Source of the DNA: an uncultured Colwellia sp.
GTDB lineage: Bacteria > Pseudomonadota > Gammaproteobacteria > Enterobacterales > Alteromonadaceae
Direction: 5' to 3'
Assembly (NCBI GenBank): GCA_913062815.1
Contig: CAJXWZ010000003.1
Coordinates: 39,919-103,918, forward strand
DNA: 64,000 bases
Positions 1 to 64,000 of this stretch are shown piece by piece. The notes beneath the pieces are model-generated. The model did no database searches, was not told the origin of the DNA, and saw only the letters and a program-made list of their open reading frames with translations. A program made the translations under genes and the position numbers. Positions within the stretch are counted from its first letter, which is position 1; the number at the start of each line of letters is the position of its first letter.

Positions 1-173
1 TGTTACCAAGACTATTTCTTTAATACCAGCTGCAACACATTCATCAACAATGTATTGAATCAACGGTTTATCAACAATGGGTAACATTTCTTTTGGGATA
101 GCTTTTGTTGCAGGTAACATTCGAGTACCAAGCCCTGCAACGGGTATTACGGCTTTTTTATGCTATTTTTCAA
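1..173 (-). CDS. galU: UTP--glucose-1-phosphate uridylyltransferase, 5' part (runs off window); start codon is out of frame with the coding body
   Basis: Not in the ORF track. Minus-strand frame 159->1 reads [53 protein letters not shown], the GalU N-terminus. SD AGGAGG (187-182) precedes TTG at 173, but that frame stops after MKNSIKKP; the body frame has TAG at 165-163. Confidence 0.9.
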
Positions 174-190
174 GTTTCAGACCTCCTTAT

Positions 191-2119
191 TTACAAACTT
201 TTCTCTTTAGCATTCCAGACTAGATCACATATACCGTCTTTAGGAACAAAGCCTGTTGGTGCTTGCAATAACAATCGCCTAATTCCTTCATGATCAAACT
301 GATGACAGGCTTCATCAAGCTTAATTAAAATATTATCAAGTTCTTCCCATGGCAGCCAACTTTCATGAGCAGACATAATACGTCGATGTTCAGTTTGCGT
401 AATGTCATCACCAATTAATAACTCTTCAAATAACTTTTCACCTGGGCGAAGGCCGGTATACTTAATAGCAACATCTCCATCGGGATTTGAGTCATCTGCC
501 ACTGTCATGCCACTTAAACGAATCATTTTGGCCGCTAAATCAGAAATTTTAACAGGGTCTCCCATATCTAAAACAAACACATCGCCACCTTTGCCCATAG
601 CACCGGCTTGTATTACTAATTGTGATGCTTCAGGAATAGTCATAAAATAACGAATGATTTCAGGGTGAGTTACAGTGACAGGTCCACCCTGCTTGATTTG
701 CTCTCTAAACAACGGCACAACCGAGCCAGACGACCCCAAGACATTGCCAAACCGAACCATACAAAACCTTGTTTTACCACGAGACTGTAACGTTTTATCA
801 GATAATGCTTGAAGAACCAATTCTGCCATCCTTTTCGTTGTGCCCATGACATTGGTTGGTCTTACGGCTTTATCCGTTGATATCAAAACAAAAGTTTCAA
901 TTTGTGCTTCTATTGCCGCTTCAGCGGCAAATAAGGTGCCAAAAACATTATTTCGAACACCCTCAATAACATTGTGTTCAACTACAGGTACATGCTTATA
1001 TGCAGCAGCATGATAAACAGTTTGTACCGAAAAAGTACGCATAATAGTCAAAAGTCTATTTTTATGCTGAACTGAGCCTAACAAGGGAACAATGGTTAAA
1101 TCGTAAGTTAGCTCATCAGCCAATTTTTGTAACTCACCATTAATTTTGTACAAAGCAAATTCTGAAAGCTCCATTAGAATTACTTTTTTCGGTTGCTGGC
1201 TAATGATTTGTCGACAAATCTCTGAGCCAATTGAACCTCCAGCTCCTGTAATCATGACAACTTTATCTTTTATATTTGCTTGTAGTAATTCAACATTAGG
1301 TTTTACTGAATCACGCCCTAACAACTCGTTTATAGAGACTTCATGCAGTTCATCGATTTTTGCCTTGCCACCGACTAAATCTGCAGAGCTTGGAATAGAT
1401 AATATTTCTACCGAGAAATTTTCTAGACTACTTAATACACGCGCCACTCTCTTTTTGCTTTCACGAGGCATTGCCAGTAACACTCTTTTAACCGAATATT
1501 TAGCTATTAAATCACTAACTTGGTTACGGTTAAAAACGGTCAAGCCTTGTATACTACTTTTTTGAATGCGCTTATCGTCATCAATAAAAGCAACAGGAGA
1601 ATAGGCGTGCCCTTGTACTAATGATTGAGCCAACTGCCTTCCTGCTGATCCCGCGCCATAAATAATAACGGGTTCTTTTTTGTTTTTCTGAGTATCTAAT
1701 AATATAACCCTAACAACTAAACGGCTACCGCCGACAAGAATCACAAGAAATGCAGCAAAAGCAATAGGAACGGTTCTGGGTAATGGAATACTGGAATAGT
1801 AAGATACAAAAACCAAAGCGAGTGTAGTAAAAGCAACGGCTAAGCCAATTGACTTAGCCGCCTTAGTACTAATATAACGTATAACAGCCCGGTAAAGTCC
1901 TAAGCGTACATTTATTAGCAAAGTCAAAGGGATTAACGCAGCCAGTAAAAACCAATAATCTAGGTTTTTAAAAATATCAGAAGTATCAAATCTTACGATT
2001 AATGCACTCCAGAATGCTAGAGTAACAAAAAACAGATCTGCAAAAATACCAACAATGCGTTTAACTGGACGAGGAGCTCTGAACAATAGTTCAAAAGATG
2101 ATTTTGTGAAACGTATCAT
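191..2119 (-). CDS. UDP-GlcNAc 4,6-dehydratase, PglF/WbpM/CapD (Gdr) family
   Basis: 642 aa; N-terminal TM helices, GAGSAG and TGAGGSIGSE NAD motifs, HAAAYKHVP, STDKAVRPTNVMG, VRFGNVLGSSGSV. Confidence 0.93.
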   Translation of the reverse strand: MIRFTKSSFELLFRAPRPVKRIVGIFADLFFVTLAFWSALIVRFDTSDIFKNLDYWFLLAALIPLTLLINVRLGLYRAVIRYISTKAAKSIGLAVAFTTLALVFVSYYSSIPLPRTVPIAFAAFLVILVGGSRLVVRVILLDTQKNKKEPVIIYGAGSAGRQLAQSLVQGHAYSPVAFIDDDKRIQKSSIQGLTVFNRNQVSDLIAKYSVKRVLLAMPRESKKRVARVLSSLENFSVEILSIPSSADLVGGKAKIDELHEVSINELLGRDSVKPNVELLQANIKDKVVMITGAGGSIGSEICRQIISQQPKKVILMELSEFALYKINGELQKLADELTYDLTIVPLLGSVQHKNRLLTIMRTFSVQTVYHAAAYKHVPVVEHNVIEGVRNNVFGTLFAAEAAIEAQIETFVLISTDKAVRPTNVMGTTKRMAELVLQALSDKTLQSRGKTRFCMVRFGNVLGSSGSVVPLFREQIKQGGPVTVTHPEIIRYFMTIPEASQLVIQAGAMGKGGDVFVLDMGDPVKISDLAAKMIRLSGMTVADDSNPDGDVAIKYTGLRPGEKLFEELLIGDDITQTEHRRIMSAHESWLPWEELDNILIKLDEACHQFDHEGIRRLLLQAPTGFVPKDGICDLVWNAKEKSL

Positions 2120-2191
2120 TTGGTATGCTAGATCCTAACGTTACCGTATAAACTGCAGATTATACACTACTTTAATATATTAACTGTAGTA

Positions 2192-3394
2192 TTAGTTTTT
2201 ATTTGAACAAGCACTTGCTAAAACATTTTCTATTACTGAGCACATTAGGGTTATTTCAGCTAGCGTCAGTGTCGGGTGCACCAAAAACATCAAGCTTGTT
2301 TCACCTAAAATCTTTGCTACAGGCAGCGGATTTTCTGGCCGAAAGTTGGTATTGTCAAAGGCTTTTTCTAAGTACACTTCAGAGCATGACCCTTGAAAAC
2401 ATGGTACGCCTAGAGCATTAACTTCATTGACAATACGGTCACGATCCCATGATTCACTGAGTCTATCTGTATTCACAAACGCATAATATTTATATTGAGC
2501 GTGTTCGATGTAATCAGGAATATTTACTAACCGGATACAAGAAAACTTAACTAAACTATTTTCGATTAATCGAGCATTATTGTTTCGTTTATCGAACCAA
2601 TCAGGCATTTTCGTTAATTGAATTCTACCGATAGCAGATTGCATCTCAGTTAAACGCCAGTTCGTACCAAAACTTTCGTGTAACCACCGAAAGCCTGGCG
2701 GGTGGCTTTTGTTATAGATAGCATCCCATGATTTGCCATGATCTTTGTAAGCCCACATCTTTTTCCAAAGCGATTCGTTGTTGGTTGTAACCATACCGCC
2801 TTCGCCACCTGTAGACATGATTTTATCCTGGCAAAACGACCAACAACCAATATCTCCAATAGCGCCTACTGCTTGCCCTTTATATTTTGTACCGTGAGCC
2901 TGAGCACAATCTTCAATAACCAATAGTTCATGAGCCTTAGCAAACGACATAATCTCATCCATTTCACAAGGCATTCCCGCTAAATGTACACAAATTATTC
3001 CTTTAGTATTTTCACTCAATACCGCTGAAATAGTAGCTGCGGTAATATTTTGGCTATTGAAATCAACATCAGCAAAGACTGGGGTAGCACCTGCAGTCAC
3101 AATAGAGCTTGCCGAAGCTAGAAAGGTTCTCGAAGTAACAATAACTTCATCAGAAGAACAGCCTCCATTTCTTGCTCCAATATTTAAGGCAACTAAGGCT
3201 AAATCTAATGCTAAAGTTCCATTAGCAACGGCAATAGCATGCTTAGAGTCAGAAAAGTGGGCAAACTCTTTTTCAAATTCACGGCCTTCTTGCCCGGTCC
3301 AATAATTGACTTTGTTCGATAAAAGTACACGCGAAGCCGCATTGGCTTCTTCTTCACTAAAGCTTGGCCAAGGTGAAAACTTTGTATTTAACAT
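2192..3394 (-). CDS. DegT/DnrJ PLP sugar aminotransferase (PglE/QhbB-like)
   Basis: 400 aa; IEDCAQAHG, SFCQDK(IMSTGGEGG) PLP lysine; N-terminus PWPSFSEEEA...SNKVNYWTG is typical of the QhbB-like subgroup. Confidence 0.92.
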   Translation of the reverse strand: MLNTKFSPWPSFSEEEANAASRVLLSNKVNYWTGQEGREFEKEFAHFSDSKHAIAVANGTLALDLALVALNIGARNGGCSSDEVIVTSRTFLASASSIVTAGATPVFADVDFNSQNITAATISAVLSENTKGIICVHLAGMPCEMDEIMSFAKAHELLVIEDCAQAHGTKYKGQAVGAIGDIGCWSFCQDKIMSTGGEGGMVTTNNESLWKKMWAYKDHGKSWDAIYNKSHPPGFRWLHESFGTNWRLTEMQSAIGRIQLTKMPDWFDKRNNNARLIENSLVKFSCIRLVNIPDYIEHAQYKYYAFVNTDRLSESWDRDRIVNEVNALGVPCFQGSCSEVYLEKAFDNTNFRPENPLPVAKILGETSLMFLVHPTLTLAEITLMCSVIENVLASACSNKN

Positions 3395-3412
3395 TTTACG
3401 GAAATCCTTAAG

Positions 3413-4030
3413 TTATTTTTTTATTAATGCTGGAGAGCCTACAGCAGTCACATTAGCGGGAATATTTTCTAACACCGTAGAGTTTGCGCCTATAATAGTA
3501 TTAGTGCCTATTTCAACACCTTGTTTGGTTACAGAGCCAATCCCCAGCCAACTGAAAGCGTTCACTTTAGTATTTCCGGCAAGGGCGACATTTGGACTAA
3601 GGTGAACAGCCTCTTCCAAAATACAATCATGCTCAACAACCGCAGCGGTATTAATAATGCAGTTTTGTGCAACTTTTGCAAAAGCATTGACTACCACATT
3701 TGCTAACACAGCACTGCCTGAAGCAATACTAGCATATTGACTAATCACGGCTGAAGGATGAATTAACACGGGCAAGGTAAAACCGTGCGCTTGAAGTTGA
3801 TTGGCAAGTTTAGCACGAATTGCATTATTACCAATGGCAACAAACACAGAAGGAAAGGCATCAGGTTGAGCAAATAAGTCGTCAAATGAGCCAAGTACTG
3901 CCCAGTGTTCTAAATGTGTTTTTTCTGGAAATGCATCATCAAAAAAAAAGACTTGATAACCACAAGCTTCAGCTAAATCAGCAATTACTTTACCATGGCC
4001 ACTGGCACCCACTACCGCGATCTTTTTCAT
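3413..4030 (-). CDS. Sugar N-acyltransferase, PglD/NeuD family (hexapeptide repeats)
   Basis: 205 aa; GASGHGKV, FVAIGNNAIR, LIHPSA, hexapeptide repeats, VGSPA C-terminus. Confidence 0.9.
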   Translation of the reverse strand: MKKIAVVGASGHGKVIADLAEACGYQVFFFDDAFPEKTHLEHWAVLGSFDDLFAQPDAFPSVFVAIGNNAIRAKLANQLQAHGFTLPVLIHPSAVISQYASIASGSAVLANVVVNAFAKVAQNCIINTAAVVEHDCILEEAVHLSPNVALAGNTKVNAFSWLGIGSVTKQGVEIGTNTIIGANSTVLENIPANVTAVGSPALIKK

Positions 4031-4137
4031 ACTTAATTAATTTCTTATACCGAGTGTTTAATAGCGCTTAAGTTATTTAAGACATTATATTTAAAGCTGT
4101 GATGGATTATATCAATTTAATCAACTAAATAACTAGC

Positions 4138-4167
4138 AAAAAAAAAGAGCACCTAAGTGCTCTTTTT
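4138..4167 (-). terminator. Intrinsic terminator after the putative S-layer gene (possibly bidirectional)
   Basis: Stem GAGCAC(4147-52)/GTGCTC(4157-62), 4-nt loop, flanked by A9 (U9 on the minus strand) and T5. Confidence 0.85.
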
Positions 4168-4213
4168 ATAATTAACGGTAATAGTTATTTCATAACTATA
4201 TTGTTAATTAAGC

Positions 4214-5956
4214 TTATTGCCATACACGGCTAGCTTTACAAGACTCAGTTACACCACCACCGTTTGCATCATTATTAGTAACAGTTGATGTACAAACTTC
4301 ATTGATGTTGTAAAGAACAGGTGCATCAGCACGTGAGTCTGGAGACTTGTTCTGTACCGCTAGGTGAACACTGTTTTGTGGAGCAACAACAGTAAACGTA
4401 ACACCAAAGTGGAAGTTTTCAGCCGCATCTAACGTGTTAGCTGTTTGCGCGTTGATTGCAGTAACAATATCAGAGCCTAAGAAAGCAGCTTGACCTTGTG
4501 AATCAACAGTACCTAAAGATACGTTAGTGAACTCAGTTCCAGTTGGAACAACTGACATACCAGTAGTTGCATTATAAACTACAACATCCATACGGATATC
4601 AGCAGCAGTACCTGTAGTAGACTCATTAGTAAATTTCATTACTGAAGTCCAACCAGCAGAGTTAATGCTATAAACGTAAGGAACTTTGGCTTGCATGCCG
4701 TTAATTCCCCATGTATGTGAAGTAGTATCAGCAACTACTGTAAACGAAGCAACGTCTACTGGTTCGCCATCTGATTGATCGGCATCAATAGTTAAAGTAG
4801 CTTTCCAATCACCTGTTGCTAGTACAGCAGGAGATGCAGCATTAACTGTTGTATTATCAGTAGTGTTTACAAAGATTTCTACATCGTTAGATACTAATAA
4901 GTCATCTGCAACCATGTTTGATGCTAAAGACCAGCTTGTATCTGTAGTTGAAGCAGTTAGGTCAGTAGCACCTAATTCTACGTCAGTTACACCTTGGTCG
5001 CCTTCAGTACGATCAATAGTTAATACGTAAGTATCAGTCGCATCATCAAGAACCCAAGTATATTCAGCTGTATTCGTTAAGATAGCTTTAGCTTCTGATT
5101 CAACAACAGAAGGAGTATCGCCACCAGCTTCAACAACAAAACCACCACGTGATAACGTAGCATTTTCAACATCAATGATAGAATCAGCAACAGTTGTGAA
5201 TGTGAATGATAAACCGTCTACTAACTCAACAGCATCTGCTACATTAGTTAAAGGTGCTGTTAAGTCATTTGATGAATCATCTTTTGCGCCAGTTACTTGA
5301 GCAGTAACGATAGTACCGTTAGCTGAACCGTCTGGAACGATAAAAGAAGGTAAATCAGTTGCAGCGAAAGTAGCAGCAGTAAACAATTGAATTAACGTAT
5401 CAGCAGGAACTGGGTCAGTATCAGCGCCAACTGTGTTTGCAGCACCGGCATCTGTACGAGTATAACTAGCGGCTGCTAAAGTATTACCAGTATCAACTAA
5501 GAATTTTAATTGTGAGTAGTAATTAGTAGCATCGCCAGATGCAACTTCTGTGAAATCAGAAAGTGTTGCAACTTGAACCCAAGCATCATTAGTTTCATCA
5601 TAGATTGCTAAGAACATAGTCGCATCAGGTACTAAACCACCATTAGCAAAATCTACGATTAGTGATGAACCTTGCGATAACGCAACAGCTGGAGTGTAAA
5701 CAACAGCACGGTCAGTTGCACCAACACCAGGGTTATTTGACACATCGTAATCAACAGCAGCTGAATCAGCAGCAAAAAAACGATATTCCGCATCAATTTT
5801 CTTACCCATTGCTGCAGTAGCAGTCAAATCAACATTTGCTGTTTCTGGAGAATCCGCATGATCTACAATTGCAAGTGATGAACTAGCAGCTATTGCACTA
5901 CCAGCTGTTAAACTACCTAAAACAGCTAGCGCTAGGATAGATTTATTAAGTTTCAT
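4214..5956 (-). CDS. Secreted acidic Ala/Thr/Asp/Val-rich protein, putative S-layer protein and T2SS substrate
   Basis: 580 aa; Sec signal MKLNKSILALAVLGSLTAGSAIA; few basic residues; C-terminal WGINGMQAKVPYV...VMKFTNES segment recalling Slr4-type S-layer proteins (from memory); codons skewed to GCT/ACT/GTA/GAT; AGGA SD; own promoter and terminator; directly after gspD. Confidence 0.7.
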   Translation of the reverse strand: MKLNKSILALAVLGSLTAGSAIAASSSLAIVDHADSPETANVDLTATAAMGKKIDAEYRFFAADSAAVDYDVSNNPGVGATDRAVVYTPAVALSQGSSLIVDFANGGLVPDATMFLAIYDETNDAWVQVATLSDFTEVASGDATNYYSQLKFLVDTGNTLAAASYTRTDAGAANTVGADTDPVPADTLIQLFTAATFAATDLPSFIVPDGSANGTIVTAQVTGAKDDSSNDLTAPLTNVADAVELVDGLSFTFTTVADSIIDVENATLSRGGFVVEAGGDTPSVVESEAKAILTNTAEYTWVLDDATDTYVLTIDRTEGDQGVTDVELGATDLTASTTDTSWSLASNMVADDLLVSNDVEIFVNTTDNTTVNAASPAVLATGDWKATLTIDADQSDGEPVDVASFTVVADTTSHTWGINGMQAKVPYVYSINSAGWTSVMKFTNESTTGTAADIRMDVVVYNATTGMSVVPTGTEFTNVSLGTVDSQGQAAFLGSDIVTAINAQTANTLDAAENFHFGVTFTVVAPQNSVHLAVQNKSPDSRADAPVLYNINEVCTSTVTNNDANGGGVTESCKASRVWQ

Positions 5957-6069
5957 TTTATTTCCTATATATTTAATTTATAAATTAATGAACATTTTAT
6001 TTTTGAGCAAAACCTTTGCCCTAGGTCTCGAGACAAGACAAAGGTTTCACACAGGTTCGTTCAAACAAG

Positions 6070-6098
6070 ATTTGAACAAAAAACAAATACCTTGTCAA
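6070..6098 (-). promoter_or_regulatory. Candidate sigma70 promoter of the S-layer gene
   Basis: TTGACA (6098-6093), 17-nt spacer ending TGT (extended -10), then TCAAAT (6075-6070); overlapped by inverted repeat GTTCAAA-N5-TTTGAAC (6059-6077). Confidence 0.5.
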
Positions 6099-6346
6099 CT
6101 CTTTAATATTATTCCGATATTTTTTATTCTTAGAGTGAATAATATTATCTAAATCATGCGAAACTTCAGTTTACAAGTTTCCTTACAATTTAACTAAAGA
6201 TAATAACGAAATATTACTGGACTGATTAAACCACTTAGATCAAAGGGAAACAAGTACTTAATGATAAAAAAACTATCTTCTGGCTGTTTTTTAGACTATA
6301 CAGCTTAATTTAGCGCAAAATACCATCACTTTATCTGTATTGATGG

Positions 6347-8416
6347 TTAATTAAATTGTATTTCTGTAGCGCTACCTGAATAATCTTTAATTAAATTATC
6401 AATATCATCACCATCACTGAGCACTTTAGGAGTAAGTAATATAATCAATTCTGAGCGGGTTTTATCTTCACTTTTACTCAAAAATAAATTCCCTATAAAA
6501 GGTAAATCTTTAAAAAAGGGTACGCCGCTATCATTGACACTTCTATCTTCTTGAATTAAACCGCCGAGTACAATTGTTTGACCACTACGCGCCAACACTG
6601 TTGTTGTAATGGTCCGGTCTGAAATAATAGGCGAGCTTATATCCGATAAATTATTCGCAAGCGCTGATGAGACCGTTTGTGCTACATTCAATGACACTAC
6701 ACCTTTGCCACTAATGGTTGGGGTAACACTGAGTGAAACACCCGTAGAGCTATATTGTACCGACTGAATTATCGTATCAGCATCGCCGTTAGAGTTAGAG
6801 CTTTGTTGGGTTAAAATAGGTACTTGTTGACCAACATTTAATGATGCCGACTCGCCATTTTTCACCACAATACGCGGGTTAGATAAAATGTTTACCCGAC
6901 TTTCAGTTTCTAGTAACTGTAAAACTACCGAGTAATCTACATTCGCTAGACTGAAGGTTAAGCCTTTGTCCATTGTTAGTTGTCTTTGAAAACCGGTATC
7001 ACCCAAATTGTTATTCAAAAACCACTCTATACCTTGCTGATATGAGTCACCTAATGTCACCGAGGCAATTGTGGCTTCAATAACTACTTGTTTAGGCACT
7101 ATATCCATCTGTCGAAGCAGAGGCAAAATTTCATGATATTTTGCTGGGGTAGTATAAAAAACCAAGGCATTTTGATGTGGAGAAATCATCATTGATAACT
7201 CTTCAGTGGCGACTCCTGAACTAGCTGAGCCAGCACTTGCCCCTTTTGTCTGATTGGATCTATTATTGGTAGACGACTGTGATGTAGATTTATTCGATGC
7301 AGGGGAGGTTTGACCATTTTGCAAAGCAATTAGATTGGCAATACTTTCTCCAATGTCCTCAACGTTCGCATTTTCAGGATTAAAGGTATAATAACGTTTT
7401 TTAGAGGTCGGAGACGGCTTATCTAGCACCTTAGTCCAGTAGGCAACTCGATTTAAAATAAGTTCATTAGCGCTGTGCACAATCACAGCATTGCGTTGTA
7501 ACAAAGCAGTAAAAGCTACTCGAGCATTTTTGTGCTCAACATCAATACCCTCTGCTAATAATAGTTCAGTAATTTGAGCAATGAAGTCTTCCACATTTAT
7601 ATAGGTAAACTCATGCAGCCCGATAAATTTATTTTTAACATCAGGTAGGTCAAAAGTATTAATAATCCTTAAAAACTGTCCTACTTCTTTAGCATTACCT
7701 ATTGCTAACACTGCATTGCGCTCGTTTATCCAGCGAGTACGAATATTAATTAACGAGCCTACCACTTGATTTAATGAATCCCAATCGGCATATAATATTG
7801 GCACTAGTTGCGCAATACGTTCATCTGAAGCTGTAGGAATATCACCCTGTTCTCTACCAATACCTAAGCTGAACTTTCCTTTACTACCACTTTGCTTATT
7901 TACAAAGAAAAACAACACTGAGTCACGAGAATCGAACTGAACTTTACTTTTAGCGAGTAACTCTGTAGAAAGCGAGTAAAGTTTTTGCTGGCTCACTTTT
8001 TCTTGCAAATTAAGCGTCATGGTTTCGTTAGTTAATTTTGAAATAGACTCGTCAAGTACATAACTCAAACCAAGATGTTCACCATAAACTAAATGAATAA
8101 AATCATTTAATTGCATCTCATTAATGGCTATTTGTATATCTTCATCTGCACTTAATTGGTTAAGTAGCTCATTACTTTTATTCTCAAATATTTTTGCTTG
8201 CTCTTCAGCTTTAATGCCTTCAAGTATCATGTATTTGTCAATAACATCATTCTCTTTAACTGCTTCAGATTGCGACTGTTTTTCTTGTTGTTCGCCATTA
8301 TTTTTTAGCACCGAATTAGGCACATTTAAAACGGACTCATCATGAGTAGCACAACTCGACAAGGCGAAAATTGAAATTAAAAAAAAGGATATTTTACTTA
8401 ACGGCATTGTTTTCAC
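6347..8416 (-). CDS. gspD: Type II secretion secretin, predicted lipoprotein
   Basis: 689 aa; lipobox ALSS-C; N0-N3 domains; secretin motifs QVVIEATIASV, ILSNPRIVVKNGESASLNVGQQVP, TIVLGGLI, VPFFKDLPFIGNLF, RSELIILLTP. Confidence 0.93.
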   Translation of the reverse strand: MKTMPLSKISFFLISIFALSSCATHDESVLNVPNSVLKNNGEQQEKQSQSEAVKENDVIDKYMILEGIKAEEQAKIFENKSNELLNQLSADEDIQIAINEMQLNDFIHLVYGEHLGLSYVLDESISKLTNETMTLNLQEKVSQQKLYSLSTELLAKSKVQFDSRDSVLFFFVNKQSGSKGKFSLGIGREQGDIPTASDERIAQLVPILYADWDSLNQVVGSLINIRTRWINERNAVLAIGNAKEVGQFLRIINTFDLPDVKNKFIGLHEFTYINVEDFIAQITELLLAEGIDVEHKNARVAFTALLQRNAVIVHSANELILNRVAYWTKVLDKPSPTSKKRYYTFNPENANVEDIGESIANLIALQNGQTSPASNKSTSQSSTNNRSNQTKGASAGSASSGVATEELSMMISPHQNALVFYTTPAKYHEILPLLRQMDIVPKQVVIEATIASVTLGDSYQQGIEWFLNNNLGDTGFQRQLTMDKGLTFSLANVDYSVVLQLLETESRVNILSNPRIVVKNGESASLNVGQQVPILTQQSSNSNGDADTIIQSVQYSSTGVSLSVTPTISGKGVVSLNVAQTVSSALANNLSDISSPIISDRTITTTVLARSGQTIVLGGLIQEDRSVNDSGVPFFKDLPFIGNLFLSKSEDKTRSELIILLTPKVLSDGDDIDNLIKDYSGSATEIQFN

Positions 8417-8882
8417 CTGAGTTGAATAAATTTAAGGTATATTTTTGTTCTTTTAGTTCTAGCTCAATAGCTCGAGCACTTATATCAATAATTTTAGCGC
8501 CTAAAACATCTTCACCTTTACTGGCATGATAGTAATGGCCAAAGCCTTCTACGGGGTTTTCTTGTTCCGCTTTGAACGTCGCATACAAAGTATTAGCTTT
8601 TAAACTGATGGCTAACAATCGAATTTTAGTTTGGTCGAAGGAGAGTGTGTCTGATGATAATAAGGCAGTATCTCCTTGTGCTTGATTAAACCCGCCTGAT
8701 TGCGTTGGGAAAATATCAGTCCTAAATTCTACTGCACTTATTTTTGTCGGGAGTGTCACTTTATTATCAAAGTCAACATTATTTTTTAGCTTACCATGAG
8801 CAAAGCTGATATCACTCAATCTCAACACAGTATCTACTATAAGGTAGGCTAGCAATAAAGCTATGATCACTAGCTTATTCAT
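8394..8882 (-). CDS. Bitopic membrane protein, divergent GspC/PilP-like
   Basis: 162 aa; N-terminal TM; C-terminal beta-rich IRLLAIS...KGEDVLGAKIIDISARAIEL resembles a GspC HR domain; located just before the secretin. Confidence 0.5.
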   Translation of the reverse strand: MNKLVIIALLLAYLIVDTVLRLSDISFAHGKLKNNVDFDNKVTLPTKISAVEFRTDIFPTQSGGFNQAQGDTALLSSDTLSFDQTKIRLLAISLKANTLYATFKAEQENPVEGFGHYYHASKGEDVLGAKIIDISARAIELELKEQKYTLNLFNSGENNAVK

Positions 8883-9454
8883 ATAGGCTTCCTTAATTGC
8901 ATCGTTGATATGATTAAGGTCAAATTATATTCATCAGACAAAGAGCCTCGTTTATTAATTCCGCTTAGTCTTAATGATTCTAAATGCCACAAGTTGTCAT
9001 TGTTACTAACCGACTGCAAAAATGATTGCATCAACACACCATTTCCAGAGACATGTATGGTAAGCATGTTTTTATTAAGTAAATCATTTACGAGTACATT
9101 GTCCCATTTGTGACTTACTATTTTTAATTCTTCACTTTCAGCAAGCTCAGTCAACAATTTTAATAATGCTATTTGTGCTAACTCGGTTTTTTCTGGTTTT
9201 AGTAACACCTGTTCAACACTACTAATTTCCGCTTTTAGCTGGCTGGTCAGAGCTAGCAAGTTATCTTGCGCTGCTTGTATTGACGCTGGAGATTTTATTT
9301 GCAAGGAGTTAATGGAGATTTTCTCTAGCCACTCTTCTTGAACGCTCAACAAAGGGAGCGCAATTAATTTTATAAAAAGCAAAAAAGACAGCAAATAAAT
9401 TGCGCCTTCATATTTTATAAAATCAGGGTGTTGTGTAATATTTTTAATATTCAT
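8879..9454 (-). CDS. Divergent GspM/PilO-like protein
   Basis: 191 aa; single TM, coiled coil, ferredoxin-like C-terminus; in the canonical M position. Confidence 0.5.
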   Translation of the reverse strand: MNIKNITQHPDFIKYEGAIYLLSFLLFIKLIALPLLSVQEEWLEKISINSLQIKSPASIQAAQDNLLALTSQLKAEISSVEQVLLKPEKTELAQIALLKLLTELAESEELKIVSHKWDNVLVNDLLNKNMLTIHVSGNGVLMQSFLQSVSNNDNLWHLESLRLSGINKRGSLSDEYNLTLIISTMQLRKPI

Positions 9455-9459
9455 AAAAA

Positions 9460-10518
9460 CTAATATTGGTAGGTTATGGTAAAGCGTTGTAAATTATTGA
9501 TGTTGATATCTGACACTTTATTGGCAAATCGAACATTTTTAATCATGTCTAGATTTATCATGTCTTCCAACACGGCTAAAGGTTCTTCACTTACCGCAGT
9601 AATGAACACTGAGTTGTCTCTGGTACTTATGCGCTCTAACGTGTAACTTTTAGTCGTTTGCGCTAACACTTCAAAAATAGAACCAATACCAACATTACCG
9701 TCAATCCCAACCGTTAACGCTGCATAAATATCTTGTTCACTTCTATAGGCAGTTCTTGTTTCTATAAAACCGGCTACTAACTCTGTATTGGTATGTGATT
9801 TATTTTGATAAAGTAAATCCAAGCCTTTAATTAAGGCGGTAGAAGCAAGTAAATAAAGAAACGTAGCAACAAAGGCGCTTTGTATAAAATTGCAATATCG
9901 ACAATTTACTTGGCCACTTTTTTCTGATGATAATTTAAAGCTTAACAAAGAAGGTAATGCTTTATATAAGCCTAATTTAAATAGACTCGTTTTTTCTTGA
10001 AAACTATCCACTGAAACCGTATTGTCTTTATCATTCAATAATGTAGTATTATTTTTTGATATCTTGAAACTTTGTTGAGCCGAATTATTACTGACCCAAT
10101 AATTACCATCATCAATGAAAGCCATTTGACCTAATGGCAAAGCTTTAAAAATCAGATAATTCTCAGGGAAAATAAAGAGTGCTTTTTTAAGCAGACCATT
10201 ATTCAACTTTTCTATCAAACTTTTTTTGTAAAACCAAAAGTGTGCTTCATAACCTTGCTCTACTTTTTTTAGATCATAAAAGAAGTCGGCGTCTTCAAAT
10301 GGACATAGCGAATTAGCGTCTAGCTGCAATGCTTTAATCACGTGTGATTTATTACTAATAGGATAAACTTTATCGGTTTCAAAAAAGTGAGCTTTTTTAA
10401 CAATAATGGCGACAACTTGCTCAAGTCCAGATCCAGAGAGCGACTCCATCTTGTTATCAGAAAAATACGCTATCTTTGAGAGTAGGTAGCTTTTAAGGTT
10501 GGCCTTTATTTTTTTCAT
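9460..10518 (-). CDS. Divergent GspL/PilN-like protein
   Basis: Likely start MKKIK at 10518 (track extends to 10548); large cytoplasmic domain, one TM (FVATFLYLLASTALI), periplasmic coiled coil; follows gspK. Confidence 0.5.
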   Translation of the reverse strand: MKKIKANLKSYLLSKIAYFSDNKMESLSGSGLEQVVAIIVKKAHFFETDKVYPISNKSHVIKALQLDANSLCPFEDADFFYDLKKVEQGYEAHFWFYKKSLIEKLNNGLLKKALFIFPENYLIFKALPLGQMAFIDDGNYWVSNNSAQQSFKISKNNTTLLNDKDNTVSVDSFQEKTSLFKLGLYKALPSLLSFKLSSEKSGQVNCRYCNFIQSAFVATFLYLLASTALIKGLDLLYQNKSHTNTELVAGFIETRTAYRSEQDIYAALTVGIDGNVGIGSIFEVLAQTTKSYTLERISTRDNSVFITAVSEEPLAVLEDMINLDMIKNVRFANKVSDININNLQRFTITYQY

Positions 10519-10522
10519 TAAT

Positions 10523-11428
10523 TCATGACTCCCAGTGCCAGATTTCATATGGGTAGGGACTGTCTAACGCAACTTTTGTTGAGAATACAACCTTTTTCAC
10601 CACTTTTACTTTATCTAACGAGATTGTAACTTCTAATTCAACTGTTTGTATTAATTTAGTTTCTGCGCTTTGCCTTGACAATAAGCTAGGTACTCTTGTT
10701 AAATTAATTAAAGTACCCTCTTCACCTCTTTGTTGTGCAATTGAAGAGGCTTGTTCAATACCATATAACCATTCTATCAATTGTTTAGGTGATAATCGAA
10801 CATTAAAATCCGCTAAGGTAAAAAGAGATAAGTGATCACGAATTTTAAGTAACCACTCTTGTTCAAAGCCATAAATTAGCGCGAGCTCATCAATTGATTG
10901 GATCTGGAAGTTTCTTGGCTTTAACAGGCCTAAACGGGTATAGCCATCTTCTTCTAGACCGTTTAAATTAACAAACCTGTCGGTATCTTGCCAGTCTTTC
11001 AAACGAGCAATGACTTGATCTACTTTAATGTTTCTAGTGTCTACACCATTTGTTATACCACGCAACAACAATTTAATCAGTGGAAAATCTGTGGGTATTA
11101 ACGATATTTTGCTCGCTTCATCTCTGACTGAAAGAGTAACACTTGGGCTTATTGTAAAAGGATTACCATACAGATTCCAACCAGGATACTTAGCCGTAAT
11201 AGCGCCATCAGCAATTTCACTTCGATGTTTAACAAAGTTAAAAATTGCTTGATTGAGTACCGATTCTGCCTTTAACTCAGCTTTAATCTTATTCTGCATT
11301 AACAGTTGAGATTTTATTATTTGCTGGCTGTACCAAACAAAGTAAGAAACAATCAACGCAATAATAAGGCTTGTCACTAACGAAATAATTAATGCCACAC
11401 CGCTTTGTTTACTATACGAAAGCATCAT
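10523..11428 (-). CDS. gspK: Minor pseudopilin GspK
   Basis: 301 aa; QSG|VALIISL cleavage site lacking Glu5; VRDEASKISL, LKDWQDTD, PRNFQIQSIDEL motifs. Confidence 0.85.
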   Translation of the reverse strand: MMLSYSKQSGVALIISLVTSLIIALIVSYFVWYSQQIIKSQLLMQNKIKAELKAESVLNQAIFNFVKHRSEIADGAITAKYPGWNLYGNPFTISPSVTLSVRDEASKISLIPTDFPLIKLLLRGITNGVDTRNIKVDQVIARLKDWQDTDRFVNLNGLEEDGYTRLGLLKPRNFQIQSIDELALIYGFEQEWLLKIRDHLSLFTLADFNVRLSPKQLIEWLYGIEQASSIAQQRGEEGTLINLTRVPSLLSRQSAETKLIQTVELEVTISLDKVKVVKKVVFSTKVALDSPYPYEIWHWES

Positions 11429-12129
11429 TAACCCTCAACATTATTATACAAGGTGTTAACTTTAATCGCTTTGCGACTGTTCAGGGTGAGCGGTAGAAAT
11501 ATCATTGAACGCCCAGTTATAGCATAATTTAGGCGAATAGCTTTAGGTAAACCTCTTTCTACCGTTGAATAAAAACCATCTTGATAATCATTTCTTATTT
11601 CTCGTAAAGAAATATCACTATTGAACGGCTTTCGATGTAAATAAGACAATGTGACTAATTCATCGATAGTAAGTATGATTTTTGAGATTTCTGTTTCGGG
11701 GACATCTGATAAATTACTGATATAGCTTTTAGTTAAAGGGGATTCCGATACTTGAATTTGTGTACTAGTGCCAATGTGAATTAAATTGAGCTGCACAATA
11801 ACATCAGCTTTAAAGCCAAACATTGAAAAATGAGAAATATAAGCCAGTTCATTTCCATTACCTTTTACATAAGGTACCATCATTTTACTTTGATATACGT
11901 CAGTTTCTACATAATAATCACTCATGGATTTAATTGATTTATTAAGTAAACTAACGGCTGAAAGCCGCTGATAACCTTCATCTTTATAATCTTTCGATTT
12001 AGAGACTGCTTGTAAATATACCGCAGTAGACATATAGGCTGAGGCAATCAAAGAAGAAAAAATAACCATGACAACCAATAGCTCAATAATGGTAAACCCT
12101 TTAGCGTTCTTGATATGATACGGCTGCAT
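11428..12129 (-). CDS. Minor pseudopilin, GspJ-like
   Basis: 233 aa; KG|FTIIELLVVM N-methylation site; shares base 11428 with gspK. Confidence 0.75.
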   Translation of the reverse strand: MQPYHIKNAKGFTIIELLVVMVIFSSLIASAYMSTAVYLQAVSKSKDYKDEGYQRLSAVSLLNKSIKSMSDYYVETDVYQSKMMVPYVKGNGNELAYISHFSMFGFKADVIVQLNLIHIGTSTQIQVSESPLTKSYISNLSDVPETEISKIILTIDELVTLSYLHRKPFNSDISLREIRNDYQDGFYSTVERGLPKAIRLNYAITGRSMIFLPLTLNSRKAIKVNTLYNNVEG

Positions 12130-12544
12130 CTTTGTCTACCATCACGCGACTATAAGAATGCGCCAACTCACTGCTTGCACCTGCAGTTGTTAGCACTAAT
12201 TGATAGTCTATTAAATAATATGTATTAGGCTTTTCTGAAAAGCTATTAATATCTGATTCAAAACTTCTTTCTCTGAAGTTATCTATAATTGTTCCTTCCC
12301 AATTAACCGTAACATCATTAAAAGAATAATTGCCTGCCAAGTTGGTAATATCGTCATTCAAATCAATTAAATTTTTTGCCTGCATTATGGCGATATATTT
12401 ATCGGCTGCCCCTTTTTGTTTAATAACTAATTTAGCGTATTGAGCATAGGCCACTTGGCTTAACGAGATAGCTGAAATCAAAATAACCGCTGCGATTAAT
12501 AATTCAATTAAGGTAAAACCTTGATTATGTTTTGCAGAGAACAT
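12101..12544 (-). CDS. Minor pseudopilin, GspI-like
   Basis: QG|FTLIELLIA site; likely start MFSAK at 12544 (track 12562). Confidence 0.72.
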   Translation of the reverse strand: MFSAKHNQGFTLIELLIAAVILISAISLSQVAYAQYAKLVIKQKGAADKYIAIMQAKNLIDLNDDITNLAGNYSFNDVTVNWEGTIIDNFRERSFESDINSFSEKPNTYYLIDYQLVLTTAGASSELAHSYSRVMVDKDAAVSYQER

Positions 12545-12938
12545 AACTCTCCTCGCAATCAATCAGTAACTGACTTGTTTTTGACGTGTTTTTTACTTTG
12601 AAATAAACAGGCGAAGGTATGACGAACCCGGTCGATGAAAAGTGAAGTTGTGCTGATGTAAATATAAGTTCGTCAAAAACTTCTGTCTTATATAACTGGT
12701 CTTCTAATAAAATATCAACTTCATTGGCAGCAAAAGCTAATGTGGCAGACTTTCCTGAAAAAAAGGTTAGTTTGGACACTTGTTTAACTAACGACTGCAA
12801 CTTTCTCTCTTCAATAAATCGTTTAGAACTCTGTAGTGACTTTGTTGCTCCTGGAGCAACAATAGCAACCAAGCCCGCTATCATGATCATAACGACAATT
12901 AATTCAATAAGAGAGAAACCTTGTTGCTTACCCATCAT
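12525..12938 (-). CDS. Minor pseudopilin, GspH-like
   Basis: 137 aa; QG|FSLIELIVVM; ATGA overlap with the gspF stop. Confidence 0.72.
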   Translation of the reverse strand: MMGKQQGFSLIELIVVMIMIAGLVAIVAPGATKSLQSSKRFIEERKLQSLVKQVSKLTFFSGKSATLAFAANEVDILLEDQLYKTEVFDELIFTSAQLHFSSTGFVIPSPVYFKVKNTSKTSQLLIDCEESYVLCKT

Positions 12939-14140
12939 AAAACATTAATATCCTGAACACTCATGATGCTCATGATCATACCGATAACGACACCGCCAAC
13001 AACACCACCCATAAACAAAATGAGAATAGGCTCTAATACCGTTGTTGCTGTTGCAATATATCTATCCATTTGAGCTTGACTTCTTTGGGCTATATTTTGA
13101 AATGATTTAGCTAATTTCCCTGTTTCTTCTCCTGTTTCTATATAACCGAGTTGAATATCATCAAAAAGCTTCACACCATCTAAGGCATCACACATTTTTA
13201 TGCCTTGCTTTATTTGGTTTGATGCACCGACAAGTGAATCTCTGAGCTTAGGCATTGTTACGGCAGAAACGGATAATTTTAGTGCTTGGCTCAGTGGAAT
13301 ACCTGAATTAAGTGTTATTTGTAATGACGTAGAAAATCGAATTCTATCAACCCCGCGAGTTAAATGAGAAACCCCTGGTAGCGAATAAAACTGGCGTTGA
13401 AAGGCATCACTGGTTTGCAGCAGATACCTTACTAGCATAACCCCTAACACTGGCGAGGCTATAATAAAACCAATAACAAATAGACCATATTTGTCCATAA
13501 AATTGGCTGTATTGAGTAAAAATACGGTATACCAAGGAAGTTCAGTTGCCTGTTCAAACAAAGGGGCTAACTGAGGCAAAACAAAATAAAAAATAAAAGT
13601 GATGGCTAATATACACACCATAAATATAACACTAGGATAAGCTAACGCTTGTTGAACTTTTTGTTTTAAGCTCATTCTAAACTGCATATCTTCAGATATT
13701 CGGCTTAATACGTCAGGTAATTGCCCTGATGCTTCACCTAGTTCAATAAGACTCAAATATAGGCGGTTGAACAATTTAGGGTAATTACTTGCTACTTCAA
13801 ATAATGACGAACCGCCCCTTATTTCTCCGCGCAGATTACTCAAAAACAATTTAGCTTGAGTTAAAACAATACCTTTTTCAGTAAGCTCAATTGCTTTGTC
13901 CAACTTAATGCCATTTTGCATTAGCTCAGCTAAATTAGAGAAAATTTCTTCCAGCACAGATAAAGGTATATTAATTGAATGACCCTGATGCTGTTTAGTG
14001 CTATCTAACTCGTTAATTTCTACAGCAATTAAGCCTTGTTTAGCTAGCTTGTGTTGTATTTCTTGTTTAGTCTGTGCAACTTCTTTTCGCTGAATTAATT
14101 CACCTGAGTTATTATAGGCTTTAACATCATAAGCTTTCAT
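12935..14140 (-). CDS. gspF: T2SS inner-membrane platform protein
   Basis: 401 aa; two GspF domains, GEASGQL and GEETGKL, ALAYPSVI, LEPILILFMG. Confidence 0.93.
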   Translation of the reverse strand: MKAYDVKAYNNSGELIQRKEVAQTKQEIQHKLAKQGLIAVEINELDSTKQHQGHSINIPLSVLEEIFSNLAELMQNGIKLDKAIELTEKGIVLTQAKLFLSNLRGEIRGGSSLFEVASNYPKLFNRLYLSLIELGEASGQLPDVLSRISEDMQFRMSLKQKVQQALAYPSVIFMVCILAITFIFYFVLPQLAPLFEQATELPWYTVFLLNTANFMDKYGLFVIGFIIASPVLGVMLVRYLLQTSDAFQRQFYSLPGVSHLTRGVDRIRFSTSLQITLNSGIPLSQALKLSVSAVTMPKLRDSLVGASNQIKQGIKMCDALDGVKLFDDIQLGYIETGEETGKLAKSFQNIAQRSQAQMDRYIATATTVLEPILILFMGGVVGGVVIGMIMSIMSVQDINVL

Positions 14141-15816
14141 TAACCCGCTACCCTAACGACTTCTTCTATACTGGTTAGCCCTTTAATTACTTTTAATAAA
14201 CCATCACTGTGCAAAGAACGGATATTATTTTGAGCCATCAACGCCCTTGCACTTAAAACGAATTCAGCGCCTTTGGGTAGCTTTTCAATGCTGTCATCAC
14301 AACGCAAGTATTCCACAATCGCTAAACGACCATAATAACCTGTATGATTACATTGCTTGCAACCCTTCCCTTTTTTTAATGATATTTTTGTATTATTAAA
14401 CTGTTGTGCTAATGCTTTTAAACCGAAATCAGCGACGATTTTTTCATCCTCATATTCATAAGCACACTCATTACAAATTTTCCTTACTAATCGTTGCGCT
14501 ACAATAGAGATAAGCGCTGCATTGAGTAAATATTCATCTAAGCCAAGATCAAGTAAGCGAGTATAAGCACTCGGCGCATCATTAGTATGTAAAGTACTAA
14601 ATACTAAATGCCCAGTTAATGCCGATTGCATACCTATTTGAGCTGTTTCGCTATCACGAATTTCACCCACCATGATTACATCAGGATCTTGACGAACAAT
14701 GCTTCGTAAACCTTTAGAGAAATCAAAACCTATATCATGATTAACTTGAATTTGGTTAATGCCTTCTAGCTGATATTCAACCGGATCTTCCAAAGTTATA
14801 ATTTTAATTTTGTCATCATTAAGCTGATTTAGAAAAGAATAAAGGGTCGTTGTTTTACCACTACCCGTTGGGCCTGTTAGTAAAATAACACCTGACGTGC
14901 GGGTTAAATCTTCTCTAATTAAATCGAGTAAATCGCTTTCAATGCCTGATTTTTCCAAATCATAATTTAAAGATTGTTTCATTAAAAAGCGCATTACAAC
15001 ACTCTCACCTTCGTTTAAAGGCAAGGTTGATAGCCTGATATCAAATTCTTGATTGGCAAGTTTAAATTCTATTTTTCCGTCTTGTGGTCTTCTTTTCTCA
15101 GCAATATCTAAGTTAGCCAGTATTTTCAAACGAGATATTATGGGGAGGAACAAACTCTTTGGCAGTAATTCTAATTCATTTAATACGCCATCAACACGGA
15201 TTCTTGCCCTGCAACCTTCACGGTAGGGCTCTATATGTAAATCTGAAGCCCCCATCTTAACTGAGCGCATAATTAAAGAGTCGACTAAACTTACAATAGG
15301 GGTTTCGCTAGCAAGTTCCTTTAACCTTTCAACATCAGTATCAAAGTCACTCATATACTCGTCAAAACCAATGGCTTTAACTTCTAATATTTTTGCTTCA
15401 GCATTTCGATAAGTGGTGGGGCTACAAATTAAATAAGAGGCTGTTACTCCTTCATATTCAAGATATTCGCCAATGTCATAATGATTAGTATTAGTAACAA
15501 GTATATTAATATGACTTCCTTCCCAGTGAATGGGGATTCCGCCTTTATCTTGAATAAACTGAATATTCAAAGGACAGTTTGTCAGTACCGCATTTAGCTT
15601 TTGATTAGAAATACTCTCGTCAAAGTTCTCAAAATCGACATAAGCACATGAAGATGATTTTGCTAAAACTACGGCAATATCTTCTTCTGATGCTAATCCT
15701 AAACTTGCTACAATAGCGTCAGAATCACCACCAAATTTCTGTTGGAATTGTATTACTTTTTGAACTTGGACTTCGGTAATTTTACCTTCTAACTTTAAGC
15801 TGTTTAAAAATTCCAT
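14140..15816 (-). CDS. gspE: T2SS assembly ATPase
   Basis: 558 aa; ASDLHIEP, Walker A GPTGSGKT, EDPVEY, RQDPDVIMVGEIRD, TGHLVFSTLHTND, CNEC/CKQC zinc motif. Confidence 0.95.
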   Translation of the reverse strand: MEFLNSLKLEGKITEVQVQKVIQFQQKFGGDSDAIVASLGLASEEDIAVVLAKSSSCAYVDFENFDESISNQKLNAVLTNCPLNIQFIQDKGGIPIHWEGSHINILVTNTNHYDIGEYLEYEGVTASYLICSPTTYRNAEAKILEVKAIGFDEYMSDFDTDVERLKELASETPIVSLVDSLIMRSVKMGASDLHIEPYREGCRARIRVDGVLNELELLPKSLFLPIISRLKILANLDIAEKRRPQDGKIEFKLANQEFDIRLSTLPLNEGESVVMRFLMKQSLNYDLEKSGIESDLLDLIREDLTRTSGVILLTGPTGSGKTTTLYSFLNQLNDDKIKIITLEDPVEYQLEGINQIQVNHDIGFDFSKGLRSIVRQDPDVIMVGEIRDSETAQIGMQSALTGHLVFSTLHTNDAPSAYTRLLDLGLDEYLLNAALISIVAQRLVRKICNECAYEYEDEKIVADFGLKALAQQFNNTKISLKKGKGCKQCNHTGYYGRLAIVEYLRCDDSIEKLPKGAEFVLSARALMAQNNIRSLHSDGLLKVIKGLTSIEEVVRVAG

Positions 15817-15819
15817 TAG

Positions 15820-16209
15820 TTAGAAAACCACATCATCGCCGCCGTCTTCAATTTTGCCATTTTTACCCTTTGAAAACATTTTATAGCTAACTTGTGACTC
15901 TTCAAGTTGATATAGGTAAGCATTATTCCAGGGATCTGAAGGTATTGCTTTAGGAAAATAAGGACCATCCCAGTTTTTATTACTAGACTCTCTTAGCTCA
16001 TCAAGATTTTCAGGGTATACGCCAACATCTAAGCGATAGGTGTCTAATGCGGTAGCAAATAGCTGCATTTGTGCTTCTGCTGTTTTAATCTTTGAACTAT
16101 CAACCTTACCAAACATTGCTGGGCCAATAAGTGAGGCGATTAAACCGATTATAACCATAGCAATCATTAACTCAATTAATGAAAAACCTTTTTGTGACTG
16201 CTTGCGCAT
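15820..16209 (-). CDS. gspG: Major pseudopilin
   Basis: 129 aa; KG|FSLIELMIAM, ALDTYRLDVGVYP, WDGPYF, DPWNNAY. Confidence 0.93.
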   Translation of the reverse strand: MRKQSQKGFSLIELMIAMVIIGLIASLIGPAMFGKVDSSKIKTAEAQMQLFATALDTYRLDVGVYPENLDELRESSNKNWDGPYFPKAIPSDPWNNAYLYQLEESQVSYKMFSKGKNGKIEDGGDDVVF

Positions 16210-16246
16210 TTACTTATACCTTTGATTAAATCTAAACTTCCGCGCT

Positions 16247-16275
16247 ACTATACACAAAAAAAGTACTGGTATAAA
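16247..16275 (-). promoter_or_regulatory. Candidate extended -10 promoter for the T2SS operon
   Basis: TGTG-TATAGT (16256-16247) followed by AGCGCGG; weak -35 TTTATA at 17 nt. Confidence 0.4.
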
Positions 16276-16635
16276 AGATCTAAACAAACAATTACATTTT
16301 TTTTATGGTTCTCGTTATTTCTGTATAGAAAAATTCAGTTTTTCGAAAGAAAAAACAGCTAAAATAGAGAAGGTGAAAGCCCTTTTTGTAAATTCTCATG
16401 TACCAATGACTGGTAGTTGTTTTGATAAAATAAATATTGCCCTCATCAAATTGGACAAAAGCTAACGTGCCATCAAGATTGAATAACAGTCAGTTTTCTA
16501 ATATTTCTGGTATGGTTTGAATTTCACTAACCACGGGGGAGACCATTTCATTCGCATCGAAAAACACTATTTATTAATCGCTTCCTTATACTGTAATCGA
16601 GTTAATTCCCTCCTCTGACGTTAACTCTGTTGTTA

Positions 16636-17229
16636 TTAACGATTAGTGCCAGTAAATTTTTGCATAGTAACATCACCTTCCGCTGAAATGCCTTCTTTAA
16701 TAAATACCTTCTTTACCGTTAACAATAGTATTTTAATATCTAGCCAGAAACTTTGATTATCAACATACCAGACGTCAAGTTTAAACTTATCCTCCCAACT
16801 GATAGCATTTCTCCCATTCACTTGTGCCCAACCAGTAATGCCGGGGCGAACATTGTGTCGCTTTGCTTGCTCGCTGTTATATAAAGGAAGATATTCTACT
16901 AATAAGGGGCGCGGGCCTACTAAGCTCATATCGCCTTTTAAAACACTCCATAACCCAGGCAATTCATCTAAACTTGAGCTACGTAATTTAGTACCAAAGG
17001 CAGTCAGCCTTTCTTCATCAGGTAGTGTTTTACCATCAGCATCTACCGCATCTCGCATACTGCGAAATTTACTCATTTCAAAAATAGCGCAATGTAAACC
17101 CGGTCGCTTTTGTTTAAATAAAACAGGCTTACCTAAGTTTTTAGCTATTTTACGACTTACTATAAACATGATTGGCGATAGCAATACTAACGCCATACTC
17201 GCCACTACGACGTCAAACAAGCGCTTCAT
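16636..17229 (-). CDS. Initiating phosphoglycosyltransferase, PglC/ItrA1 family
   Basis: 197 aa; MKRLFD, KFRSM, SLDELP, GDMSLVGPRPLL, PGITGWAQVNGRN. Confidence 0.93.
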   Translation of the reverse strand: MKRLFDVVVASMALVLLSPIMFIVSRKIAKNLGKPVLFKQKRPGLHCAIFEMSKFRSMRDAVDADGKTLPDEERLTAFGTKLRSSSLDELPGLWSVLKGDMSLVGPRPLLVEYLPLYNSEQAKRHNVRPGITGWAQVNGRNAISWEDKFKLDVWYVDNQSFWLDIKILLLTVKKVFIKEGISAEGDVTMQKFTGTNR

Positions 17230-18455
17230 TCGTGAACACCTGCTACCCAGTTAACCCACTTGTCGGCTAACTCTTTACGATCGAATTCTTTGCTAGCTAA
17301 ATCACTTGCTCTATTGCCCATGAGTTTTAACTCTGCTTTATCAGAAGCTGCTTTTTCTAGGGCATCAGCAAAGGCGATTGGATCATCTGGTGCTACTGTA
17401 AAACCACAACTATTCTCATTTATCATACCTTCTAACCAACCAGGATAATTATTAAGTACAGGTAAGCCTGCTGAGATATAGTCAAAAAACTTATTCGGTG
17501 AAGTGCCATAATAAAACGCAGGTATATTAGCGAGTAATTGTAACCCTAAATCTGCACTTGCCATTAAACCTGCCAGTTTCTCTTTGTTTACCGGCGGATG
17601 GAAAACCACATTACTAAGTGCTAACGCCTGTGCTTTAACTTGTAATTCATGCTTAAGTTTTCCTTGACCAACAAAGGCTAACTTAATGTCAGTTCTGCCT
17701 CGATTTTTTAATTCAAGTGCCGCATTTAATGCCGCATCTAAGCCATTAGCTTGCCCGTGGGTGCCAGTAAAGATCGCCATTAAATCAGAGTTGCTAACCC
17801 CTTCTGGCCGCCATTCATTGCTTTTTTCATCATGGGCTAATTGGAAAATATCTAAATCACAGCCATTTGGGACTAGCGCTATTTTCTCTGGTTTTACCCC
17901 TCGCTTCTCAATTCCCGCAACGATGCCAGGAGAAAGACCAACACACCTATGAGCGCTACGGTATGATAACCACTCTAGCATTGACATTAACCCTAAGACT
18001 ATTGGGTTTTTTATCACGCCCATTTGTTTGGGTAATTCAGGCCAAAGATCTCGCACTTCAAAGACAAAGGGCTTTCTGCGTAACCAACGAGCAAAAATAC
18101 CGGGAATACCCGCTGTTAATGGTGTGGTAGTTGCAAAAACCACATCGTATTGCTGTGTTAAGGCTAGTCCGATACTTTTCATGGCAAACTTGACAAAAGT
18201 AGATGCCCGCTTAATAAAACCATCAGTATTCGAATACGCTAAATCAAACTCAATAATATTAATCCCAGCTATCGAGCCTTCTCTTTTGCCATTTTTAAAT
18301 TCGTGTTCTAACCCGGTATCACCCCCACCGTAGCTTCCGCATACCATAGTCACTTGGTGACCGTGATGAACTAGACGGCGCGCCATTTCATAAGAGCGAA
18401 TGCCTGTAGCTCCCTTGGGTGTTGAAAAATGTTGGTGGAAATAAAGTACTTTCAT
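17226..18455 (-). CDS. GT4 glycosyltransferase (WbuB-like)
   Basis: 409 aa; GT-B fold, EVRDLWPE, SPNKFFDYISAGLPV. Confidence 0.88.
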   Translation of the reverse strand: MKVLYFHQHFSTPKGATGIRSYEMARRLVHHGHQVTMVCGSYGGGDTGLEHEFKNGKREGSIAGINIIEFDLAYSNTDGFIKRASTFVKFAMKSIGLALTQQYDVVFATTTPLTAGIPGIFARWLRRKPFVFEVRDLWPELPKQMGVIKNPIVLGLMSMLEWLSYRSAHRCVGLSPGIVAGIEKRGVKPEKIALVPNGCDLDIFQLAHDEKSNEWRPEGVSNSDLMAIFTGTHGQANGLDAALNAALELKNRGRTDIKLAFVGQGKLKHELQVKAQALALSNVVFHPPVNKEKLAGLMASADLGLQLLANIPAFYYGTSPNKFFDYISAGLPVLNNYPGWLEGMINENSCGFTVAPDDPIAFADALEKAASDKAELKLMGNRASDLASKEFDRKELADKWVNWVAGVHE

Positions 18456-18486
18456 TGATTAATTTCTTTTCAGTTTAATTTGATAA

Positions 18487-20319
18487 TTATACATATTGAT
18501 AAACAGACTTTATTGAGCACGCTTGATGAAATTCTACTTCAAGCACAGGAGTTGCCTGTTTTTGATAGTAGTAGCGTGACTCTTGTCCTTCAACTAAGAC
18601 TATGTTTTTGATTAATTCTTGTGGTTCAATGGTTAATTGGTGCTTACCATTAGTGGCTGTATTACCGGTCAGTCGCCAATCTCCTGACGCCAGTCTCCAA
18701 CGTAAGGTCGCTTTATTAGTAAATTGATTAATGTTGTCTTCAACAATTAACGCATTATCTGTTAACTGTAAGCACCTACGATGCGAACCGTCTTTTGTTT
18801 GATATCCTGCTTGGCAGCTTTGCAAAACCTTTTCATTTTTAAGCTCCGCAACACCATGTAAATTTAGCCAATTCCCTAATAAAAATCGGCTTAACCGTGG
18901 CATTTGTTCTTTATCATCAAATTGAACAGTATTGTGACCAGCCGTACCACCAAAATATTCAATATGCTCGTCACCGGCATTATAGCTATAAGTTCCTGCA
19001 TCTCTAAGCAAGTTTTCGCCATTAAGCCAAAAATCTACGTGTAGGGCGTCACATTGGCTAGGTCGAAACTTAAACTCTGGATAGTTAAGTAAAGCCATTG
19101 TCTTTCCTTTGCGTAATATACAATACCCACCGTTTTTAAAATGACTAGAGCTTTGTGCTTCGAGCACAGAGTTTGGTTGCTCTATTGATAGCCATTGCAA
19201 TGGAAGATCCCAGTCACCTTTTTGTGACCAAGCTTTTTTATGGTTGAATAAAACAGAGGCAAGTTGCACAGCAGGGCGAAAATCTCGATAGTCAGTATCG
19301 GTTAATGGTAACAGCCTAGCACCATCGTTTGCTCCTAAGTTTGGCACATCGCCACTGTCAAATTGAGTAAACTGATAAAGCCAATTTGTTGCTAATTGAA
19401 GTTTGCTTTTTAACTTAACACTGAACACAGGCAATGCTAGTTTTAAGCGCCATACTTCTGCCATTGAATATGAGTCAAGCATAACCCTATGGTAAGTTGT
19501 TGAGTATTGGCTAAAACTTCCATCTTCTTCAATCAAGTGTTTGGCTCTATTTTCTAGCCATTGTCGACCTTGCTGATAAAACACATCCCCACCAGGTTCA
19601 TTTAACAAAGTTAGCCAACTACCGCCAATAAACAAAGCCGCGGCTTCGGAAGTACCGTGATTATTATTTTGCGCCACAGCATATGAGATTGTCGGTAAAA
19701 TTCTCTGCAAATGAGCATTAACGAAAGAAATAAGAGAAACACTACTTTTATCATGTTGCTTTAAAATGATTGCTGCCATGGCCAAGTGCATAATTCGTAT
19801 TGAAGCTTCTTGACCACATTTCCAATTAGCACCTTGATAGGGAGGATTATGAATACTCCAATCATTCAACCAGAGGTTAAGTTTATTTAACGCAGTTTCA
19901 TCACCTTGAGATGCCTGTTGTGCAAAACACAACACCCAATCAAACCGAGAAGCTTCCCAAACCCCTTTTATATCGCCTAATTCTGGAGAGAAGTCAGGAA
20001 TAGACCACCAAGATAGGTGCGGCTGTTCAATCTCTGCAGACGTTAAGACACTTTGATGCCAATTGGGTATGTCTGTTGAATTAACAACTTTCCAACCAAA
20101 AAAGCACTGCTGATTACACCATTGCGTGTTAACTTTTAACTTAGTGTTGAACAGATTTTCAGGTAATTCAAAAAAATTGCCTGTTTCAATATGAGCACTT
20201 ATTTTCTTTACTTTATTTAACCCTAGCTTAATGCCAATTCGGTAAAAAATTGCACGCCACAAGCTGGCAAAGCCTAGCGCGTACGCAGTATTCATTTTGA
20301 TTAGAAATTGATTCATCAC
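18487..20319 (-). CDS. Heparinase II/III-like protein
   Basis: 610 aa; WEASRF, NNNHG, EEDGSFSQYSTTYHR, DALHVDF, LRDAGTYSY, HNTVQFD. Confidence 0.82.
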   Translation of the reverse strand: MMNQFLIKMNTAYALGFASLWRAIFYRIGIKLGLNKVKKISAHIETGNFFELPENLFNTKLKVNTQWCNQQCFFGWKVVNSTDIPNWHQSVLTSAEIEQPHLSWWSIPDFSPELGDIKGVWEASRFDWVLCFAQQASQGDETALNKLNLWLNDWSIHNPPYQGANWKCGQEASIRIMHLAMAAIILKQHDKSSVSLISFVNAHLQRILPTISYAVAQNNNHGTSEAAALFIGGSWLTLLNEPGGDVFYQQGRQWLENRAKHLIEEDGSFSQYSTTYHRVMLDSYSMAEVWRLKLALPVFSVKLKSKLQLATNWLYQFTQFDSGDVPNLGANDGARLLPLTDTDYRDFRPAVQLASVLFNHKKAWSQKGDWDLPLQWLSIEQPNSVLEAQSSSHFKNGGYCILRKGKTMALLNYPEFKFRPSQCDALHVDFWLNGENLLRDAGTYSYNAGDEHIEYFGGTAGHNTVQFDDKEQMPRLSRFLLGNWLNLHGVAELKNEKVLQSCQAGYQTKDGSHRRCLQLTDNALIVEDNINQFTNKATLRWRLASGDWRLTGNTATNGKHQLTIEPQELIKNIVLVEGQESRYYYQKQATPVLEVEFHQACSIKSVYQYV

Positions 20320-20323
20320 TTAC

Positions 20324-22465
20324 TTATTGAGTACGCAACTGCTCAGCAATATCTAGCGTAACTTTAGCTACTTCAAATAATTCATCAGCAGAAATAGGCG
20401 AATTTTCACCTGCCTCAATTGACTGCAAAAAAGTGGCCGCACAAGCTTTCTGGCCTTTGTCTTGTTGCCACAAATTCATTTTATTAAAATTCTTGTAGCC
20501 AAAGCCTTTTAATTTTCTAAAATTATCTAGTTGTAAGACTTTACCAGCGACAAAAACTTCTACACGTTCTTTGGGAAAGCTAGCGGCTCCATTGGCTAAA
20601 TAGTGAATAGTTCCAAATGAACCGTCTTCAAAACCTAAGATAATAGCGGCCTTATCTTCAGTAACAGTAACCCCATTACTTAAGCCCATTTTACGTGCTT
20701 GTACAGAGACTATTTTGCTGCCTGCCAAATAGCGCATAAGGTCAATAAAGTGACACGCTTCACCTATAATACGACCACCACCTGCGTCTGCCTGCTGCGT
20801 CCAATGTTCTGCGGGGATAGCTCCAGCATTCATGGTCATAATAAAAGACTTAGGCTCGTTTTCAGCTTGAAGCAGTACTTTCATTTTTTGAATTTGAGGG
20901 GAAAAACGTCTGTTAAAACCAACCATAAGGCGTGCACTTTTATTATCTTGCAGTTGGTTGTTATATGCTGCTTGAACCATTTCTAATTGTTCATAATTTA
21001 TGGCTAATGGTTTCTCAACAAATACATTTTTGCCTTGCGCTAATGCTTTGGCTACAAAATGGGCATGAGAGCTATGTTGTGTCACTATTGCGACGGTGTT
21101 TATCTCACTATCTTCAAGCATTGCATCGGTATTGGTTGATGCTTTATGAAAATCATTTTTCTCACCATGAACAACGCTATTAATACCACCAGATGTGGTA
21201 ATAGTATGTAAGTTAGCACCCGCTTCTTTAAAGGCAGGGATCAGCACCCTTGATGCATAATTACCAGCACCAACAAAACCAATGACAGGCTTACTAGCAT
21301 TACCGCCAACATAGTCACTTAAAACAATTTCATTCGCGTTTAACTCATCTTTCGCTACTTGAGGGTAATTTAAAATAATACCTAATGCTGACTTATCTGT
21401 GGTAAGCAGTTCATAACCATCCAAAGCATCATTAAAACTATATCTATGTGAAATTAGTGACTTAACATCTATTTTACCAGATGAAATCATATCTAAGACC
21501 GCTTCAAAGTTTCTTTGCTCTGTCCAACGAACAAAACCAATAGGGTAATCATTGCCTTTTTCTTCGTATTCACTTTCATATCGACCTGGACCATATGAAC
21601 AGGAAACTTGAAAGCTTAATTCTTTTTCATAAAAGTCTGCTCTACTCAAGTTCAAGCCAATCACACCTACCAATATGATACGACCTCTTTTTCTGGACAT
21701 ATTTGCCGCTTGAGATACAGGGTCATGTGAAGGAGTAGAAGCGGTAATAATAACCCCATCAACACCTTGACCGCGGCTAAATGCCATTCCTACTGCTACA
21801 GGATCTTCTCCGTTACCAGGGTTACAGATTTCAGCTCCAAATTTTGACGCTAAATCGAGTTTATTTTGATCATAATCTATTGCTAATACTCTACAACCAT
21901 TTGCAATGAGTAATTGAATAGCGACTAAACCTATCAGGCCGGCTCCAGTAACAACAAAACATTCTCCTAATGTTGGTTTGGCAAGTCGAATTCCTTGTAA
22001 GCCAATTGAGCCTAAAACGGTAAAAGCAGCCTCTTCATCTGATACATTAGCGGGGATTTTTGCACATAAATTCTTAGCAACTCTAACGACATCAGCATGA
22101 GGGCCATTTGAGATAACACGATCACCAACGACATAATCACCACAATTATTGCCTGTTTCTGCAACTTTACCCACATTGCAATATCCCAAAGGTAAAGGTT
22201 GATCCAATTTACTTTTAACCGCATCAATAGTAGTAGCTAAGCCGTCTGTTTTTACCTTATCTAATACCATTTTAACTTTGTCTGGTTGCTTACGGGCCTT
22301 TTGCAAAAAGCTGGCTTGACCAAACTCAACTAGCATCCGTTCTGTACCTGCAGAAATTAAGCTTGCTGTAGAGTGAATAACTAAATGACCATTTTTTGAT
22401 TGCGGTGCTGGAGCAGTAACTAAGGAAGTTTCTCCACTTCCCATGTTTTGAAGTATTTGTTTCAC
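20324..22465 (-). CDS. Bi-domain oxidoreductase (MDR/zinc-ADH-like + Gfo/Idh/MocA)
   Basis: 713 aa; SLISAGTE, GAGLIG, SCSYGPGRY; second domain VGAGNYAS, FVEKPLA, VGFNRRF, GEACHFID. Confidence 0.88.
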   Translation of the reverse strand: MKQILQNMGSGETSLVTAPAPQSKNGHLVIHSTASLISAGTERMLVEFGQASFLQKARKQPDKVKMVLDKVKTDGLATTIDAVKSKLDQPLPLGYCNVGKVAETGNNCGDYVVGDRVISNGPHADVVRVAKNLCAKIPANVSDEEAAFTVLGSIGLQGIRLAKPTLGECFVVTGAGLIGLVAIQLLIANGCRVLAIDYDQNKLDLASKFGAEICNPGNGEDPVAVGMAFSRGQGVDGVIITASTPSHDPVSQAANMSRKRGRIILVGVIGLNLSRADFYEKELSFQVSCSYGPGRYESEYEEKGNDYPIGFVRWTEQRNFEAVLDMISSGKIDVKSLISHRYSFNDALDGYELLTTDKSALGIILNYPQVAKDELNANEIVLSDYVGGNASKPVIGFVGAGNYASRVLIPAFKEAGANLHTITTSGGINSVVHGEKNDFHKASTNTDAMLEDSEINTVAIVTQHSSHAHFVAKALAQGKNVFVEKPLAINYEQLEMVQAAYNNQLQDNKSARLMVGFNRRFSPQIQKMKVLLQAENEPKSFIMTMNAGAIPAEHWTQQADAGGGRIIGEACHFIDLMRYLAGSKIVSVQARKMGLSNGVTVTEDKAAIILGFEDGSFGTIHYLANGAASFPKERVEVFVAGKVLQLDNFRKLKGFGYKNFNKMNLWQQDKGQKACAATFLQSIEAGENSPISADELFEVAKVTLDIAEQLRTQ

Positions 22466-23550
22466 GATGATTCCAATTTTGTGTGCGAAGTATCAATAGT
22501 TTTTCTTAAACTATAGTGCTTAAAACTCAGTGCTTTCTTCTCAATCATTAACCAAGAAAAGCTAGCTAACGCTATGGTGCATGCTAATGTTATTGCTAGA
22601 TATATAAGGCTTCCAGACAAGTTTTGCTCAACAAATATATTAATCACAAGCATGTGATAAATATAAACACCATATGAAATATCATTACCTTTTAATAACG
22701 TAGAATAAGATTTAGGAAATGAATACGCTGCTGAAATAGTAAGCAAAGAAAGTAATATAGCGGAAATGGGGTTCAGATAATTACCTTGAACAGTAAAGTT
22801 AAAGAGCCCTAGTAAATATGAAGAAATTAAGTATAAAGCAAGCCAAAAATAAAACTTTCCGTATAAGTATTTTTCAATAACGTTAATACGTCTTTGTAAA
22901 AACACCCCCACTAAAAACATATACAAATAGGGAAAAACGGTTACACCTACTAGTTTCACTAAAAGAGTTTCATTATTCGCCTTGAATTCAAAAAATACTA
23001 AACTTAAAGCTATAAATAATAAGAAGACGATCAAGGAACCCGCAAAATATAACGATTTAGAACTAAATCGAAAAAACCAATAAATAACAGGCAAAATTAT
23101 ATAAAACTGTAACTCTACAGGTATTGTCCATAAGCTACCATTTACTACGCCAACACCATAGGTACGTAAGAAGTCAGGGTTATAAAATTGCGCCATCGTT
23201 AATTGAGCAACCCCCCACTTTAAACTGGCTATTAGTTCAAACTCTACAGAAGAAAAAATCAAGATTGTTACTAATGAAATAACAAAACAAAACCATAAAC
23301 CTGGAAAAATTCTCAATACCCTATTTTGATAGTATTGAAACAATGAATTTGAACGTTCATAAGAAGCTGATATAAGAAAGCCGCTAACAACAAAAAAGAT
23401 AGGCACGCCCGGAAATCGCTCAAGTAATGACATGAACGATTCATCGATATTAAGCTTTAAATGATTATTACTGTGTACAACAACAACCTGAAGAGCCGCA
23501 ATAAGTCGAATAAGGTCAAGGATGTTATTTCTAAAAGAAAAAGATGTCAT
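22462..23550 (-). CDS. Acyltransferase family 3 (OafA-like O-acyltransferase)
   Basis: 362 aa multi-TM; LDLIRLIAA, GVPIFFVVSGFLI, RVLRIFP, NGSLWTIPVELQFY, ISYGVYIYH. Confidence 0.88.
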   Translation of the reverse strand: MTSFSFRNNILDLIRLIAALQVVVVHSNNHLKLNIDESFMSLLERFPGVPIFFVVSGFLISASYERSNSLFQYYQNRVLRIFPGLWFCFVISLVTILIFSSVEFELIASLKWGVAQLTMAQFYNPDFLRTYGVGVVNGSLWTIPVELQFYIILPVIYWFFRFSSKSLYFAGSLIVFLLFIALSLVFFEFKANNETLLVKLVGVTVFPYLYMFLVGVFLQRRINVIEKYLYGKFYFWLALYLISSYLLGLFNFTVQGNYLNPISAILLSLLTISAAYSFPKSYSTLLKGNDISYGVYIYHMLVINIFVEQNLSGSLIYLAITLACTIALASFSWLMIEKKALSFKHYSLRKTIDTSHTKLESS

Positions 23551-23609
23551 AATATTTCACAGATAGAATGAAAAGAAAGACAATTGGATTGTCATAAGAA
23601 ATCAGCCTG

Positions 23610-24899
23610 TTATTCTATAATTTTAAATGGGCATTCGATATTTTTTTTACTAACATTATTCTGCAATATAGTCCCTATAGACAGCTCACTGAAAACTCCT
23701 TGGTAATACCAGTTATTATTTAATATCAAGTTATTCTCTGGATTTCCTGCAAAGAAATCACTTTGAGCTGCGGAGCCTAAATCAACAAAACTAACTCCTG
23801 AATACCCATAAAAATTATTATCAACTATTTCATTATCTATTGCAGCCCAATAACTATTATATAAATTATCCCTATATTCCGAAAACACCATTTGAGCATG
23901 CAATGAAAGAGTAACCCCTACTCCACAAAAGGAATTGTCTCGAATGATATTTCTTTCACCTGAAATTCGAACTGGATATTCTTGATTACCTAACATGACA
24001 TTATTATAAATTTCATTATCATTGCCCATCCGTACGACGATAGCCGAATCTCCATTATCAACAAACAAATTATTAAACACTTTATTTTTACTAGACTTTA
24101 TTGAAATCAATTCTTTTTCCAAGTTCCAATTTGAAACATAGTTATTTGAAAACTCATGAAAAGAATCATCTGGAATAGGTGGGGTACCTTGGCTTACTGA
24201 GTATGCAGTCCCAAAATGAGCAACTTCACCTGCTCCTCCAAAGTTAAAACTATTTGTAAACTCATTATTTTTTACAATGACATTTTTAGAACTATTATCT
24301 GTTTTGAAAGCAATGGCTCTACTATTATTAAAAACATTATTTTCAATATATACTTCTGATGAATCTATTATACTGATTCCAATTCCAGTTCCATCATCTA
24401 CTGTAGAATTAACTCCAATATTTTGAAAATAGTCATCCCTGAAATTCACATTAGTTGATGAATTAACAAGAGCCACGCCATGTCTTGTTTTTATAGAATC
24501 GTCTTCAGTAGACGAGGCCCCATCTACAAACTTTACTCCTTGGATTATTACATGATTTGCACTAATTTTTAGATAGGTAGATCCTGTCACTACAGCTCCC
24601 CATAGATGCTGACTTTTTATAGTGATAGTTCTATTTATTGTAACCTTCCCCAGATCATAATCCCCATCTTCAAGAACAATAGTACTTACGTTGCTATTAA
24701 TAGCCTCTAAGAAACTTTCAGATGAAGCCACACATAGAAAGTCTATCTGATTTGAACAGTCTGCTATGATATATTCATTTTTCAACCTGCCATAATCACT
24801 TTGATTAATTTCAATTATTGGCGGTAATTCATCATCACATGATTGCAAAAATAACCCAAGAATGACAATTAGTACTTTTGAACACTTTTTATTTATCAA
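23610..24899 (-). CDS. Right-handed beta-helix lipoprotein, polysaccharide lyase family 6 / chondroitinase B-like
   Basis: 429 aa; lipobox LQS-C; Asn-ladder repeats; EKELISIKS...VVRMGN matches the PL6 E-x-E-x4-K...R(H/M)G active-site pattern. Confidence 0.68.
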   Translation of the reverse strand: MINKKCSKVLIVILGLFLQSCDDELPPIIEINQSDYGRLKNEYIIADCSNQIDFLCVASSESFLEAINSNVSTIVLEDGDYDLGKVTINRTITIKSQHLWGAVVTGSTYLKISANHVIIQGVKFVDGASSTEDDSIKTRHGVALVNSSTNVNFRDDYFQNIGVNSTVDDGTGIGISIIDSSEVYIENNVFNNSRAIAFKTDNSSKNVIVKNNEFTNSFNFGGAGEVAHFGTAYSVSQGTPPIPDDSFHEFSNNYVSNWNLEKELISIKSSKNKVFNNLFVDNGDSAIVVRMGNDNEIYNNVMLGNQEYPVRISGERNIIRDNSFCGVGVTLSLHAQMVFSEYRDNLYNSYWAAIDNEIVDNNFYGYSGVSFVDLGSAAQSDFFAGNPENNLILNNNWYYQGVFSELSIGTILQNNVSKKNIECPFKIIE

Positions 24900-26082
24900 A
24901 GCTATTCCCTCCTAAAACAGAATTTTCTTTTTTATATATATCATTCGCCACAAAACAAAGAGGGATTGCCAAACCAATCCAAAACAAGCGATATTCGGCA
25001 TAAGTTGAACTCTTAAGTAATTCTAATAAAGGAACTAATGGCACAATAAATAATGGCAACAATTTAGACTTAAAGAAATAACGGCAATAAAACAAAATGA
25101 AAAACATAAATAATATTAATCCAATAATACCAGAGTCCGACATTACACCTAAAAAGATATTATGTGGATACCCTTTGGTATCGGCTCCATGTTTGAATAC
25201 ACCAAAGCTACCTAAACCTGTACCAAAGAATATCCTATTTAAGGTATTCATTTCACTAACAAAAACACCCCAATATTCAAGTCTTGCACCAGAATCACCA
25301 TCAAATAATAAAGAAAAGCGATAAATCATTCTTGAGAAGAAGCTTTCACCATCATCTTGCTGTATAGCTGAGAAAATTAAACTAATAACTAGGGGAACAA
25401 AAACAAATAAAAATGCTAAACGCCGCCTCACTACTATTTCATATAAGAAATGAGCAAATATTAAAAATATCAAAGGCCCTCTCGCTCCTGTTATTGCAAT
25501 TTCTATATAAATAAGTAAAAGCAATAGCGAGTTTCCTTTTTTAAATGGTTTTATCGATATTAACAAAGCCCCAGCATAAGCTAGGAGAGCGGCACTGGTA
25601 AGATAAACAGCTACATGATCATCGTTTATATCAATTGGAACAGTAAAAAAACCACTATAAAAATACGGGTATAACAATCCTAGTAGCAAACTAAAAATAA
25701 TAGTCAGTTTACTATACTTTACAACATCTGTTCGGGTGAAAGTCAAAGACATTAAAACTGCAAGGGTGAGATTTATATGAAGAGTAAATAATTTAATCAG
25801 TGCATAATCATAATACTCTGAATAGAAAAAAGAAAAAAACGTGACCAAGAGGAAAGGAACTATAAAAACCCAAACTTCTCTAAAAACATTTATATTTTTT
25901 ATAAGTCTGACTCTGAGTATAATTCCGACAACATAAAGCATTACAATACTAAATAAAGATATTACTGTGAAATTAAGGCCACTAATTCCAATTGCTACCA
26001 TGTAGTAATTTGCTACTCCCGCCACAGAATACAAAGCAAAAAAGAATACTAACAGCACATGTATAATACGAAAAATAAACAT
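24889..26082 (-). CDS. wzy: Wzy polymerase (O-antigen ligase/polymerase superfamily)
   Basis: 397 aa, ~10 TMs; TGARGP, GTGLGSF, YPHNIF. Confidence 0.7.
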   Translation of the reverse strand: MFIFRIIHVLLVFFFALYSVAGVANYYMVAIGISGLNFTVISLFSIVMLYVVGIILRVRLIKNINVFREVWVFIVPFLLVTFFSFFYSEYYDYALIKLFTLHINLTLAVLMSLTFTRTDVVKYSKLTIIFSLLLGLLYPYFYSGFFTVPIDINDDHVAVYLTSAALLAYAGALLISIKPFKKGNSLLLLLIYIEIAITGARGPLIFLIFAHFLYEIVVRRRLAFLFVFVPLVISLIFSAIQQDDGESFFSRMIYRFSLLFDGDSGARLEYWGVFVSEMNTLNRIFFGTGLGSFGVFKHGADTKGYPHNIFLGVMSDSGIIGLILFMFFILFYCRYFFKSKLLPLFIVPLVPLLELLKSSTYAEYRLFWIGLAIPLCFVANDIYKKENSVLGGNSFDK

Positions 26083-26091
26083 AGATATTTC

Positions 26092-27171
26092 TTATGTTGA
26101 AGGTAATGTTGCTAAATCAATAGTTTTCAATAATTGTGAATACCTTACATCTGCTGAGTGCTCAGGTAAAAAGGCTTCAATCATAGGCTGGCAATTTTCA
26201 AAATTACTTCTATAAAAGTTAATCAATTCTATATAATCTTCTACATTTTTAGCTGCAGAGATAACTTCTTTAGGCGCTTTAATTATATATGGTAAATCTG
26301 GGTATATAACAGGTATACCTTTGCTCAACAATCTGAATGCTCTATTACTTACTGTACATGCTTTAATTGACTCTATATTGATATTATAGGGTGCTATTGA
26401 ACAACAAACGTCTTCTAAATCAAGTTCCTGAAAATTTCTAGCTGTCAGATATTCAAAATTACTATATTCAGTAAATTGATCAAGTTTTACTTTAGCTTCA
26501 GATTCATTGATAGGGCCAACAAAACGTAATTTCACATCACGTTTGAGCAATTGATGTACAATATCCCAATCAATCCTGTTATTAATAAAACCAAAGTAAA
26601 TAACAATATCCCTTGAATGAGATACATTTGGCTTTTGATAAAGCTCATCACACCATGGGAAAAAGAGCTCAACATTATTTGTATATTCTTTCAATTTATT
26701 TAATAAAGGAATTGAAACTGTCAAAACAGCATCAGAATCAACACAAGTAGCTGCTAATTGTGACTTTATTGCATTTTTCATCCACGGTTTCGCTTGTGCC
26801 TCAAAGTCATCATTAATAAGCGTAATAACTTTACTTGATGGAAAGGCTTTTGCCAAAAAGCTATAGTCGTAGTTGAAATTAACTACCAAATCATAAGGCT
26901 TTAAGTTATAAATTTTTTTAATTCCTCTCATTGCATAATAAGAATAAATTCTTTGCAACAAAGCAAACGGTTTCAATTGATGATGATAAAGTTCCGCATG
27001 ACGAGCAATTACAATACCGTTAGATTCATAAAATCTCACCTTGCGACCAAATGAATCGCATTTTTCAATAAAAGTTACTTGATGACCTTTTTTTTGTAAC
27101 AACAGCGCCAATTGATGGCGGATACGTGGTAGCTCAGACCAACGAGTTCTAGAAATAACTAAAATATTCAA
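26092..27171 (-). CDS. Glycosyltransferase (GT-B fold)
   Basis: 359 aa; RTRWSELPRIRHQL, YFGFIN, RFVGP; within the repeat-unit genes. Confidence 0.7.
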   Translation of the reverse strand: MNILVISRTRWSELPRIRHQLALLLQKKGHQVTFIEKCDSFGRKVRFYESNGIVIARHAELYHHQLKPFALLQRIYSYYAMRGIKKIYNLKPYDLVVNFNYDYSFLAKAFPSSKVITLINDDFEAQAKPWMKNAIKSQLAATCVDSDAVLTVSIPLLNKLKEYTNNVELFFPWCDELYQKPNVSHSRDIVIYFGFINNRIDWDIVHQLLKRDVKLRFVGPINESEAKVKLDQFTEYSNFEYLTARNFQELDLEDVCCSIAPYNINIESIKACTVSNRAFRLLSKGIPVIYPDLPYIIKAPKEVISAAKNVEDYIELINFYRSNFENCQPMIEAFLPEHSADVRYSQLLKTIDLATLPST

Positions 27172-27174
27172 TAT

Positions 27175-28557
27175 TTACCCTTTATCCTCAGTACCTGCAT
27201 AAACTGCATCCAAGTATACATTCTGATACTTATCCCACAAGAACGTATTAAAGCTACTATTATGCCAAAGCAAAACAAAATCCCCTTCATATTTTTTAAT
27301 TTTCACAATTAAATTCAAAATATTTTTGCTGGCTTTTTCAGGGGACAAATTCCCCTTATCTATCACACATACATCCATCACTATCAATGGTCTTTCTTTT
27401 AATTCAAGGTGTTGTCTAGTTAAAATATTAAAAACACTATATTCAAAACATACACCACACCTGAAGCCCTCTTTATCTGCATACCCCATAGTGCTATCCC
27501 AGGTCATATTATTATCATCCCATATTTGCCAAGTATCAGGGACTTCAAACCTAAGATAATGTTCTCTACCAAAGTGAATATTAGTTAATAAAGATTGCTC
27601 TAATTCAGATTTTTCAGCTTCAAATTGTTTAAAGCTATCATAGGCATCGTAAGTTGGGTGGATTCCTATAAAATGATTTCGCTTTTTTATATTTTTTATC
27701 AAATTGAAAACTACTTTAGAGTCACTACGATAATTATTATCGAATGATGTTTTTCCTTTGCCCATAAAAAAAAAGTATGATTTAACTCCTGCGGATTCAC
27801 TCAGAGTCATTAAGTCATCAAAAGTCTCATAAGGATCATTCTTTAATTTCAACCGAACTTTTATAAAATAAGATATGCTAGCAAAAAATTCCTTTATAGA
27901 ACGTCGGATTACTAAATCACCTATCAGGTGCTTGCTAAATTTGATTAATGAATCCCACTTTAAGATATGATCAACATCATGGGTAAGCAACATTTGATAC
28001 TTTCTAGATTTGAATTTTTGAACATGGCCTAATTCCAACAATAAATTTCTAAGTAAAATCACATATTCATTTACGATTGGTCTATCTAGAAAACCATGAT
28101 TAAATGCTAAGCTATCACTGGCAAGAAACCGTCCATGTGTATCTCTGTTTTTATTTACATATTCTTCCCACCGGCTAAGCATGAAAAAAGATGATGCAAA
28201 AATATCAACACCACAAGTAAAGACCCTGGCATCATTATTTTCACTTATATTAAAAAGGGAGTTACCAAATATGACAGGCAAATCCTCTTCTGAAATAAAG
28301 TCATTTTTTATGTAATGAATTGACTTGGGAATGTGGTTTAAGTCTAAATATTCAAGATCTTTGGGATACTCACTAAAAAAATGATCTTCAAATATTATTT
28401 TATTGCCATTTTCGAGTTCTAGACTCCAATGTTTAAATTCTGTACTCGAATTACCATAAACAAGTTGAAATTCAAGCCCTAAAAACTCATTCAGTAGAAT
28501 GTCTATTATATATTGGCGTTCTTTTAAATTGTTACTTGGTATGGTGATTTTTATCAT
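27175..28557 (-). CDS. Polysaccharide deacetylase-like protein with N-terminal extension
   Basis: 460 aa; NodB-type motifs LTHDVDH, IGIHPTY, REHYLR, DSTMGY, LLWHN. Confidence 0.78.
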   Translation of the reverse strand: MIKITIPSNNLKERQYIIDILLNEFLGLEFQLVYGNSSTEFKHWSLELENGNKIIFEDHFFSEYPKDLEYLDLNHIPKSIHYIKNDFISEEDLPVIFGNSLFNISENNDARVFTCGVDIFASSFFMLSRWEEYVNKNRDTHGRFLASDSLAFNHGFLDRPIVNEYVILLRNLLLELGHVQKFKSRKYQMLLTHDVDHILKWDSLIKFSKHLIGDLVIRRSIKEFFASISYFIKVRLKLKNDPYETFDDLMTLSESAGVKSYFFFMGKGKTSFDNNYRSDSKVVFNLIKNIKKRNHFIGIHPTYDAYDSFKQFEAEKSELEQSLLTNIHFGREHYLRFEVPDTWQIWDDNNMTWDSTMGYADKEGFRCGVCFEYSVFNILTRQHLELKERPLIVMDVCVIDKGNLSPEKASKNILNLIVKIKKYEGDFVLLWHNSSFNTFLWDKYQNVYLDAVYAGTEDKG

Positions 28558-28588
28558 ATTAGTTAAGTCAAATTAAAAATAATTCTCT

Positions 28589-29500
28589 TTAAGATTGAAT
28601 GTAATCAAGTTGATTTAGATATTCATAGGTCTTTTCAAATTCTTTCCTAATATCAGAATCCTCTACATCAAGAATAATATTCTCATCTTTAAAAAGTTTA
28701 GATAAACTCAGCTTAATAAAATTCAATTTATTGCCATTAAGGCCAATTAACTTCCTTAAACCAGACGTTTTAATAACTAACTTTTCAATTGAAAGTGATA
28801 ATATATTATTCACTTTTGGTATTGATGGGTTGACAATTTTATTAAGCGGCTTGGATATGCCTTCGATTTGTAAAAAGTCAAACGTATGCTTATAAAAACA
28901 ATCAGGATCATTTTTATAAAGTCTATAATCTATAAGTAATAAGTTATCAGCGCTAATTAGTTGTTTTAACATTGGAATATATAGCTCATATGAATAGAGC
29001 AAATCATATCTAAAAAGAAACTTATTTCTACACCCTTCAGGAAAACAATCTCCATCATTTCTCCTTTGGATTAAACTTTTCCAACAATCACTAAACTTAT
29101 TCGAAATTTCTCTTTTTTCTTTATTTGCGTGCTTCATTCGTTGCAGAAACATAGATTTAACAGAAGATATTGGATCTCTTATAATAAGAACAAATTTAGC
29201 ATTTGGAGATAATGATAATATATTCTTGATGGATTTTTCACTATACATATTAAACACGCTACCATCTACTCGATATTTACTAGTGCGCGATGAATCAAAG
29301 TCATACAACTCTAGGTAACTATTTATTGACTTGTATTGATAATCAGCTTCATCGTCATAATAAGTAAAGGCATCAAAAAAACGCGGTTCTTTTATTTTTG
29401 GCACAAAGATTTCGTCTAATTGCGCTAAGCCATCGACAAATGCACTTGTACCAGACTTAGGAGCTCCAATAACAAACAAATTAGGGTTAATATTGTCCAT
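28589..29500 (-). CDS. PAPS-dependent sulfotransferase
   Basis: 303 aa; 5'-PSB IGAPKSGTSAF, KEPRFF, 3'-PB IIRDPISSVKS. Confidence 0.88.
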   Translation of the reverse strand: MDNINPNLFVIGAPKSGTSAFVDGLAQLDEIFVPKIKEPRFFDAFTYYDDEADYQYKSINSYLELYDFDSSRTSKYRVDGSVFNMYSEKSIKNILSLSPNAKFVLIIRDPISSVKSMFLQRMKHANKEKREISNKFSDCWKSLIQRRNDGDCFPEGCRNKFLFRYDLLYSYELYIPMLKQLISADNLLLIDYRLYKNDPDCFYKHTFDFLQIEGISKPLNKIVNPSIPKVNNILSLSIEKLVIKTSGLRKLIGLNGNKLNFIKLSLSKLFKDENIILDVEDSDIRKEFEKTYEYLNQLDYIQS

Positions 29501-29506
29501 TACTTA

Positions 29507-30757
29507 CTATTTCTTTCTAAACGCATGACTTATAAACCCAGTCTTATTGAAAACCATTATTGCTAAATATACATTCCAAAAACTCATGGACAATGTAGCT
29601 GCTATTGCTACACCAACTGCGCCGTATAGCTGAACCAGAGTAAGACATAAAATTAAATTAATGAAAATTGCTAAAAATAAACCTTTAACAACTACCTTTT
29701 CATTTCTTGTCATATTCAATATCAAAACCACAGACCCTAATGCAGCATTAACTAGGTTACCAAATAAAAGAATTTTAAAAGAACTTGTTGCTTGTAGATA
29801 TTCAGGGCCATAGAAAAATCCAATTAAATTAGATGCAAAAACAAAAAACACAATAAAAATACAACAGCCAACCAACAAAACCAACTGTGAACAGTTTGTT
29901 ATCATTTTCTGTATTTCAATCTTGTTGCCTTTAGAATATAACTTCGAAATTTTAGGACCCATCACAATATTGACAGCTGCAAGTCCAAAGGTTACTAATG
30001 CAGCAGAGGACATTGCCACTTTAAAGTAACTAACCTCATTCAAAGAAATCCCTCCTAGTACTATTATGCCCACCTGCCCATTTAAGACGTTTAGTCCTGA
30101 ATATAACGTTAAGGGTGCTAAACCTCGATACCAGTTATTTTTTTCAAAGCTTGCCGAGACATCTCGAATAAGAGGGGTAAACCTTCTATAAGTATAAAAG
30201 GAACCAACAATAATAGAAATTAATTGTGAGATAACAAATTCGTATACTACTAATTCTACACTTAGTGTTAAGTTAAAAGCAGTAGTTGACAGAACCAACA
30301 TGAAAAGCCATGTCAAAGTTGGAAATATTTCTAATAATTGGCCCGCGACTATATGTTCCTGACTCCTCAAAAATGCCGAATTTAATTTTACTATAGAAAA
30401 TACGGGGAGTAATAAAGCTATTAAAAAAAGCCATTCGACTTTTACAATGTATGAATAAAATATTAAGGCTAGTATGATTATAGAAATATAATACGAAACT
30501 AAATCACGTGTAGTAAAAAGTAAACCTTTCAACTTATCATATTGTAACAAGCCAGAGTACTTAGCGCCTTCACGTACAATCAGAGTTGGCATTCCTGCAG
30601 AAATAGGTATACTAACTAACGTAACAATAGATAAAATTATTACATATTCACCATAGAGTTGAACCCCTAATTCTCTTGCCAAAATAACACTAGTTAGTAT
30701 CATTACCAGCATATTAATGACGTGAAAAAAAGCACTTTTAAAAATCAGACGGAACAT
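29507..30757 (-). CDS. wzx: Wzx flippase
   Basis: 416 aa MOP-type membrane protein; LARELGVQLYGEY, YGAVGVAIA. Confidence 0.88.
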   Translation of the reverse strand: MFRLIFKSAFFHVINMLVMILTSVILARELGVQLYGEYVIILSIVTLVSIPISAGMPTLIVREGAKYSGLLQYDKLKGLLFTTRDLVSYYISIIILALIFYSYIVKVEWLFLIALLLPVFSIVKLNSAFLRSQEHIVAGQLLEIFPTLTWLFMLVLSTTAFNLTLSVELVVYEFVISQLISIIVGSFYTYRRFTPLIRDVSASFEKNNWYRGLAPLTLYSGLNVLNGQVGIIVLGGISLNEVSYFKVAMSSAALVTFGLAAVNIVMGPKISKLYSKGNKIEIQKMITNCSQLVLLVGCCIFIVFFVFASNLIGFFYGPEYLQATSSFKILLFGNLVNAALGSVVLILNMTRNEKVVVKGLFLAIFINLILCLTLVQLYGAVGVAIAATLSMSFWNVYLAIMVFNKTGFISHAFRKK

Positions 30758-31879
30758 TTACAAGTTTTGACTTATAGAATCAGTTGAAAATAAACTCTCA
30801 AAATACCCATGCATAGGCAAACTAAAAACTTGCTTACATAATTTTTCAGCTACAGGGAAATCCCCATCTTGATAACCTAAATTTGCATACACTGTTTGTT
30901 GATGCATACAAGTACCATAATAAATAACAGTTGGTATCCCCTGCTTTTTAAAGTCCGCCATAACTTTATCTCTATTATCGCTGAGTAAAGTGTATTGCGC
31001 CCAAGAACTTTCATAACCATGTGGAACTTGTGGTGTCATATATAGATTAGCTAAATTAGCTTCATAATTAACAGCGGCTTTATTACGATTAATTAATTCT
31101 CGTGGAAACTCTGCAAGCTTTTCAAGCAAAATAGCGGCTTGGATTGTATCTAAACGACTATTCATACCAATGCGAATATTATCATACTTATCACTGCCTT
31201 TACCGTGCACACGGTATGAACGTAATAACTTTGCATAGTCATCATTATTAGTAAACACAGCACCACCGTCACCATAACAACCTAACGGCTTAGCAGGGAA
31301 AAAGCTCGTGGTAGCGATATCACCAAAACTGCCTGCTTTTTTGGTAACACCATCAGAGTTAGTAATTGAACCACCAAAACCTTGAGCAGCATCTTCAATT
31401 AATTTCAAATTGTACTTTTTAGCGATAATCTCTAGTTCAGGGTAGTTGGCTGGTAGACCAAAAAGATCAACCGCAATGATTGCTTTAGGTGTTAACCTAC
31501 CTTCACTAATCGTCTTTTCAATTTGTTTTTCTAAATCGATTGGGCAAATATTAAATGTTTGTTCATTAGAATCGACAAACACAGGTGTAGCATTAGCAAA
31601 CGAAATAACTTCTGCAGAGGCGAAAAAGGTAAACGTAGGGCAGAAAACTGCATCGCCTTCTTTAATGTCAAGTACCATTAAACTTAGTGTAAGTGCATCG
31701 GTACCATTAGCACAGGTTACCACGTGCTTAACACCAATATAATTGGCTAGCGCTTGTTCCAACTCTAGTACTTCTGGTCCCATGATAAATTTACCATGGT
31801 TTAGAACATCGGCAATGCGCTTATCAATTTTTGTTTTCAGATGTTTATACTGTGCTTGAAGATCTATAAATTGCATCAC
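30758..31879 (-). CDS. wbpE: UDP-3-keto-GlcNAcA aminotransferase
   Basis: 373 aa; [40 protein letters not shown]. Confidence 0.85.
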
Positions 31880-32466
31880 TTACTACCTAATACTTTTGTC
31901 AGAACATCGTCTTTTAATGTGTACTTATCACCCGTATGAGTACAAGTAACCCAACCCTCACCTTTTATAGGTAAATCAAGTTGCTCACCGTATTCGCTCA
32001 TCCAGCCTATTTGTTTAGCTGGAACACCTACCATGAGAGCATAAGGTTTAACGTCTTTATTTATTACTGCGCCAGCACCTATGAAAGCATACTCTCCGAG
32101 GGTGATACCGCATATAATAGTGCAATTAGCCCCCAAAGTTACCCCTTTTTTAACTAAGGTATTACGATATTCGTCTTTGCGTTCAACGCCTGAACGAGGA
32201 TTATAAACATTGGTGAAAACCATACTAGGTCCACAGAAAACTTCTGCTTCTAAATGGACATTGTCATAGACTGAAACATTGTTTTGGATTTTACATTTGT
32301 CGCCAATAGTCACTTTATTGCCAACAAATACATTTTGTCCTAGCGAAACGCCACTCCCTATTTGTGCATCTGAACAAACATGGGCAAAATGCCAAACTCT
32401 TGAATCAGAGCCAATACTAGCGCCTTCATCAACAATTGCACTTTCATGTTTGTAATAATCAGCCAT
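31876..32466 (-). CDS. wbpD: 3-N-acetyltransferase, hexapeptide-repeat
   Basis: 196 aa; [35 protein letters not shown]. Confidence 0.88.
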
Positions 32467-32491
32467 GGGATTTCCTGTTTCTATTATATTG

Positions 32492-33487
<996 letters not shown>

Positions 33488-33501
33488 TCAAATTTCGACG
33501 C

Positions 33502-33530
33502 ATTATACCCAAATTTAATGTCAATATCAG
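33502..33530 (-). promoter_or_regulatory. Candidate internal sigma70 promoter for wbpB and downstream genes
   Basis: CTGATA, 17 nt, TATAAT, then GCGTCG, in a ~400-bp intergenic gap. Confidence 0.45.
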
Positions 33531-33853
33531 TAATTTTGCATCTCATATACATAAACATTTCTGAGAGTTAAGCTGGTTTACTGCATAAAATTGTCGAGTG
33601 ATTAGGACTACTTAAAAAATAACTTTATTCCTTCATAAGCAACACCAGTACTACATCATAAAATTAGCAGGACAAGAAACCATAATCATTTAAGACTGTG
33701 AATAAACTGGTATCTGAGGAGTATTATATTAAAGAAATCCATCAATTACTTTCTGTCAAATCAGTAAATAAGATTGACCCTATTTTAAAACAGTAGAAAG
33801 GATCAAATACCTTTTAGATAAAATATAGAGACTTCACTTCAATATGAAGTTAC

Positions 33854-34942
33854 TTATTTAACGTTCTCAGAGATATTAATTGACTTTTTATGGGAATAAT
33901 AACGAGTCAAAGTGATCAATACTGACAAGAAAAAACCTAATACGGTTCCTAAGATTACTATTAAAGCACGATTTGGTTTGGCTTTTTCATCTGGTACTTG
34001 AGCAGAGTCAATTGTTTTTAAAACATATTCTGACTTAACCTGAGTTAACATCATGTTTTTGGTTTGTTCTTCAATGAGTTGATAAAACACTGTTTCCATC
34101 GTTGTAACTTGAATATTTTCGAGTTGATTTGTTAGGTAATCAATAGAGTCTTTCGCTTCTTTTTGATCTTGCTCACGCATAAACTCATTAATGTCAGCTA
34201 TTAAAAATTTCAACCACGCTTTTGCCAAAACAGGTGAAAAATACTCTATCTCAATTGTCACTATGCCTGTAGTTTTGTCTTGATTGATAGTAAGTAACTT
34301 AGAAAATTCAGAAAATGCTTCCCAAGAAGAAGGGGAAACTTTCTTAGGTGGCTTAACGTCTCTTATCCATTCATTTGCAGTTTGATCATAGAGCTCATCA
34401 TCCAATATTAATGTATCGGAAATCATATCCCAATTTTTAGCCGCCATAATAGGCACTAATAAATTATGTTTCTCTATGAAATTTTCGATAAATGAGCGTG
34501 ATTTGATCGTTTCTAAGGCAATTGCTGTTTTATCACCGCCGCTACCACCTAAATTAATACCGGCCATACTAGCTAAGCCACCAAACTGCCCTGCTAATGA
34601 AGCTAATCCACCAGCACTTCCTTCGCTTGATACGGGAGCTAATATTGCAGATGCTTTGTAAATATTAGGTTTGGATAACGCAAAGAAGATCGAAAGTGCA
34701 GCAAACAAAAAACTAATAGCTATAACAGTCAATTTTCCCGCCCAAACAGTACGAAAAATCTCATTAAAATCAACATCTTCACTTTGAGGTTGATTTTGTT
34801 GCATTTGAGATAGTAACAGTTGCTGTTGTAGTATTATCGAAGTAGCATCATTCGATTCTACTTTATCAGAAGAGTATTGCTCTTGTTTATGAATACCTCT
34901 TAGTTTACTACTCGCTACATTGTTTTCTATGTTATCTGACAC
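33854..34942 (-). CDS. wzz: Wzz chain-length regulator (polysaccharide co-polymerase, no kinase domain)
   Basis: 362 aa; two TMs, PNIYKASAIL, GGLASMAGINLG, PDEKAKPNRALIVILG. Confidence 0.9.
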   Translation of the reverse strand: MSDNIENNVASSKLRGIHKQEQYSSDKVESNDATSIILQQQLLLSQMQQNQPQSEDVDFNEIFRTVWAGKLTVIAISFLFAALSIFFALSKPNIYKASAILAPVSSEGSAGGLASLAGQFGGLASMAGINLGGSGGDKTAIALETIKSRSFIENFIEKHNLLVPIMAAKNWDMISDTLILDDELYDQTANEWIRDVKPPKKVSPSSWEAFSEFSKLLTINQDKTTGIVTIEIEYFSPVLAKAWLKFLIADINEFMREQDQKEAKDSIDYLTNQLENIQVTTMETVFYQLIEEQTKNMMLTQVKSEYVLKTIDSAQVPDEKAKPNRALIVILGTVLGFFLSVLITLTRYYSHKKSINISENVK

Positions 34943-35013
34943 TTATTTAATACACCAATCCAAGTCTTAAATAGCATATTGAACGCACTATTCAGCTCAA
35001 TATAAGTGGCGCC

Positions 35014-35043
35014 ATTATAGAAGAGATACCTTAATGATGTAAA
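35014..35043 (-). promoter_or_regulatory. Candidate promoter for wzz
   Basis: TTTACA, 18 nt, TATAAT, then GGCGCC. Confidence 0.45.
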
Positions 35044-35080
35044 GAAGTGAATTATAAGCCTTAAGGTTAAAGGTATTAAA

Positions 35081-35764
35081 CTATATATTTTTTTTGAATA
35101 ACCTTAATAAGATAAAAAGAAAGAGTAAAAAGCTGCTTGGCTCGTTTACAGGGGTTAGATTAAGATTATTACCAACAAAACTTTGTCTCACGTTAGCAGC
35201 ACCAAAACTGCTAGGTTGAGACTCTCCCCAGATAAAATCGCTATATAACTTCCCATGACCAGTCAACTGCAATGAATCACCTACTGAAGTTGTTGGTCCT
35301 TGAAATACTCCAATATCAGTACTAACAACACCTTCAGCTATTCCTGAAGTTGCCGTAAAAACACCTTCATAAGATAAAAATTGAATGATATTCAAGCCAT
35401 CAAAAAGTACCACTCCATCTGGAGAACCGTTTTGTAAGCCTGTGACTTTAATTGGTAGAATGCCAAAACCACTGATAGGTTCTATGTACAGCCAACTATG
35501 CAGAGAAAATGATTTGTACTCCTCTCCATTTGAACCATTATATAAATGCAAGGACCAACCAAGTAAATCGATACTGCCATCTCCTGCTATTTCAATAAAT
35601 TCATTTACATCTAAACCAATATTGTCATAGTGTATTTCATTGATAAAAGCATTTGAGATAGGTTTTGCTTCTACTAGTATTGGAGCAAACAGATACACAA
35701 ATATTCCAAGAAAAATAATGAAAACTATTGCGTGATATAAACGAGAAAACCATTTGAATAGCAT
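35081..35764 (-). CDS. Lamin-tail-like domain protein with variant PEP-CTERM tail
   Basis: 227 aa; N-terminal signal/TM; FINEIHYDN...EFIEIAG...WSLHLYNGSNG; C-terminal VNEPSS + hydrophobic stretch + RLFKK. Confidence 0.68.
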   Translation of the reverse strand: MLFKWFSRLYHAIVFIIFLGIFVYLFAPILVEAKPISNAFINEIHYDNIGLDVNEFIEIAGDGSIDLLGWSLHLYNGSNGEEYKSFSLHSWLYIEPISGFGILPIKVTGLQNGSPDGVVLFDGLNIIQFLSYEGVFTATSGIAEGVVSTDIGVFQGPTTSVGDSLQLTGHGKLYSDFIWGESQPSSFGAANVRQSFVGNNLNLTPVNEPSSFLLFLFILLRLFKKNI

Positions 35765-35921
35765 AACCAGTCCCTTTTATAGAATAACAATCACTTCAAT
35801 GTGATTATACGATATAAGAAAGGATAGTAGAGGATATTGAAAATGCTACTTTTTTTTATAAAAAAAAACCATACCGCATTAAAAGCATACGATACAGTTT
35901 CTGAATAATTATTCAATAATA

Positions 35922-36944
35922 TTATGACATGAAATTGATATACCAAGGCATAGCCTTATCGATACCTTGTTGTATTCTAAATTCTGGCTCAAAACCGATC
36001 ATAGATTTTGCTTTTGAAATATCAGCTTGAGAATGACGGACGTCGCCTACCCTAAAGTCACCGTATGTTGGCGATTTTTGATAATCAACTCCATTACTTT
36101 GCAATGCTCTTTTTATGCTATCAAATAGTGTGTTTAATGTAGTTCTATCTCCTAAAGCTACATTATAAATTTGATTTTTTCCCTCTTGCTCTGCTGTAGC
36201 GGCTAGAATATTAGCTTGCACTGCATTCTCAACAAAACAAAAATCTCGACTAGTTTCACCATCGCCATTAATTAAAACGTCTTGGTTTTCTATCATTGCT
36301 GCTGTCCATTTAGGAATAACAGCTGCATAAGCACCATCGGGGTCTTGTCTTTTCCCAAAAACATTAAAATAACGTAATCCGGTAGCATTCAGACCATAAG
36401 TTTTATGGAAAACATCGGCGTATAACTCATTTACATACTTAGTTACAGCATAGGGAGATAAAGGCTTGCCAATAGTATCTTCTACTTTTGGCAGTGCTGG
36501 GTGATCGCCATAAGTAGAGCTAGAAGCCGCATAGACAAAACTAGAAACTTGAGCATCTTTTGCTGCTACTAACATATTCAAAAAACCAGTGATATTAGCC
36601 GAGTTGGTCAATATTGGATCAGCTATAGAACGGGGAACAGAGCCTAAAGCAGCTTGGTGTAATATGTAATCAACACCACCCACTGCCTTTGTGCAATCTT
36701 CGATATTTCTTATATCGCCTTCTAAGAAGCTAAAATTGCTCCATTGTTCTATAGAAACCTGTTGTTGAACTTCATCTAAGTTATGTTGATGGCCAGTAGC
36801 AAAGTTATCTAGCCCAATCACTTTTTGCTCTAATAATAATAAAGTTTCTAATAAATTAGACCCTATAAAGCCCGCACACCCTGTAACTAGCCATGTTTTT
36901 GGCGAATTTGTTAATTCTATTTTGATTTCTTCATATCTAGACAT
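35922..36944 (-). CDS. wbpP: UDP-GlcNAc(A) 4-epimerase, WbpP/TviC family
   Basis: 340 aa; [33 protein letters not shown]. Confidence 0.88.
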
Positions 36945-36968
36945 TGTTTCTTACCTGTTTTCAACGAA

Positions 36969-38249
36969 TTATAAGCGGATGTCGGCTAAGTCAGAGTCAA
37001 GCATGTATTTCAAATCATAAATAACATGTTCAGGTTTCATTAATCCTTTTATGTCACTATTAGATAACGCCTTAAATTCATCATGCGCAACTGCAAATAT
37101 AACAGCGTCATAATATTTGCTGTTTGGCTTATCAATTAAATCAACATTATACTCATGTTTAGCTTCTTCAGGATTAACCCAAGGGTCATATACGTCAACA
37201 TTAGTATTATATTCGGCCAGCTCCGCTAAAATATCTACAATTTTAGTATTACGGACATCAGGGCAATTCTCTTTGAAGGTTAACCCCATGACCAAAACAT
37301 TAGCAGCATTTACTGATATGTTTCGTTTAATCATGGTTTTTACCAGCTGTGATACGACATAAGATCCCATGCCATCATTAATACGGCGACCAGCTAAAAT
37401 AACTTCAGGATTATAACCTATGGACTGTGCTTTATGAGTTAAATAATAAGGATCAACACCGATACAATGACCACCAACTAAACCGGGACGAAATGGTAAG
37501 AAATTCCACTTGGTTCCTGCAGCTTTTAACACTTCTTCTGTATCAATATTCAATTTATTAAAAATAACTGCTAACTCATTAATTAATGCTATGTTTAAAT
37601 CGCGTTGAGTATTTTCAATTACTTTGGCCGCTTCTGCAACTTGAATACTGGACGCCTTATAAGTTCCAGCCGTAATAATTGAGCCATATAGAGAATCAAT
37701 AAAATCAGCAATTTCTTCATTCGAACCAGAGGTAACTTTCAAAATATTAGTCACTCGATGCTCTTTATCGCCAGGATTAATTCGTTCTGGTGAATAGCCT
37801 GCAAAGAAATCTTTATTAAAAACTAAATCTGAATTTTTTTCTATCTGAGGAATGCATACTTCTTCTGTTGCTCCTGGATAAACAGTTGACTCGTAAATAA
37901 CAATATCACCCTGTTTAATCACTTTAGCTAACATTTGGCTAGCTTTTACTAACGGAGTTAGGTCAGGTTGCTTATGTTCATCAATAGGTGTTGGTACAGT
38001 AACAATGTATACATTGCATTGTCTAAGAGACTCAATATCGCAAGAATATGAAATGTAGGCTGAATCTGATAATTCTTCACTAGAAACCTCTAAAGTGAAA
38101 TCATGGCCTTGCTTTAATTCATCTACACGCTTAGTGTTAATATCAAAACCTAAGGTTGGATATTTTTTACCGAACTCTACTGCTAAAGGTAAGCCTACAT
38201 ATCCCAATCCAATGACAGCTATATTAACTTCACTTAATGTGTGCAACAT
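36969..38249 (-). CDS. tviB: UDP-GlcNAc 6-dehydrogenase, TviB/WbpO family
   Basis: 426 aa; [39 protein letters not shown]. Confidence 0.88.
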
Positions 38250-38334
38250 ACAATTCCTTCCATTTATTACTTTTTAATGTGCATTTCGAAGATGTTATTT
38301 CAATATCATTTCAACATGCATAATGCGTTCTTTA

Positions 38335-41061
38335 TTAAATACCACTAATAGCAGCAATTGCTACTGCAGTGTTATACATAATTGTTGTAGCACTTGTCCA
38401 TAAGCTAATATTTTCCATATATTCAGTATCAAGCGGTACAACGATGGTATCACCTGGTTTCATATTGTTATCTATCTCACTAGAAAACCAATTACCACTT
38501 TGCATCAATTTAATACTACCGTTTGCTGATATGATGTAAATTCTCTCATCATCTGCTCGTTTTTTACTACCACCACTCTGTGCTAAATAATCTTTTGGAG
38601 TTAAGTTTTCATCATAAATATGTGAAGATGATACTTGCACTTGACCAATGACATTCACTGAGTTTTTTATCGTTGGCACATAAAGTACATCACCTGATTC
38701 CAACAGCACATCATAGTTATTATTCTCAACGACTTTTGGAAGCTTTAATACTAATCGTCCTATTGCCTTCAATTCAGATAGATCTTTTAGCATTTTCTGA
38801 ACATCTGCATAAGGTTGAGAAAAACTTTTATCAGAAAGTGACTTAGAAGCCATCTCAACACGTAAATCATTCGCTAACTTAATTATGTTTTCTTGCTCCA
38901 ACTGCCTTAGTTTGATTCGTGTAAAAACAGAGCCTTCTTGATGAGCATATTCGGTAAAACCTCCTGCTTTTTCAATTAAACTAGAAAGGGATTCACCACG
39001 ACGAATTGTATACTTCCCTGGAAAGACAAATTCTCCACGTAGCTCTACTACATTATTTTCGCTCCAAGCAGGAATTGTATGAATATTTAATCTATCTTTA
39101 CTTTTCAATATTAAATTCGCCTCTTCATCTCCCTGTAAAGCCGCATCTAATTCAATAGAGATAGATTCTTTTGATAACCTATCTTTGTCCACCCGATTTC
39201 GAGTGACTTCTGCTCGAGCTAAATATGCTGACTCATTTAAACCACCAGCCGCGATAACTAAATCACTTACCTTACCGTTTTTTGGTAAAGGGTATATACC
39301 AGGGATTTTAACTGAACCATCAATTTCAACCAACTGAATAGGACGACCAACCGAACCTTGACGTTTTAACTTTTGGATTACAGATAGTAAAAGCCTTTGA
39401 CGAGAAAACACTTCAAATTTAGTTAAATCAATAAATTCACTTTTTTGCTCCTCTGGCATGCCATCAATAGACATTCTAACTATCGCAGCTTTATTGAGAC
39501 CTTCTAAATGCTTCAGCTTTTCTTCATCTCCATACTCTAACCAAAATTGCTTGCTTTCATATTCTTCTTTAGCAAGTTGTTTTTCTTTAACTGTTAACTC
39601 TTCTTGAGTAAATGCTAACGTATCTAGCGCTACATTATTTTCATTTAATTCTTCCTGTAAAGAAAAAATCAACACCCTATCTTTAGCTTGTAATATAACA
39701 TTATCTTCTGATTCTGGTGATGATATAGCTTTTGCTAACGAGAATTGTAGCACTTCAATATTACGAGCAATATCAACCTCTCGAATAACCAAGCTATAAT
39801 ATAAATCTGCATCGTTTAATAAATGGGAGTTGACGTCTGGTAATAAATCAGTAACTTTTTGCCCTTGCAACCATTGATATTTTCCTGGCCGAGTGATAGC
39901 GCCAATTAATGTCACTGACTCTGAAAACTTATCTGCTGTTTTCATTACTTTTATAACATCTCCAGCATTCACTTTTGCTGATAGTTGCTTGGAATCGGAG
40001 AAATCTACATTAACGACGCTACGTAAGTTGTTTTGATTAAAACGTTGAACAATAATCGACTTTGCGTATGCACTAGGTAACAAACCTCCGGCCATTTTCG
40101 ATACATCCGCGAAATCATCGCCATCTTTGAGCTCATATATAGCTGGTCTGCGTACTTCGCCATCAATTGAAACTGTTCGACCAACTGAAGAAATAAAAAC
40201 TACATCACCTGATTGTAATAAAACATCATCACTTGAATCACCACTAATAAGCAGTTCATATAAATCTAATGATTTTATTAACTTACCAGATCGCTTTAAT
40301 TGTATGTTACGCAAGCTACCAATATCACTAATGCCTCCAGCGGCAAAAATTGCATGGGTTATACTTGAAAGAGAGCTTAAATTATAAGGCCCTGGTTTAT
40401 ATGCATCCCCCAAAACAAACACACGCATCGAACGTAGCGATGCCATACCGATAACAACATCAACACCTAATATTTTTTCTTTAATTTTAGCCGTAAGTAG
40501 GCTCTTCATTTCAGTGAAAGATAAACCTGATACAGTAAAAGGCCCATGCTGTGGGAAAACAATTTGTCCTTCTCTATTAATTTCTAATTCCAAATCGTTA
40601 CTTTCTTTACCAAAAATTTGAATCGAAATTCTATCTCCTGGTGCCACCATATAATCAGAAGGGATAGCAATATCCATGGTTGGGGCAAAAGTTTGTGGTG
40701 AATTAGCAAAAATATCATAACCAAAAGGCTTTAGTTCTTTTACTTGCTTAAATTCATCCTCTTCTTTTTGAACATTTTCTTGAATTGGGTTTCCTAGCTC
40801 ATCAAACTGAGTGCCTCGGGGGTAATTGATGGCGTTTTCTTGAGACAGTTCTGCTGGGTTAGTACTATTTGAAAGCCGTCCATTAAGGGCATTAATATCA
40901 ACACCCATACTTTTCGCTAAAGCTTGCTGTTGAGAAGGAGGTAAATTTTTGAATTGCTCTATTTGAGCTTGACTAACTTGTGCAGCAAAACTTAAATAAG
41001 GGAAGGCAAGTAAAACAATTGTTAAAAAAGCTAGAGTGATTTTTTTAATAAAAATGATCAT
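38335..41061 (-). CDS. Large polysaccharide export protein with tandem SLBB domains (OtnA/WbfF/KpsD-like)
   Basis: 908 aa; signal peptide, KPFGYDIF, YMVAPGD, repeated SLBB units (GEVRRPAIYEL, GSVKIPGIYPL, GEFVFPGKYTI). Confidence 0.88.
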   Translation of the reverse strand: MIIFIKKITLAFLTIVLLAFPYLSFAAQVSQAQIEQFKNLPPSQQQALAKSMGVDINALNGRLSNSTNPAELSQENAINYPRGTQFDELGNPIQENVQKEEDEFKQVKELKPFGYDIFANSPQTFAPTMDIAIPSDYMVAPGDRISIQIFGKESNDLELEINREGQIVFPQHGPFTVSGLSFTEMKSLLTAKIKEKILGVDVVIGMASLRSMRVFVLGDAYKPGPYNLSSLSSITHAIFAAGGISDIGSLRNIQLKRSGKLIKSLDLYELLISGDSSDDVLLQSGDVVFISSVGRTVSIDGEVRRPAIYELKDGDDFADVSKMAGGLLPSAYAKSIIVQRFNQNNLRSVVNVDFSDSKQLSAKVNAGDVIKVMKTADKFSESVTLIGAITRPGKYQWLQGQKVTDLLPDVNSHLLNDADLYYSLVIREVDIARNIEVLQFSLAKAISSPESEDNVILQAKDRVLIFSLQEELNENNVALDTLAFTQEELTVKEKQLAKEEYESKQFWLEYGDEEKLKHLEGLNKAAIVRMSIDGMPEEQKSEFIDLTKFEVFSRQRLLLSVIQKLKRQGSVGRPIQLVEIDGSVKIPGIYPLPKNGKVSDLVIAAGGLNESAYLARAEVTRNRVDKDRLSKESISIELDAALQGDEEANLILKSKDRLNIHTIPAWSENNVVELRGEFVFPGKYTIRRGESLSSLIEKAGGFTEYAHQEGSVFTRIKLRQLEQENIIKLANDLRVEMASKSLSDKSFSQPYADVQKMLKDLSELKAIGRLVLKLPKVVENNNYDVLLESGDVLYVPTIKNSVNVIGQVQVSSSHIYDENLTPKDYLAQSGGSKKRADDERIYIISANGSIKLMQSGNWFSSEIDNNMKPGDTIVVPLDTEYMENISLWTSATTIMYNTAVAIAAISGI

Positions 41062-41402
41062 TGGCGCAAAAAACTTCCTATAGTGCGTAACATACTAAAA
41101 TAGCAACGCGAAAGTTTAACAGTATATTTCGAGCCAAACAACTTCAATATTATGCTATTACCATCGCTTATTAATGTTTAGAAACACGAGTTATAAAATT
41201 AATTTTGTGGGTTTTCAGGAAAGATTTCACTACATAAATCAAATAAGCATCCACGCTGAAGTGTAGTCAAGCTTGCCTTTATCATCTAGCACAGGTATAA
41301 CTCCTCATTGTATATACTTTATGCCGCTGATATTTAGCGCTGATAGTGTGAAACAACGCAATAATTACGACTCAATATAATAATGAAAATTAGGAAAATT
41401 TT

Positions 41403-42929
41403 ATGACTCAACCTAATGCAGGTACTTTTTTTGGCCAACCCGAAGGTCTAAAAACCTTATTTTTTACCGAAATGTGGGAGCGCATGAGCTATTACGGCAT
41501 GCGTATGTTGCTGGTTTTATTTATGACCGCCACATTACAGGAGGGAGGTTTAGGTTTAACTGTTGCATCAGCCGCCGCTATTTACGGTTTATACACAGGT
41601 AGCGTCTATTTTATGGGCTTACCCGGAGGTTGGATTGCAGATAGATTAATTGGCGGCCAAAAAGCTGTTTGGTACGGTGGTTTAATCATCATGATTGGTC
41701 ATATTATTTTAGCTATTCCAAATGACAACACCTTTTTTATTGGTTTAGTTTTCGTTATTTTAGGTACCGGTTTATTAAAGCCTAATATCGGTGCTATGGT
41801 TGGTCAACTATACTCTGATGAAGATAAAAGAAGAGATAGTGGTTATGCCATATATTATATGGGCATCAATATGGGTTCTGTTATAGGTTACACCGTATGT
41901 GGCTATTTAATGGAAGATCAAGAAAATTTCGGCTGGCATTGGGCATTCGGTGCTGCTGCCATTGGCATGGCAATAGGCTTATTCCAATACCGAAGAACAA
42001 TAGACAAACTTAACTCTGCAGGAGCTGAACCTACCTCCCCCCTTTCCTCTAAAGCACAAAAAACAAGCTGGTTAGTGATTACAGGTGTATTAATAGCTAT
42101 TGCGTTCACAATGAGTATGATCATGTCTGGCTCACTAACGGTAGACCCTGTTTCAATTGCTCAATATGTTGCGGTTTGTTTTACGTTAGTGTTCTTTTTA
42201 TACTACGGCTCTATTTATTACGGTGGTGATTTAACTGGCTCTGAGAAAAAGCGCTTATGGGCTTTACTGCTTGTTTGTGTTGCATCTGCATGTTTTTGGT
42301 CAGGCTTTGAACAAGCGGGTTCTTCAATGAATTTATTTGCTCGCGATTACACAGACCGTATAGTAGGAAACTTTGAAGTTCCTACTGGTTGGTTTCAATC
42401 CTTAAACGCTGTATTTATTGTATTGCTTTCACCATTTTTTGCCGCACTGTGGATTAACTTAGGTAAACGTTTAGTTAGCCCTTCTTATGGAATTAAATGT
42501 GCTGTAGGTTTAATTATCATGGCCAGTGGCTTTATTGTTATGTTTTTTGCTGCTCAATATGCTGCTTCGGGTATGAAGGTAGCACCTTATTGGTTAGTAG
42601 CCACTTACTTTTTACATACTGTAGGTGAGTTATGCTTGAGCCCTGTAGCACTTAGTGCGGTAAGTAAGTTGTCACCACGTCGTTTTGCTGGTCAAATGAT
42701 GGGCGTATTTGTATTAACTTATTCAATTGGTAATATTATTTCTGGTTTACTTGCTGGTAACTTTGATCCTAGTCGTGTTGACCAATTACCTAATTTATAC
42801 ATACAAATCAGTTTATTTAGTATCGGCATTGGTATCGTTATTATGCTTATAGCTTTTAGAAGCCGTTTTTGGGAAAACTTAGCTGAAGAAGAAGCTGCTG
42901 AGGTAACTAAAAATACCGCTACTGCATAA
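41403..42929 (+). CDS. Proton-dependent oligopeptide transporter (POT/PTR2, MFS)
   Basis: 508 aa; EMWERMSYYGMR, GTGLLKPN, GELCLSPV. Confidence 0.93.
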   Translation: MTQPNAGTFFGQPEGLKTLFFTEMWERMSYYGMRMLLVLFMTATLQEGGLGLTVASAAAIYGLYTGSVYFMGLPGGWIADRLIGGQKAVWYGGLIIMIGHIILAIPNDNTFFIGLVFVILGTGLLKPNIGAMVGQLYSDEDKRRDSGYAIYYMGINMGSVIGYTVCGYLMEDQENFGWHWAFGAAAIGMAIGLFQYRRTIDKLNSAGAEPTSPLSSKAQKTSWLVITGVLIAIAFTMSMIMSGSLTVDPVSIAQYVAVCFTLVFFLYYGSIYYGGDLTGSEKKRLWALLLVCVASACFWSGFEQAGSSMNLFARDYTDRIVGNFEVPTGWFQSLNAVFIVLLSPFFAALWINLGKRLVSPSYGIKCAVGLIIMASGFIVMFFAAQYAASGMKVAPYWLVATYFLHTVGELCLSPVALSAVSKLSPRRFAGQMMGVFVLTYSIGNIISGLLAGNFDPSRVDQLPNLYIQISLFSIGIGIVIMLIAFRSRFWENLAEEEAAEVTKNTATA

Positions 42930-42946
42930 CTAAATTATTAGACTAA

Positions 42947-42978
42947 TAAGCGATGAGCAACTTTATGCTCATCGCTTA
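42947..42978 (+). terminator. 13-bp hairpin after the POT transporter
   Basis: TAAGCGATGAGCA / TGCTCATCGCTTA with a 6-nt loop; U tract weak. Confidence 0.55.
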
Positions 42979-42995
42979 ATTAAAATTTTTCCTAA

Positions 42996-43643
42996 ATGAA
43001 CAAACAACTCATCAATCGAAAAACACTCCGAATTCAAATCCGCCAAAAGCGTGGCCTATTAACTGACAAGTTTCAAAAAAAGGCTTCTCAACACTTAGTT
43101 AAACAATTAGACAGCCACCCTACACTACTAAACGCTAAAAATGTCGCAATCTATCTTGCTAATGACAGTGAACTTGATCCCGTTAACCTAATAAAGTGGT
43201 GTTGGCAGCATAATATAAAAACCTATTTGCCGGTTATCCATCCTTTTACCAAAGGGCAACTATTATTCTTACATTATTATGAATCAAGCCAATTGCAGCT
43301 AAACCGATATGACATATTAGAGCCCGTATTAAACGTTAGTGACGTTATCCCTACACATCAATTGGATATTATTTTTACTCCCTTAGTAGCCTTTACCAAA
43401 ACAGGAGAACGATTAGGCATGGGCGGCGGCTATTATGATAGAACGTTAGCTGCTTGGTTCGAAAAAATAAAAGGTGATAGATACAATCCACCTAAGAAAA
43501 CAGTGTTAACTAAACCCTACCCTATTGGTTTAGCTCACGACTGCCAACTAGTGAATAAAATACCTACTGAACAGTGGGATATTCCCCTACCTGAAATAGT
43601 AACCCCTACCAAGCATTATCAGTTTAAGTTAAGTGAAAATTAA
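42996..43643 (+). CDS. ygfA: 5-formyltetrahydrofolate cyclo-ligase
   Basis: 215 aa; RLGMGGGYYDRTL, GLAHDCQ, WDIPL. Confidence 0.93.
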   Translation: MNKQLINRKTLRIQIRQKRGLLTDKFQKKASQHLVKQLDSHPTLLNAKNVAIYLANDSELDPVNLIKWCWQHNIKTYLPVIHPFTKGQLLFLHYYESSQLQLNRYDILEPVLNVSDVIPTHQLDIIFTPLVAFTKTGERLGMGGGYYDRTLAAWFEKIKGDRYNPPKKTVLTKPYPIGLAHDCQLVNKIPTEQWDIPLPEIVTPTKHYQFKLSEN

Positions 43644-43755
43644 TTAAATAAAACTAGTTGAGACTAACTTAACACTTGATAGCTTTTTTTAACGCTACTG
43701 CTATAATCTGCGGCATTATTCAGCAAGTAGCAAAATTCCCTTAAAAGGTACCGTT

Positions 43756-44415
43756 ATGACTCAAGACGAGATGAAAAAAGCAGCAGCAGTTAAAGCCTTA
43801 GAATATATTGAAAATGATACCATTGTTGGCGTAGGCACAGGTTCAACAGTTAACTATTTTATTGATGCTTTAGCTACTATGAAAAACAAAATTACCGGCG
43901 CTGTTTCAAGTTCAGAAGAATCTAGCAAACGTTTAATCGCACATGGTATTGAGGTGTTTGATCTTAATAGTATAGATGTTCTCGATGTTTATGTTGATGG
44001 CGCCGATGAAATCACTAAGCACATGAGTATGATAAAAGGTGGTGGCGCAGCGTTAACAAGAGAAAAAATAGTTGCCGCTGTGGCAAAGAAGTTTATCTGT
44101 ATCGCTGATGATTCAAAACGAGTTGATGTATTAGGTGATTTTCCATTACCTGTAGAAGTTATTCCTATGGCAAGAAGTTATGTTGCCCGTGAATTAGTAA
44201 AATTAGGTGGCGATCCGGTATATCGTCAAGGCGTGATTACAGACAACGGTAATGTAATTCTTGATGTATATAACTTATCAATTATAGATCCAATACAACT
44301 AGAGGTTAATATTAATGCCATTGTTGGTGTGGTTACCAATGGCTTATTTGCTAACCGAGGCGCTGATATTCTTGTACTGGGCACTGAAGCAAATGTTCAA
44401 GTTATAGAAAATTAA
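43756..44415 (+). CDS. rpiA: Ribose-5-phosphate isomerase A
   Basis: [24 protein letters not shown]. Confidence 0.97.
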
Positions 44416-44620
44416 TTGTCAGCAAAATACTCGTGGTTTTCTAAAAGTAGAATAATTATGCTCGATTAAATTAATTAGTCTAAATAAGTGCTTTAGAGTT
44501 TATACCCTATATGTTATCTTGGCGAAGTTATAGATATCTAGCCATCTAAACGAAAACTTAAGCTGACTTATATTTAGCTGAAAATATTAAGCATTAACTT
44601 AACAAGCGAATACATACCTT

Positions 44621-45856
44621 ATGACAACGAACAAAATTTCATTAGCGAAAGATAAAATTAAAATTTTACTACTTGAAGGTGTCCACCAAAGTGCACTTGA
44701 TGAGCTTAGTGCAAAAGGTTACTCAAATATTGAGTATATTAAAACATCACTGTCAAATGATGATTTAATTGCAAAAATAAAGGATGCTCATTTTATTGGT
44801 ATTCGCTCTCGTACACAATTAACAGACGAAGTACTCAGTCACGCTAAAAAGTTAGTTGCTATCGGTTGTTTTTGCATTGGTACAAACCAAGTTGACATTG
44901 TTGCTGCACAAAAACTGGGTGTACCGGTATTTAATGCGCCATTTTCAAATACTCGTTCTGTGGCGGAATTGGTTTTAGGCGAAGCCTTGTTATTGTTACG
45001 TGGTATACCTGAAAAAAGTGCGAAAGCCCATCGTGGTGAATGGTTTAAGTCTGCCGTTGGCTCTGTTGAAGCACGTGGTAAAACCCTCGGCATTATCGGT
45101 TATGGTCATATTGGTACTCAATTAGGTATTCTAGCTGAGACGTTAGGCATGCGTGTTCGTTTTTACGATATAGAGACCAAGCTCCCTCTAGGAAATGCTA
45201 GCCAAGCTTCATCTCTAAAGTCATTACTTGCTGAGGCAGACGTTGTCAGTTTACATGTTCCAGAAACTAAGCAAACTCAAGATATGATTGGTGAAACTGA
45301 ATTTGAGGCAATGAAGTCAGGCGCAATATTTATTAATGCTTCACGTGGCACGGTTGTAGATATTCCAGCATTAGCTCAAGCACTTGCTGAGAAAAAAGTA
45401 GCCGGCGCAGCAATTGATGTATTCCCTGTTGAGCCTAAAGGTAATGACGATGAATTTGTATCACCATTACGGGGTTTTGATAATGTAATTTTGACACCTC
45501 ATATTGGTGGTAGTACTAAAGAAGCACAGGAAAATATTGGATTAGAGGTCGCAAGTAAACTGGCTAAGTATTCTGATAATGGCTCAAGCTTATCTGCCGT
45601 GAACTTCCCTGAAGTATCACTACCTGAGCATGTGAATACTAGTCGTTTACTGCATATCCATCATAATCAACCCGGTGTTTTAACTAAAATTAACCAAGCG
45701 TTTGCTGACAATAGCATCAACATTGCTGCGCAATATCTACAAACCGATGATAAAATAGGTTACGTGGTCATTGATATTGAATCATCAAATAGCAAACAAG
45801 CATTAAAAGCATTGAAAGCGATTGAAGGTACAATTCGCGCAAGAATTTTACACTAG
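44621..45856 (+). CDS. serA: D-3-phosphoglycerate dehydrogenase
   Basis: 411 aa; CFCIGTNQ, GYGHIG, TPHIGGST, C-terminal ACT domain. Confidence 0.97.
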   Translation: MTTNKISLAKDKIKILLLEGVHQSALDELSAKGYSNIEYIKTSLSNDDLIAKIKDAHFIGIRSRTQLTDEVLSHAKKLVAIGCFCIGTNQVDIVAAQKLGVPVFNAPFSNTRSVAELVLGEALLLLRGIPEKSAKAHRGEWFKSAVGSVEARGKTLGIIGYGHIGTQLGILAETLGMRVRFYDIETKLPLGNASQASSLKSLLAEADVVSLHVPETKQTQDMIGETEFEAMKSGAIFINASRGTVVDIPALAQALAEKKVAGAAIDVFPVEPKGNDDEFVSPLRGFDNVILTPHIGGSTKEAQENIGLEVASKLAKYSDNGSSLSAVNFPEVSLPEHVNTSRLLHIHHNQPGVLTKINQAFADNSINIAAQYLQTDDKIGYVVIDIESSNSKQALKALKAIEGTIRARILH

Positions 45857-45876
45857 CGAGTTAACGTTTCTGCCAT

Positions 45877-45905
45877 AAAAAAAGAGAGCTAAGCTCTCTT
45901 TTTTT
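45877..45905. terminator. Bidirectional intrinsic terminator between serA and maiA
   Basis: A7-GAGAGC-TAA-GCTCTC-T7. Confidence 0.88.
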
Positions 45906-45930
45906 ATGTTTATAGCAAAATCAATATTAT

Positions 45931-46581
45931 TTACATTACTGCATCTGTTTGATTTTCAGGTAGAGCTAATTGAAACGCTTCCAGCTTGTTACAATTGTCC
46001 ACAACCCTTTTTATATAAGGGAAGGCGCTCATATCAACGTTGAACCTATCAGCATTATATACTTGTGCCACCAAACATATATCAGCGATTGATATTTGAT
46101 CTTTAAAACAATAACAACCAGCTGTTTGCACTAATTGCTTTTCAATAGCACTGAAGCCAATACTCATCCAATGATCAATCCATGCAGACTTTGCTTCAGT
46201 GGACAAACTTAGATCATTACCTAAGTATTGTTGTACACGTAAATTATTTAGGGGATGAATTTCACACGCAATATCGAGTGCAAGTGCCTGAACTTTCGCT
46301 CGGGCTTTTACCTCATCAGGGTATAAAGATAACCCCGGCTTAGCTACTTCTAAATAATCAATAATTGCCAACGATTGATTTAATGAAAAGTCACCGTCGA
46401 CCAGCGTAGGTACTAAATGATTAGGGTTAAGCGCAACATAATCATCATGATGTTGTTCGCCACCATTTTTCACTAAGTGTACTGAAACAGTGTCAAAATC
46501 TATGCCTTTTAAATGCAAAGCAATACGCACACGATATGCTGCTGTTGAACGCCAATATCCATATAGTTTCATTATACTCAT
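45931..46581 (-). CDS. maiA: Maleylacetoacetate isomerase (GST zeta)
   Basis: YWRSTAAYRVRIAL, ACEIHPLNNLRV; GAGG SD before the ATG. Confidence 0.93.
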   Translation of the reverse strand: MSIMKLYGYWRSTAAYRVRIALHLKGIDFDTVSVHLVKNGGEQHHDDYVALNPNHLVPTLVDGDFSLNQSLAIIDYLEVAKPGLSLYPDEVKARAKVQALALDIACEIHPLNNLRVQQYLGNDLSLSTEAKSAWIDHWMSIGFSAIEKQLVQTAGCYCFKDQISIADICLVAQVYNADRFNVDMSAFPYIKRVVDNCNKLEAFQLALPENQTDAVM

Positions 46582-46661
46582 GTTACCTCGAAATATTTAT
46601 TTCAGCGAGAGTCAAAGCCTTAACGGCAAGGCATTGATTGAAGACAATCGTTGTTCCCTAA

Positions 46662-47648
46662 CTAGCTTTTGTATTCAGTTACCATTTGCTCAATAGCGCC
46701 AAAAATACTCTCGCCATTTTCATCAAACATTTCAATACGAACATTATCACCAAATTTCATGAATTCAGTACTAGGCTTGCCATCAGCAATAATTTCTAAC
46801 ATACGCTTCTCTGCTAAACAGCTTGAGCCTGCAGAGCGATCATAGTTAGAAATCGTTCCTGAGCCAACAATACAACCTGCAGACAATGGGCGAGTTTTCG
46901 CCGCATGAGCAACTATCGTGGGGAAATCGAACGTCATATCGACACCACAGCTTGGCTGACCGAATAATTCACCATTCAAGTGAGTCGTTAAAGGTAGGTG
47001 TAATTTGGCGCCATCCCAAGCAGCTCCGAGTTCATCAGGCGTAATAGCTACTGGAGAGAATGCACTTGAGGGTTTTGAACCGAAAAAACCAAAACCTTTG
47101 GCTAGTTCACCAGGAATTAAATTACGTAAAGAAACATCATTTACTAACATTATTAATTTAATATGTTTTGATGTTTGCTCTGCTGATGCTCCCATAGGTA
47201 CGTCATCAGTAATCACAGCAACTTCTGATTCAAAATCAATACCGTAACTTTCAGAAGCAACTTTAATGTCATCGTACGGACCAATAAAAGCGTCTGAGCC
47301 GCCTTGGTACATCAACGGATCTGTCCAAAATGTTTCTGGCATTTCAGCGTTTCTAGCTTTACGAACTAATTCTACATGATTTACATAGGCGCTACCGTCT
47401 GCCCATTGGAATGCTCTCGGTAGTGGTGATTCACATTGTGCTTGCTCAAAGTCAATAGCATCAGCAATATCGCCATTGTTTAAGGCTTGATAAACGCTAT
47501 CTAATTTGGGTGAGATGTCTTGCCAGTCATCTAATGCACTTTGTAGAGTTTTGGCAATATCAGCGACAATTACCGCTTTATTAAGGCTGCGGCTCACAAC
47601 AACTAATTGCCCATCACGGGTATTATTTTTAAGAGTAGCTAATTTCAT
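46662..47648 (-). CDS. Fumarylacetoacetate hydrolase family protein
   Basis: Start MKLATLK at 47648 (track 47726); WADGSAY, DFESEVAV, NDVSLRNL, GSGTISN. Confidence 0.9.
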   Translation of the reverse strand: MKLATLKNNTRDGQLVVVSRSLNKAVIVADIAKTLQSALDDWQDISPKLDSVYQALNNGDIADAIDFEQAQCESPLPRAFQWADGSAYVNHVELVRKARNAEMPETFWTDPLMYQGGSDAFIGPYDDIKVASESYGIDFESEVAVITDDVPMGASAEQTSKHIKLIMLVNDVSLRNLIPGELAKGFGFFGSKPSSAFSPVAITPDELGAAWDGAKLHLPLTTHLNGELFGQPSCGVDMTFDFPTIVAHAAKTRPLSAGCIVGSGTISNYDRSAGSSCLAEKRMLEIIADGKPSTEFMKFGDNVRIEMFDENGESIFGAIEQMVTEYKS

Positions 47649-47746
47649 GAAAAACCTTTTGTAATAATAACACTTAAATAAAGTACTAATTCTACGAGTT
47701 TTCAAGCAAAAGCCATAACTTGCCATAAAGAGAAAAGGTTGGAGAG

Positions 47747-47764
47747 CGGAAAAAAATCTTTACA
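47747..47764. promoter_or_regulatory. Weak TyrR/PhhR box upstream of the FAH gene
   Basis: CGGAAA-N6-TTTACA versus consensus TGTAAA-N6-TTTACA. Confidence 0.4.
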
Positions 47765-47878
47765 TAGTTTTTTCCACTTTAAGGCACGCAACTAATTTAA
47801 GGGCTGTTGATCTTTCAGGGTTAAATTTTGTGCGAGATAAGTTCAACAGCCCCTAGTTATTTGAGGCAGCTTAATAAG

Positions 47879-49441
47879 CTAAATCTTCACTGTTTTCTTA
47901 TTTATATCATATTCACGTAATTTATTAGCAATAGCGGTATGGCTTAAACCAAGTTTTTTCGCCAATTGTCTTGTACTTGGGTAAGCTGGATATAATTTTC
48001 TTAGTAAGTCAGCTTCAAAGCTTTTGACTGCGGCATCTAGCGTACCTTCAAACTCCTGTTCTAAATAACCATGTTCACGAGTATAGGCGGGTAATTGTAA
48101 GTGACTAACTTCAATTTCTTCACCTTCTAACAATGAAGCCGCTCGAGTTAAAACATTTTCTAATTGTCTGACATTACCAGGCCACGGGTAATGCTCGATA
48201 AACTCACGACATTCTTCGGTAAGTTTTAAGCTGACTCGGCCAATACGTTGGCCGGCAAGTGCGATAAAGTATTCGGTCAAAGGCAAAATATCACTACGTC
48301 GCTCTCTAAGTGGCGGAATATTCAAACCAAAAACGTTTAATCGGTAATAAAGATCTTCCCTAAACTCACCAATAGAAACTAAATTAAGTAAGTCTTTATT
48401 GGTTGAACTGATAATACGAACATTAACAACAATCTCTTGTTCAGAGTTTACTCGTCGAAAACTACCATTTTGAATGACCCGCAACAATTTACTTTGCAAT
48501 TTAGTCGACATTTCGCCAACTTCGTCAAGAAAAACACTACCGCCATCAGCAAGTTCAAAAATACCACGCTTGCTATGCGCATGTTCTTTTTCACCAACAC
48601 CAAACAATTCAGACTCGGCAACATCATCGGGTAAAGCAGCACAATTAAGTGTCATAAAGGGTTGTTCAACTCTTTCACTGGCGGCATGACAAGCTCTGGC
48701 CAAAAGCTCTTTACCAGTGCCTGTTTCGCCAATAATCAAAATTGATGAATCAAGTTGAGACATACGCTTAGCTTCACGAATAACTTTTCTCATACTAGTG
48801 CTACTCGCTTGAATACCAGAAAATGTATTTTCATTGGGTTGTTTAAAGGCACTAATTTGCTGACCTAGTCGCGCTTCAGATTTTAGAATAAGCACTGCCC
48901 CCGCAAGAATTTGATTCTCTTGTTTCACGTCATCTTCACTGGCAACATTAATAGGCATAATGTCAGCAACGAAGTCATCCCCTTGAAACTTCAAACGACG
49001 AGTTTGTGCTAAAACATCTTCACTATCTAACCAACGAGTGAAATTAAAGCCTTTTAACCATTGACTGATATGCTGACCTTTAACACTATCTTCTTTACAG
49101 CCCATAATCGAAGAGGCAATATTATTAACTATTCGGATATTGCCTTTAACATCAAGTGAAATAAACGGGTCGGGGAAGGTTTTGATTAACGTTACCAGTT
49201 CATTGCGTTCACGCTCAGATGGCATGTAGGGAGCCGTTCTTACATCTCCTACTCCTTCTAACAAACGTAGCTGGGGCATAAAAGTTTGTAGATCAGAAAA
49301 TTCAAGATCGGGGATATTAATAAAGATTCTGCCCGGTTGCTTCAGTTCAATACCACGGACATTGATACTATGCTCAACAAAAATTCCTAGTACTTTTTGC
49401 CCCATGCCAACACGGTCATGACAAGTAATTTCCAAGCGCAT
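47879..49441 (-). CDS. tyrR: TyrR/PhhR transcriptional regulator
   Basis: 520 aa; ACT (MRLEITCHDRVG), PAS, AAA+ GETGTGKE with degenerate GAFTGA (ESELFGVGE), HTH STRQLAKKLGLSHTAIANKLREY. Confidence 0.93.
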   Translation of the reverse strand: MRLEITCHDRVGMGQKVLGIFVEHSINVRGIELKQPGRIFINIPDLEFSDLQTFMPQLRLLEGVGDVRTAPYMPSERERNELVTLIKTFPDPFISLDVKGNIRIVNNIASSIMGCKEDSVKGQHISQWLKGFNFTRWLDSEDVLAQTRRLKFQGDDFVADIMPINVASEDDVKQENQILAGAVLILKSEARLGQQISAFKQPNENTFSGIQASSTSMRKVIREAKRMSQLDSSILIIGETGTGKELLARACHAASERVEQPFMTLNCAALPDDVAESELFGVGEKEHAHSKRGIFELADGGSVFLDEVGEMSTKLQSKLLRVIQNGSFRRVNSEQEIVVNVRIISSTNKDLLNLVSIGEFREDLYYRLNVFGLNIPPLRERRSDILPLTEYFIALAGQRIGRVSLKLTEECREFIEHYPWPGNVRQLENVLTRAASLLEGEEIEVSHLQLPAYTREHGYLEQEFEGTLDAAVKSFEADLLRKLYPAYPSTRQLAKKLGLSHTAIANKLREYDINKKTVKI

Positions 49442-49475
49442 ATAAACAGCCCATTAACAGATATCAAAAAGCTAT

Positions 49476-49493
49476 TGTAAACTAATTTTTACA
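49476..49493. promoter_or_regulatory. Perfect TyrR box upstream of tyrR
   Basis: TGTAAA-CTAATT-TTTACA. Confidence 0.85.
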
Positions 49494-49495
49494 AT

Positions 49496-49528
49496 AAAAA
49501 AAACCTTAATAATGAATATCATTAAGGC
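49496..49528 (-). terminator. Intrinsic terminator of phhAB
   Basis: CCTTAAT/ATTAAGG stem followed by U8 on the minus strand. Confidence 0.6.
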
Positions 49529-49580
49529 TTTTTAAAAGATTTTGTTACAAGACATAAACAATTATGTCTTAACATTCAAA

Positions 49581-49919
49581 TTATTGCAGTTGATCTGTTT
49601 TGGCAGCACAAATAAAATCATTTTTATGTAAACCACCAATCGAATGCGTCCACCAAGTTACCGTAACTTTGCCCCATTCAAGTAAAATTGACGGGTGATG
49701 AAATTCAGCCTCGGCTAGCTCACTAACTTGATTGGCAAACGCCCAAGCAAGTTTATAATTTTTAAATTTATACTCACGCTCTAACATCATCACATTATCA
49801 CGTACCTCTGGTACCCAATCTGGGATTTCTCTTAATAACTGCGCTAATTCATCATCGCTAACTTTAGGTGCATCAACGTGGCATGCTTCGCATTGTTGTG
49901 TAGATAACTCATTATTCAT
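49581..49919 (-). CDS. phhB: Pterin-4a-carbinolamine dehydratase
   Basis: [21 protein letters not shown]. Confidence 0.95.
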
Positions 49920-49954
49920 GATTAATTCCTTATGTTTTTCTTTTGGTTTTTAAG

Positions 49955-50767
49955 CTAAGCAACTTCTTTAGGTGGAAATTTAGCTTCAAATAAGCCAAGC
50001 ACTTTCGCTTCTTCAATCAAAGCTAAAATATCTTCAACTTCTAATTCTCTAATATTGTCTAAATCACTTACTTTTTTGAGCATAAAATAAACCGGCTGTA
50101 TAATATCAATACGGTATGGCGTTCTTAAAACGTCAATAACCTTCTCTTTACTTAGCTCTCGGCGCTCTACTTTCTTATCATTAAGGGCATACGTTGTTTC
50201 ACTTGGAGATGATAAAATACCTCCACCATAAAGACGTAAACCTTTAGGGGTATCAAGTAAACCAAACTCAACGGTAAACCAATATAAACGAGCTAAGAAC
50301 ACTCTTTGTTCTTTGGTCGCATTCAAACCCATTTTTCCATACGCTTGAGTATAGTTCGCAAAAGAAGGGTTGGTAAGTAATGGACAATGGCCAAATATTT
50401 CATGAAAAATATCAGGCTCTTGTAAATAATCTAGCTCTTCTTCGGTACGAATAAAAGTAGCCACAGGAAACTTCTTTTCTGAAAGCAGTCTAAAAAACTC
50501 ACCAAAGCCTATCAGCGCAGGAACGGGGTAGCACTCCCACCCGGTAGTTTGTTTGAGCACTTGTGAAACTTCACCCAGTTGTGGAATTCTATCCATGGGC
50601 AGTTGCAGCTTTTCTAATCCCTCAATATACTCATCACAAGCTGCCTCCTTAATATGAGTAAGTTGGCGAGTAATGAGCGTTTTCCATATAGTATTTTCTT
50701 GCGCAGACCACTGAATAATCCCCTGCTCATCAGCGTGTCTTGAAACGTATTTTGTACCTTTTGCCAT
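49955..50767 (-). CDS. phhA: Phenylalanine 4-monooxygenase
   Basis: EPDIFHEIFGHCP, YWFTVEFGL, YGGGILSS. Confidence 0.96.
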   Translation of the reverse strand: MAKGTKYVSRHADEQGIIQWSAQENTIWKTLITRQLTHIKEAACDEYIEGLEKLQLPMDRIPQLGEVSQVLKQTTGWECYPVPALIGFGEFFRLLSEKKFPVATFIRTEEELDYLQEPDIFHEIFGHCPLLTNPSFANYTQAYGKMGLNATKEQRVFLARLYWFTVEFGLLDTPKGLRLYGGGILSSPSETTYALNDKKVERRELSKEKVIDVLRTPYRIDIIQPVYFMLKKVSDLDNIRELEVEDILALIEEAKVLGLFEAKFPPKEVA

Positions 50768-50908
50768 GGTTGTAACCTTGTCTTATGTCTGCTATCAATA
50801 TTATTATAGACATTCGGGGCGCCCCCTTTAGTTAGGTTTATCTTAAGGTAAGAAGTTAATATAAGGGAAGCAATGCGAGACGGTCAAAAAACAGACAGGT
50901 GTAATTAT

Positions 50909-50926
50909 CGTAAATTAATAGTTACA
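50909..50926. promoter_or_regulatory. TyrR/PhhR box upstream of phhA
   Basis: CGTAAA-TTAATA-GTTACA (2 mismatches). Confidence 0.6.
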
Positions 50927-51056
50927 TATAAATACAGGGCTAATACCATTGGGATTAATTCAGTGGTCAAAATTGACTGAAAATAAATCGTCAAGTTTGC
51001 GCCATTTCAAGGTGTTCAAAAAATTGGTGCTATTAGTATAATTAATAAGAAGCTGA

Positions 51057-52157
51057 TTACTTTTTAATAATCAGCTTCTTAATGCTGGTTAGGATTTCTC
51101 GACGAACATGACCTAATTTAGGTTTATCGTCAAAAGGAATGGGACGGCATAACTGCATAGTTTTAATTCCCAGCCGCGCGGTTAGCATACCGGCACCTAA
51201 ACCCTGTGCTAATCTCCCTGAGAGCTTCCCAAGTAAATCAGCGCCTATCATTTCACTGCCAAAATCGGCGACTAATTCACTTGCACCTGCATATACCATG
51301 TTTACAAATACTTGTCGTATCAGCTTTATACGGCTCCAATAACCTAACTTCAACCCATATAAACCAGCAATTTTATTGATCATCCGCAAATTACGCCACA
51401 AGATAATGAGCATATCAATAATTGCCACTGGGCTAAGCGCAACGAGCACAACCGCTTCGGTTGAAAAACGCGCTATTTCTGTCATCGCTTTTTCGTCAAC
51501 TTTACTTAACACCAAGCGAGAATAAAGTTGTAATAACTCAGTATCTGAGTGTTGATCGTTTAATGCCTCTTGCCAAGCGTGCTCTTGCTCAGTAATTAAA
51601 TCACAAGGTAGGCTAGTAGTAATTTTATTACAAAAGCTTTCAACATCTGCTTTAGAAGAATCTTTTGAAAACTCTACACCCGCAAGTAATTCACCTGCTT
51701 GGATTTTTAACTCTTCACGACGCTTAAATTGTCTCAAGGTCGACCATTCACTATATATATTAGATGATGCTATTATCGCTAAACAAGACAATATAACCGC
51801 ATAAATACTGGTAATAATAGGAGATTGAGTAAAACCACTTAAGAAAAACTCCACTGCTTCAATGCTAACCACCAATGCAAATAAAGACAATGCGACCCGC
51901 CATAACCAACGGGGACGTTTTTTTATTTCATTTGTGCGGCTAGTTACTTGGTCTTTTACTGCTTGTTCTGCTGAAACAGCCGGAAATTCAGTTGCTTCAT
52001 CTAATGGTAAGTAATCTTGATTATCGAAAATAACTTGCTTACCGTCATGGCTTGCTTTGACCTTGTTAGTAACTTGTTGGTTGGCTAAGTCAGTTTCTGA
52101 AAATAAGATCTGCTGCTGGTGATCTACACCTTCACTTTTATCGTTACCCTTACTCAT
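51057..52157 (-). CDS. ycjF: YcjF family membrane protein
   Basis: ALSPVAIIDM, QGLGAGMLTARLG, LCRPIPF. Confidence 0.92.
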   Translation of the reverse strand: MSKGNDKSEGVDHQQQILFSETDLANQQVTNKVKASHDGKQVIFDNQDYLPLDEATEFPAVSAEQAVKDQVTSRTNEIKKRPRWLWRVALSLFALVVSIEAVEFFLSGFTQSPIITSIYAVILSCLAIIASSNIYSEWSTLRQFKRREELKIQAGELLAGVEFSKDSSKADVESFCNKITTSLPCDLITEQEHAWQEALNDQHSDTELLQLYSRLVLSKVDEKAMTEIARFSTEAVVLVALSPVAIIDMLIILWRNLRMINKIAGLYGLKLGYWSRIKLIRQVFVNMVYAGASELVADFGSEMIGADLLGKLSGRLAQGLGAGMLTARLGIKTMQLCRPIPFDDKPKLGHVRREILTSIKKLIIKK

Positions 52158-53596
52158 ATCATTTTATCCGCTAACAAAAATTGTAATACTTGATCCATCC
52201 GTATATGAGGCAACGCCTGATGTTTTGACATGCCACTCATAGGAGAAAAATTTATAAAGTTAAATGCACTTTGTTGCCAAAAGGCTTTATTTGGCAACTT
52301 ATCAGGTACAGAGCCTGGAAATAAGGTGATTTTTTCAGCTACTCGTTGTTTATTATCAATGGTGTGACCTTGAACAACCGACACTTGTTGTCCTTGATGG
52401 AGGCTTTTTCCTGTGTTTGTGCTTTTTACAGAGGCAATTGCCAGTGTTTTCATTTCGACGGCTTCAAAATTTAGTTGATGCTTACTTTGAAAGATTAATT
52501 GATTTAACAAAGAAACCATAGGTGCATGTTGCTCAGCCGTAACATGATCAGCTTTAGTCGCGGCAAATAATAACTTATCAATCTTAGGTGAAAATAAACG
52601 AGAAAATAAACCAGACTTGCCGTAACTATAACTTTCTAGGATCATATCAATAGCCAATTGCAAATCAGCAAAACTTTCTGGTCCGCTGTTTTCTGAGCAC
52701 GCATTAAGTGGTGATAAGCAATCTGCTAAAACGATTTGTCTGTCAAAACGAGAAAAATGCTGTTTATAGAATTTTTTTACTACTTGTTCTTTGTACTCAA
52801 TAAAACGTGATCTTAACATGCCAATTAAACTATCATCACTGGCGTTTTGATAGTCATTGCCATCAATATTTTTTAAATTTGGAAAAGGAAAGAACTCTAA
52901 AATTGGCGCACCCGCTAGCTCTGCAGGTAAGATAAAACGCCCTGGTTGAATGACACTAAGCCCTAATTTATAGCGAAAAGTATGTAGTAGTGCAGTATAT
53001 TCTTTCGACAATTGCGCCAGTAATTCTTCATTCGTGGCAGCAAAGGGGTCAATACTTGCCACTTTTTCTAAAAAGGCGTTTGCATATTTATCACGTGGTG
53101 CTGAAGTCAATAAGGCATGTGTTTGCTCAGACCATTGTTCATAGGTTTGCTTGAGCATAGGCAAATCGAGTAACCACTCACCAGGGTAGTCGGTAATATC
53201 TAGGGTGAGTGTTGCCATATCTGCAGCATATCTTAACAATGAACTAGTCGGCTGATAACGAATAGCAAGGCGTAATTCGCTAATACCGTGAGTTGGCTCT
53301 GGCCAAGCCACAGGTTCTGTGGTGAGGGATGTGATAGCTTTGTCATAGTCAAAACGTGGTATGGACAAGTTTTTCTGAGCGACTCTTTTCGCGGCAATAA
53401 AGTTACCGTGATGAACGGGATCAAAAAAGCTTAATTTACTGCCGTTACCTTCGGTTATCAACTGATTGACAAGAGACGTTATAAAAGCGGTTTTACCACT
53501 TCTACTCAACCCAGTAACCGCTAAATGAATATGCTTATCTAAGGTGCGGTTTACAATATCACTCGCTTTATTTTTTAATTTTTCTAGGCGCTTGAT
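52154..53596 (-). CDS. ycjX: YcjX family P-loop NTPase; start probably non-canonical (ATC at 53596)
   Basis: Walker A AVTGLSRSGKT; DYPGEWLLDL; ATKADH. The track start at 53509 lies inside the P-loop; the frame is open up to TAA at 53647-53645 with no other ATG/GTG/TTG. Confidence 0.88.
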   Translation of the reverse strand: MKRLEKLKNKASDIVNRTLDKHIHLAVTGLSRSGKTAFITSLVNQLITEGNGSKLSFFDPVHHGNFIAAKRVAQKNLSIPRFDYDKAITSLTTEPVAWPEPTHGISELRLAIRYQPTSSLLRYAADMATLTLDITDYPGEWLLDLPMLKQTYEQWSEQTHALLTSAPRDKYANAFLEKVASIDPFAATNEELLAQLSKEYTALLHTFRYKLGLSVIQPGRFILPAELAGAPILEFFPFPNLKNIDGNDYQNASDDSLIGMLRSRFIEYKEQVVKKFYKQHFSRFDRQIVLADCLSPLNACSENSGPESFADLQLAIDMILESYSYGKSGLFSRLFSPKIDKLLFAATKADHVTAEQHAPMVSLLNQLIFQSKHQLNFEAVEMKTLAIASVKSTNTGKSLHQGQQVSVVQGHTIDNKQRVAEKITLFPGSVPDKLPNKAFWQQSAFNFINFSPMSGMSKHQALPHIRMDQVLQFLLADKMI

Positions 53597-53923
53597 AAAA
53601 CTACTCCGTGAATCTCTAAGCTCAATGGGGTTACCAAAACTAGCTTATATATCGACAAAAATTATGATTTATTTGCGCTAAGTTTTTGTAATAGAACTAA
53701 TGCAACATTAAACCCTTTAGATAATTTTGCCATAGCGCAACTAAAGTTTCTACTGGAATACTAGTTAAATAACAGCTAAATGAATGTTTACTTGCCGTTC
53801 TTAAGCTTTTGGATAGAGAGGGGTACAGTATCAATAATTAATTATGGCATTGCGTAAGTTACTTGTTTCAATATGCGCTTTTGCCATCGTTAAATAAGCT
53901 TTTTTTGATAAGCAACGAGTTGC

Positions 53924-53960
53924 TATAGACCAAAAGAACTATTGTTCGTTTTGGTCTATA
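53924..53960 (-). terminator. Long hairpin just after the halogenase stop
   Basis: TATAGACCAAAA-GAAC / GTTC-g-TTTTGGTCTATA, 16 bp with one bulge; no adjacent U tract. Confidence 0.5.
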
Positions 53961-53971
53961 CATTTATACTT

Positions 53972-55486
53972 TTAGATGCCTTTAATATAACTTTGATGAC
54001 TGCCTGATACTTTTACTGCACCTTGACGTATTTTCTGCATTTGTTGCAGTACTTGCTTACTTCTTTGTGAAGGAATATCACTTTCTTTACTAAGGGTCTC
54101 ATGCGCTAAGCTATTTAAGCCTGCTAAAATATACATATAGTTTGGTGCGCTAAACAAGCCAATTTCTTTTAAATCGGAATGAGACGGTAACTTATGCTTC
54201 CATAGTGCTAGTTGATGTTGCAATGAATCAGATATCTTTGATTCATGCTTCATATGGCGCCAAAAATCAGTGTCTTCTCTTGCTGTTAAACAATAATGTG
54301 CAACAATAAAATCTTTTGAGTCTTCATACTTTGCAGCTAACACTTGGTTAAATTGCTTTTGAAGCGCAGCATAATTATTAACCGAAGGGAAATAGTCTAC
54401 AAATAATTCTAACGCGACTTGAATGAACTGCAAGCCTGTTGATTCTAGTGGCTCTAAAAAGCCACTTGATAAGCCAACTGCAAGACAGTTCTTAGACCAA
54501 GAGTTTTCTCTTCGCCCTACGCGCATCTTTAATTTCTTAGCGGTAAGTCCGTTCGCTGACTCCCCTAAATGCTGCCTTAATTCAGACTCAGCCTGATCAA
54601 ATGATTGAAATTTATCTGAGAATACATAACCATTACCTTTTCGGCTAGAAAGGCCTATTTCCCATATCCAGCCAGCGCTTTTTGCGGTAGCCGTGGTGAA
54701 AGGAGGTGGGAAGCTACTTTCATCAGTGTAAGGGGTTTGTATTGCCACAGCGCTATTACATGGCAGTTCATCTTCATATGAAATGAATTTTTCTTTTAAC
54801 GTTTTCTCAATTAATAAGCTACTAAAGCCAGTACAGTCAATAAAGAAGTCTGCAGTATGTTCTCCAGCATTAGCGGTATTAACAGAGGTTATTTCACCTC
54901 GGTCATTTTGATTCACCGCGGTAACAGTATCTTCGACTCTGACAACACCACGTTCAATCGACTTCTTTCTTAAATAGGAAGCCATTAGTACCGCATCTAA
55001 ATGATAGGCATAGAGTGTATTTGCGCTGTAATCTTTTGCTTGGCTGGCATTGGTGACTTTTTGTGCGTCACATAGATCAGGTATTACCCCTGTTGCATTG
55101 GCAAATTTTTCCACTGTATTGCCTTTGATTTTCTCAGCAGCCCAATGCGCAGAAACTTCAATGCCATCAGAATATAGTGGTGCTTCGAATGGATGGTAGT
55201 AACTATCACCCTCACCTCTGTCGAACCAATCGACAAATTTTATCGCAGATTTAATGGTCGCATTGGTTTCACGAATCAGCTCTTTCTCTGGCAGTCCTAT
55301 TTTCTGAAAAAAATTTCGAATGGTTGGTACCGTTGCTTCACCAACACCGATGGTTTCTATATCTGGCGATTCAATTACTGTAATGCTAATACCTGATTCA
55401 GCCATCAGCACCTTATTTAAATAACTTGCTGCCATCCAACCAGAACTACCACCACCGACGATGATAATTGACTTTATTTTTTTCAT
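53972..55486 (-). CDS. Flavin-dependent halogenase (tryptophan halogenase family)
   Basis: Start MKKIK at 55486 (GGAG SD); GGGSSG, GVGEAT, ATIK (catalytic Lys position), WIWEIG, GFLEPLESTG. Confidence 0.88.
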   Translation of the reverse strand: MKKIKSIIIVGGGSSGWMAASYLNKVLMAESGISITVIESPDIETIGVGEATVPTIRNFFQKIGLPEKELIRETNATIKSAIKFVDWFDRGEGDSYYHPFEAPLYSDGIEVSAHWAAEKIKGNTVEKFANATGVIPDLCDAQKVTNASQAKDYSANTLYAYHLDAVLMASYLRKKSIERGVVRVEDTVTAVNQNDRGEITSVNTANAGEHTADFFIDCTGFSSLLIEKTLKEKFISYEDELPCNSAVAIQTPYTDESSFPPPFTTATAKSAGWIWEIGLSSRKGNGYVFSDKFQSFDQAESELRQHLGESANGLTAKKLKMRVGRRENSWSKNCLAVGLSSGFLEPLESTGLQFIQVALELFVDYFPSVNNYAALQKQFNQVLAAKYEDSKDFIVAHYCLTAREDTDFWRHMKHESKISDSLQHQLALWKHKLPSHSDLKEIGLFSAPNYMYILAGLNSLAHETLSKESDIPSQRSKQVLQQMQKIRQGAVKVSGSHQSYIKGI

Positions 55487-55555
55487 TGTTACTTCTCCGT
55501 TTACTGCCATATATATATAACTGAACATATAACTTTATCATTGATTTATATAGTT

Positions 55556-56485
55556 TTAATTACTTTGTAATTCAGGCTTCATACCCATTATTTGGTGGGC
55601 TAAAATTGTGCCATCTTTTTGCGTTAGGGTATTACAAGCCGTGATTTGAAGTCCGTTCTTTTTACAAAGTTCAAGTAATTTATTTTTTTGAGTTTCGTTT
55701 AAAGAAGCCTTTTTCAAATCATTTAAACGCAATATCAAACCAGCCATTTCATTGCCAAACTGCTCAACAATACGCTTTTTTTCAACGACTGAGCGCTTTG
55801 AAAATATATTTTTTAAAAACTGAGGGAAATTCGTTGCATATAAAGAAGCGTCGTCAATGTTGGAAAGTTCAGCCAACTGGCCATTTAAATTATTTCTTGT
55901 TACTTCTCTTTCATGATGTGCGTCAGCTGTATTATTAGATAGTAATTCTATTAATACCATGCAGGTTTTATATGGCCCGTCATGAGTCATTATTTTTTCT
56001 GCCGCCGCTAAAATGCCATTATTAGGCTTTACAATGCTTGACTGTTCATGATGGCACACTAACTGGAAAGTGCCGTTAAACTTTAATACTCTTGCTATTT
56101 CTGCAACAGACTTAGTCAAATCTGTATATTCTATGGCGAATTGTGACGTCACCATATTATAGCTTTCAGTTTCAAAAGGTAAATTTTCAACTGAAACATG
56201 CTCTTTAAAGCTGGCATTGGTGCTTTCAAGTAACTGCTGATTGTTAATATTTAATTTAGCATAATCTATACCGACAAACTGACAACCCGCTTTATTATGC
56301 GCTAATGCTAAAGCCACCACAGCACCGTTCCCAGTACCTATGTCTAATACTCTATCTTCTTCACTGAGTTGTACAAAAAAGCCATCCCAAACTGCTTTTA
56401 ATTCTCCTTCATAATTGTCTTTAATGTCTTCACCAAACGAGGTTAAGTGACCTTGTTGCCAATATTGGCTCCAATAATTACTCAT
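55556..56485 (-). CDS. Class I SAM-dependent methyltransferase
   Basis: 309 aa; VLDIGTGNG, VTSQFAIEY; N-terminal YWSQYWQQGHLTSF. Confidence 0.85.
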   Translation of the reverse strand: MSNYWSQYWQQGHLTSFGEDIKDNYEGELKAVWDGFFVQLSEEDRVLDIGTGNGAVVALALAHNKAGCQFVGIDYAKLNINNQQLLESTNASFKEHVSVENLPFETESYNMVTSQFAIEYTDLTKSVAEIARVLKFNGTFQLVCHHEQSSIVKPNNGILAAAEKIMTHDGPYKTCMVLIELLSNNTADAHHEREVTRNNLNGQLAELSNIDDASLYATNFPQFLKNIFSKRSVVEKKRIVEQFGNEMAGLILRLNDLKKASLNETQKNKLLELCKKNGLQITACNTLTQKDGTILAHQIMGMKPELQSN

Positions 56486-56520
56486 ACTCTAATGTACCTC
56501 ATTACTTTTAAATATCATGC

Positions 56521-56554
56521 AAAAATAAAGGCTGAAACCATAGGTTTCAGCCTT
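56521..56554 (-). terminator. Intrinsic terminator after the TonB receptor
   Basis: AAGGCTGAAACC/GGTTTCAGCCTT 12-bp stem, then TATTTTT on the minus strand. Confidence 0.8.
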
Positions 56555-56584
56555 CAATATTACGCTTTACTTATTAAATTAACT

Positions 56585-59206
56585 TTAGAAGCTAATTGAG
56601 TAAGCGATACGGTATTCACGACCAAAGTTGTTATATAAGTCGTAGTAATCACGGTCAAATGTACCAGCTGAAGTCAAGATTGGATCTTCATCTGTAGCAT
56701 TGTTCACTGTTAAAGTAACAGCGCCTAAATCGCCTGCATTATAAGTATAAGTTAGGTTATGGATAGTCCATGAATCTAAGTTACCGTCTGGAGTTAAGAT
56801 ACCAGCATCGTTAGGTGCTTCAGTTTCAGAAGTAGAACCAGTGTAGTTAACATTCCAAGCAACACTATGATCATCCATAGACCAGCCTAAAGTAGCTACG
56901 GCTTTGTGCTCAGGTTGTAAAGACCAACCAGCGGTGTCATAAATAACACCGCCACGCTCTTCACTGTATTCTAAAATAAAGCTGTTAGTCATGTTAAAGC
57001 TAATATCACCAAAGCTAGTTTGGAATAAAGAGTTAAAGCTAACATCTAAACCTTCAATACCAAAACCAATACCGTTAAAGTAACCAGTACCCGCTTCTAA
57101 TAAACGACCAGTTGCAGCACGTTGTAAGTAGAATGTTTCATTTGAAACGTCTACTTCTGGACCAACAGCGGTAACTTTACCAGCAGCTTCGTCAGATAAA
57201 AGATCTTGAACTGTTTTAGTTTGGATAACGTTATCTATTTGTAGGTCGAAGTAATCAACTTTAAAGCCGATATCTTCAGTTACATCCCAAGCCACACCTA
57301 GGTTTAAGTACTCAGATGTTTCAGGACCTAGATCTGAGTTAGATTTGTAGTATGTATTTACTTGGCTTGAAGTCGTTTGACCTTGAGCATAATCGATTGC
57401 ATCTTCAGCACTGAATGAAGTAGCAGCGTGTAATTCATCTAAACCTGGCGCACGGAATGCTTCAGAGTATGATGCACGTACAACTATAGTTTCATTTGCT
57501 TGCCAACGAACAGAAACTTTAGGTGCTACGTTGTCACCAAAATCAGAGTAGTCATCGTAACGAGCAGCAATGTTCACTTCAACTTCGTCTGTTACTGGTA
57601 ATGCAGCTTCCCAGAAGAAAGCGGTAATATCACGGTCGCCTGCCGCAGAGTTACCTGCTGAGCCACCAACTAAGCCAGCTTCAGATTGACCGTCATAAAT
57701 ATCTGCATAACTTTGTTCCATGTACTCAGCACCGAAGTAATGAGCAATGTCACCACCAGGTAATGAACCAAGGTCAAAACCGATACCTGCATAGTATTGA
57801 GCGAAATTAGAGCGAGACTGTTGAAGCGTAGTTGCTTTTAAGTTAGCAATACCTTCTTCTGAGCCTAAATCAATATCATTTGCAATATTGTGTGCTAAAC
57901 CACCTTTACTTTGGTAGAACTCACCAATAGATAAGTTATCCGCTTTATTTACGTGGTAGTAAACTTCCCAAGAAGCATTATTCCAATCTAAATCGCCACG
58001 TAAACCCATTAGTAAATCTTGGCTGGTATCTTCGATGTTACCATCACGAGTACCAATACCAACCCAACGGAATAAACCGCGAGCTTCTTCGTCATATGGG
58101 TTAGCTGGGTTGTCAGCAGACATACCGTCCCACCATGCAGCTGGCGGCGCATAACGACCAAATGAATCGTTTTTAACGAACATTGCACGGCCAAACCATT
58201 CAACGTCTTCAGATACTTCATAGTTTGCATCAACAAACAAAGTATTACGGTCAACAGATGCTTTGTTATAAGATACGTTTGCGTAAGCATACATACAGTA
58301 TTCTGAACCTGGACCCCAATCGTCATCAGCAGCAACACGTTGGAAAGTATCACTACCGTATTCAGCAATTAAACCATCACAAAGTGGAGAAACTTGAGTT
58401 TCAGAGAAATCAGGCGCGGCAACTGTAGCACCAAAAATTGACCAACCGTCAGTTTCAGTATAAGCCTGGATAACACCATCGCCATTTACATCAGTCATTT
58501 TAGCTTTTGTAAAGTCACGATCGCCGTCTGCAATACCTTTACGTTTCTGATGATCGAAACTGAAAGTGATATTACCTTTATCTGTTGAGTAACCACCCGT
58601 TACAGAGAATTCACTTGAAGTAGTACCTTCATCACGGTCACGATGACCAGCACCTACGTTAAATTGTAGACCTTCATAGTTCTTCTTCATGATGATGTTA
58701 ACAACACCAGCAATAGCGTCAGAACCGTAAGTTGAAGAAGCACCATCTGTTAAGATTTCGATACGTTCAACAGCAGCCATTGGAATTGAGTTCAAGTTAG
58801 CTGATTGACCACCAAGAGTTGGTGAACCAGGCAAACGCTTACCGTCTAACAATACGAGAGTACGGTTATCACCAGCACCACGTAAGTTAATTGTTGCTTG
58901 TGATTGAGCTGAACTACCTGAACGTTCTGAGAAAGAACCAAAAGAGTTTAAGTTACTGTTACGAAGTGCATCAGCAACAGTAAAGTTACCTTCAATTTTC
59001 ATATCTGCAGCAGTCATTACGGTAACAGGTGAAGCGCCTTCTAAATCAGAACGCTTGATACGAGAACCAGTTACTTCAATACGTTCTACTTCTTCAGCAG
59101 ATTCTTCTTCAGCTGAGAATGCTGATGTTGAAACAGATGCGGTTGCAGCTGCGCCGAACATCATGGCTAGGCGGATGGCCTTAGCTACTTTGCTATTGTT
59201 ATACAT
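56585..59206 (-). CDS. TonB-dependent receptor
   Basis: Start MYNNSK at 59206 (AGGGAG SD); IEVTGSRI TonB box, RTLVLLDGKR, YGSDAIAGVVNII, C-terminal YRIAYSISF. Confidence 0.95.
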   Translation of the reverse strand: MYNNSKVAKAIRLAMMFGAAATASVSTSAFSAEEESAEEVERIEVTGSRIKRSDLEGASPVTVMTAADMKIEGNFTVADALRNSNLNSFGSFSERSGSSAQSQATINLRGAGDNRTLVLLDGKRLPGSPTLGGQSANLNSIPMAAVERIEILTDGASSTYGSDAIAGVVNIIMKKNYEGLQFNVGAGHRDRDEGTTSSEFSVTGGYSTDKGNITFSFDHQKRKGIADGDRDFTKAKMTDVNGDGVIQAYTETDGWSIFGATVAAPDFSETQVSPLCDGLIAEYGSDTFQRVAADDDWGPGSEYCMYAYANVSYNKASVDRNTLFVDANYEVSEDVEWFGRAMFVKNDSFGRYAPPAAWWDGMSADNPANPYDEEARGLFRWVGIGTRDGNIEDTSQDLLMGLRGDLDWNNASWEVYYHVNKADNLSIGEFYQSKGGLAHNIANDIDLGSEEGIANLKATTLQQSRSNFAQYYAGIGFDLGSLPGGDIAHYFGAEYMEQSYADIYDGQSEAGLVGGSAGNSAAGDRDITAFFWEAALPVTDEVEVNIAARYDDYSDFGDNVAPKVSVRWQANETIVVRASYSEAFRAPGLDELHAATSFSAEDAIDYAQGQTTSSQVNTYYKSNSDLGPETSEYLNLGVAWDVTEDIGFKVDYFDLQIDNVIQTKTVQDLLSDEAAGKVTAVGPEVDVSNETFYLQRAATGRLLEAGTGYFNGIGFGIEGLDVSFNSLFQTSFGDISFNMTNSFILEYSEERGGVIYDTAGWSLQPEHKAVATLGWSMDDHSVAWNVNYTGSTSETEAPNDAGILTPDGNLDSWTIHNLTYTYNAGDLGAVTLTVNNATDEDPILTSAGTFDRDYYDLYNNFGREYRIAYSISF

Positions 59207-59569
59207 GTTTACTCCCTGGATCACATTTGTGATTGGTTGTTATTTATTTGTTTATTTGGTCGTCTCGAAGCTATATTGCCTCGTAAACTTTTTTGAACGG
59301 GTCTAGTGACCTGATCTGTCCTTTACGATATTAAACGGGATCAACACTTACCGTCAACACCATTTATAACCATTTGGTAATATTTTTAACAACTAGACAT
59401 ATTAAGTAACATTTTGACAAACTTTTTTTTCTCAAAAATAAACCAGTAACCACTTGAAATAAAAGCATTTAATCAAAACAAAAACTAAAAAACTGCCTTT
59501 GAAAACTTTCATTAAAAAGATCAATTACTTTTTCTTTTAATTACATATTGTATATTCTACCAATAAAAT

Positions 59570-59596
59570 AAACATCAACATAACAATAACTTAACA
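59570..59596. promoter_or_regulatory. 11-bp-periodic direct repeats, ArcA-box-like
   Basis: AAACA-N6-TAACA-N6-TAACA (minus strand GTTAAGTTATTGTTA). Confidence 0.35.
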
Positions 59597-59864
59597 ATAA
59601 CACCGTTAATTCTTCTCCTAGACTTCTCTTAGTACCCTTAATATGAACAAGAAAAATATTTTATATAAAACAACGCGTTAGTCACAAGTTTAACCTTTAC
59701 GTAAACATAAGATGACAATTTCAACTATTTTTAAAATAGCTTTTTATCAAGTATTGGCATTGCAAAGCAGAATTTGCGTAAAACTGCATAACTTTACCTA
59801 ACTGCTTTTCTAAGATGTTATAGTTGGCCTCTATTTTTGTATATTCTATCAGTTTGGTTAAATA

Positions 59865-60497
59865 ATGAACTCTATTGAGCGTTTGTCTGTTTTATTGAAG
59901 GAACTTGACATAAAGGCTAAAAAAATCGACTTAAAAAATAGCCAGATTAAAGCTCACCAGTTAATTGAAAATAACAATCTATTTTCTAGTGCGCTATTTG
60001 TCTGTCAAAGTGATAGATTTACACCTTATACCTTAGAAATTCAGCGCAGGATTTCTGAGTTATCACGATTAATAACAGCAAAAAAAATCGAGTTATCTAA
60101 AATACTATTGCAACAAATAGAACAACAAATTGCAGCTCTATCCAACGCGTTACACGCCAATTCTGTTATGCATCAAGCAGCTAAGTTAAGTTTTGATGCT
60201 AATAGCAAGGTGCGTATTCGCAGAGCAAAAGCTAAACAAACTGATAAGTACAAGGCCTTCACTCAACATATTACCCAAACGAGTCACCAACTTTACCAAA
60301 AGTTATCTGAACATCACGAATTTGAACGGCGTTTGATGGATATGCTCACCCAAAGAGAAATCGCTAGGACAACATGTAAAACTAATGAAAGCGCCAAAAT
60401 TTCAAATGAGGTATTGGCTTTACATCAGCGCCTTGGTCGATGTCGTAAAGCCATTTCATCTATAGAGCGTAATATTGAGTTAGTTGAAAAGCGTTAA
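59865..60497 (+). CDS. priC: PriC-like primosomal protein
   Basis: 210 aa helical; LYQKLSEHHEFERRL, QRLGRCRKAISSIE. Confidence 0.72.
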   Translation: MNSIERLSVLLKELDIKAKKIDLKNSQIKAHQLIENNNLFSSALFVCQSDRFTPYTLEIQRRISELSRLITAKKIELSKILLQQIEQQIAALSNALHANSVMHQAAKLSFDANSKVRIRRAKAKQTDKYKAFTQHITQTSHQLYQKLSEHHEFERRLMDMLTQREIARTTCKTNESAKISNEVLALHQRLGRCRKAISSIERNIELVEKR

Positions 60498-60585
60498 AAT
60501 TTAAAGAATTAAATTAGCATTTTCATAAATCTCAGGTTAATCTTTATTTATCGTTCGCTCTTTAGACTTAAAGGAATATTAGCCC

Positions 60586-60855
60586 ATGAAAATATCTGAT
60601 GATATCCATAACTATTATGAAAAATTAGTAATGCAACACTTCGCTACGGCAAAATTTGATGAGAAATATGGTGAAGACTTTATAGCCGATTTAACTTGTG
60701 TGGTATTAAATCAGTTACCGACTCGCTATATACGTCATGAAGTTGATATGGCCTTTTATTTACCAGCATCTGAGCGCTTTGAAATGGAAACCAAAGTCAA
60801 AAAAGCGATTAATAAAGCTATTGAATTTATGAAGTTACATCGCGCTACAAGCTAG
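60586..60855 (+). CDS. ComFB family protein
   Basis: 89 aa; HNYYEKLV, DLTCVVLNQLPTRY. Confidence 0.85.
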   Translation: MKISDDIHNYYEKLVMQHFATAKFDEKYGEDFIADLTCVVLNQLPTRYIRHEVDMAFYLPASERFEMETKVKKAINKAIEFMKLHRATS

Positions 60856-60887
60856 GACGACGAATCTTATATTGAAATAAAGAGGTT

Positions 60888-61001
60888 GGGTGGCAACCCT
60901 AATAGCCACACCTCGGCACATGAGTCGTCTGCTGCGGTTGCTTCCTTCCGGACCTGGCCGAGTTCACAGAGTATCATTGCGAGGGGACCAAAAGGGTCAC
61001 C
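60888..61001 (-). ncRNA. ffs: Signal recognition particle 4.5S RNA
   Basis: Minus strand GGTGACCC...CAGGTCCGGAAGGAAGCAAC...GGGTTGCCACC; conserved helix-8 motif, paired ends, ~114 nt. Confidence 0.96.
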
Positions 61002-61029
61002 ATAATGCGCTTATTGCTAAGCGGCGCGA

Positions 61030-61058
61030 ATTATCGCTAATCCATACGGTAGATGCAA
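61030..61058 (-). promoter_or_regulatory. sigma70 promoter of ffs
   Basis: TTGCAT, 17 nt, GATAAT, then GC-rich TCGCGCCGC. Confidence 0.7.
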
Positions 61059-61085
61059 GTACTAGTTAGTTATTTTGACATTCGT

Positions 61086-61688
61086 TTAAACTGCTTGCGT
61101 ATTTTTCGCACAAACATTGCTAAATAGCAGTTTAAATTTGATTAATTCAGCGTCTATATCACTACTAATATTAGCCGCAGGATGAAACCTTAGTTCTTTT
61201 TTCTCAAAATCTAAGCTTAACGGAACTACAGGAATCTCAGCTTGATTTGCTATGTATAAAAAACCACTTTTCCATTGATGTGTGTTTTGGCGGGTTCCTT
61301 CAGGTGCTATACCAAGTACGAACTTATCACACTGTTGAGATTGATAAACCATTTGCTTAACTACGCCATGTTTAGAGGTTCGGTCTATAGCAATACCCCC
61401 CCAACTTTTCAGAACGTAACTAAACGGCCATATAAAGAGTGCTTTTTTAGCCATAAAACGAATACTAAGTTTCATTGCCAACATCGCTGATATTGCCACG
61501 ACAAAATCCCAATTTGATGTATGAGGGGCCACAGCTACCACAAATTTGGCTTTATTCGGTAATTGTCCCGTAACACGCCAACCAAGAACCCTTAATACTA
61601 AACGCCCTATAAATGCAGAAAATCCTCCCGTTCTAGTAGGTACTTTATCCGGGATAGTAATGATGATGCCTGATTTATTTATTGTCAT
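61086..61688 (-). CDS. 1-acyl-sn-glycerol-3-phosphate acyltransferase family (PlsC-like)
   Basis: APHTSNWD (HX4D), IAPEGTR. Confidence 0.88.
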   Translation of the reverse strand: MTINKSGIIITIPDKVPTRTGGFSAFIGRLVLRVLGWRVTGQLPNKAKFVVAVAPHTSNWDFVVAISAMLAMKLSIRFMAKKALFIWPFSYVLKSWGGIAIDRTSKHGVVKQMVYQSQQCDKFVLGIAPEGTRQNTHQWKSGFLYIANQAEIPVVPLSLDFEKKELRFHPAANISSDIDAELIKFKLLFSNVCAKNTQAV

Positions 61689-61712
61689 GAGGAAACATTA
61701 TCAATAACACAC

Positions 61713-62642
61713 TTAACGAACACCATTTTGTTGTTGAGCTAACTTTTCGTGTATTTCTAGTAAAACTGACTTCATCACCAACAAGTTATCTTTACCTAAA
61801 CGCAATAATAGCTTGTCTGTATCCGGTAATGCTTCAAGTTTTGGGTTAGCAAACCTGTACATAACACTTGGTTGTATTAACGCCATGGATGATTTAGGTA
61901 GCTCCATATCTAAAACACGGGTAATAGCATCTTGCAAGGTATTAGTGAAATCATCTTCATAGCCTAACTCTTGGTATGCTTCATCTATTAATGGTTTAAC
62001 TTCTGAGTACCACTCTACTAAACTTTCGCTATCCATTGAACGCAGCAAATCTACATATAGACTAAAACGCCTACTGGAGCTTTCATTCCATTCCCATACA
62101 TTTTGTTTGTTATTTAGAGAGCTTTGATCTGCATTTTGAAAGCTAACACTATTGGTTTCTGGGGTAAATTTAGTTTTTGGTAAGGTAAATGGGCTATGCT
62201 CATAAGCCACAATTCCTTGAGAGAAATTATCAGTAAAGACAACGAAACGGCGAATCATATCTTCATCAATAATAAGTGTAAGTAATTCTTTTCGCCAAGT
62301 AATTTCAGGTAATTTAAGTTTCAACCAGTCATCACTTTCATCGAGAGAAGGCAAAGGGTTTTCAATAGGCACTACCTTTTCTTCATCTACTGATTCAGGT
62401 GTCTCAATTGCTGGTTCAATCACTTCAGAAATAGTTTGAACTTCTTCAATTTTTGGAGATACTTTAGCTAGAGGCTTGGTTTTTTCTTCAATAACAGGCG
62501 TGGGTTTATTACCGGTATATTGCCACGCAATTGCTATGGCAACGACCACTAAAATGATAAATGCAATTAAAGGCCAAGATGCTTTGTTTGAAATTTCTTG
62601 TGCACTTTCTTCTAGCACCTGATTTGAATTATCCATGGTCAC
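61713..62642 (-). CDS. DUF3014-like membrane-anchored protein
   Basis: N-terminal TM, Pro/Glu linker, LPSLDESD, KPLIDEAYQELGY, YRFANPKLEAL, LLLRLG. Confidence 0.75.
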   Translation of the reverse strand: MTMDNSNQVLEESAQEISNKASWPLIAFIILVVVAIAIAWQYTGNKPTPVIEEKTKPLAKVSPKIEEVQTISEVIEPAIETPESVDEEKVVPIENPLPSLDESDDWLKLKLPEITWRKELLTLIIDEDMIRRFVVFTDNFSQGIVAYEHSPFTLPKTKFTPETNSVSFQNADQSSLNNKQNVWEWNESSSRRFSLYVDLLRSMDSESLVEWYSEVKPLIDEAYQELGYEDDFTNTLQDAITRVLDMELPKSSMALIQPSVMYRFANPKLEALPDTDKLLLRLGKDNLLVMKSVLLEIHEKLAQQQNGVR

Positions 62643-62679
62643 CTATATTCATTGGTTAAATAAGCTTGAATTATTATAT

Positions 62680-63570
62680 TTACTTTGGCATAAGTAAGTA
62701 TCTTTTCTGTTGAGCTAGCTCTTTTAAATACTGCCAAACGGTATTAACTTGAGATAAACGTTTACTTTCTGGGTGAGTAACCAAATAGAAACTTCGTACT
62801 AATTTAACGTCATCACTACAGAGCTTCACTAAGCTAGCATCTTGCTCAGCTAAAAAGCAAGGCAAAATGCCAATTCCTAAGCCACTTTTAATGGCACTAT
62901 ATTGGCTAGTAATGCTGGTACTTTGAAAACAAGGCTTTATATCAGCACTTAGTTCTTTTAAATAAGATAGTTGCTGGGTAAACAAAAGATTATCCACATA
63001 ACTAACCCATTGATATTGAGATAATTCATTGACTTTCACATTGTCGTTTATATCTTTAAGATAGCTTGCATGGCCGTATAATTGCAACTGATAGTCGCAA
63101 AGTTTTGTAATAATTGTTGACGTACTTTTAGGTCTTTCCACGGCAATGGCTATATCAGCCTCATTCCGACTTATTTTGACATCGCGGGCGAAATGAACCA
63201 ACTCAATTTGTATATCTGGAAAGCCTTGCTTAAGTGCTGTTAGATGCGGAGCTATAAAGAAATTACCAAAAGCTTCGGTAACACCTATCCGTACCCGGCC
63301 ACTATTTATGTTTTTCTGTTCCCTAATTGCATCAAAAGCTTGCCCTGCATCAAGTTCCATTCTTCGTGCATGTTCCAGCAATTTACGGCCATCTTCTGTT
63401 AGCACATGGCCATCTATCGTACGCTCAAAAAGTTTTGTCGCTAAACTTTCTTCTAGTTTATGCAGCCGACGCGAAAGTGTCGAAGCATCAATCATTAAGC
63501 GCTTTGCTGCTACTGATAATCGCTCACTACGAGCAACCTCTAAAAATAACTTTATATCATCCCAATTCAT
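62680..63570 (-). CDS. LysR family regulator, divergent from mmsA
   Basis: True start MNWDDIKLF at 63570; HTH ...STLSRRLHKLEESL..LFER. Confidence 0.92.
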   Translation of the reverse strand: MNWDDIKLFLEVARSERLSVAAKRLMIDASTLSRRLHKLEESLATKLFERTIDGHVLTEDGRKLLEHARRMELDAGQAFDAIREQKNINSGRVRIGVTEAFGNFFIAPHLTALKQGFPDIQIELVHFARDVKISRNEADIAIAVERPKSTSTIITKLCDYQLQLYGHASYLKDINDNVKVNELSQYQWVSYVDNLLFTQQLSYLKELSADIKPCFQSTSITSQYSAIKSGLGIGILPCFLAEQDASLVKLCSDDVKLVRSFYLVTHPESKRLSQVNTVWQYLKELAQQKRYLLMPK

Positions 63571-63700
63571 CCAACTACTATAGCAAAAACCTATTGTGAC
63601 CGCAAAATTGCAAGGCCCGTTGCATTTTTGCTTATTGCTCAATTGAATTGAAAGGACTATTTTAACATCAAATAAACTACTGCTTATGATAAGGCCAGTC

Positions 63701-64000
63701 ATGACTATTAAAGAAATTCCACTAATTATCAATGGAGAAAAAATTCGTTCAACTACTGATACTTGGTTAGACGTATTAAATCCAGCAACACAAGAAGTTG
63801 TCGCCCGCGTACCGATGGCTACAAAGGAGGAAGTTAACGCTGCAGTTGCTAGTGCAGCAGAGGCATTTAAAACATGGTCAAAGGTGTCGTTAACCAACCG
63901 CATGCGCATAATGCTGACCTTTCAGCACTTAGTGAGAGAGCACACTCAAGAGTTAGCTGAATTAGTCACACTAGAGCATGGCAAAACTTTACCCGACGCA
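63701..64000 (+). CDS. mmsA: CoA-acylating methylmalonate-semialdehyde dehydrogenase, 5' part (runs off window)
   Basis: Not in the track; hand translation MTIKEIPLIING...VLNPATQEVVARVP...RMRIMLTFQHL...TLEHGKTLPDA. Confidence 0.78.
   Translation, partial: MTIKEIPLIINGEKIRSTTDTWLDVLNPATQEVVARVPMATKEEVNAAVASAAEAFKTWSKVSLTNRMRIMLTFQHLVREHTQELAELVTLEHGKTLPDA

Follow-up and report, generated by a model that had tools for sequence, protein, structure and literature searches.

The genes of diNAcBac and QuiNAc4NAc modules run pglF-E-D-C in Campylobacter and pglB-C-D in Neisseria, where pglB is a fused transferase-acetyltransferase, while the Acinetobacter module has the order itrA1-qhbC-qhbB-gdr-galU. 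Surface-layer (S-layer) genes are known to part a glycan cluster in Aeromonas, where wzm and wzt of the O-antigen wb cluster stand on either side of the sps/vapA S-layer cluster and LPS tethers the S-layer (Merino et al. 2015; PMC4483657, PMC4413209); the order given in the cluster descriptions of these papers is spsE-F-G-H-I-J-K-L-M-orf2-spsD, together with vapA/ahsA. A second system, described from Pseudoalteromonas tunicata D2 and from further marine Gammaproteobacteria (Ali et al. 2020, PMC7821379), is the Slr4 S-layer protein (PF19526) with its upstream dedicated T2SS operon; a term search of that article found no mention of a sugar-operon location of Slr4 genes. NpdA of Paracidovorax citrulli, with an adjacent gsp1 T2SS, is described as another Gram-negative S-layer protein family, of a cargo family and a bacterial class other than those of our system (PMC10765051).

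Within the window, by which we mean the whole 64,000-nucleotide stretch analysed here, all features of the locus lie on the minus strand in the order GT4 glycosyltransferase, PglC-like transferase, 11-gene T2SS, 580-aa secreted protein, terminator, PglD-, PglE- and PglF-like genes and galU, confirming the gene layout proposed in the initial annotation. The upstream flank consists of the GT4 gene (17226-18455; Pfam Glyco_trans_4_4 / Glycos_transf_1) and the gene for a 197-aa PglC-like small phosphoglycosyltransferase (16636-17229; Pfam Bac_transf, E 2e-62), the last before the cassette, whose product is intact and full length (195-199 aa in relatives). On the other side of the cassette follow a PglD-like N-acetyltransferase (3413-4030; PglD_N and Hexapep, TIGR03570 211 bits against a cut-off of 160.8), a PglE-like aminotransferase (2192-3394; Pfam DegT_DnrJ_EryC1, E 2e-87) and a PglF/CapD-type membrane 4,6-dehydratase (191-2119; Pfam Polysacc_synt_2, E 1e-125, and CoA_binding_3), whereas galU extends beyond the window start and its 5' end appears disrupted in the present assembly. 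By Pfam and TIGR03570 the UDP-diNAcBac-type enzyme set is complete, comprising a 4,6-dehydratase, a C4 aminotransferase, a PglD_N acetyltransferase and a small monotopic phosphoglycosyltransferase. The predicted product is a bacillosamine-type 2,4-diacetamido-trideoxyhexose, which may be Bac itself, another 2,4-diamino-trideoxyhexose or a sugar with a different N-acyl group. The pglC-D-E-F module lies at the 3' end of a surface-polysaccharide locus of the Wzx/Wzy type. It shares its four enzyme families with the known diNAcBac and QuiNAc4NAc modules and, once the cassette is taken out, reads transferase, acetyltransferase, aminotransferase, dehydratase, galU; unlike in those modules, however, 12.6 kb separate the transferase gene from the acetyltransferase gene.

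The cassette contains a core T2SS set (E, F, G, pseudopilins H-K, L/M and D) recognised by Pfam and TIGR models, L being assigned by position only. It opens with gspG for the major pseudopilin (15820-16209; TIGR01710 104 bits, cut-off 88.85), followed by a gspE-like ATPase gene (14140-15816; Pfam T2SSE, E 4e-122), a gspF-like platform protein gene (12935-14140; Pfam T2SSF) and four genes for the minor pseudopilins H, I and J and for GspK (10523-12938; Pfam N_methyl in three proteins, T2SSK_1st). Next come genes for a 362-aa L-like protein (9460-10548), a 191-aa M/PilO-like protein with a weak Pfam PilO match (8879-9454), orf162 (8394-8882) and a 689-aa GspD-like secretin (6347-8416; Pfam Secretin, E 1e-46) that scores 288 bits on TIGR02517 (GspD), under the cut-off of 351. 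The L-like, M/PilO-like and orf162 products are 68-72% conserved in both sister lineages. A Pfam scan of 4214-16209 found neither a GspC (PDZ) nor a prepilin peptidase (Peptidase_A24) gene; the only A24 peptidase gene of the genome, PilD, lies beside pilB at C22. In phylogenetic analysis the S-layer-linked ATPases form one clade, which includes the cassette GspE and is separate from the canonical GspE, MshE and PilB of the same genome; within it G000 pairs with Aliiglaciecola (SH-aLRT 99). The cassette secretin likewise differs from the same genome's canonical GspD, MshL and PilQ.

This arrangement resembles Aeromonas, where a dedicated T2SS with the S-layer gene last also parts functionally paired glycan genes (wzm / wzt there, pglC / pglD here). 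In the sections of the Aeromonas papers that describe the cluster, the component set is the same, with a protein of about 160-166 aa likewise placed between M and D, and no mobile-element marks are described; the window's L-like protein, M/PilO-like protein and orf162 occupy the slots of SpsL, SpsM and Orf2, with order and sizes matching Table 2 of PMC4413209, and the sps tables list neither GspC nor GspO (PMC4483657, PMC4413209). Unlike in Aeromonas, gspG is first in the window cassette, the cargo is not VapA, and the glycan pathway is of the Wzx/Wzy type with a bacillosamine-type initiating module rather than of the ABC transporter type; in addition, the A. hydrophila junction is marked by a truncated wzm, whereas the window's flanking genes are intact. 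The secretion genes of the two systems were compared by gene order and sizes only. Because the same kind of insertion is known from Aeromonas, the locus represents a clean new example rather than a new type of system.

Cassettes of this general kind are found in 15 of 55 species of the genus. The same subtype also occurs in Aliiglaciecola sp. CAU 1673 (GspE 62%, GspF 52%, GspD 45% and cargo 44% identical), where a different glycan locus carries it, with wzx on one side and a GT4 gene on the other, and we take this different junction to suggest mobility of the cassette. A more distant secretin of this kind is present in 13 other species of the genus, 12 of which were seen with T2SS genes in the same order; six of these 12 have a candidate cargo alignable with the set, nine candidates align in all, and the three that were tested match Pfam Slr4. 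Three of the distant cassettes lie within a glycan locus and others beside pyruvyl-transferase or flippase genes.

The cargo gene (4214-5956) encodes a 580-aa secreted protein that we regard, from its signal peptide and from profile homology, as a candidate S-layer subunit divergently related to Slr4. Profile-profile alignment with hhalign matched the cargo set (A1) to the Slr4 set of the genus (A2) over residues 385-543 with 95.7% probability and an E value of 9.8e-9. A profile search with A1 found 61 clusters; of the 35 that were scanned, 16 matched PF19526, with a best E value of 2.6e-17. As in the Slr4 system, T2SS genes (G, E, F, K, D and others) stand directly upstream of a cargo with a Sec signal peptide in a marine gammaproteobacterial host, same-genus relatives of the window carry a true Slr4 in the same slot, and a C-terminal domain is common to both cargoes; unlike Slr4 itself, the window cargo scores under the threshold of the Pfam Slr4 model, and over its N-terminal ~380 residues it is unrelated by sequence. 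From these similarities we see the cargo as a diverged protein of the Slr4 S-layer superfamily, and the protein is likely a cell-surface coat (S-layer) protein, a label drawn from remote homology and gene position.

An unlikely alternative is that the protein is not a lattice-forming S-layer subunit and is some other abundant cargo of the T2SS, for instance an enzyme, an adhesin or a protein of the biofilm matrix, its operon position reflecting neutral hitch-hiking in a recombination-cold block with no tie to the glycan. Pfam, NCBIfam and PDB gave no match for the cargo protein itself, its homology to Slr4 is limited to the C-terminal ~140 residues and its structural model (pLDDT 47) is unusable, all of which would fit such a cargo; P0001, P0003, P0004 and P0007 gave no Slr4 (PF19526) match even at E values up to 10. 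The same reading could draw on a search for an O-oligosaccharyltransferase signature, which found none (its control was uninformative), and on the GT4 beside pglC, only 36% identical in one sister lineage. Against it, however, stand the PF19526 matches within the family, as well as the slot, size, signal peptide, acidic Thr/Ala/Val-rich composition (74 acidic versus 20 basic residues) and monocistronic promoter/terminator layout, which are those of the Slr4 and VapA loci. Furthermore, at four or more independent junctions such cassettes sit within or next to glycan genes, and the same is published for Aeromonas.

We next turn to how the cassette came to lie between pglC and pglD. The initial annotation held that these genes are normally contiguous, and in 38 of 40 genomes of the same order that have both, spanning many families, pglD is directly downstream of pglC, the two being separated by a few to about 46 bp; G019, G017, G038 and G032 also have them adjacent. 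An empty site exists in the same genus: G016 has the order oxidoreductase-heparinase-GT4-pglC-pglD without a cassette, GT4, pglC, pglD and pglE being contiguous behind the same two upstream genes (74%, 71%, 57% and 70% identical, respectively). The identical split, matching in every gene, is seen in two more lineages of the genus, G050/ERZ510998 (GT4 82% identical) and JGI metagenome contigs, whose upstream genes differ, indicating that the arrangement is not due to chance. Given the empty site and the general contiguity of pglC and pglD, insertion of the cassette inside a conserved operon, as had been proposed, is the simplest reading, and the comparison of empty and occupied sites suggested for checking it bears it out. 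Genes of one glycan pathway flank the cassette on both sides, and relatives have these flanking genes adjacent; the type case of an S-layer/T2SS cassette within a glycan cluster is that of Aeromonas (PMC4483657). The initial annotation had also seen no integrase, IS or target duplication, and indeed all 12 ORFs of the cassette are accounted for with no IS or integrase among them; none of the integrase or transposase, terminal repeats, target-site duplication or tRNA target of a genomic island or transposon was found. No repeat of 11 nt or longer is common to both junctions, the sole match being a 10-nt inverted one, both flanking genes are intact, and the GC content shifts mildly, by about 2-3 points (cassette 35.7%, flanks 39%, genome 37.9%).

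It is quite improbable that the locus is instead a mosaic, in which the cassette first stood at the edge of a glycan locus ending in GT4-pglC and pglD-E-F(-galU) were joined later by recombination or came with the cassette. In its favour, glycan loci of the genus undergo wholesale replacement, and the species nearest by GyrB (92-93%) retain a wza-like gene but have no pglC, pglF or cassette. Cassettes also stand at locus edges elsewhere, at wza / gspG in G023 and, in several genomes, next to fadD. Unrelated ancestries of the pgl genes had been named as evidence against an insertion, and here the picture is divided: across the wider order the nearest relatives of pglC differ from those of pglD (G209, for example, has pglC at 78% and pglD at 28%), so that some mosaic history of the flanks is possible, but within the genus pglC, pglE and pglF share the same identity rank order, with cassette lineages above same-genus empty sites and these above other families. 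The contiguous genes of G016 also speak against a mosaic, and pglD-E-F do not follow the Aliiglaciecola cassette. Finally, an ancestral split with precise deletion of the cassette in all other lineages is strongly disfavoured and hardly credible, since, widespread as such cassettes are in the genus, pglC-pglD adjacency prevails across the order and pglC-pglD-type adjacency is also found in Campylobacter, Neisseria (fused PglB) and Acinetobacter, and the other cassettes of the genus are of different subtypes at other sites. As a separate observation, the operon is interrupted at other points too, by a PIN-domain ORF between pglD and pglE in G016 and G019, and in G016 IS66-type ORFs precede pglF.

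The insertion reading raises the matter of how the separated genes are transcribed. The terminator claimed for the S-layer gene is real: an intrinsic terminator with an 11-bp perfect stem, a 4-nt loop and a T9 run follows the cargo gene (4142-4167), and its stem does not vary among G000, L036 and L037, with one T fewer in the T-run of L037. Two TATAAT hexamers had been put forward as a promoter for the genes beyond it, of which that at 4106-4111 falls in a conserved motif while that at 4084-4089 is present but not conserved. The candidate replacement promoter of pglD-E-F, AAATTGATATAAT (4106-4118), has an extended -10 (TGnTATAAT) whose core, TGATATAAT at 4114-4106, is kept in all three lineages, and the exact AAATTGATATAAT motif is found 3' of the terminator in each of them amid diverged surrounding sequence. 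A consensus scan placed a candidate T2SS promoter (TTTATA-17-TATAGT) at 16247-16275, and its TTTGTGTATAGT motif was found upstream of gspG in G000, G050, L039 and L040. A candidate strong cargo promoter (6070-6098) combines TTGACA (6098-6093), a 17-nt spacer and TG-n-TCAAAT (6078-6070); a conserved leader of about 110 nt comes next, and the block is near-identical in three lineages. Together with the terminator, the signal peptide and a GC3 of 0.19, this promoter is at most an indirect sign that the cargo may be a lattice-forming and highly abundant cell protein. The functions of these promoters, any read-through and the insulating role of the terminator are predicted from motifs and their conservation.

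Taken together, we favour with good confidence a joint explanation in which a 12.6-kb module with a Slr4-superfamily cargo was inserted between pglC and pglD, was inherited as a block and rewired transcription of the locus. The self-contained module would have entered the short pglC-pglD gap in the ancestor of a few lineages of the genus, probably Colwellia, and the GT4-pglC / cassette / pglD-E-F block would since have been inherited or exchanged as a unit while the variable part upstream was replaced. The T2SS genes may be read from upstream, from the conserved TATAGT promoter or from both, and the cargo gene from its own strong promoter (TTGACA and extended -10), with a long leader and a strong terminator. 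This terminator would shield pglD-E-F from heavy cargo transcription, leaving them to be driven by the conserved extended -10 promoter 24-36 nt beyond it, and the five pseudopilins would depend on the single PilD peptidase of the genome. The linkage may persist because a position in the glycan locus keeps the coat protein with its tethering or decorating surface glycan, as in Aeromonas.

More tentatively, and with considerable doubt, the glycan initiated by PglC/PglD-E-F may serve to tether the coat protein or be attached to it by O-glycosylation, in which case insertion, terminator and replacement promoter would have made a co-inherited 'coat plus anchor-sugar' supergene that homologous recombination moves from one Colwellia species to another, with the remainder of the locus varying. 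If this supergene reading is true, one would expect cargo type, T2SS ATPase clade and the adjacent glycan genes (pyruvyl transferase, flippase and WecA- or PglC-type initiator) to vary together among marine Gammaproteobacteria.

Family scans placed every gene from window position 191 to about 41,000 on the minus strand and within one surface-polysaccharide locus, and showed the gene list and coordinates of the initial annotation to be correct. In the direction of transcription, the locus runs from a Wza-like exporter gene (38335-41061), UDP-sugar dehydrogenase and epimerase genes and a Wzz gene, through a variable block whose products include a Wzx flippase, a Wzy_C protein and a sulfotransferase, to genes for a GFO/ADH oxidoreductase (a 713-aa ADH_zinc_N and GFO/IDH/MocA fusion; 20324-22465), a heparinase II/III-like protein (18487-20319), a GT4 transferase (17226-18455) and, last, a PglC-like phosphoglycosyltransferase of 197 aa (16636-17229). 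The cassette begins after a 426-bp spacer with a set of T2SS genes (16209-6347: gspG, gspE, gspF, three N-methyl pseudopilins, GspK, L-like, PilO/M-like, a 162-aa ORF and the secretin), and ends, after a further 390 bp, with the cargo gene (5956-4214), which encodes a 580-aa signal-peptide protein without a family match and is followed by a terminator. Next come pglD-, pglE- and pglF-like genes, which encode an acetyltransferase (4030-3413), an aminotransferase and a dehydratase, respectively, and then galU, just past the window start. The 5' end of galU is apparently disrupted (window 90-190, minus strand, running on to G000:C3:39199 of the same genome): its coding frame is immediately preceded by a TAG and offers no start codon (ATG, GTG or TTG) ahead of the Met at window 120, and an AGGAGG-TTG start lies in a different frame, across an A-run. 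Either a homopolymer error in the assembly or a true frameshift could account for this.

The same locus encodes a beta-helix protein, a sulfotransferase and a DUF7033 protein at 23610-29500, and these genes, with those for the heparinase-like protein and the fusion oxidoreductase, suggest a sulfated, amino-uronic-acid-containing glycan. Three more polysaccharide loci, each with its own initiating phosphoglycosyltransferase paralogue and Wzy_C protein, lie on contigs C20, C25 and C27 of the genome (G000). The genome has four Wzy_C genes, one for each locus, and polymerase, ligase and OTase roles are inseparable by Wzy_C; a scan for an O-oligosaccharyltransferase (PglL_A) gave no match, and its control likewise matched nowhere.

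We surveyed gene arrangement in 400 genomes of the same taxonomic order, searched with the PglC and PglD proteins, taking PglC-like matches at E <= 1e-50. A PglC-like gene was present in 49 genomes besides G000, and in 40 of them it was accompanied by a PglD-like match. By hand tally, 38 of these 40 have pglD on the same strand directly downstream of pglC, separated from it by anything from a few to about 46 bp, and the two exceptions are weak PglD paralogues (28-33% identity) tens of kb distant. Within the genus, the cassette-free genome G016 has the same order (oxidoreductase 72%, heparinase-like protein 52%, GT4 74%, PglC 71%, PglD 57% and PglE 70% identity), and pglC also adjoins pglD in G019 and G017. 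This adjacency and these empty sites indicate that the contiguous arrangement is ancestral and the G000 order derived, in support of the earlier proposal that the cassette was inserted inside a conserved operon. We consider it highly probable that a cassette of S-layer-type cargo and dedicated T2SS entered between pglC and pglD and was kept there together with signals of its own. The operon contiguity assumed in that proposal holds for pglC and pglD but is not absolute, since a PIN-domain ORF of 142 aa, probably a toxin-antitoxin toxin, lies between pglD and pglE in G016 (L031:11990-12418) and G019 (L032:2842-3270). Its presence in two empty-site Colwellia genomes indicates that the sugar operon tolerates other small insertions; in G016, moreover, pglE and pglF are parted by IS66-type ORFs.

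The split between pglC and pglD is old and common to several lineages. G050, another genome of the genus, carries GT4-pglC-gspG through to the secretin, as far as its contig end, and the full order of GT4-pglC, cassette and pglD-E-F was found on JGI metagenome contigs and on an ENA contig that shares an identical pglC-gspG spacer with G050. Sister-lineage identities to G000 are 81-83% for PglC, 86-87% for GspE, 80% for the secretin and 77-81% for the cargo, and, in the flank, 65-67% for PglD, 74% for PglE and 79% for PglF. The sister-lineage GspE has Colwellia sp. 39_35_sub15_T18 as a 90%-identity cluster mate, which makes Colwellia the probable genus. Upstream of GT4-pglC, the genes are entirely different among the three lineages, with an rve-family transposase gene in one. 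By GyrB, G050 is 90% identical to G000 and is not its closest relative; the five nearest species (92-93%) have a Wza-like gene and are without pglC, pglF and a cassette-type secretin, so that, on this one marker, the block is patchy in the genus. Such patchiness is consistent with recombination replacing whole loci. The G000 flanks, galU-apt-dnaX or POT, were absent from the fetched loci of G041 and G016 and from the sister-lineage loci L036 and L037. IS21, IS66 and rve-family transposase genes occur at L036:16172-21755, L031:14414-19395 and L040:5181-6245, placed in sister lineages just downstream of pglF or in the variable part of the glycan locus, and none of them is at the cassette junctions.

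The cassette T2SS is an extra, dedicated system beside the canonical one of G000. Elsewhere, this genome has a canonical gspD-gspE cluster (C45), an MSHA cluster (C28) and type IV pilus genes (C22 and C2), together with a single prepilin peptidase gene, which adjoins pilB. In a GspE tree, with long-branch caveats flagged for the outgroups, the ATPases of the window cassette and of similar cassettes in relatives formed one clade, set on a long branch (SH-aLRT 99) apart from the canonical GspE, MshE and PilB of G000.

The cargo protein is acidic (74 D+E versus 20 K+R), with abundant Ala, Thr and Val and two Cys residues, both close to the C-terminus; its gene has a GC3 of 0.19. Only six close relatives were found among 5.8 billion proteins. 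A more distant secretin of the cassette kind occurs in 13 other species of the genus, in 12 of which it was seen with a cluster of the same order (G-E-F-...-D), and nine such loci encode a 450-600-aa signal-peptide protein downstream of the secretin. All three of these cargo candidates that were scanned matched Pfam PF19526, 'S-layer protein Slr4' (E 1e-25 to 4e-62). Profile-profile comparison of the window cargo family with the Slr4 set of the genus gave 95.7% probability (E 1e-8, residues 385-543), and a third cargo family, from three further species, gave a probability of 96.5%. In addition, a profile search of 1.84 billion representatives returned 61 clusters, and 16 of the 35 scanned reach Pfam Slr4. 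The AlphaFold2 model of the cargo, built from a 5-sequence alignment, was unfit for a fold search because its pLDDT (47) and pTM (0.33) were too low, and a profile search with a deeper alignment of cargo relatives found no PDB relatives at E up to 1. Slr4 is an experimentally established S-layer protein with a T2SS operon upstream (PMC7821379). Homology to Slr4 and the T2SS context make 'S-layer' a well-motivated label for the cargo, which is probably a divergent Slr4-type coat protein.

A C-terminal W-x-(I/V/L)-N-G...VPY...T(V)xAP motif block is common to the third cargo family, the window protein and Slr4. In the third family (587-653 aa), the cargo gene lies upstream of gspG rather than after the secretin (L023:1588-3351, L025:16673-18634, L028:2391-4286), with a gene for a DsbA-like thioredoxin lipoprotein between the two in two of the three loci. 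Several relatives have, after Slr4, a multi-pass membrane protein of 528-553 aa without a Pfam match (L027:16640-18226, L029:2126-3775, L030:17034-18695).

The intrinsic terminator after the cargo gene (4167-4142, minus strand; 11-bp stem, T9 run) has an identical stem in three lineages, the T-run of L037 being one T shorter. Past it, the only conserved part of the spacer is AAATTGATATAAT (4118-4106), which lies 75-88 nt ahead of the pglD start in each lineage and reads as a candidate extended -10 promoter; the stretch from terminator to pglD (4030-4141, minus strand) contains the candidate extended -10 motif TGATATAAT. The initial annotation had called for a new promoter here and pointed to two TATAAT hexamers: that at 4106-4111 falls within the conserved AAATTGATATAAT, and that at 4084-4089 is not conserved. 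Upstream of the cargo gene is a near-identical block of TTGACA, a 17-nt spacer and TG-n-TCAAAT (6098-6070), followed by a conserved leader of about 110 nt. A TTTGTGTATAGT motif lies ahead of gspG in each of the four sequences compared (G000, G050, L039 and L040). Judging from these motifs, the cargo cistron would be strongly expressed and insulated, and pglD-E-F would be driven by a replacement promoter past the terminator. Ops/JUMPStart elements were discounted as evidence for RfaH read-through of the terminator: GGCGGTAG occurs four times in the window, near chance expectation (9835, plus; 1725, 19619 and 48537, minus; the first three inside ORFs by position). We place less confidence in the promoter details, and in any functional tie to the glycan, than in the insertion itself.

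The cassette is a movable module with a preference for glycan loci. A related-locus search among genome contigs found only the locus of Aliiglaciecola sp. CAU 1673, which has the same cassette subtype, with every component detectably homologous (GspE 62%, GspF 52%, secretin 45%, cargo 44%), compared with about 50%, 35% and 32% for the first three in the Slr4-type cassettes of the genus, whose minor components are undetectable by homology. The G000 and Aliiglaciecola cassettes also group together in the GspE tree. The Aliiglaciecola cassette lies between wza-wzz-wzy-GT4-x-pglC-like-wzx and a GT4 gene, again within a glycan locus but at a junction other than that between pglC and pglD. The Slr4-type cassettes of the genus follow a WecA-like initiating transferase gene (G065, G057) or wza (G023), and others adjoin fadD, with pyruvyl transferase, flippase or acyltransferase genes as flanks. 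A polysaccharide pyruvyl transferase flanks Slr4-type and third-type cassettes at the fadD site (L030:2961-5272, L029:15761-18075, L022:2125-4407, L028:15136-17670, L025:3449-5955), often with a nitroreductase-like protein or Wzx-like flippase as its partner, and is reminiscent of the pyruvylated anchor glycans of Gram-positive S-layers. At the G000 junctions, the claim that integrase, IS and target duplication are absent was borne out, and no terminal repeat was found; GC content differs only slightly (cassette 35.7%, flanks 39%, genome 37.9%).

Comparable arrangements are known. Two reports on A. salmonicida A450 and A. hydrophila AH-1 (PMC4483657, PMC4413209) describe S-layer T2SS genes and vapA as 'inserted' in the O-antigen cluster, between wzm and wzt in A450 and at a truncated wzm in AH-1, with SpsL, SpsM, a 166-aa Orf2 and SpsD ahead of VapA and an LPS-tethered layer. 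Slr4 loci of marine Gammaproteobacteria likewise pair a T2SS with its cargo (PMC7821379, PMC11094555). Particular to the present case are the pglC-pglD junction, a conserved pair of terminator and promoter, empty and occupied sites inside one genus, and a cargo branch missed by Pfam.

This locus, seen in both empty and occupied form and with another genus providing a second junction, is a well-resolved natural example of how a large secretion-plus-cargo module can persist long inside a tightly packed sugar operon, apparently by gaining a terminator and a new promoter. The Aeromonas pattern of S-layer genes in an O-antigen cluster is extended to Alteromonadales-type bacteria of cold seas and to a Wzy-type glycan with bacillosamine initiation, and the Slr4 coat-protein superfamily gains a divergent branch that escapes current Pfam models. 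In addition, the locus offers a testable case for asking whether an S-layer protein and the glycan that anchors it are passed on together.

Follow-up and report, generated by a model that had tools for sequence, protein, structure and literature searches.

Directly downstream of a type II secretion system (T2SS) gene cluster in the window, that is, the whole 64,000-nt stretch of Colwellia-like DNA analysed here, lies a gene for a 580-aa protein that sequence comparison showed to be a homologue, and a very divergent one, of the S-layer protein Slr4. We think it probable that this protein is an S-layer protein of the Slr4 family and that it is exported by the adjacent T2SS as a dedicated system. 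The architecture of a T2SS operon followed by a Slr4 gene was described for Slr4 of Pseudoalteromonas tunicata and for marine Gammaproteobacteria by Ali et al. 2020 (PMC7821379), with Colwellia and Thalassotalea included, and a dedicated T2SS for Slr4-type cargo has already been proposed in the literature (PMC7821379, PMC11094555). Since the architecture is published and Pfam has a Slr4 family, the initial annotation overstated the novelty of the locus. The present locus adds a very divergent member to a system known since 2020.

Homology of the 580-aa protein to Slr4

A profile search over 1.84 billion proteins gave 61 relatives of the 580-aa protein, and 25 of its 45 HMMER relatives were members of the Pfam family PF19526, "Slr4". 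One bridging protein, P0009, scored 37.9 bits on PF19526 and matched the 580-aa protein by BLASTP at 1e-43, with 30% identity over residues 3-548. Another, P0016, scored 50.4 bits on PF19526, matched the 580-aa protein at 3e-31, and has the R-x-W-Q tail in common with it. We also compared the query subfamily by hhalign with the Slr4-proper subfamily, which includes a protein (locus L048) with FVYGGAK, a peptide published for Slr4, and with a C-terminus that is nearly identical. The probability was 99.7% (E 1.2e-25, 399 columns), and that of the reversed controls was 0.1-0.2%. The alignment spans nearly all of Slr4, including its most conserved C-terminal domain, at a profile-level identity of about 17%.

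The PF19526 model itself (gathering score 25 bits) did not detect the 580-aa protein even at E = 10, and it also missed P0007 and P0010, the closest kin of this protein; the Slr4-like protein of locus L095 scored 321.8 bits on the same model. An HMM of the Slr4-proper subfamily found nothing in this genome, pairwise BLAST between the 580-aa protein and a Slr4-like protein gave no match, and direct BLASTP against a Thalassotalea member reached only E = 0.002. Because these direct searches failed or were weak, membership of the Slr4 family rests on the intermediate sequences and the profile-profile comparison. The divergent Slr4-like protein suspected in the initial annotation was thus confirmed as a homologue, and the W-x-I-N-G...VPY motif, which that annotation had likened to Slr4, is genuinely common to both proteins.

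The likeness to Slr4 (EAR28894, P. tunicata D2) extends to several other features. For both proteins, a Sec signal with a cleavage site near residue 23 (published for Slr4 as 23-24; PMC7821379) precedes an acidic mature protein with a mass of about 57 kDa. Each gene directly follows a G-E-F-pseudopilins-K-...-D operon, gene for gene, and the hosts are marine and of the Alteromonadaceae type. The shared motifs are T-I-D-V-E...R..F, W-x-(I/L)-N-G-x-x-x-x-(V/I)-P-Y, a TN(E/G)S block and an AP-x-N/NVP block. The hallmark of the Slr4 family (Ali et al. 2020, PMC7821379) is that its member is the most abundant protein of the cell and builds a square, paracrystalline lattice (about 9 nm); high abundance of the 580-aa protein is predicted with codon usage as a proxy. 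In contrast, the 580-aa protein ends in a Cys...Cys loop and R-V-W-Q, whereas Slr4 has ...DRIHLGT... there, and its cassette lies inside a glycan locus of the bacillosamine type.

Properties and predicted fold of the 580-aa protein

The 580-aa protein begins with the signal peptide MKLNKSILALAVLGSLTAGSAIA/ASS, which was read from the sequence by its Lys-containing n-region, its hydrophobic core, and residues 21-25, which read A-I-A/A-S. The mature product has 557 aa, a mass of 57.7 kDa and a pI of 4.05, and is composed of 14% A, 13% T, 11% V and 10% D, in agreement with the Sec-exported, acidic, Ala/Thr/Asp/Val-rich protein of the initial annotation. The AlphaFold model is all-beta with tandem sandwich domains, at moderate confidence (pLDDT 63.7); for Slr4, in contrast, threading suggested an RsaA-like beta-helix (PMC7821379).

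A Foldseek search of the model against the PDB gave only weak matches, with TM-scores of 0.2 or less. The best of them were the Bap B-domain, FnBPA, Gram-positive pilins and other adhesins. These matches would fit a T2SS-exported but non-crystalline biofilm-matrix or adhesin protein with tandem Ig-like domains and no regular S-layer, as would the facts that Slr4 itself is shed as a main component of the matrix and that the present branch lies far from the characterised Slr4. We consider such a protein unlikely, however. Matches of this weakness are generic for strings of beta-sandwiches, the S-layer proteins SbsC and that of Nitrosopumilus maritimus are also on the Foldseek list, the homology covers almost the whole of Slr4, and the extreme codon bias described below fits a stoichiometric coat protein.

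The position of the gene within a polysaccharide biosynthesis locus might instead suggest an exported enzyme in the service of that locus, such as one that modifies polysaccharides. This seems to us scarcely credible, since the 580-aa protein matched no Pfam or NCBIfam model, catalytic families included, and no PDB chain in a sequence search, no enzyme-like fold was found among the confident Foldseek matches of its model, and its relatives are Pfam Slr4 members. The structure prediction proposed in the initial annotation gave an all-beta protein without an enzyme-like match, but with weak adhesin matches at the head of the list.

Other Gram-negative S-layers were also compared. RsaA of Caulobacter crescentus and the Aeromonas S-layer are anchored to the O-antigen, which in RsaA is that of LPS. 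RsaA resembles the 580-aa protein as an abundant acidic S-layer subunit with its own exporter encoded next door. However, RsaA has no signal peptide, contains RTX repeats and is exported by an ABC/T1SS system, whereas the 580-aa protein has a Sec signal, no match to RTX/HemolysinCabind, and T2SS and glycan genes as neighbours. These features do not fit an S-layer protein of the RsaA type exported by a T1SS, the gene of which would have an ABC transporter, MFP and OMP genes beside it. VapA and AhsA of Aeromonas salmonicida and A. hydrophila, with the dedicated T2SS-like genes spsD and apsE, follow the same plan as the present locus, being S-layer subunits with a Sec signal and an adjacent specialised T2SS besides the general one (PMC7821379). 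In the PDB sequence and fold searches no match to VapA or AhsA was obtained, and nothing pointed to Aeromonas.

The secretion cluster and its genomic setting

The cluster consists of 11 co-oriented minus-strand ORFs (16209-6347), whose junctions mostly overlap by 1-38 nt and otherwise leave gaps of 3-5 nt; 390 nt separate the secretin gene, the last of them, from the 580-aa ORF. The features are listed in Table 1. The ORF map and the HMM matches bear out the eleven overlapping T2SS genes reported upstream of the 580-aa gene in the initial annotation.

Table 1. Features of the T2SS cluster and the 580-aa gene (positions in the window)
Feature	Position	Strand	Basis
gspG-type major pseudopilin, 129 aa, first gene of operon	15820..16209	-	TIGR01710, PF08334, N_methyl
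gspE-type secretion ATPase, 558 aa	14140..15816	-	PF00437, 408 bits
gspF-type inner-membrane platform protein, 401 aa	12935..14140	-	PF00482, 127 bits, two repeats
Minor pseudopilin, GspH position, 137 aa	12525..12938	-	N_methyl; weak TIGR01708, E 1.9e-4
Minor pseudopilin, GspI position, 153 aa	12101..12562	-	N_methyl motif
GspJ-like minor pseudopilin, 233 aa	11428..12129	-	N_methyl; weak TIGR01711, E 4e-5
GspK-like minor pseudopilin, 301 aa	10523..11428	-	PF21687, 32 bits vs 26.2 cut-off
362-aa protein, GspL / PilM-N position	9460..10548	-	identity from position only
PilO/GspM-like assembly-platform protein, 191 aa	8879..9454	-	PF04350, weak GspM_XpsM
162-aa bitopic protein, GspC / PilP position	8394..8882	-	identity from position only
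GspD-type secretin, 689 aa	6347..8416	-	PF00263, 159 bits
Promoter-like element TTGACA-17 nt-TGnTCAAAT	6070..6098	-	conserved; putative function
Stable hairpin in predicted ~105-nt 5' leader of S-layer mRNA	6004..6053	-	RNA fold
580-aa Sec-exported, acidic, divergent Slr4-family protein, putative S-layer subunit	4214..5956	-	
Intrinsic terminator, 11-bp stem + T run	4142..4167	-	strong hairpin

The T2SS core, composed of the GspD secretin, the GspE ATPase, the GspF platform protein and the GspG major pseudopilin, is entirely present. The GspG ORF scored 104 bits on TIGR01710, over the cut-off of 88.85, and the ATPase is 49% identical to that of locus L095. The secretin scored 288 bits on TIGR02517, which is under the equivalog cut-off of 351, and we therefore regard the cluster as a divergent T2SS. 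Full-length relatives of the secretin, with 30-46% identity, were found in 76 of 200 genomes of the family.

Not all of the gene letters G-E-F-H-I-J-K-L-M-C-D given in the initial annotation have equal standing. Three N_methyl ORFs are present as minor pseudopilins, and their letters H, I and J come from order and size; the ORF at the GspI position has an uncertain start codon and has orthologues in the equivalent slot of loci L095-L097. The fourth minor pseudopilin matches PF21687, the first domain of GspK, and scored 46 bits on NF037980, under the cut-off of 130. The 191-aa ORF barely reached the cut-off of the PilO model PF04350 (22.6 against 22 bits), and an ORF of about 190 aa occupies this PilO/GspM-like position in 29 of 29 loci. 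The letters L and C are without sequence support. The 362-aa ORF matched nothing in Pfam or NCBIfam, and its orthologues of 355-379 aa lie in the equivalent slot of L095-L097. The 162-aa ORF directly before the secretin has a hydrophobic helix at its N-terminus and gave no match in the HMM search; an ORF of 148-205 aa holds this position in all 29 loci. Neither ORF showed hhalign similarity to the GspC, L, M or N of the same genome.

The arrangement recurs widely. In L095, which encodes a close Slr4 homologue, and in L096 and L097, the Slr4-like gene is preceded by the same 11 genes in the identical order and of similar sizes. An ORF of the Slr4 superfamily lies just downstream in 37 of the 39 secretin-anchored loci examined, in protein subfamilies so divergent that BLAST no longer relates them to one another, and six metagenome loci repeat this pattern. 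Among the carriers is a cultured strain, Aliiglaciecola sp. CAU 1673. The link is not universal, because in two congeneric genomes a related secretin is followed by no Slr4-like gene within 4.5 kb.

These two genomes, together with the 390-nt spacing and the conserved promoter-like element of the 580-aa gene itself, could be taken to mean that the cluster is a second general-purpose T2SS with several substrates and that the 580-aa gene is a mere neighbour. We judge this to be very unlikely in view of the adjacency in the great majority of loci, of the dedicated-system conclusion drawn in the literature (PMC7821379, PMC11094555), and of the complete housekeeping T2SS that the genome already has. 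This separate gsp operon, whose presence the initial annotation had proposed to check, is on contig C45; its gspC-L set scored over the NCBIfam cut-offs, and its M- and N-sized ORFs were placed by size and position only. As the initial annotation had noted for gspO/pilD, no A24 prepilin peptidase is encoded within the T2SS cluster. The only one in the genome (pilD) is on contig C22, next to pilB, and the cluster's T2SS presumably shares it.

The cassette of T2SS genes and 580-aa gene is surrounded by a polysaccharide biosynthesis locus with flanking genes of the bacillosamine type. A PglC-like gene adjoins the S-layer cassette in 3 of the loci examined.

Expression, proposed export and significance

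The initial annotation had given the 580-aa gene its own promoter, Shine-Dalgarno sequence and terminator. The last two were found, the Shine-Dalgarno sequence being AGGAA, 7 nt from the ATG. As for the promoter, a sigma-70 scan upstream of the gene gave promoter-like matches no commoner than chance, and the TTGACA-17 nt element was not among the matches of the consensus promoter scanner. However, this element is invariant in the window and in loci L085, L086 and L087, and the entire 160 nt 5' of the ATG are nearly invariant in the four loci; this conservation supports a promoter belonging to the gene itself. The leader hairpin (-24.5 kcal/mol, z = -3.97) is likewise nearly invariant in sequence in the four loci.

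On the main, expression-linked axis of codon usage, the 580-aa gene ranks 4th among 3018 ORFs, in the neighbourhood of IlvC, AtpA, PNPase, DnaK, IF-2, RpsB and GroEL, and the T2SS genes of the cluster lie at the 56th-64th percentile. This rank predicts very high expression of the 580-aa gene. A putative strong promoter of its own and the structured 5' leader may allow it to be expressed far above the secretion genes.

We suppose that export proceeds as follows. The pre-protein would pass the inner membrane via Sec, lose its 23-residue signal peptide, and take on its fold, a string of beta-sandwich domains, while in the periplasm. From there, the T2SS of the adjoining upstream genes would drive it across the outer membrane by means of the pseudopilins G, H, I, J and K, the ATPase E, the platform protein F, the L/M-type and C/PilP-type partners and the secretin D, with PilD borrowed as above, while ordinary exoproteins would be handled by the housekeeping gspC-N operon. 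Outside the cell, the 57.7-kDa acidic subunit may assemble into a lattice on the outer membrane, probably held by a surface glycan that the neighbouring genes of the bacillosamine type would produce; like Slr4, the subunit may also be released into the biofilm matrix.

We also considered, as a tentative and rather doubtful idea, that the branch with the R-x-W-x-Q tail represents an S-layer type with a structure of its own, the cassette of which is inserted specifically into bacillosamine-type glycan loci. If this were true, the subunit might be attached to the di-N-acetylbacillosamine-containing glycan that its neighbours make, or carry it as an O-linked modification; glycan genes and S-layer would form a coupled module, and the lattice might be unlike the square one of Slr4.

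These findings add to the Slr4 family a branch that escapes the annotation models in current use. The 580-aa protein and its kin bear the label "hypothetical", and because they have no Pfam match, the S-layers of Colwellia-like and Aliiglaciecola-like marine bacteria, and those of numerous contigs from marine metagenomes, are overlooked. The 25 bridging sequences among the 45 relatives could serve to widen the Pfam model. Moreover, one cell here has two T2SSs, one general and the other apparently reserved for one highly abundant cargo. The locus is thus a clean natural case that would be useful for the study of substrate specificity in T2SSs.

The secretion operon and the putative S-layer gene

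The ORF listing and the HMM scans confirm the initial annotation that eleven co-oriented T2SS-type genes are followed by the gene for a 580-aa protein. Neighbouring ORFs either share 1-38 nt or lie 3-5 nt apart, and the eleven products are, in order, 129, 558, 401, 137, 153, 233, 301, 362, 191, 162 and 689 aa long. The HMM scans recognized a GspG-type major pseudopilin (TIGR01710, 104 bits, above the cut-off), GspE (PF00437, 408 bits), GspF and the secretin (PF00263, 159 bits; TIGR02517, 288 bits, below the 351-bit equivalog cut-off). They also detected the prepilin N-methylation motif in three ORFs, weak GspH and GspJ signals, a GspK-like product (PF21687, 32 bits) and a PilO/GspM-like product (22.6 bits). 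The 362-aa and 162-aa ORFs matched no family, even at E = 10, and showed no profile similarity to GspC, L, M or N of the same genome. The profile of the 191-aa ORF was likewise dissimilar to these four proteins. The 162-aa protein is bitopic, with a single helix at its N-terminus. Because the 362-aa and 162-aa ORFs had neither a family match nor profile similarity, their names "L" and "C" reflect position alone. That is, in the gene order G-E-F-H-I-J-K-L-M-C-D proposed at first, the names G, E, F and D are supported by HMM, and L and C have no sequence support.

No prepilin peptidase lies within the cluster, as had been stated for gspO/pilD; the only copy in the genome adjoins pilB on contig C22. 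The whole genome contains four secretins and four full-size GspE/PilB-type ATPases, plus a smaller PilT/PilU pair. The initial annotation had left it to be checked whether a separate housekeeping gsp operon exists, and we found a classical gspCDEFGHIJKLMN operon on contig C45. Its products from GspC to GspL all exceeded the NCBIfam equivalog cut-offs, and GspM and GspN were placed only by ORF size and position. Since this general operon is present, the cluster in the window is a divergent T2SS that the genome has in addition to the general one.

The 580-aa ORF lies 390 nt beyond the secretin gene. The Shine-Dalgarno sequence and the terminator noticed earlier were both located, the former as AGGAA 7 nt 5' of the ATG and the latter as an 11-bp hairpin with a T-run 3' of the gene. 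The protein begins with MKLNKSILALAVLGSLTAGSAIA/ASS, where the slash marks the predicted boundary between signal peptide and mature protein. The mature product has 557 aa, a mass of 57.7 kDa and a pI of 4.05; it is rich in Ala, Thr, Val and Asp, and both Cys residues of the protein are near the C-terminus.

Features of the window
Feature	Coordinates	Strand	Remarks
T2SS-type operon, eleven ORFs	16209-6347	-	ORF listing
580-aa gene (putative S-layer gene)	5956-4214	-	
Terminator of 580-aa gene	4167-4142		
Near-invariant upstream stretch (part)	5957-6100	-	
Promoter-like element	TTGACA 6098-6093; TG-n-TCAAAT 6075-6070	-	17-nt spacer; conserved in four loci
PglC-like sugar transferase	16636-17229		upstream flank of cassette; HMM scans
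PglD-, DegT- and PglF-like genes	4030-191		downstream flank of cassette; HMM scans
Bacillosamine-type glycan locus	191-4030 and 16636-18455		PglC-like gene and GT4 upstream
TonB-dependent receptor gene	56585-59206	-	

Relationship to Slr4 and conservation of the module

The 580-aa protein had no match in Pfam or NCBIfam, nor among PDB chains by sequence search. A word-indexed protein search gave only five relatives, of which the nearest named one was a protein of Aliiglaciecola sp. CAU 1673 (42% identity), and a homologue search with a 45-sequence alignment yielded six close relatives and no new ones. Among 1.84 billion cluster representatives, a profile search picked out 61 relatives, mostly of 450-740 aa, including 24 at E <= 1e-30.

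PF19526, "S-layer protein Slr4", is a curated Pfam family. The query and its nearest kin did not match this model, and 25 of 45 profile relatives did. One of these relatives, P0009, matched PF19526 with 37.9 bits over model positions 3-367 and matched the query by BLASTP with 1e-43 and 30% identity over residues 3-548. Another, P0016 (PF19526, 50.4 bits; BLASTP against the query, 3e-31), has the C-terminal end ...R-x-W-Q in common with the query. At E <= 1e-20, BLASTP divided the superfamily into cluster A, which contains the query, cluster B, which contains the protein of locus L048, and a small third group, cluster C. The L048 protein carries FVYGGAK, a published Slr4 tryptic peptide, and its C-terminus is nearly identical to the Slr4 sequence in Figure S1 of the 2020 paper (Ali et al. 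2020, PMC7821379). When clusters A and B were compared by hhalign, the probability was 99.7% (E 1.2e-25, 399 columns), with query residues 80-548 aligned to 143-574 of the Slr4-like protein; reversed-alignment controls gave 0.1-0.2%. The W-x-x-NG...VPY likeness to Slr4 noted at first was borne out, since W-x-(I/L)-N-G-...-(V/I)-P-Y is among the motifs shared in this alignment.

Cluster A also includes a protein of Thalassotalea hakodatensis, which has an 80%-identical relative in Thalassotalea sp. PP2-459. This strain is among the Slr4 homologues in Table S3 of Ali et al. (2020, PMC7821379), and therefore the published Slr4 family already extends into cluster A. The query's one named close relative from before 2020, a Pseudoalteromonas ruthenica protein, is absent from that table.

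The same operon-plus-gene architecture has been described for Pseudoalteromonas tunicata Slr4 and read as a dedicated T2SS (Ali et al. 2020, PMC7821379). With the secretin as anchor, a search of 200 genomes from the query's GTDB family gave full-length relatives (30-46% identity, above 300 bits) in 76. From these matches 39 loci were fetched, together with one lower-scoring locus; in 37 of the 39, the 4.5 kb that follow the secretin contain an ORF of the query superfamily, linked by BLASTP. The Slr4-like gene of locus L095 is preceded by the eleven genes of the window, in unchanged order and with nearly equal sizes (139-549-400-142-153-229-291-379-200-199-690 aa), and this arrangement recurs in L096 (Aliiglaciecola) and in L097, from a third genome. 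The secretin was preceded by an ORF of about 190 aa and then one of 148-205 aa in all 29 of 29 loci. A search of metagenome contigs with a 9-sequence alignment revealed an ORF of about 690 aa just upstream of the cluster-A genes on six contigs, and a secretin search of genome contigs gave one locus (a Colwellia sp. MAG), whose sequence ends 464 nt after the secretin.

Several loci depart from the common layout. In L080 (genome G127) and L081 (G191), of the window's genus, the secretins are 32-36% identical and the ORFs after them are not Slr4-like: one is acyltransferase-like at its start and the other resembles a membrane protein. These two genomes may have lost or replaced the S-layer gene, or may carry it elsewhere. 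In L082 (G084; 3169-4527 and 4935-6293, with identical scores) and in L055 (2265-3830 and 4011-5708), the secretin is followed by two Slr4-type genes in tandem, which may be paralogous or phase-variable S-layer genes. In L097 (genome G181), a 1883-aa ORF (14286-19937) lies directly 3' of the Slr4-type gene.

Predicted fold and expression

AlphaFold gave an unusable model with a 6-sequence alignment (pLDDT 47.8). With a 12-sequence alignment (pLDDT 63.7, pTM 0.53), the model was an all-beta chain of sandwich domains. Foldseek matches to the PDB were weak (TM-scores <= 0.2) and comprised tandem Ig-like surface proteins, pilins, a biofilm-associated protein and two S-layer proteins, with no enzyme fold among the confident matches. 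The model thus agrees with a structural surface protein, although it is no proof of a lattice. It differs from the RsaA-like beta-helix that threading suggested for Slr4 in the 2020 paper (PMC7821379). We considered the readings of the protein as an enzyme and as an RsaA/T1SS-type protein, and both were rejected on the HMM scans and the fold search.

The genome (70 contigs, 94% complete) gave no match for ribosomal protein L4, and its EF-Tu domain-3 match (PF03143) lies at a contig edge, adjoining an unrelated gene. Since a ribosomal-protein reference set was thus lacking, we used an unsupervised codon-usage PCA of 3018 ORFs of at least 200 aa in place of the classical CAI and validated it with named housekeeping genes. 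The putative S-layer gene ranked 4th of 3018 on the main axis (99.9th percentile), with IlvC, AtpA, PNPase, DnaK, IF-2, LysS, SdhA, RpsB and GlyA as neighbours; GroEL was at the 99.3rd percentile and the T2SS genes of the window at the 56th-64th. This codon usage predicts very high expression of the gene. In P. tunicata, Slr4 is the most abundant protein. The first rank for codon bias, above AtpA and DnaK, was held by a TonB-dependent receptor gene of the window.

A sigma-70 consensus scan gave promoter-like matches no more often than chance. In four loci whose proteins share just 66-81% identity, the ~160 nt immediately 5' of the ATG hardly vary, and this upstream stretch is better kept than the coding sequence. 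The transcript is predicted to begin near 6063; the predicted leader of about 105 nt folds into a stable hairpin (z = -3.97), and S-layer mRNAs typically have long structured leaders. Another conserved block lies about 230 nt 5' of the ATG.

Glycan locus and place of the system

Of 19 cluster-A loci, 11 have bacillosamine-type genes on the flanks of the cassette, in differing orders; this count covers short flanks only, and several of the loci are closely related. Loci with such flanks include L085-L088, L096 and L097. By analogy with Aeromonas and Caulobacter, it is reasonable to infer that the putative S-layer protein may be anchored to the glycan of this locus.

Taken together, the hhalign probability of 99.7%, the synteny and the separate housekeeping T2SS support the first reading of a divergent Slr4-like protein beside a substrate-dedicated T2SS. 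As judged from these sequence comparisons, the window system belongs, as a divergent member, to the published Slr4-plus-dedicated-T2SS module. The statement that it was not known to be characterized in this lineage goes too far for the module, which was published for P. tunicata Slr4; the query's branch is unannotated and outside the Pfam model. Lattice formation, high abundance and T2SS dependence are predicted properties of the putative S-layer protein. What is new here is limited, and consists of a branch of the family that is missed by the Pfam model and unannotated, its distinct C-terminal tail, and its tight link with bacillosamine-type glycan loci.
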